DNA of 20,456 nt from Vitrella brassicaformis CCMP3155. Its lineage: Eukaryota; Protista; Chromerida. Positions within the stretch are counted from its first letter, which is position 1; the number at the start of each line of letters is the position of its first letter. The notes beneath the pieces were generated by a model. The model saw only the letters and a program-made list of their open reading frames with translations, searched no databases and was not told the DNA's origin. Both the position numbers and the translations under genes were made by a program. This document shows, in pieces, positions 1 through 20,456 of the stretch. The DNA lies in NCBI GenBank assembly GCA_001179505.1, contig CDMY01000782.1, forward strand, positions 1 to 20,456, given 5' to 3'.

Positions 1-590
1 GTGTAAAGCGCGACCATCCATGCTGTTGGTACCGGGTGTGACTGTGACTCAGCTTGAGAAGCTTCCGTCGTTGCCGTGGTTCGAGTGATCTGCTGACAGC
101 GAGGAGATGATCTGGGGGAAGGCGAAGTCGAATGACTCCACCAGCACGACGAGGCGGTCACACACGTCGAGCGTGACGTGAGCAGCACGCCCTCTACCCA
201 CCTGCTGTTGGCTGTCAGGGCGAACCACCACCCACCGATCGCACACGAGCGACTTGTCGCCGACCCCCCGGCCCATGGCTGTTGCCAGTTGGTGGCGGAT
301 ATCTTCGGCGACGGCGGTCTGCATGTGAGCTGGGAGGATCAGTCCGACCACCGAGAGGCGGGTCAGTGATCACAGCTGCAGGGCGTCGCGGTCCTTGGCT
401 GTGGTGGACTGGTCTCCAGCCATGAAAAAGTCCACTCCTTCCCTCCTGCGGCAGCGCCCATCGCTCCAGGAGCCACTGGTTCCCGCTGAATGCGAAGTCG
501 AACACGGCTCCGGAAGCACGACGAGGTGGTCACAGTCGTCGAGCTTCACGTCTGAAGCAGGCCCTCTACCAACCTGCAGGGGACTGTCGG
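1..590. repeat. Direct repeat, copy 1 (copy 2 at 13020-13609)
   Basis: Same sequence at offset 13019 by eye; the ORF-track translations 49..351, 178..369 and 215..505 are identical to 13068..13370, 13197..13388 and 13234..13524. Confidence 0.95.
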
Positions 591-1360
591 GACCGCTCAG
601 CACCCACCGACCCCATTCCAGCGACTTGTCGTTGACGTCGCGGCCAATGGCTGTCGCAAGCTGACCGCGGGTCTTCTGGGCAGCAGCGGCCTGCAGGCGC
701 GTCGGGATGATGAATAAAACGACTCTACGGCGGGTGAGGTCGTCGCCCAACGCCGCGCGGAGCAGCCGCAGGGCCATGCAGTCGTCGTCTATGGTGCCAC
801 CGGTCGCTGCCATGAAGAAAAGTCGAAAGAAACAGCCGCAATTATCGTCCTGCTTGAGTTCGACCACCGCTGCACCAGCCGCTTGTTGTTGTCCTCGATC
901 AAGCTCTTGTCGACCAGCGCCACGCCGTACCTGTCGAGGGACAGGTAGATCCGCTTGGTGAGGGATCTCCCTTGTCTGAGAAGCGTCACGGGGACAATGG
1001 CCGTATTGACCCACTCATCCTTCGGCTCGACGGCATTGGCGATGATCTCATCGAGCTGTTGGCGGGGAAGCAGCTTGTCAGGGATCGTAAGCATGCCATT
1101 GAAGAGGCGCAGCGTTGATGAATGAAAGGACTGTCTGTCGGGTGAGGCTGTCGCCCAACGTCGCGCGGAGCAGCCGCAGGGCCATGCAGTCGTCGTGTGT
1201 TGTCGACTGGTCGCCCGCCATGAAGAAAAGTCGAAAGCAGCAGCCGCATTTGTCGTCCTGCCTGAGCTTCGACCACCGCTGCATTAGCCGCTTGTTGTTG
1301 TCCTCGATCAAGCTCTCGTCGACGAGTACTACGCCGTACCTGTCAAGGAACAGGTACACA
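49..1360 (-). pseudogene. Disrupted gene of tandem internal repeats, unknown domain family
   Basis: Module YLxLDRYGVxLVDxSLIEDNNKRLxQRWSxLxQDDxCGCxFRLFFMA...DDCMALRLLRAxLGDxLTR occurs twice (~1130-1355, ~720-950) plus a tail at ~370-430. Module QLATAxGRxVxDKSL...QVGRGxAxxVxLDxCDxLVVL occurs twice (~500-665, ~130-295). A 1-nt deletion at ~859 is shown by the paralogous copy; in-frame TGA at 370-372. Confidence 0.75.
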
Positions 1361-1440
1361 CGGCTGCGACAGGGCTTTCGTACGTGTGCTCCAGTAGGAG
1401 GCGGCAAAGTGGTTGCGCGTAGAAGTAAGGAAGGGGCCGG

Positions 1441-1472
1441 TCAGATATAAGATGTAGGTAGCGATGAGCCTG
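1441..1472 (-). other. Conserved acceptor+CATTTTATAT module, copy 1 (diverged)
   Basis: Minus strand TCTCTTCAG|GCTCATCGCTACCTACATCTTATATCTGA. Confidence 0.7.
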
Positions 1473-1539
1473 AAGAGACACCCGAACATCATCGACAGTT
1501 GCGATGCCACACTCATCTACATGTCTACTCACTCTTGTT

Positions 1540-1625
1540 GTACCTTCATCGTCTCTCTTTAGTTTGAAAGGCCGGTCGCTCTGCTTGTCCTCTCTCGACG
1601 TCTCGCTGGGCAACGGGATGCCCAT
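1540..1625 (-). pseudogene. Short coding exon fragment MGIPLPSETSREDKQSDRPFKLKRDDE
   Basis: ATG at 1625; followed by candidate donors (G|GTACAA or GTGAGT) and an intron ending at module copy 1. The RDDEG|gtac motif also occurs at ~6460. Confidence 0.35.
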
Positions 1626-1713
1626 GAATGACTTCGGCTGTCTTCAGCCGTGTTCGAGCACTGCCAAAGGTTGCCGCTGGCTTTGACTGGATCGTTGTCC
1701 TTGGCATATGTCT

Positions 1714-1747
1714 CGCCGAATACAAAATGTAGACAGCCATAGATCTG
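1714..1747 (-). other. Conserved module, copy 2
   Basis: Minus strand TCTCTCAG|ATCTATGGCTGTCTACATTTTGTATTCGG. Confidence 0.75.
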
Positions 1748-1753
1748 AGAGAC

Positions 1754-2360
1754 ATGTCACCTCTCCAAGCTCCTTTGGCAGGGGTGTTGGACATGATTGG
1801 ATGTCGACTCGATGCCGGAATTGGTGGTGAACGCATAATCACCTTTGGGGTCGAGGATCTTGTGCAATGCTCACACACCCATCTTCCTGATGCCGGGCTT
1901 GTCGACCACTTGGACGATCGTCTTCATTTCCTCCCGCTTCTGCCTCTCCTTCAGCTTCGCGGTCACCGTCTCGTAGTAGTCGAGAATGTGGCGCTTGAAC
2001 TGCTCTGCATCCATGAGCTTGTCGCCGACAACGCGCTCGGCGTTGACTCCTCCTGCAGCTCCTCCAGCTTATCTCGGGTGACATAGCTGAGTGGGGCCGG
2101 CTTGGCGGATGGCACTGAGGTGGGGGCCGGTGTGGCGGCCGCGGCAGCAGCAGCAGGGCTGCACGAGGGGAACGAGGTGGACGCCATAAGGATGAAGTAC
2201 ACGGAAGATGCTGCGCGAAAGGCACACAGAAGGGCCATCGGTGTCATGCAGATGCACAGGCCCATCGTCATGCGAGTGTCTCCGTGTCTCGCCTTGTCAG
2301 CAGGGATGTGCCCGACGTATCATGGGGCCGCCGGGTCGTCAGGCAAACGAGGCAAGACCT
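1754..2360 (-). pseudogene. Disrupted multi-exon gene, unknown product with charged helical segment
   Basis: Frame ...YVTRDKLEELQEE shifts at ~2047 to NAERVVGDKLMDAEQFKRHILDYYETVTAKLKERQKREEMKTIVQVVDKPGIRKM, with GC-rich third positions. TGA at 1871-1873 (or a GTGAGC donor there). Upstream exon VLPRLPDDPAAP*YVGHIP has a TGA at 2320-2322. Confidence 0.6.
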
Positions 2361-2663
2361 GAGAGCACAGCACAGAGGCAAGAGGTCTCAAGAGGTCCCA
2401 TGCAGTGCACATGCATCATCCTCTCCACCCCAGTGTGCACACACGCGCTTACCGAGGACAGCTGAAACACTCAGCAGCGCCCCTCTCCCCTACAAAGTCG
2501 CCTCTCACGCCGACTGACGCGCAGTTGACACGGTCTCTCGCCTACGGCGCCAGGTCAGTGAAGCAACCCCGCCGTCACTCCCAGCCGACCGCGAGAAGTG
2601 ACTCTCTCGAACGACCGGCGCGTTGGGGTCGGTTCCGGCGCCATACTTTCAAAAGACGAAGCA

Positions 2664-2688
2664 CAACGGATATAAAATGCAGGCAACG
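2664..2688 (-). other. Conserved module, copy 3 (acceptor replaced by a CA microsatellite)
   Basis: Plus strand CAACG-GATATAAAATGCAGG-CAACG, immediately followed by (GT)n at 2688-2707. Confidence 0.8.
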
Positions 2689-2706
2689 TGTGTGTGTGTG
2701 TGTGTG

Positions 2707-2763
2707 TCTGTTGCCGAGCGTGGCGTGCAGCTCCATCAGGTGGACGTCCTCTTCGTTCGACCA
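2707..2763 (-). pseudogene. Isolated Myb/SANT repeat exon (R3-like N-terminal half)
   Basis: Translates to WSNEEDVHLMELHATLGNR, matching the Myb pattern WTxEEDxxLxxxHxxLGNRW. Preceded by a GT-AG intron 2764-2888; cut off by (AC)n before the next Trp. Confidence 0.7.
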
Positions 2764-2888
2764 CTGACCACACAATACATTGAATACAATACACACCACA
2801 CCCACACAGGCAACCAGTCGGACATCAGAAGACAAAAAGGGAGGGAGGGTGGATGGAGGGATGTGCTTCTTCTCGCTGGCTGCCGCAC

Positions 2889-3748
2889 CTGTTCCTGCAT
2901 GGCAGCTTCCTTCTCCGCCACGGGTAGCTCCTTGAAGGCCTTCATTGCCTCCAGCTGCGTAGAGTAGTCAGCACCACCCACCTCTCCTCGGAACAATCTG
3001 CTTTTGGATCTCGCTTTGCTATTGCTGTCCTTGAAGTGATGCACGAGCTCCTGCCGGCCCTCCAGTGGCCGACGGTCGATCCCGACCCGACAAAGGACAC
3101 GTCGACCCTGCCCTGGCACGTGCCGGCGACCATCGACTTGATGAGCGGCTCTAGGTGGAGATTGGAGTCGGGCTTCTGGCCGTACACATCTGGTATGGTG
3201 CGCCTCAGGGTCCTCTCCGTCGCGGGGAGAGTGCTAAGATAGACTCGCGAGAGAGTGGCCATCGTGCCCATGGTGCGAAGATGCGCTCGAAAGAGACAGA
3301 CACCTCCCTGGATGGATGAGAGCGACTCTGCCTCAGGAATGAGGTCGTCCTGCATCCGATACCGGCCGGTGCGAGCGGCCGACCACACCAGGCCCTCGGC
3401 GAAGAAGGTTTGCTGCACTCCAGCCGTGTAAACGTCGCCCTCGAGCGACACGGGGTCGATCAGCTCCAGGCTCCTCTTTCCCTCAGCATGGCACCCCAGC
3501 AGACAGACCGAGAAACGATACAGCAGCTTCTTGTCGTCCTTGCTCAGGAGGTAGGGGTCTTGTGTGTGGACGGAGACAGACAGCTTGACCTCGTGCTTGG
3601 GATAGGCGTACAGCCTGTAGATTATGTCATCAAATACGCCCACATTGAGTGCGCGGCGTTCATACCATCTGTGTCTCTCTATCTCTTTGCCTACCGTGAC
3701 GCGGCCGGCGTCTTCTCTGCTGCCGTCATCGCCGGAGAGGTCCTTCAT
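2889..3748 (-). CDS. MATH/TRAF-like domain protein, frameshifted near 3062
   Basis: ATG 3748. Segment YRLYAYPK..LSVSV..YRFSVCLL..F..GLVW..GRY..DD..CLFRAHL follows the MATH beta-sandwich pattern by eye. The frame changes near 3062 to GRQELVHHFKDS...KEAAMQEQ, ending at donor GTGCGG (2888). Confidence 0.5.
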
Positions 3749-3872
3749 CTTCAGCCTATGCGCAGCACAGCTGAATGAGACGCACCGAGACAGAGAGGGA
3801 CGTGGTTGGCCTGACATCTCTCCTTACGTGTGGAAGTGCATTGGCCAGTCTGTGACAGTCGATGAAGAAAGA

Positions 3873-3905
3873 GAAGCCCAACGGATATAAAATGTAGCCA
3901 ACGAT
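3873..3905 (-). other. Conserved module, copy 4
   Basis: Plus strand GAAGCC-CAACG-GATATAAAATGTAGC-CAACG-AT; no clear acceptor. Donor GTAAGG near 3827 and acceptor near 3772 could link it as a 5' UTR exon to the MATH-like ORF. Confidence 0.8.
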
Positions 3906-3989
3906 AGGCCCCCCTCTGCCCCTGCTGCGGCTGGCGGGAGGTGGGCGCGGAAAAGGCCCGTGCGGGGCGCAGCAGGGGGGTGGGGCGAT

Positions 3990-5734
3990 GGGATGACTGG
4001 GGCAGGGGGAGGTGAGGGCACGCTGTGCCCTCCCTCCGGCTCTTCTTCATCCTCCCCGCCGGTGAAGAAGATTACGAACACCTGGCCCTTGTACTCGCCG
4101 TCCTGGAAGACGACGGACACCGAGTCGTCAGCCTCGCTATACTTCCACCTGCCGCCCACGACCGTGCACGAGTCGCGAAAGCACTTGCTGACTGGCTCCC
4201 AGTCGTCTAAGGCCCACTCCGCCCACGAGAAATCGGTGCTGCCCTTGTAGACGGAGATGCTCCTCAGCTCTCTGGACAGCTGCTCGCAGTGCGCTTTGCC
4301 GAGGAGGGAGAGGCTCTGCTCAGCCGTCGACACCAGGTCGTAGGCCGCATCATCCATCTCACTCATGCGCTTCTCAAACCCGGCCTCATCCACGCCTCAT
4401 GGAATGCGCGAAAGTCTTTCCAGCCTGAAGGGCAGGACACACACACAGCGAGACGATTCATGCGTGTGACAGTGTGTAGGTGTGAGTTTTATGGCTGCCG
4501 CCGTACCATTGACGAAGCTCTTGACTTGACGGACCAGCTGTGCCGCCCGAGCAGGGCCCTGCCACACCGCCAGTGCCTCGCGGACGCTCACAGGGCTGGT
4601 GGACTCGGGAAAGGCGATGGCCGGGGACAGTGCATACCTGACGATGGATGGGATGGATGGGAGGCAAGGCAGTGGTTGGGTGACGGCTTGTGCGCATTCT
4701 GTGTTGCGTTTTGGTGTCGTGTGGTGGCGTCATTACTGTCTGAGGTCCATTGCGATCATCTTGCCCTCCTGTCGGACACACACAGACACCAGACGACACA
4801 CAAATGGATGGCTAGGCTTGCTGAGCTGGGGTGCTGTGGATCGTCTGCGGCATACCTTGATCCACTTCTTGAACCAGAGGTCAATCTGCTCCAGGGATGC
4901 CTCCAGCACGTCGGTGCCGCAACGAGCGAAGTCCAACTCTGACGACGCGGACATGGGAAGGGCAGCCAAGACACAAATGCACTCACTCAGTGTAGTCGTG
5001 TAGGCGTGTGTGTGTGTGTGTCGTGTTGGGATCCATCTCACCGTTCTTGATGACGTCGACGGAGTCGTGTGTTGGGAAGTTGTTGAGGATCTTGTCGACG
5101 GCGTCGCCAAGTTTGCTGAGCGACTGGAGCTTCTCGCGGTTGGCGGTGATGAAGTTGAAGACGTCTCGGTAGGTCACCAGCAGCAGATACGTCGAGTCAC
5201 CTGGACGCACCGACACACAAAGGAAGACAGAGTCACTGACGTGTTGGTCGATCGGTCACTGTGTGCATTCTTACGTGCGCGGCGGCAGGTGACCGGGGTG
5301 AGCTGTTCTGGAGGCTCGCCGCAGGGCTCGGAAGCCGCCTTCAACTCGGTGAGCTCGCGCATCTGTTTGGCGGTGTCGAGCATCTCCTTCTTGAGGGACT
5401 CTGTCAGAGAGGCAGACAGGAGAAAGGCAGACAGGTGAGTAAGGCGGTCGCCCCAATAGCTGCGCGTGAGTGTATCCCTCACTGATGGACGTGACGCACG
5501 TGTCGACCTCCTTGGCTGCAGGAAGGGACCACAAACGACAGAGGGAGAGAGGGTGGTGGCTGTGCTGTGCAGACCCACGGATGTGGCGTGTGTGTGTGTG
5601 TGCTGTAAGTGCCTTACCGAGCGCCTGCTCAAGAGCAGACAGTTCCTGTTTGCCGGTGAACCTGCACACACACACGCAAACACACACGAACACACACGTC
5701 CATCCACACCCCACCAGCATGATGCATGCGCCAC

Positions 5735-5766
<32 letters not shown>

Positions 5767-6290
5767 TACCTCTTTGCGTCGATGGCAGATGCCTTCCACG
5801 TGTCAGTCTGTCCCTCCTGCTGGTTGAGCACTCGCCCAGCCGCTCGGTCATCTTTCTGATATTGTCCATCCACAAGAAGAAGACGGCGCCTGTGAGCACC
5901 GACTCGCTTCGTGTAAAGCTGTTGGATCCCGAATGTGAACACCTGTGAGGAAACAAACCTGACAACCTGACAACAAATCGGAAGAGTACACTTGTCGGTG
6001 TTTGAAAATGGACTGCTTCTCCCGCTGATTTGGGTTCAGGAGCCCCCCGATCTTCCCCCGCCTCTTGTCGGTGTGGTGAACGGGAAAGACGCCGTTGGGG
6101 GAAATCGTAGGGGCCCTGTAGACACAACCAAGAGACACACAAACACACACGTAATGACATGAGAAGACGGAGCGGTCTCAGCGTCTCTTCTCATGTACGT
6201 CAAGAACAAACTCATGGTCGGCGATCACGTCGTTCTCCGCCAAATGAATGTCGGTCCATTCTGCGGCGTCCGTGATCGTCGATCATGTCT
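3990..6290 (-). pseudogene. Multi-exon (about 11) hypothetical protein gene with frameshift(s)
   Basis: Phase-consistent GT-AG exons including 5042-5200, 4856-4938, 4737-4768, 4507-4637 and 4424 onward give ...DSTYLLLVTYRDVFNFITANREKL...FKKWIKEGKMIAMDLRQYALSPAIAF...VNGWKDFRAFHEAW. A -1 break at ~4390 leads to DEAGFEKRMSEMDD...GQVFVIFFTGGEDEEE. The 5' exons (5770-6290) are less certain. Confidence 0.7.
5741..5766. repeat. (CT)13 intronic microsatellite
   Basis: Directly visible; lies just inside the intron donor at ~5769. Confidence 0.95.
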
Positions 6291-6325
6291 CTGACTTTGG
6301 CGGATACTGGAAGGAAGGAAGAAGG

Positions 6326-6358
6326 ACAGGGATATAAAATGCAGACAGCGATACTCTG
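6326..6358 (-). other. Conserved module, copy 5
   Basis: Minus strand GCTACAG|AGTATCGCTGTCTGCATTTTATATCCCTG. Confidence 0.8.
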
Positions 6359-6449
6359 TAGCTACAGCGAACAGTATGAACGACAATAAGGATGACCCAA
6401 AGTGTCTCAATTTCCTTATTGTTACCGATTCCTGGTCAGTCTTGAACAT

Positions 6450-7080
6450 CCATGTGTACCCTCGTCGTCTCTTCACCATGCCACTGCAGCCGTCATGTCA
6501 GCCATCTCGGCCTCATCGAAGACCGGCACCTCCGTCTCGAGCAACGTCTGTCCCTTCTCCAGCAGATCAATACACGACACCAACAGACTGACCACGATGG
6601 CCTCCGCCGATCGCATTGTTGTGGATATTAGCTTGGGGTTATTAGCGTCAGGCGGCAATTTCTCGTCGACAAGAGCGTCACGAAGGTTAGCCACAGATGG
6701 GCCGCGCCACCTTTTCTTCCGGTTCCTCCTCGCTCGTCGTTCATGGGCGCCACCTTTTCAATCCGCCAGAGCGGTCGAGCCCATGAACGGCAAATTGCCA
6801 GCAGCCTGTCTCGATGCGTCCCGTATGTGTGCATCCATACTGCCTGGTGAGATCCTGACCAGGTCCTTCGGAGCCACAACGGTCGGCCTCTCGAGCGTTA
6901 GAGTGCCGGCCGAAGATGGGCAGTTGGTAGCGTTCAGATGGAGAGAAGTTTCTTTTCTTTGTGTGTCGCCATACGGTGCCAGTCGAAGGGGATGGCGTCT
7001 CGCGGGATGTGGGTGTATTTGCCTGTGGACGTGCCGGCCTCCAGGGCAGCGAGTGCAGCAATGTCGTCGAATCCAACGTA
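6450..7080 (-). pseudogene. Non-canonical downstream exons of the Skp1-like gene, or a separate fragment
   Basis: Phase-0 acceptor at 7081-7082 gives YVGFDDIAALAALEAGTSTGKYTHIPRDAIPFDWH. Further coding-like stretches: NLRDALVDEKLPPDANNPKLISTTMRSAEAIV and LLEKGQTLLETEVPVFDEAEMAD. Exon joins are uncertain. Confidence 0.4.
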
Positions 7081-7154
7081 CTGACATCCACGCAGACGCC
7101 CGTGTCGGCTTGGTATGGCAGTGAGTGTCTTAATGCCCTTATCACAATTCGTAC

Positions 7155-7600
7155 CGCGATGATGCATGCGATGCGAGCGCAGGCCAGCTGAATGAGAGGG
7201 CGGCAGTCGACAAACTCAGCCGCCTGCATCCCACCACACCCACAGCACCAATGGGCACCAGCGGTATGTGTGGGGGGTTGTCATATCGTACCAGAGTCAG
7301 CGAACAGAGACCGTCCACGGTTAGGCGTTCGATGAACTTGGCGTCCCAGTCATCAGCAACAACCTGCACTCACACACGCACGACATCCTGCCGATGCACG
7401 TCGGCCCTCTCCCTCCCTCCCTCCCTCCCTCCCTCACTGACTGACTGACTGACTGTCAACTCTCACCTCCGTCAGTTCATCTGTTTGGATTGGCTTGCTG
7501 ATGTCGGCCGCCTGGCCCTTGTGATGCTCCGCATATTCGCTGATCTGCTTGAGCTGGGCGCTGTCGACCTCTGGCAGCGGGATGGGATCACTGCTCCCGC
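7155..7600 (-). CDS. SKP1: Skp1-like protein, three exons (7467-7600, 7292-7363, 7155-7223), lacking canonical N- and C-termini
   Basis: Spliced translation SDPIPLPEVDSAQLKQISEYAEHHKGQAADISKPIQTDELTE|VVADDWDAKFIERLTVDGLCSLTL|AAEFVDCRPLIQLACARIACIIA aligns with the Skp1 core (IPLPNV...VIEYCxHH...KPL...EWDxxF...LILAANYLDIKPLLDLxCAKVAxxI). Introns are GT-AG and in phase. Confidence 0.85.
7409..7455. repeat. (CCCT)n + (GACT)n intronic microsatellites
   Basis: Directly visible inside the Skp1-like intron 7364-7466. Confidence 0.9.
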
Positions 7601-7699
7601 CTGAAGCAGAAGAAATGACATGCGCTATCATATATCATCGGTCCGTGTGCTCTGATCCCATTGTCTCTCTCTGTCGTACCAGCGGCTGTCTCACCAAAT

Positions 7700-7763
7700 C
7701 AACGAATATAAAATGTGGGCAGCGATAGCCTGATGGAGACACAGTGAGAAGCATGACAGCAAG
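7700..7763 (-). other. Conserved module, copy 6 (extended, 61/64 identical to copy 8)
   Basis: Minus strand CTTGCTGTCATGCTTCTCACTGTGTCTCCATCAG|GCTATCGCTGCCCACATTTTATATTCGTTG; followed by donors GTGAGA and GTACGA upstream of the Skp1 exon acceptor. Confidence 0.85.
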
Positions 7764-8028
7764 AACATTCGACGACGTACCCACTGTACCCTTGTGTACG
7801 TCAGATGGAGGGTCCCTCCTCACAGCAGCCAGCTCGCCTCGCCGCATGCTGCATGCAATGCAGCAGAGACACGGCGAAGGAAAAGGATTCGCCCCATTGA
7901 TGTGTCGATGCGTCTCTTCTGTTGCCATGCATCCCCGTATGTGTGTGTGCCCTTACTCATTCTTGCAGATTGAAGTGTGAGGCGCCTGGAAGTGCTCAGT
8001 GGACAGCCGGCAATGCGAACGAAGATAA

Positions 8029-8059
8029 CAACCAATATAAAATGTAGGCAGCCATCCTA
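8029..8059 (-). other. Conserved module, copy 7
   Basis: Minus strand CCTTAG|GATGGCTGCCTACATTTTATATTGGTTG. Confidence 0.8.
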
Positions 8060-8421
8060 AGGTCGGGCCGATCAGCCGCTCTCGCTCTCCGGCTCCATTC
8101 TGCAGGCAGAGTGACGTCGACCTCCTGATGACACAACCTGTAACACAGCAGACCGACGGACATTATGTGCAGGCTGAATGCAGGCTGAATGAGGCCTCGT
8201 TGTGGTGGTGGTCTGCATGTGATCGATGAAGCCTACTTCGTATCAGTGAGTTGTCGCTGCAGGTTTGAGTCTTGTGGAGGTACCAGACGTCGCTGCACCA
8301 GACGTCCTCTGCAGACGACGCCTGTTCCCACAGCCGACGAGCCTCCTCAGGACACGAGGGCCAGACACAACACATTTCTGCACGAGTGAGGACTGGCTGC
8401 CTTGTCCATCCACTTACTTGA

Positions 8422-9291
8422 CTAGTGTGCACAGGTCTCGCCCAGCTGCTCCTTCAGATGCCGTACAGCCTCCCTGTCGCCGTCCACCCGGTCCTTGCCG
8501 CCGGTCAGCAGCAGGATGTCCATGCCGCCCGAGAGGATGCTACTGACAGTGGTAAAGTGCTGCTTGGTGATGGATGAGGCTCCGTCCTTGTCGACAAACT
8601 GGAAGATGTCCGAGAAGGACCGCTCCAGCCGCATGTTCTCCTGCTCATTCCCCACCGGCAGGCCTCGCACGCAGCGGAGCATGACACACTCCATCTCGTC
8701 GGCACTGGCGAGTCGGTCTCCCTCGCGGCCGACGTTGAGCAGACGGAGCGACGCTGCCGAAGAATACACCCTGCAAGACAGATATGCAGGAATGAGATCG
8801 TGTGTGTCAATCCATCCGCCTCCTCGTACCGTCATCGTAGAGCAGCTCCTCGCGATTCTTGCCAAACAGCTTCAGGAGCATCGTCAGCCTGCCATGGCAC
8901 CCTCGAAGAAGGCGCGGCCCAGCTGCTCCTTCAGATGCCGTACAGCCTTCATGTCGTCCTCCAGCTGGTCCTCGCCGCCGGTCAGCAGCACGATGTGCAT
9001 GCCGCCCTTGCCCTTGAGGATGCCGTCCATGGTGTCGAACAGCTGCCGGCTGATGCAGAATGCCCCGTCCTTGTCGACAAACTGGAAGATGTCGTGGATA
9101 GGACGGCCGCGCTTCCGCTGCAGCATGTCGACGAAGTCGCCACCGGGATCCAGACGCTGCCCGTGTCTGTCCTTGAGGCCTCGCACCAGATTCGACTGCA
9201 ACCATCGTGCTTTCTTCGGGCCGACCAGCCGGTCGCCTGCTCCTGCGGTGTTCTCGATGCACACAGACGTGGCCTTCTTGATGACACACCC
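8422..9291 (-). pseudogene. Two-repeat hypothetical protein (DIFQFVDKDG...LLTGGxD...AVRHLKEQLG), frameshifted
   Basis: Two paralogous exons starting GCVIKKATSVC and GCILRQRRSVC, both ending in AVRHLKEQLG. -1 breaks at ~8888 and ~8739; the latter is supported by alignment to the other repeat. Intron ~8773-8829. Confidence 0.75.
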
Positions 9292-9379
9292 TGCAACACA
9301 TCAGACAGACGGGCATCACTTGACGCGGTTGAATGGCGGCATTCTGGTCCGTATTTCTGCCTCGACGTGCATCCTATCT

Positions 9380-9900
9380 AAAATCGTACCATCTCGATGG
9401 AAGCGACGGTCCGTCATCTCTCAGCTGCATGAGGAACAGGAAGACGAACTTCGTGAGGGATCTCCCTAGTCTGAGCAGCGTAACGGCCGAGCTGCTCCAG
9501 GTGGACAATGGCCGTATTGACCCACTCATCCTTCGGCTCCTCATCTTCAGCGGAAAGTGCGACAGGTCACCAGCGGGGGTGAGAGGGGGGGAAATCACAG
9601 GCTATTACCTGTCCGTCATCATGGTGAGGGACGGCAAGGAGGTAAGAGTATTTCACCAGTTCTCCATGGCATCGAGAAGGTTGGGGGGGTCGATGCTGCT
9701 CTCTTCACAGGCACACACAGTGCAATGCACAAATGAGCTCTCTGCATGACTGTCCTTTCTCACCTGGTTGCGGTCATCTCATGCTGCTCCCGTTGCTGCC
9801 GTCGTGTAAGACTCCTGCGAAGGTCGTGGATGGTCGCTCCAGACCGGGCTCCTCCTTGACCTTTGGCGTCCAACCAGCTGCGAGACTTGCAGCAGATTCC
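9380..9900 (-). pseudogene. Upstream exon fragments related to the 49-1360 gene
   Basis: 9503-9539 is identical over 37 nt to 992-1028 (EPKDEWVNTAIV), followed by VTLLRLGRSLTK. Further coding-like fragments lie at ~9615-9710 and ~9765-9900. Confidence 0.5.
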
Positions 9901-10015
9901 TGCACAAACACATCGTGCACACCGATACAGACATGCATATTCTCTCACCCCTACTTCCTTGCTGCTTACTCGAGAAATAGTGAGTACTTGTGTGCGCAGC
10001 TAGCGAACAAGAAAC

Positions 10016-10079
10016 CAACGAATATAAAATGTGGGCAGCGATGACCTGTTGGAGACACAGTGAGAAGCATGACAGCAAG
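10016..10079 (-). other. Conserved module, copy 8
   Basis: Minus strand CTTGCTGTCATGCTTCTCACTGTGTCTCCAACAG|GTCATCGCTGCCCACATTTTATATTCGTTGG. Confidence 0.85.
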
Positions 10080-10299
10080 CCTGCCCATGCGAACGTCAAT
10101 CATGACACCATGCGCACGTCAATCACGACAACACGCACGTCGGTGTTCTATGGCTGACCTCCTCGTCAGATAGTTCCTGCCGCCACGGAGCAGACAGAGA
10201 CAGCAGCCATGAGTGAAGGGCGCTGCCAGAGCCGGAGCCCTCCTGAGATGAGGAAGGCGCCTCCGCAGCCGCTGCACAACATGTGCGGTGAGGCCGGGC

Positions 10300-11833
10300 A
10301 GTTTACGTCTTGCACACGGGGACGTCTACGAGGGTCTGCAGGTCTTTCACGGCGGCTTCCATCAGGTCAGCGGTCACACTGCTGGGCACTGGCAGCGAAA
10401 ACTCCTGCACTCAACACATAGACACACGCATAAGATTCACGCAGTTGTGTGTGTTGGCGATGGCGTGTTTGTCGCCTTACGCTCTGGTGCGTGTGGCCGG
10501 CTGTGTCTGTGTGCTGGACGATGACCGTCCATGCGCACCCACCGTAGTGACAGCAGGTCATCCTGCACACAAGACAAATCAAAACAACGCGCATTGCAGT
10601 GGTTCTGTGGCCCTGTGTGACGGACTCACCACTGATGCCCAGATCGATGCCCTCCATCTCCCGCCCCAGCCTGCCGTCCCCTTGCCGGACCCGCCACTGC
10701 AGCCAACCCGCACACAAGGAGCTGAGCGCTCTCTGCACATGGATGGATCCGGTGTTGTGCTTATACTTACCTGGATTCGGTGCCGCGTCTGTGTGAAGAG
10801 GCTCTCCAGCACACACTTGTGGAACTGCTGAATGGTCAATGGTCATCGGCTCACGGCGCATGGCCTGGCCGCACTGCCCGGGCTCCTCCGGGGGACCCTC
10901 CCTCAACCTCACTCGCACCTGACGCAAAGGGAAGGGCAAGCAACATCTGTCTGTCTGTCATGTGCGTGATTGCCTGCCTGGCTGTCTGCCTGCCTGCCTG
11001 CCTGCCTGTGTGGGGATGTGATGTAGCCTTACCCTCCTGCTGCGCCCTCTCCCTTTCCTCCTTCTCCTTTTGCTCCTTTCGCTCCCTCAGCGTCCGCCTG
11101 ATGGCCTTCAGGTCACCGCCCCATATCTGCAACGTGTACATCAACCACACCATGCACACGTCGCTTTGCTCTCGCACAACACGCTGACGTCGTCAGTCTT
11201 TCATCGCTGACCTTCTCAGCAGCAGACAGCTCCAGGCCATGGCCCTCTCCCTCCGCTTGAAGGCGATAGAGGGGTTGCGCGACGACATGAGCGGGTCATC
11301 GACAGTCACCGCGTCCGGAGAGAGGTCGACCGTCTGGTCCTCCTCTGACTGTGGGCCATCTGCCGAGTGCGGACGACCTTGGGGTCAACATCCGCATCCT
11401 ATACATATACGCACAAGAGAGAGAGCAAACGGGTGTGTGGTGTGGTGTCGTGCGGTGTGGTGTGTGTCGTGCCTACCGTGAAGTCGTCCTGAACAGACAC
11501 ACAGGAAAGCAGGCAAGCACAGCCGTGGGCGGTCAGTGAGCTGGGCTGCATGTGTTGTCTGCTGTGAAGTGTACCTCGCTGTCCCTGCCCACCTTCCAGT
11601 CATCTGGGAAAACAGCAGCAGTATACACCTTCCGCAGGCCGGCGGGCTCTACATGAACATTCTCGCTTCGGGCGGGCCGATAGCCTTGATGATGGCTTCA
11701 TTGAGCTCATCGCGGGTGAGGAGCTTGTCGGGCTTTGTGAGTAGCGCGTTGAACAGCCTCAGCGTGGTTGGATCCTTGAATTCGCTCGAGGGTGCTGCTG
11801 TACGAGGGCTACGTGGTCGAGGGTGCTTGATCT
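10300..11833 (-). pseudogene. Multi-exon hypothetical protein gene with several frame breaks
   Basis: Exons give EFKDPTTLRLFNALLTKPDKLLTRDELNEAIIKAIGPP (homologous to TLRLFNGMLTIPDKLLPRQQLDEII at ~1050-1115), a 12-nt exon DDFT, IWGGDLKAIRRTLRERKEQKEKEERERAQQE, QQFHKCVLESLFTQTRHRIQ and EFSLPVPSSVTADLMEAAVKDLQTLVD. Breaks at ~11664 and ~11367, plus a 7-bp duplication (GACCATT x2 on minus) near 10835. Confidence 0.65.
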
Positions 11834-11924
11834 GGAACCACGTTCGCTGCCGTCTCTGTCACAGCTGCTCTATTGAAGATCCTTGTCCGACTTACTAGTG
11901 TGTGGTACGTATCGATCGCAGAAA

Positions 11925-11963
11925 GAAGCCCCTCGAATATAAAATGTAGGCAACGATGACCTG
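11925..11963 (-). other. Conserved module, copy 9
   Basis: Minus strand CCTTCAACAG|GTCATCGTTGCCTACATTTTATATTCGAGGGGCTTC; a GTAAGT donor follows near 11895. Confidence 0.85.
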
Positions 11964-12112
11964 TTGAAGGAGACGTTGGAGACGCCTTTCGGTGTTTCGC
12001 TGAGGCTGAAAGATCCACCCTCCTACCCATTTGCCAACACATAGCCATGGAGCAGACAGAGACAGACGTCAATATTCGCCACCCAGCAATTTGCACACTC
12101 CCATCCCGCCCT

Positions 12113-12439
12113 GCGTACTCTCTTTGGTGATGGCTGAGCCACATTCTTGTGCTGCTTGCGTGGCAGGTGGGGACGGAAGAGGTGACGGTGCTTTCGGACT
12201 GATGGCGCGAAGGGGATGGGGTCGGACCGGGCCTCTACATGAAGATACGAAAACCACCCCGGGAAAGAGACATACATACAGTATACTCGTGTGCTGGATG
12301 GCTCATGCACTTGTGATCCTACCAGTTGGTGAAGTGCACTTCATAAGTGCACCGTCATGACCGGAGTAGTATAGAAAAAGGCTTGTGATGTCGCCTTTGG
12401 CCTCTCCCATGGCTTTTGTGACCTCCTCCACCGAATCAA
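12113..12439 (-). pseudogene. Fragment with a caspase/metacaspase-like His motif, plus a following exon
   Basis: DSVEEVTKAMGEAKGDITSLFLYYSGHDG resembles the metacaspase GDxLFFxYSGHG strand. No Cys motif was found and stops follow. The 3' part is paralogous to 13910-14012. Confidence 0.35.
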
Positions 12440-12509
12440 CTTCGCAAGGAATTTCGTCAGGCAGAGAGACCGCAAAAGGGAAATCCGGAGACGCACCCAA
12501 GCGAGGGAA

Positions 12510-12548
12510 GAAGCCCAACGAATATAAAATGTAGGCAGCAATGACCTG
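12510..12548 (-). other. Conserved module, copy 10
   Basis: Minus strand GTCTCCTACAG|GTCATTGCTGCCTACATTTTATATTCGTTGGGCTTC. Confidence 0.85.
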
Positions 12549-12604
12549 TAGGAGACATTGGATGGTGTCTCGTATCTCTTTTCTTCACCACCCTGTCGAG
12601 ACCT

Positions 12605-12966
12605 TACCACGCTGCTTCCTCGTCCTTTCCCTTAGAGCCGCCAGAGGGAAAGGTCGTCGATGTTGCCCAAGGCTGACATCACCACGGTGGCAGTGTCCTT
12701 GTTCCTTTTTGAGCTCAACCCGCTCCGCAAGTCCTTGATGCCGGCCTGGGCGTGTAAGTGGTGGCGCCCGTACGCCTGCCTCTTGGGTGGCTTGATGAAG
12801 CGGCCAGACGGGGGGGGAGGCGCTGCTCGGGGGTGACCTGGTCAGCTGCTCGGTGTGATAGTGGATATGGGACTCGCGCGACAAAGAGAGTCGTTGTTTC
12901 GCAAACAACGCCTGACCCAGCTTCTCCCGCCGCCGAACATATTTCCTCGCGTATGGCGACCAGCTG
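12605..12966 (-). pseudogene. Probable exon of unknown protein
   Basis: An acceptor follows a (GT)n intron tract; the open frame gives DSWSPYARKYVRRREKLGQALFAKQRLSLSRESHIHYHTEQL; a GTAAGG donor near 12606 precedes module copy 10. Confidence 0.35.
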
Positions 12967-12983
12967 TCCTGCAATACCGGTCA

Positions 12984-13010
12984 ACACACACACACACACA
13001 CACACACACA
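12984..13010. repeat. (AC)n microsatellite
   Basis: Directly visible. Confidence 0.95.
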
Positions 13011-13019
13011 ATCAACTGA

Positions 13020-13609
13020 GTGTAAAGCGCGACCATCCATGCTGTTGGTACCGGGTGTGACTGTGACTCAGCTTGAGAAGCTTCCGTCGTTGCCGTGGTT
13101 CGAGTGATCTGCTGACAGCGAGGAGATGATCTGGGGGAAGGCGAAGTCGAATGACTCCACCAGCACGACGAGGCGGTCACACACGTCGAGCGTGACGTGA
13201 GCAGCACGCCCTCTACCCACCTGCTGTTGGCTGTCAGGGCGAACCACCACCCACCGATCGCACACGAGCGACTTGTCGCCGACCCCCCGGCCCATGGCTG
13301 TTGCCAGTTGGTGGCGGATATCTTCGGCGACGGCGGTCTGCATGTGAGCTGGGAGGATCAGTCCGACCACCGAGAGGCGGGTCAGTGATCACAGCTGCAG
13401 GGCGTCGCGGTCCTTGGCTGTGGTGGACTGGTCTCCAGCCATGAAAAAGTCCACTCCTTCCCTCCTGCGGCAGCGCCCATCGCTCCAGGAGCCACTGGTT
13501 CCCGCTGAATGCGAAGTCGAACACGGCTCCGGAAGCACGACGAGGTGGTCACAGTCGTCGAGCTTCACGTCTGAAGCAGGCCCTCTACCAACCTGCAGGG
13601 GACTGTCGG
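13020..13609. repeat. Direct repeat, copy 2 (of 1-590)
   Basis: Matches 1-590 up to the start of the N gap. Confidence 0.95.
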
Positions 13610-13909
13610 NNNNNNNNNNNNNNNNNNNNNNNNNNNNNNNNNNNNNNNNNNNNNNNNNNNNNNNNNNNNNNNNNNNNNNNNNNNNNNNNNNNNNNNNNNN
13701 NNNNNNNNNNNNNNNNNNNNNNNNNNNNNNNNNNNNNNNNNNNNNNNNNNNNNNNNNNNNNNNNNNNNNNNNNNNNNNNNNNNNNNNNNNNNNNNNNNNN
13801 NNNNNNNNNNNNNNNNNNNNNNNNNNNNNNNNNNNNNNNNNNNNNNNNNNNNNNNNNNNNNNNNNNNNNNNNNNNNNNNNNNNNNNNNNNNNNNNNNNNN
13901 NNNNNNNNN
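13610..13909. other. Assembly gap (300 N)
   Basis: Run of N. Confidence 1.
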
Positions 13910-14345
13910 ATGAAGATACGAAAACCACCCCGGGAAAGAGACATACATACAGTATACTCGTGTGCTTTATGGCTCATGCACTTGTGATCCTACTAATTGG
14001 TGAAGTGCACCCATAAGTGCACTGAACAGACAAGGGGAGAGACGCACAAACTGCACAGATGGCCAGTTTAAGCAGCTGTGCAGTGCACTTACGATATGAA
14101 CAGTCTTCGCGTGGAAGCTTCCAGCGGCGTCGAAGCCCGCCTGCTGAATGTTCCTCTCCTCCAGCAACTCCCCAATGTACCCCTGCATGATCCATCCATC
14201 GCCGCAGGCCACGGAGCAGACAGAGACAGCAGCCATGTGTCCACACATATGACTTGCACACTCCCCTCCCCGCCCTCCCTACCCTCCTTGGCGGCGCCAG
14301 CCACTCGTTGTAGAGGTAGAGGCGGGGTCGGTCACAGGCTGGCCG
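13910..14345 (-). pseudogene. Three-exon fragment paralogous to 12040-12345
   Basis: Exons RPACDRPRLYLYNEWLAPPRR | GYIGELLEERNIQQAGFDAAGSFHAKTVHI have GT-AG boundaries. 13910-14012 matches 12239-12341 with few mismatches, and the intron tract GCCAYGGAGCAGACAGAGACAG is shared with ~12045 and ~10183. Confidence 0.55.
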
Positions 14346-14717
14346 CTGCACTCACAAGGACGCACACTCAGAAAGGAAATGGGCGGATAGACCATACTTG
14401 ACTTCTGACCGTGCGTCAGCCTTGGGGTACCTGCTGGCGGCCCGTTGATGTTGGGCGAAAGGTTGCGGTAGCAGCTTGCCTCCTGGTGCATCATGCTACC
14501 GCAATCTTGAGTCATCGCAAACGTGCGGGCGAGCCGTGAATTCCGGCCTTGGGATAGTGTTGATAGAGCTCTGCGTCGGGTTCAGACCTGAAGATGCATC
14601 AGACGAACCTGGTAGGCTTCTGACGGATTGGTGGTCCCTCGTGTCGGCCTTTCATCCTACCTGCCAGGTGCTTAGACGAAACAGACGGCTGCAACAGCGA
14701 ATGGAAGGAAAGATGGG

Positions 14718-15504
14718 CTACACAATCCTTCGCTGCTGCCGATCAATTGCTGCCGATGAGCCGACTCGCACGCCGTCGTCGGCGTGGGTCTTTGTGGTCC
14801 GAAGCGGCCCAGAGGGGACAGGCTCGATGCCGCCGCTTGTCGTCGTCCGAAACCACGTCACCCCTCCCTCTGCGTCCCGCACCATGTCCAACTGCTCGAT
14901 CCGGTTCGCTCGCTGTTCAGTGGCGGGGCTGTGGTACACCGGCACGTCGGTCGTCAACAGCGTGTGCATCTTGGCGCATGCGTCATGGGTGCAGACCGGC
15001 AGAGCGATATCGATCATCTGCTGCCTGCTGAATAGCTGTCGCAAATTCTGCCCACCCGCTCCACTCGTCGCTCGCCGCAGGGCGCTGTCCAGCATCTGAT
15101 TGACCGTCGGCAGCTGGTGGAGGTTCGGGGGGGCATCTCTAGCGGCGCCGAGGAAGCGATTACGCAGATAGAACCACGCGCCGAGAAGTCTTTCGGGGTC
15201 CTTGACGATGCGGGCGTACACGAGTATGTAGCGGTTGTAGTGGTTGAAGTAGCTATAGTGAATGAAGGGAGGGAGGGGCTCGCCGCCTGCCGACTGGAGC
15301 CCCCCGAGATGGCTTGGTAGCTGCATTGAGAGCTCCTGGTCACCGAATACCTGCAAGTCCTCTCCCTCCACCCCGCTCCTGGCTCGGTGTAGAGCAGTCT
15401 GCAGCATCTGCTTGATGTCCGGCAGCTCGTTGAGGAGCGGGCACCTCCTTTCAGGGCTTCGTGGGCATCGATGGTGTCTGTTGGCAGACGTCCCACGTTC
15501 CGCA
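14718..15504 (-). CDS. Hypothetical protein, large terminal exon with an internal repeat
   Basis: Uninterrupted frame of about 260 codons; LNELPDIKQMLQTALHRARSG is repeated as LHQLPTVNQMLDSALRRATSG. Acceptor at 15505-15506 is in phase with an upstream exon ending at 15551; start codon not identified. Confidence 0.7.
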
Positions 15505-16130
15505 CTTAAAGATACACAACATACATCGACGCACACGTCGGGCTACTCACCTGTGGTGGGCCGTCGCCGGAAGAAGAGAAAGGAGCACTGCCAAGGCAAC
15601 CTGGGATACGGGCTGATGGAGAAGAGGCCGCAGAGGTCGCGGGCAAGTCGTGGCTGACGGGTATGTGCGACCAGCAGAAACGGCGGCGTATGAACGGCTT
15701 GGGAAAAAAGAAGCTGGCCGTCTCCCTGACTTTTGACCACCGTGACACTCACCCGCCGGACGTTCCACTGGTTCTTCTTTTTCTGCACCCTTCTGGGAAA
15801 AGAAACATACACAAGAGCACTGTTCTTGACACTTTTAACACCTCCTTTCAGGGCTTCGCGGGCATCGATGGTGTCTGTTGGCAGACGTCGCACTTTTCGC
15901 ACACCTGGAGACATCCACGCAGTTGAAAATACACAACATACAGGCCTGCCACACGCGTCACATCTCGCCTTGCACCTTGCCAGTGGTTTCCACCTGGTGG
16001 GCCGTCGCAAAAGGAAGAGAAGGGAGCACTGCCAGGCCACCAGGGAAAACGGGCTGGTCCCACAACGGGTGTCGCGCGATGCGCTGCTCAGAAGGGGAGG
16101 GCCGCAGAGGTCGCAGCGAAGTCATGTCAG
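15443..16130. repeat. Diverged tandem duplication, period about 400 bp
   Basis: ACCTCCTTTCAGGGCTTCGYGGGCATCGATGGTGTCTGTTGGCAGACGTC at ~15443 and ~15840; TGGTGGGCCGTCGC..GGAGCACTGCCA..GGCCGCAGAGGTCGC in both copies. Confidence 0.85.
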
Positions 16131-16665
16131 ACCATCGCCGACAGAAACGGCGACGAAGGGAGGGAAACAAGGCGGAGGAGAGCCGGATTGGAAGAATTTG
16201 GGCAGGACGGCTCATAGAATTGGAAAAATTTGATTTGTCTCCTCTCAAGCTCGCAATTCTCGCCGCTGGACAGGATCGCAATAAGAAGCTCGCTCTTTGG
16301 TCTAAGACTCCGGGGAGCCGATCTTCCCTTCCTTTGGCACGTGGCCTGGCCACTCTGCTCGTCGCTTGTCGTCGGACGTGCGAGTCGGCTCTCAGCGACG
16401 GAGAAAGATTCAGGATTCATCGCAGGTGAATTAAGTGACACTGCCGACGTCATAGGACCGTCAAGAAGCCGCTGCTTTTGTCACAATGTTCCTCCTGCAG
16501 GGCACTGCTTCTGGACAGCACAGGATGACTCACCCACTCACAGTCAGCAAGAGAGTGCCCACACATCCATTCGATAAATGCGATCAGCCACTTCACCTGA
16601 CCAACACAGTTAGCCCTTCTCCAACACACACACATACACATCTGTCACTCCTCACCCCTCGCCCC

Positions 16666-17691
16666 TCATCCCTTCACCGTCCCTCTCTTAATGACGTCGT
16701 TCTCGAGGTTGAAATGCTGCAGCACGGCACGCCACCGGGGCATCGACTGCGGGTAGCGGTGAGCGAGCGGCTGAGATAGATCGCCAACATGCCGCTCCCC
16801 CGTCCACAGAAGGATGACGCCCCCACTCATCCACTCTAGACAAGCGGCAAAGTCCTCATTGGGCCGGAAACCGCTCACAATCACATCACGGAACTGGAGT
16901 TCGGTGAGTGTCCGGTAGTCCACAGCGATGCCCTGCTGCTCGCTGATGCGCTCAGTCTTGAGACGGTGATGGCGGGGGTCATTGCCGTTGATGAGAGCCT
17001 GCAGCACAATCCTGACGCCCACCTCCCTCTCACGCGGCCACCGCGAGTGCAGTCCGTCCAGGAGGAATGACGAGAAGGAGCGGTAGAGCCAGTTGGCCCG
17101 GCGGATGGCGGGATCGGTCGTCTTGTAGCCCTCAGTGTAGCGATAGTGCGCCGACAGCTCAATCAGCGGCACCACACGGAACGACTCATTGCCGATCCGA
17201 TAGACACCGTTGTCGGCTTGCTGCAGCGCCAGGCTGGTGCTCTGTACCTGGTAGGTGAGCATGTGGCCGAACAGCCGATAGATCGCCATCGCCAATGGCA
17301 GCTGATGGAAGGAGGTCTTTCTGGGGAGGTTGGCCATCAGCCACTGCACCGGCAGCACCAGCGGCAGTCCAGTGGCCGGCGGCAGCCGATAGATGGCGGC
17401 GAGGCGGATGAAGACCACACCGACCCGACGCCACTCGTCGCCACTGCCCTGCTCCAGCACATAGGCCACACGCAGCACATAGGTCAATGAGAGGGGGGCG
17501 GTGCGGTCGATGTCGATGAGGCCGGTGAGTGAGTGGCGGGCGAGGGAGCCGTCGATGCGCTCCACCAGCACACCAGCCGTCACCAACACCGCTTTTGCCC
17601 GGCAGGTGGCTCGCACACAGACGAGCTCATGGGCGAGGAGGGAGGGGAGAATGCGCCTGCGCCACACCTCATCGGGCACCGAATCAGACAT
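16666..17691 (-). CDS. F-box-like N-terminal motif protein (341 aa from ATG 17691), lineage-specific C-terminal domain
   Basis: Intact single frame. The N-terminus VPDEVWRRRILPSLLAHELVCVRATCR fits the F-box pattern LPxEhhxxIhxxLxxxDLxxhxxVCR; the rest is not recognised. Confidence 0.75.
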   Translation of the reverse strand: MSDSVPDEVWRRRILPSLLAHELVCVRATCRAKAVLVTAGVLVERIDGSLARHSLTGLIDIDRTAPLSLTYVLRVAYVLEQGSGDEWRRVGVVFIRLAAIYRLPPATGLPLVLPVQWLMANLPRKTSFHQLPLAMAIYRLFGHMLTYQVQSTSLALQQADNGVYRIGNESFRVVPLIELSAHYRYTEGYKTTDPAIRRANWLYRSFSSFLLDGLHSRWPREREVGVRIVLQALINGNDPRHHRLKTERISEQQGIAVDYRTLTELQFRDVIVSGFRPNEDFAACLEWMSGGVILLWTGERHVGDLSQPLAHRYPQSMPRWRAVLQHFNLENDVIKRGTVKG

Positions 17692-17708
17692 TGCCACCAA
17701 CCACTCAA

Positions 17709-19622
17709 TCAGCACATGGCCACCGCCTGCCACACAGCACAAAGACACTGTCGACGATGGAGAGGGCGACCAACACACGCGCACGCCACGTGCCGTGGAA
17801 GAGCGGACCAACACACATACAACACACACATCCACTGACCTGTGCACGACCAGCGTGGCTGTGGGACGCCGACTGACCTGGTTGGGCAGCTGAGAGGCGT
17901 CCATGCGGGCCGCCGCGTACACCTAAATGCCCACAGCACAGCAGAGCGTAAAAGGTGATGGTGCCGTGTGTGGGTGGTGCTGCCTCCCATCCATCGCCGC
18001 ACCTGCACGAGCATTTGGTGGAGGAACTCGAAAGTATCTACGGGAGCCTGAAGGACCAGAAGAGACAGAGACGGACACTGGATGGCATCGACGAGTGGCT
18101 CCTGTGCTCTGCGTCTTACCTGTGCCCCGGGGGTGTCCTGGTGGGACGCCGCCGATGATGGCGCTGGCGACCGGGGCAGCACAGGAGGCGGCAGGGATGA
18201 CGAGCGGCCTCTGCAGACGGCGGGCATGCCCACGGAAACCTGATGGACCGGACAGAAAGATATGGACACTGCATGGCGCCAGCAAGTGGTTGCTTGCGCG
18301 CGCCTTACCTGTACGTCATCGTCAGGGTTGTGGTGGCCAGATGGTGATGTGTCATCATGCGGCGACGGGGACACCACTCGAGGCGACACGAAGGACAACC
18401 GGCCTCTGCTGTGGCTGCCGCCCTGGTCGAGAGCTCGCGGTGCGATGATCGTGTTGTGGTGGTTGTCCTCTGTCATCTCCGCCGGCCCCTCCTCGACCTC
18501 GCGAGGCGGCACTGAGGTCATCTTGGCGGTGAAGAAGGAGCATGACGTCGTCCACTCGCACAGCGGCTCACTCGTCAGACCGCCGACACCCTGACAGACA
18601 GACAGACAGACAGACAGACACACAGACGGACACAAGGGAGGGAGAGCAGTGAATCCCGGGAGCCATGTCTGTCAGTGCATTCACACACTGACCTGCTGCA
18701 GCTGCTGCAGGCCTTCGCTCTCTCCTCCTTGTCCAAGGTCCCCCGACGCACCACCTGCACACACACAGAGAGCTCTTGGTGCATCTGATGAATCGCCGTG
18801 TCATCCCTGTGTCGCCTCATACCCCAACCACCAGCAGCAGACACAGCACTAGCAGTAGCGGCAAGGGAAGAGGGCACCGAGGAGCCATCCGCCCTCACAG
18901 CAGCATGGGCCTGCAGACACACACATGTGCATCAGATTGCCCGCCGCTGACGTCGTCTCTCCTCCCAAGGGAATACCGAGTGAGGTGCGTCAGGTGCGTC
19001 ACTTTCCTCTCCTTCTACACCAGTCGCCTCGCCAGCACCGACCTGAGGGCACACCACACCACACGAAGCCATGCAAGTGCACCCACATCCCGCACATATG
19101 TCGACGTGCGCACCTGTGAGCTGTCGATGATTCGCCTCATGTCGTCGACTTGCGACTCGATGCGCATCAGCCCCTCAGACAGCCGACCAGAAAGGGCGTC
19201 TCGGGTCGCCGACAGATCGACGCACTGACACATAAGAAGCCAATACATGAGGCACTTGCTCACGGAAGCGACCGGGCGCATACCTGTGTCTGCAGTGTGT
19301 CGGCGAGGTCACGCATGAGATCCAGCCCCGCCCGCATGCGATGGAGTAAGTCACTATCACTGACGGCCTGCACGACATGAGCGCCACACACACACACACA
19401 CACACAAATGCGTTGGTGCGACAAGATGAGCCCGGTGCTGAGTGCTCACCTGATGGTTCGCGGCATGAGTGGCACTGCCGGGCAGACGAGTCGCAGACGA
19501 CCCACTGCCAGCACCACCACAATCACGTTCACCTGCCACACAGACGGACAAGACAGCATGGCTGATGAATGCCCGCCTGCTTCCCTCCGCTTGTGTGAGT
19601 GCATTTCACCTGCCGCTTCCAT
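17709..19622 (-). CDS. 12-exon hypothetical protein (338 aa; low-complexity with a coiled-coil-like segment)
   Basis: Exons 19610-19622, 19450-19532, 19284-19367, 19114-19224, 18977-19042, 18823-18910, 18693-18754, 18309-18590, 18120-18239, 18003-18047, 17878-17922, 17709-17726. All introns are GT-AG and phases are consistent; total 1017 nt, MEAAGERD...QLPNQAVAMC*. Confidence 0.75.
18593..18620. repeat. (GACA)n intronic microsatellite
   Basis: Directly visible, adjacent to the acceptor at 18591-18592. Confidence 0.95.
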
Positions 19623-20029
19623 CGTTAGGCCCCGTTGTCCTGTCCTACTCTCCGCCGATGCTAATCGCTTCCATGGTCACACGAGCAGCGATGCGACGGA
19701 ATTCAGTCGCTCCTTTGCAGCTCGTGTATCCTTACACCTGTCGTCCCCGACTCGCCTGCCGCTGAGCCGAAGGCTCGTCAGAACCCTTCAGCGCGAGCTG
19801 AGAAATGCGAGCTTAGAAGAAGTGAGAAGGGATTGAGTTGGAGTATCAGCAGTAGCTCGGGGTAGTGAGTAGGAATGTGACGAAGCCGAAAGAAGCATTC
19901 AGTGACGACGGAGGTCTCATGGACACGCGAGCTTGGGTCCACGCGCATCACAAGTCATGTCTCGTAGATCTCGCCCGTGTAACTCGGTCTCCGCTCTAAC
20001 TCCCCCTCTCGCTCGTCAGCTTTTGCTTG

Positions 20030-20456
20030 TCGTTGCTGTCGAGCGCTCAGCATGAGGTGTTGGCGGTCAGCGAGATCATCGAGAAAGAAACAGACGAGGT
20101 GCTTTTTCGGCTGTTTGTCAGCTCACAGCAGCTCGTCAAGCCATGCGGATGACGCTTGGAGAGATGGGAGGCATCTTGTGCTCTTGCTACCACCTCCGCA
20201 TCACCACGCGGCTTGGCACGGCACTCGCATGCACACCATGAACATGTAAGCGTGCCTTTTGTTGTTCTGACTGGCTGTTTGCCTCATCTATCTGCCTTTC
20301 CCTGCCTGTCTGTCCTTTCCTAGGCCCAGACTCGGCTGCGACAGAAGACACACACACACGTAAGCATGTGTCAATGTGAATTGTGTTTGTTTCTTTTGTT
20401 GGCTTCAGGGCTTGTGACGAAGCGCCACGCAAGCATCCTGAAGACCATGGTGCTGA
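20030..20456 (+). CDS. Partial plus-strand intron-containing gene running off the window
   Basis: HEVLAVSEIIEKETDEVLFRLFVSSQQLV, then a -1 break at ~20140 to AMRMTLGEMGGILCSCYHLRITTRLG. GTAAGC donors with pyrimidine-rich TAG/CAG acceptors on the plus strand at ~20246-20322 and ~20360-20408. Confidence 0.55.

What the first reader, a model, noticed from the sequence alone, without database searches (positions are those of the whole stretch)
1441..12548. Ten same-orientation copies of a splice-acceptor + CATTTTATAT module between unrelated gene fragments
Seen: a consensus of minus-strand YAG|GTCATCGCTGCCTACATTTTATATTCGTTGGGCTTC at 1441, 1714, 2664, 3873, 6326, 7700, 8029, 10016, 11925 and 12510. 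Eight of ten have a pyrimidine tract and YAG 3-6 nt before the core (5 nt in five copies). The core is bracketed by CAACG/CAGCG direct repeats, perfect at 2664 and 3880. Copies usually fall where one gene fragment ends and an unrelated one begins, and no single reading frame is conserved through them. I found none in 12.6-20.4 kb. Inference: the module could be (a) a trans-splice or 3'-processing signal resolving same-strand polycistronic RNA, as with nematode operon Ur elements or trypanosome polypyrimidine tracts; (b) a shared leader exon or Inr-type core promoter (CTACATT fits YYANWYY); or (c) the terminus or recombination site of a gene-capturing element.
Basis: partly seen in the sequence, partly recalled or inferred. 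Interest (0 to 1): 0.85.

Follow-up and report, generated by a model that had tools for sequence, protein, structure and literature searches.

The report
Short repeat between algal gene fragments
A small scaffold of the alga Vitrella brassicaformis carries ten same-direction copies of a short conserved sequence lying between or inside DNA-level copies of pieces of unrelated genes; it looks like a seam of a gene-fragment patchwork, and the RNA data I could reach show no splicing signal in use.

Summary
Ten copies of CATTTTATAT (at most one mismatch), all on the minus strand, lie in 1.4-12.6 kb; chance expects 0.07. The window is the whole scaffold CDMY01000782.1 of Vitrella brassicaformis CCMP3155, and all seven called genes are also on the minus strand.

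The repeat has a conserved core of about 24 nt. Homology reaches at most about 70 nt, and the flanks are unrelated. The pyrimidine tract and YAG are part of the repeat itself.

Independent DNA contigs cross five of the copies, so these junctions are not assembly chimeras. The pieces between copies keep their introns and include domains cut short (Myb, SKP1), so they are DNA-level partial duplicates, not retrocopies.

The one RNA run laid has no coverage over about 7750-10180, which holds two copies. It shows no joint at a module AG. Two motif-bearing RNA contigs from other loci hold the motif internally, one with its upstream AG unspliced. Trans-splicing is therefore not supported, and a promoter or leader role is untested.

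My best reading (about 0.4) is a low-copy dispersed repeat marking seams of a recombination or insertion patchwork. A genome-wide scan and 5'-end mapping could not be run. The scan had already noted this same stretch as a 14-kb mosaic (s1-239570).

The parts
12508..12562 (-). Module copy 1. Closest to the consensus, with an upstream pyrimidine tract, CAG and a local hairpin.
11923..11980 (-). Module copy 2, 86% identical to copy 1 over 58 nt.
10009..10079 (-). Module copy 3. Shares a sharp 68-nt unit (94% identity) with the 7706 copy. A 23-nt tandem repeat lies just upstream.
8022..8061 (-). Module copy 4, inside the annotated 637-nt intron of the SKP1-like gene model P0003.
7696..7763 (-). 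Module copy 5, in the same annotated intron, about 100 nt upstream of the SKP1 exon 7600-7476.
6319..6358 (-). Module copy 6, inside the 759-aa gene model. By my frame check it lies in an intron (6475-6307), 23 nt upstream of the next AG.
3868..3905 (-). Module copy 7, inside the 759-aa gene model. It has no upstream YAG.
2652..2688 (-). Module copy 8. It is 5'-truncated and joined through a CA microsatellite to a Myb repeat that is cut at profile position 22 of 46.
1707..1745 (-). Module copy 9 (diverged; the core has one change).
1431..1477 (-). Module copy 10 (diverged). After about 75 nt of unrelated sequence comes a 5'-truncated unit of a tandemly repeated family.
7476..7624 (-). SKP1-POZ exon copy with 24 nt of its upstream intron. 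DNA runs hold two variants (depth about 54 and 36). RNA uses the other variant, joined at 7600 to a 152-nt 5' part whose first 30 nt are absent from the scaffold.
13610..13909 (.). Assembly gap (N run). It is preceded by 13020-13609, an exact copy of 1-590.
10182..10211 (-). 30-nt element upstream of the 10022 module. It recurs at 14208-14237 (100%) and 12044-12076 (79%), which suggests that the spacers carry more shared material than the module.

Best explanation
The motif is a low-copy, short dispersed repeat with a conserved core of about 24 nt, ATCGCTGCCTACATTTTATATTCG, and homology of at most about 70 nt.

On this scaffold it lies in the spacers of a DNA-level patchwork of partial copies of unrelated genes (SKP1-like, EF-hand, Myb-like and others), all in the gene-sense orientation.

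I infer that the array grew by repeated local events that reused this sequence. Candidates are ectopic recombination or replication template switching between copies, or repeated insertion beside a copy that duplicates it, with short-tract gene conversion keeping the copies alike.

The pyrimidine tract and YAG are part of the repeat. No data here show them used as a splice acceptor.

Shown: the copies, their orientation, the unrelated flanks, the real junctions, and that the fragments keep introns and are truncated.

Inferred: how the array grew.
For: - Ten same-strand copies against 0.07 expected.
- The 7706 and 10022 copies share a sharply bounded 68-nt unit at 94% identity with unrelated flanks on both sides. 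This points to copying or conversion of the short unit alone.
- Independent DNA contigs from three runs cross five modules with both flanks: 7594-8469, 9510-10375, 11838-12295 and 12266-12600.
- The fragments keep introns. RNA contigs skip 68-88 nt CT..AC stretches.
- The fragments include cut domains: Myb profile positions 2-22 of 46 end at the 2670 module, and SKP1_POZ covers positions 26-61 of 62.
- The SKP1 exon exists as two DNA variants about 5% apart. I infer from where the contigs start and end that their homology ends about 24 nt into the intron.
- Contigs from other loci match the motif and then diverge on both sides. By my estimate from excess depth there are only some 5-10 further close copies.
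- No hairpin, RNA family, tRNA or transposon protein fits.
Against: - No transposon terminus, target-site duplication or enzyme was found, so the copying mechanism is unidentified.
- The seams that could be placed lie 40-240 nt from the module, not at it: 7624 against a module end at 7696, and 1356 against 1431.
- The core is much better conserved than its flanks, and it occurs inside expressed RNA contigs at other loci (depth 204.6 for one). This would also fit a functional cis-element under selection.
- Only one RNA run, kept as contigs, was laid, and only on 7000-12600.
- The genome-wide distribution could not be scanned.
Confidence: 0.4

Rival explanations
1. The motif is a core-promoter or 5'-leader element. 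An AT-rich box in a GC-rich genome, oriented with the genes, would be copied together with, or selected upstream of, each fragment.
For: - Strict co-orientation with all seven called genes.
- Conservation is centred on TTTTATAT with conserved flanks.
- Three copies lie 605-649 nt upstream of annotated start codons.
- One motif-bearing RNA contig ends only 38 nt upstream of the motif.
- The motif shares the 9-nt TTATATTCG with the Toxoplasma ribosomal-protein promoter element TRP-1, TCGGCTTATATTCGG (PMC11358496). This is a lead only.
Against: - No RNA coverage at about 7750-10180, which includes the stretches downstream of the 8035 and 10022 copies.
- RNA contigs at other loci contain the motif and sequence on both sides.
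- The SKP1 exon is spliced in RNA to a different 5' exon.
- Called genes in 14.7-19.4 kb have no copy.
- Only a few further copies appear in DNA depth.
Confidence: 0.2
2. The motif is an intron-resident mobile element (introner-like or a very short non-autonomous element). It would carry branch-point and pyrimidine-tract or acceptor-like signals and insert in gene-sense orientation.
For: - The 8035 and 7706 copies lie in an annotated 637-nt intron. By my reading, 6332 and 3885 lie in introns of 169 and about 233 nt. Introns confirmed by RNA are 68-88 nt.
- The AG-free run after the motif is longer than background (median 22.5 against 9 nt, P = 0.02), and the 30 nt downstream are pyrimidine-rich (0.64 against 0.49).
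- Other first-stage notes report introner candidates in this genome. These are unchecked.
Against: - No terminal inverted repeats or target-site duplications.
- No RNA joint coincides with a module.
- Motif-bearing RNA contigs keep it, so at those loci it is exonic or retained.
- Part of the pyrimidine signal is module homology itself.
- The nearness of donor sites is not significant.
Confidence: 0.15
3. The motif is a trans-splice acceptor, or a relic of a spliced leader as in dinoflagellates and Perkinsus.
For: - A pyrimidine tract and YAG precede 8 of 10 copies.
- It loosely resembles CC.TA..CATTTT of the dinoflagellate leader. I recalled that leader sequence from memory, and the alignment needs three gaps.
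Against: - No RNA contig shows a leader joined at a module AG.
- One motif-bearing RNA contig includes the upstream AG region.
- The 3' end of the homology is ragged, not a fixed junction.
- The bodies keep introns, unlike recycled cDNAs.
- The genome paper does not use the terms trans-splicing or spliced leader.
Confidence: 0.05
4. The motif is an RNA-level target or trigger site of about 24 nt, for example for a small RNA or an RNA-binding protein. Alternatively it is a plus-strand TATA box (TATAAAAT) that drives antisense RNA into the preceding gene fragment. Either way the array would produce regulatory RNA against parent genes.
For: - The core has small-RNA size and a strict orientation.
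- On the plus strand TATAAAAT is intact in 8 of 10 copies, and a conserved GGAGACA lies 28-34 nt downstream in six copies.
- By inspection, several modules follow the stop codon and likely 3'UTR of the preceding fragment.
Against: No RNA of either strand was seen at about 7750-10180 in the run laid. There are no small-RNA data, and the reading is speculative.
Confidence: 0.07
5. The motif is a coding exon for a hydrophobic signal-peptide or membrane segment, shuffled onto many genes.
For: All frames are open through the core. One frame reads a hydrophobic ..IAAYILYSLGFF.. and, at the 12522 copy, runs on in frame into the next exon.
Against: - Substitutions fall about equally on the three codon positions (11, 6 and 8 in the best frame), with a ratio near neutral (my count).
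- The 7706 copy is out of phase with the SKP1 exon.
- Pyrimidine-rich DNA reads as hydrophobic in any frame.
Confidence: 0.03

Closest known systems
Gene-fragment capture by Helitrons and Pack-type DNA transposons
   Same: A DNA-level mosaic of pieces of unrelated genes. The pieces keep their introns, are mostly in one orientation, and are largely silent or chimeric.
   Different: No Rep/helicase or transposase gene is present. There is no 5'-TC or hairpin-CTRR end and no terminal inverted repeats. Here a short internal repeat recurs between the pieces, which is not typical of those elements.
Relict spliced leaders upstream of recycled genes in dinoflagellates and Perkinsus
   Same: A short conserved sequence preceded by AG, in the gene orientation, upstream of many gene copies in an alveolate relative.
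   Different: The bodies here contain introns. The motif boundary is ragged, the sequence is different, and no leader-bearing RNA was seen.
Introner elements (intron-generating transposons of algae and dinoflagellates)
   Same: A short element with splice-like signals, co-oriented with genes. Several copies lie inside annotated or predicted introns.
   Different: No inverted repeats or target duplications. Removal as an intron is not shown. Copy number is low and the copies are strongly clustered.
Templated-insertion chains and replication template switching (FoSTeS/MMBIR-type complex rearrangements)
   Same: Strings of short templated pieces from several loci, with a recurring segment whose entry and exit points vary.
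   Different: The copies here differ in age (62-100% identity to the reference copy). The motif also occurs at other loci, and no junction microhomology analysis was possible.
Toxoplasma TRP-1 ribosomal-protein promoter element (TCGGCTTATATTCGG)
   Same: It shares the 9-nt TTATATTCG, is oriented, and comes from a related lineage.
   Different: No ribosomal-protein gene is here. No transcription start data exist. The resemblance was noticed after the fact.

Membership tests
Spliced-leader trans-splicing site or relict leader | RNA joined at the AG to a common leader that is not encoded upstream | tested here: not met
   No joint at any module AG is listed. One motif-bearing RNA contig carries the upstream AG region. 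Limits: one run, kept as contigs, laid on 7000-12600 only.
Spliced-leader trans-splicing site or relict leader | A fixed 3' end of the leader sequence at the junction with unrelated bodies | tested here: not met
   Homology decays over 3-20 nt after ATAT, differently in each copy.
Spliced-leader trans-splicing site or relict leader | Bodies are processed (intronless) cDNA copies | tested here: not met
   RNA contigs skip 68-88 nt CT..AC introns that are present in the window DNA.
Helitron-type capture | A Rep/helicase gene, or the typical termini (5' TC; 3' hairpin and CTRR) | tested here: not met
   Pfam found nothing on the ORFs tested. There is no consistent hairpin, and no CTRR end by inspection.
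Helitron-type capture | Captured genomic gene fragments with introns, in one orientation | tested here: met
Introner element | The element coincides with an intron removed from RNA | tested here: inconclusive
   Two copies lie in an annotated intron and two in predicted ones. No RNA joint covers them.
Introner element | Terminal inverted repeats and target-site duplication | tested here: not met
   and inspection of the 7706 and 10022 flanks.
Core promoter element | Transcripts start at a fixed short distance downstream | not testable with these tools
   No 5'-end data. Contigs have no ends that can be trusted. The RNA run has no coverage downstream of the 8035 and 10022 copies.
Integron attC-like recombination site | An imperfect palindrome that folds as a single strand | tested here: not met
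   z-scores run from -1.5 to +0.9, with no shared structure.
Known RNA families or tRNA-derived elements | A match to an Rfam model or a tRNA | tested here: not met

The most novel reading that the evidence does not exclude
The module is a reusable site at which Vitrella strings pieces of its own genes into a one-directional array. It would be a eukaryotic repeat-and-insert locus, built by a site-directed recombination or priming activity. Its transcripts, sense or antisense from the TATAAAAT side, might feed RNA-based regulation of the parent genes.
Probability: 0.08. Interest if true: 0.85.

Novelty: new variant of a known kind. Interest (0 to 1): 0.4.

Why it matters
If the module really directs how gene pieces are joined, it would give a concrete sequence handle on exon and gene-fragment shuffling in a free-living relative of apicomplexan parasites. 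Other notes of this scan also report shuffled exon cassettes in this genome.

If it is only a passively copied repeat in a poorly assembled, mostly silent scaffold, it is an annotation caveat. The 186-aa and 759-aa gene models that span it are then probably chimeras.

The negative result also matters. Nothing here supports spliced-leader trans-splicing in chromerids.

Tried and rejected
- Integron attC idea (the GTTGGGC resembles a core site): rejected. The window is eukaryotic and no hairpin forms.
- Rfam at a permissive threshold and tRNA search: nothing relevant.
- Pfam on 29 ORF pieces: only weak SKP1_POZ, Myb and TCTP hits, and no transposon protein.
- Protein atlas on the 293-aa ORF: no lead.
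- Three homologue searches returned nothing or only the window's own proteins.
- The representative search with the SKP1 exon returned the window's own 186-aa protein, which is a one-member cluster, so the expressed variant's locus could not be fetched.
- Two metagenome scans for the motif: 0 hits, then 3 chance hits in AT-rich contigs.
- Literature: no paper holds the motif, and none describes a spliced leader or introners in Vitrella.
- Brute-force rebuilding of the gene models gave too many solutions.
- 'Cassette exon' idea (strong donor sites on both sides): not significant, P = 0.09 and 0.42.
- Coding-exon idea: no codon-position signal (and my count).
- V(D)J-like heptamer with a 23-nt spacer in two copies: judged a coincidence.
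Full report
**Source of the window.**
- Gene look-ups place the window as the entire 20,456-bp scaffold CDMY01000782.1 of Vitrella brassicaformis CCMP3155 (GCA_001179505.1).
- The GC content is about 58%.
- All seven called genes are on the minus strand, at these positions:
  - from beyond 19417 to 16666
  - 15326-14718
  - 11288-10303
  - 9417-8422 (P0002, named EF-hand by a source)
  - 8375-6934 (P0003 = CEM33469.1, named SKP1 POZ)
  - 6616-2942
  - 813-370 (P0001)
- Positions 1-590 are repeated exactly at 13020-13609, followed by an N gap at 13610-13909. The scaffold is therefore either part of a tandem structure or imperfectly assembled.

- CATTTTATAT with at most one mismatch occurs ten times, always on the minus strand, between 1445 and 12531. 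Shuffles give 0.07 on average.
- A 21-nt version finds eight copies with at most three mismatches, against none in shuffles.
- The alignment gives a consensus in three parts:
  - upstream, tgtctcc, a few bases, then cag;
  - three bases, then ATCGCTGCCTACATTTTATATTCG;
  - downstream, ttgggcttctt.
- The invariant columns lie in the 24-nt middle.
- Eight copies have the YAG. The 3885 and 2670 copies do not.
- Self-comparison shows that homology never exceeds about 70 nt and that the flanks are otherwise unrelated.
- The 7706 and 10022 copies share a sharply bounded 68-nt unit at 94% identity.

**The junctions are real.**
- Contigs of three DNA-like runs cross the modules with both flanks: 7594-8469, 9510-10375, 11838-12295 and 12266-12600.
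- Other DNA contigs match only the motif and diverge on both sides.
- By my estimate from the excess depth, only some five to ten further close copies exist in the genome. This is a rough figure, because only near-identical stretches are laid.

**What lies between the copies.**
- One run (X14) behaves as RNA. Its contigs skip 68-88 nt stretches ending CT..AC on the plus strand, which are minus-strand GT-AG introns. The window DNA keeps these introns, so the pieces are DNA-level copies, not retrocopies.
- Pfam gives a Myb repeat covering only profile positions 2-22 of 46. It ends at a CA microsatellite joined to a 5'-shortened module (2670).
- Pfam also gives a SKP1 POZ piece covering positions 26-61 of 62.
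- The SKP1 exon 7476-7600 exists as two DNA variants, at depth about 54 and 36. From where the contigs start and end, I infer that the two share sequence only to about 7624, that is, 24 nt into the upstream intron.
- The RNA uses the other variant. It is joined exactly at 7600 to a 152-nt 5' part, the first 30 nt of which are not in the scaffold.
- A tandem family at 1-1440 is 5'-truncated about 75 nt after the 1445 module.
- Seams are therefore near the modules but not at them.

**Tests of the splice and leader readings.**
- The RNA run has no coverage from about 7750 to 10180, which holds the 8035 and 10022 copies, and it lists no joint at any module AG.
- Two RNA contigs from other loci hold the motif internally.
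  - One includes the sequence upstream of the AG and ends 38 nt upstream.
  - For the other, a joined form has depth 204.6 against single-copy DNA depth.
- The motif's 3' boundary is ragged.
- The genome paper does not use the terms trans-splicing or spliced leader, and I found no paper on it for Vitrella.
- The cassette-exon look is not significant. The distance to the next strong donor has P = 0.09, and to the previous one P = 0.42.
- The AG-free run after the motif is longer than background (P = 0.02), and the downstream 30 nt are pyrimidine-rich. Part of this signal is the module's own sequence.
- All three frames are open, but substitutions show no codon-position bias by my count.
- No shared fold was found, no Rfam or tRNA match, and no transposon protein.

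**Reading.**
- The anatomy fits a short dispersed repeat lying in the spacers of a DNA-level patchwork of partial gene copies.
- The 68-nt unit shared by two copies with unrelated flanks shows that the short unit itself is copied or converted.
- The variable extent of the copies would fit repeated recombination, template switching or insertion at this sequence. I cannot show the mechanism, and I found no enzyme or terminal structure.
- The stronger conservation of the core, and its presence in expressed RNA elsewhere, keep a functional cis-element (promoter, leader or RNA site) alive as a rival.
- The core shares TTATATTCG with the Toxoplasma TRP-1 promoter element (PMC11358496). This is a lead, not a test.

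**Limits.**
- It covered 7000-12600 and used assembled contigs.
- The metagenome scans gave nothing real.
- No genome-wide scan was possible.
- The same stretch had been noted in this scan as a 14-kb unidirectional mosaic.

Noticed in passing
window 1-590 and 13020-13609; gap 13610-13909: The first 590 bases of the scaffold are repeated exactly 13,019 bases further on, just before an N gap. The array may be a tandem repeat of about 13 kb or a collapsed assembly.
   Followed up: partly
window 7476-7624: The SKP1-like exon has two DNA variants about 5% apart. RNA uses the variant that is not in the scaffold, spliced to a 152-nt 5' part whose first 30 nt are also not in the scaffold. In the one RNA run laid, the public 186-aa model (first exon at 8375) has no coverage of that exon.
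   Followed up: partly
window 10085-10141: A 23-nt tandem repeat (2.6 copies) lies directly upstream of the 10022 module.
   Followed up: no
window 10182-10211, 14208-14237, 12044-12076: A 30-nt element recurs, twice upstream of a module and once beyond the gap. Blocks around 12040-12352 and 13910-14290 are paralogous but in a different order.
   Followed up: partly
window 370-1440, 9417-9566, 11652-11858: Pieces of one unnamed family recur, with peptide motifs such as PDKLL, EPKDEW and FFMAGDQSTT. By eye, one unit has a 1-nt frameshift, and one copy seems to have a 55-nt intron where another has none.
   Followed up: no
window 16666-19417 and 15442-16056: A 675-aa gene whose 418-aa ORF begins with what looks by eye like an F-box. 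Upstream of it are 397-441-nt tandem repeats. This part has no module copy.
   Followed up: no
runs X9-X13: Marine sediment metagenomes from 2023-2025 hold up to 37% of the sampled words of this stretch, so this alga or a very close relative occurs in such sediments.
   Followed up: no
window 11431-11467: A CA-rich simple repeat gives a depth of thousands in both DNA and RNA runs. It is not a feature of interest.
   Followed up: yes
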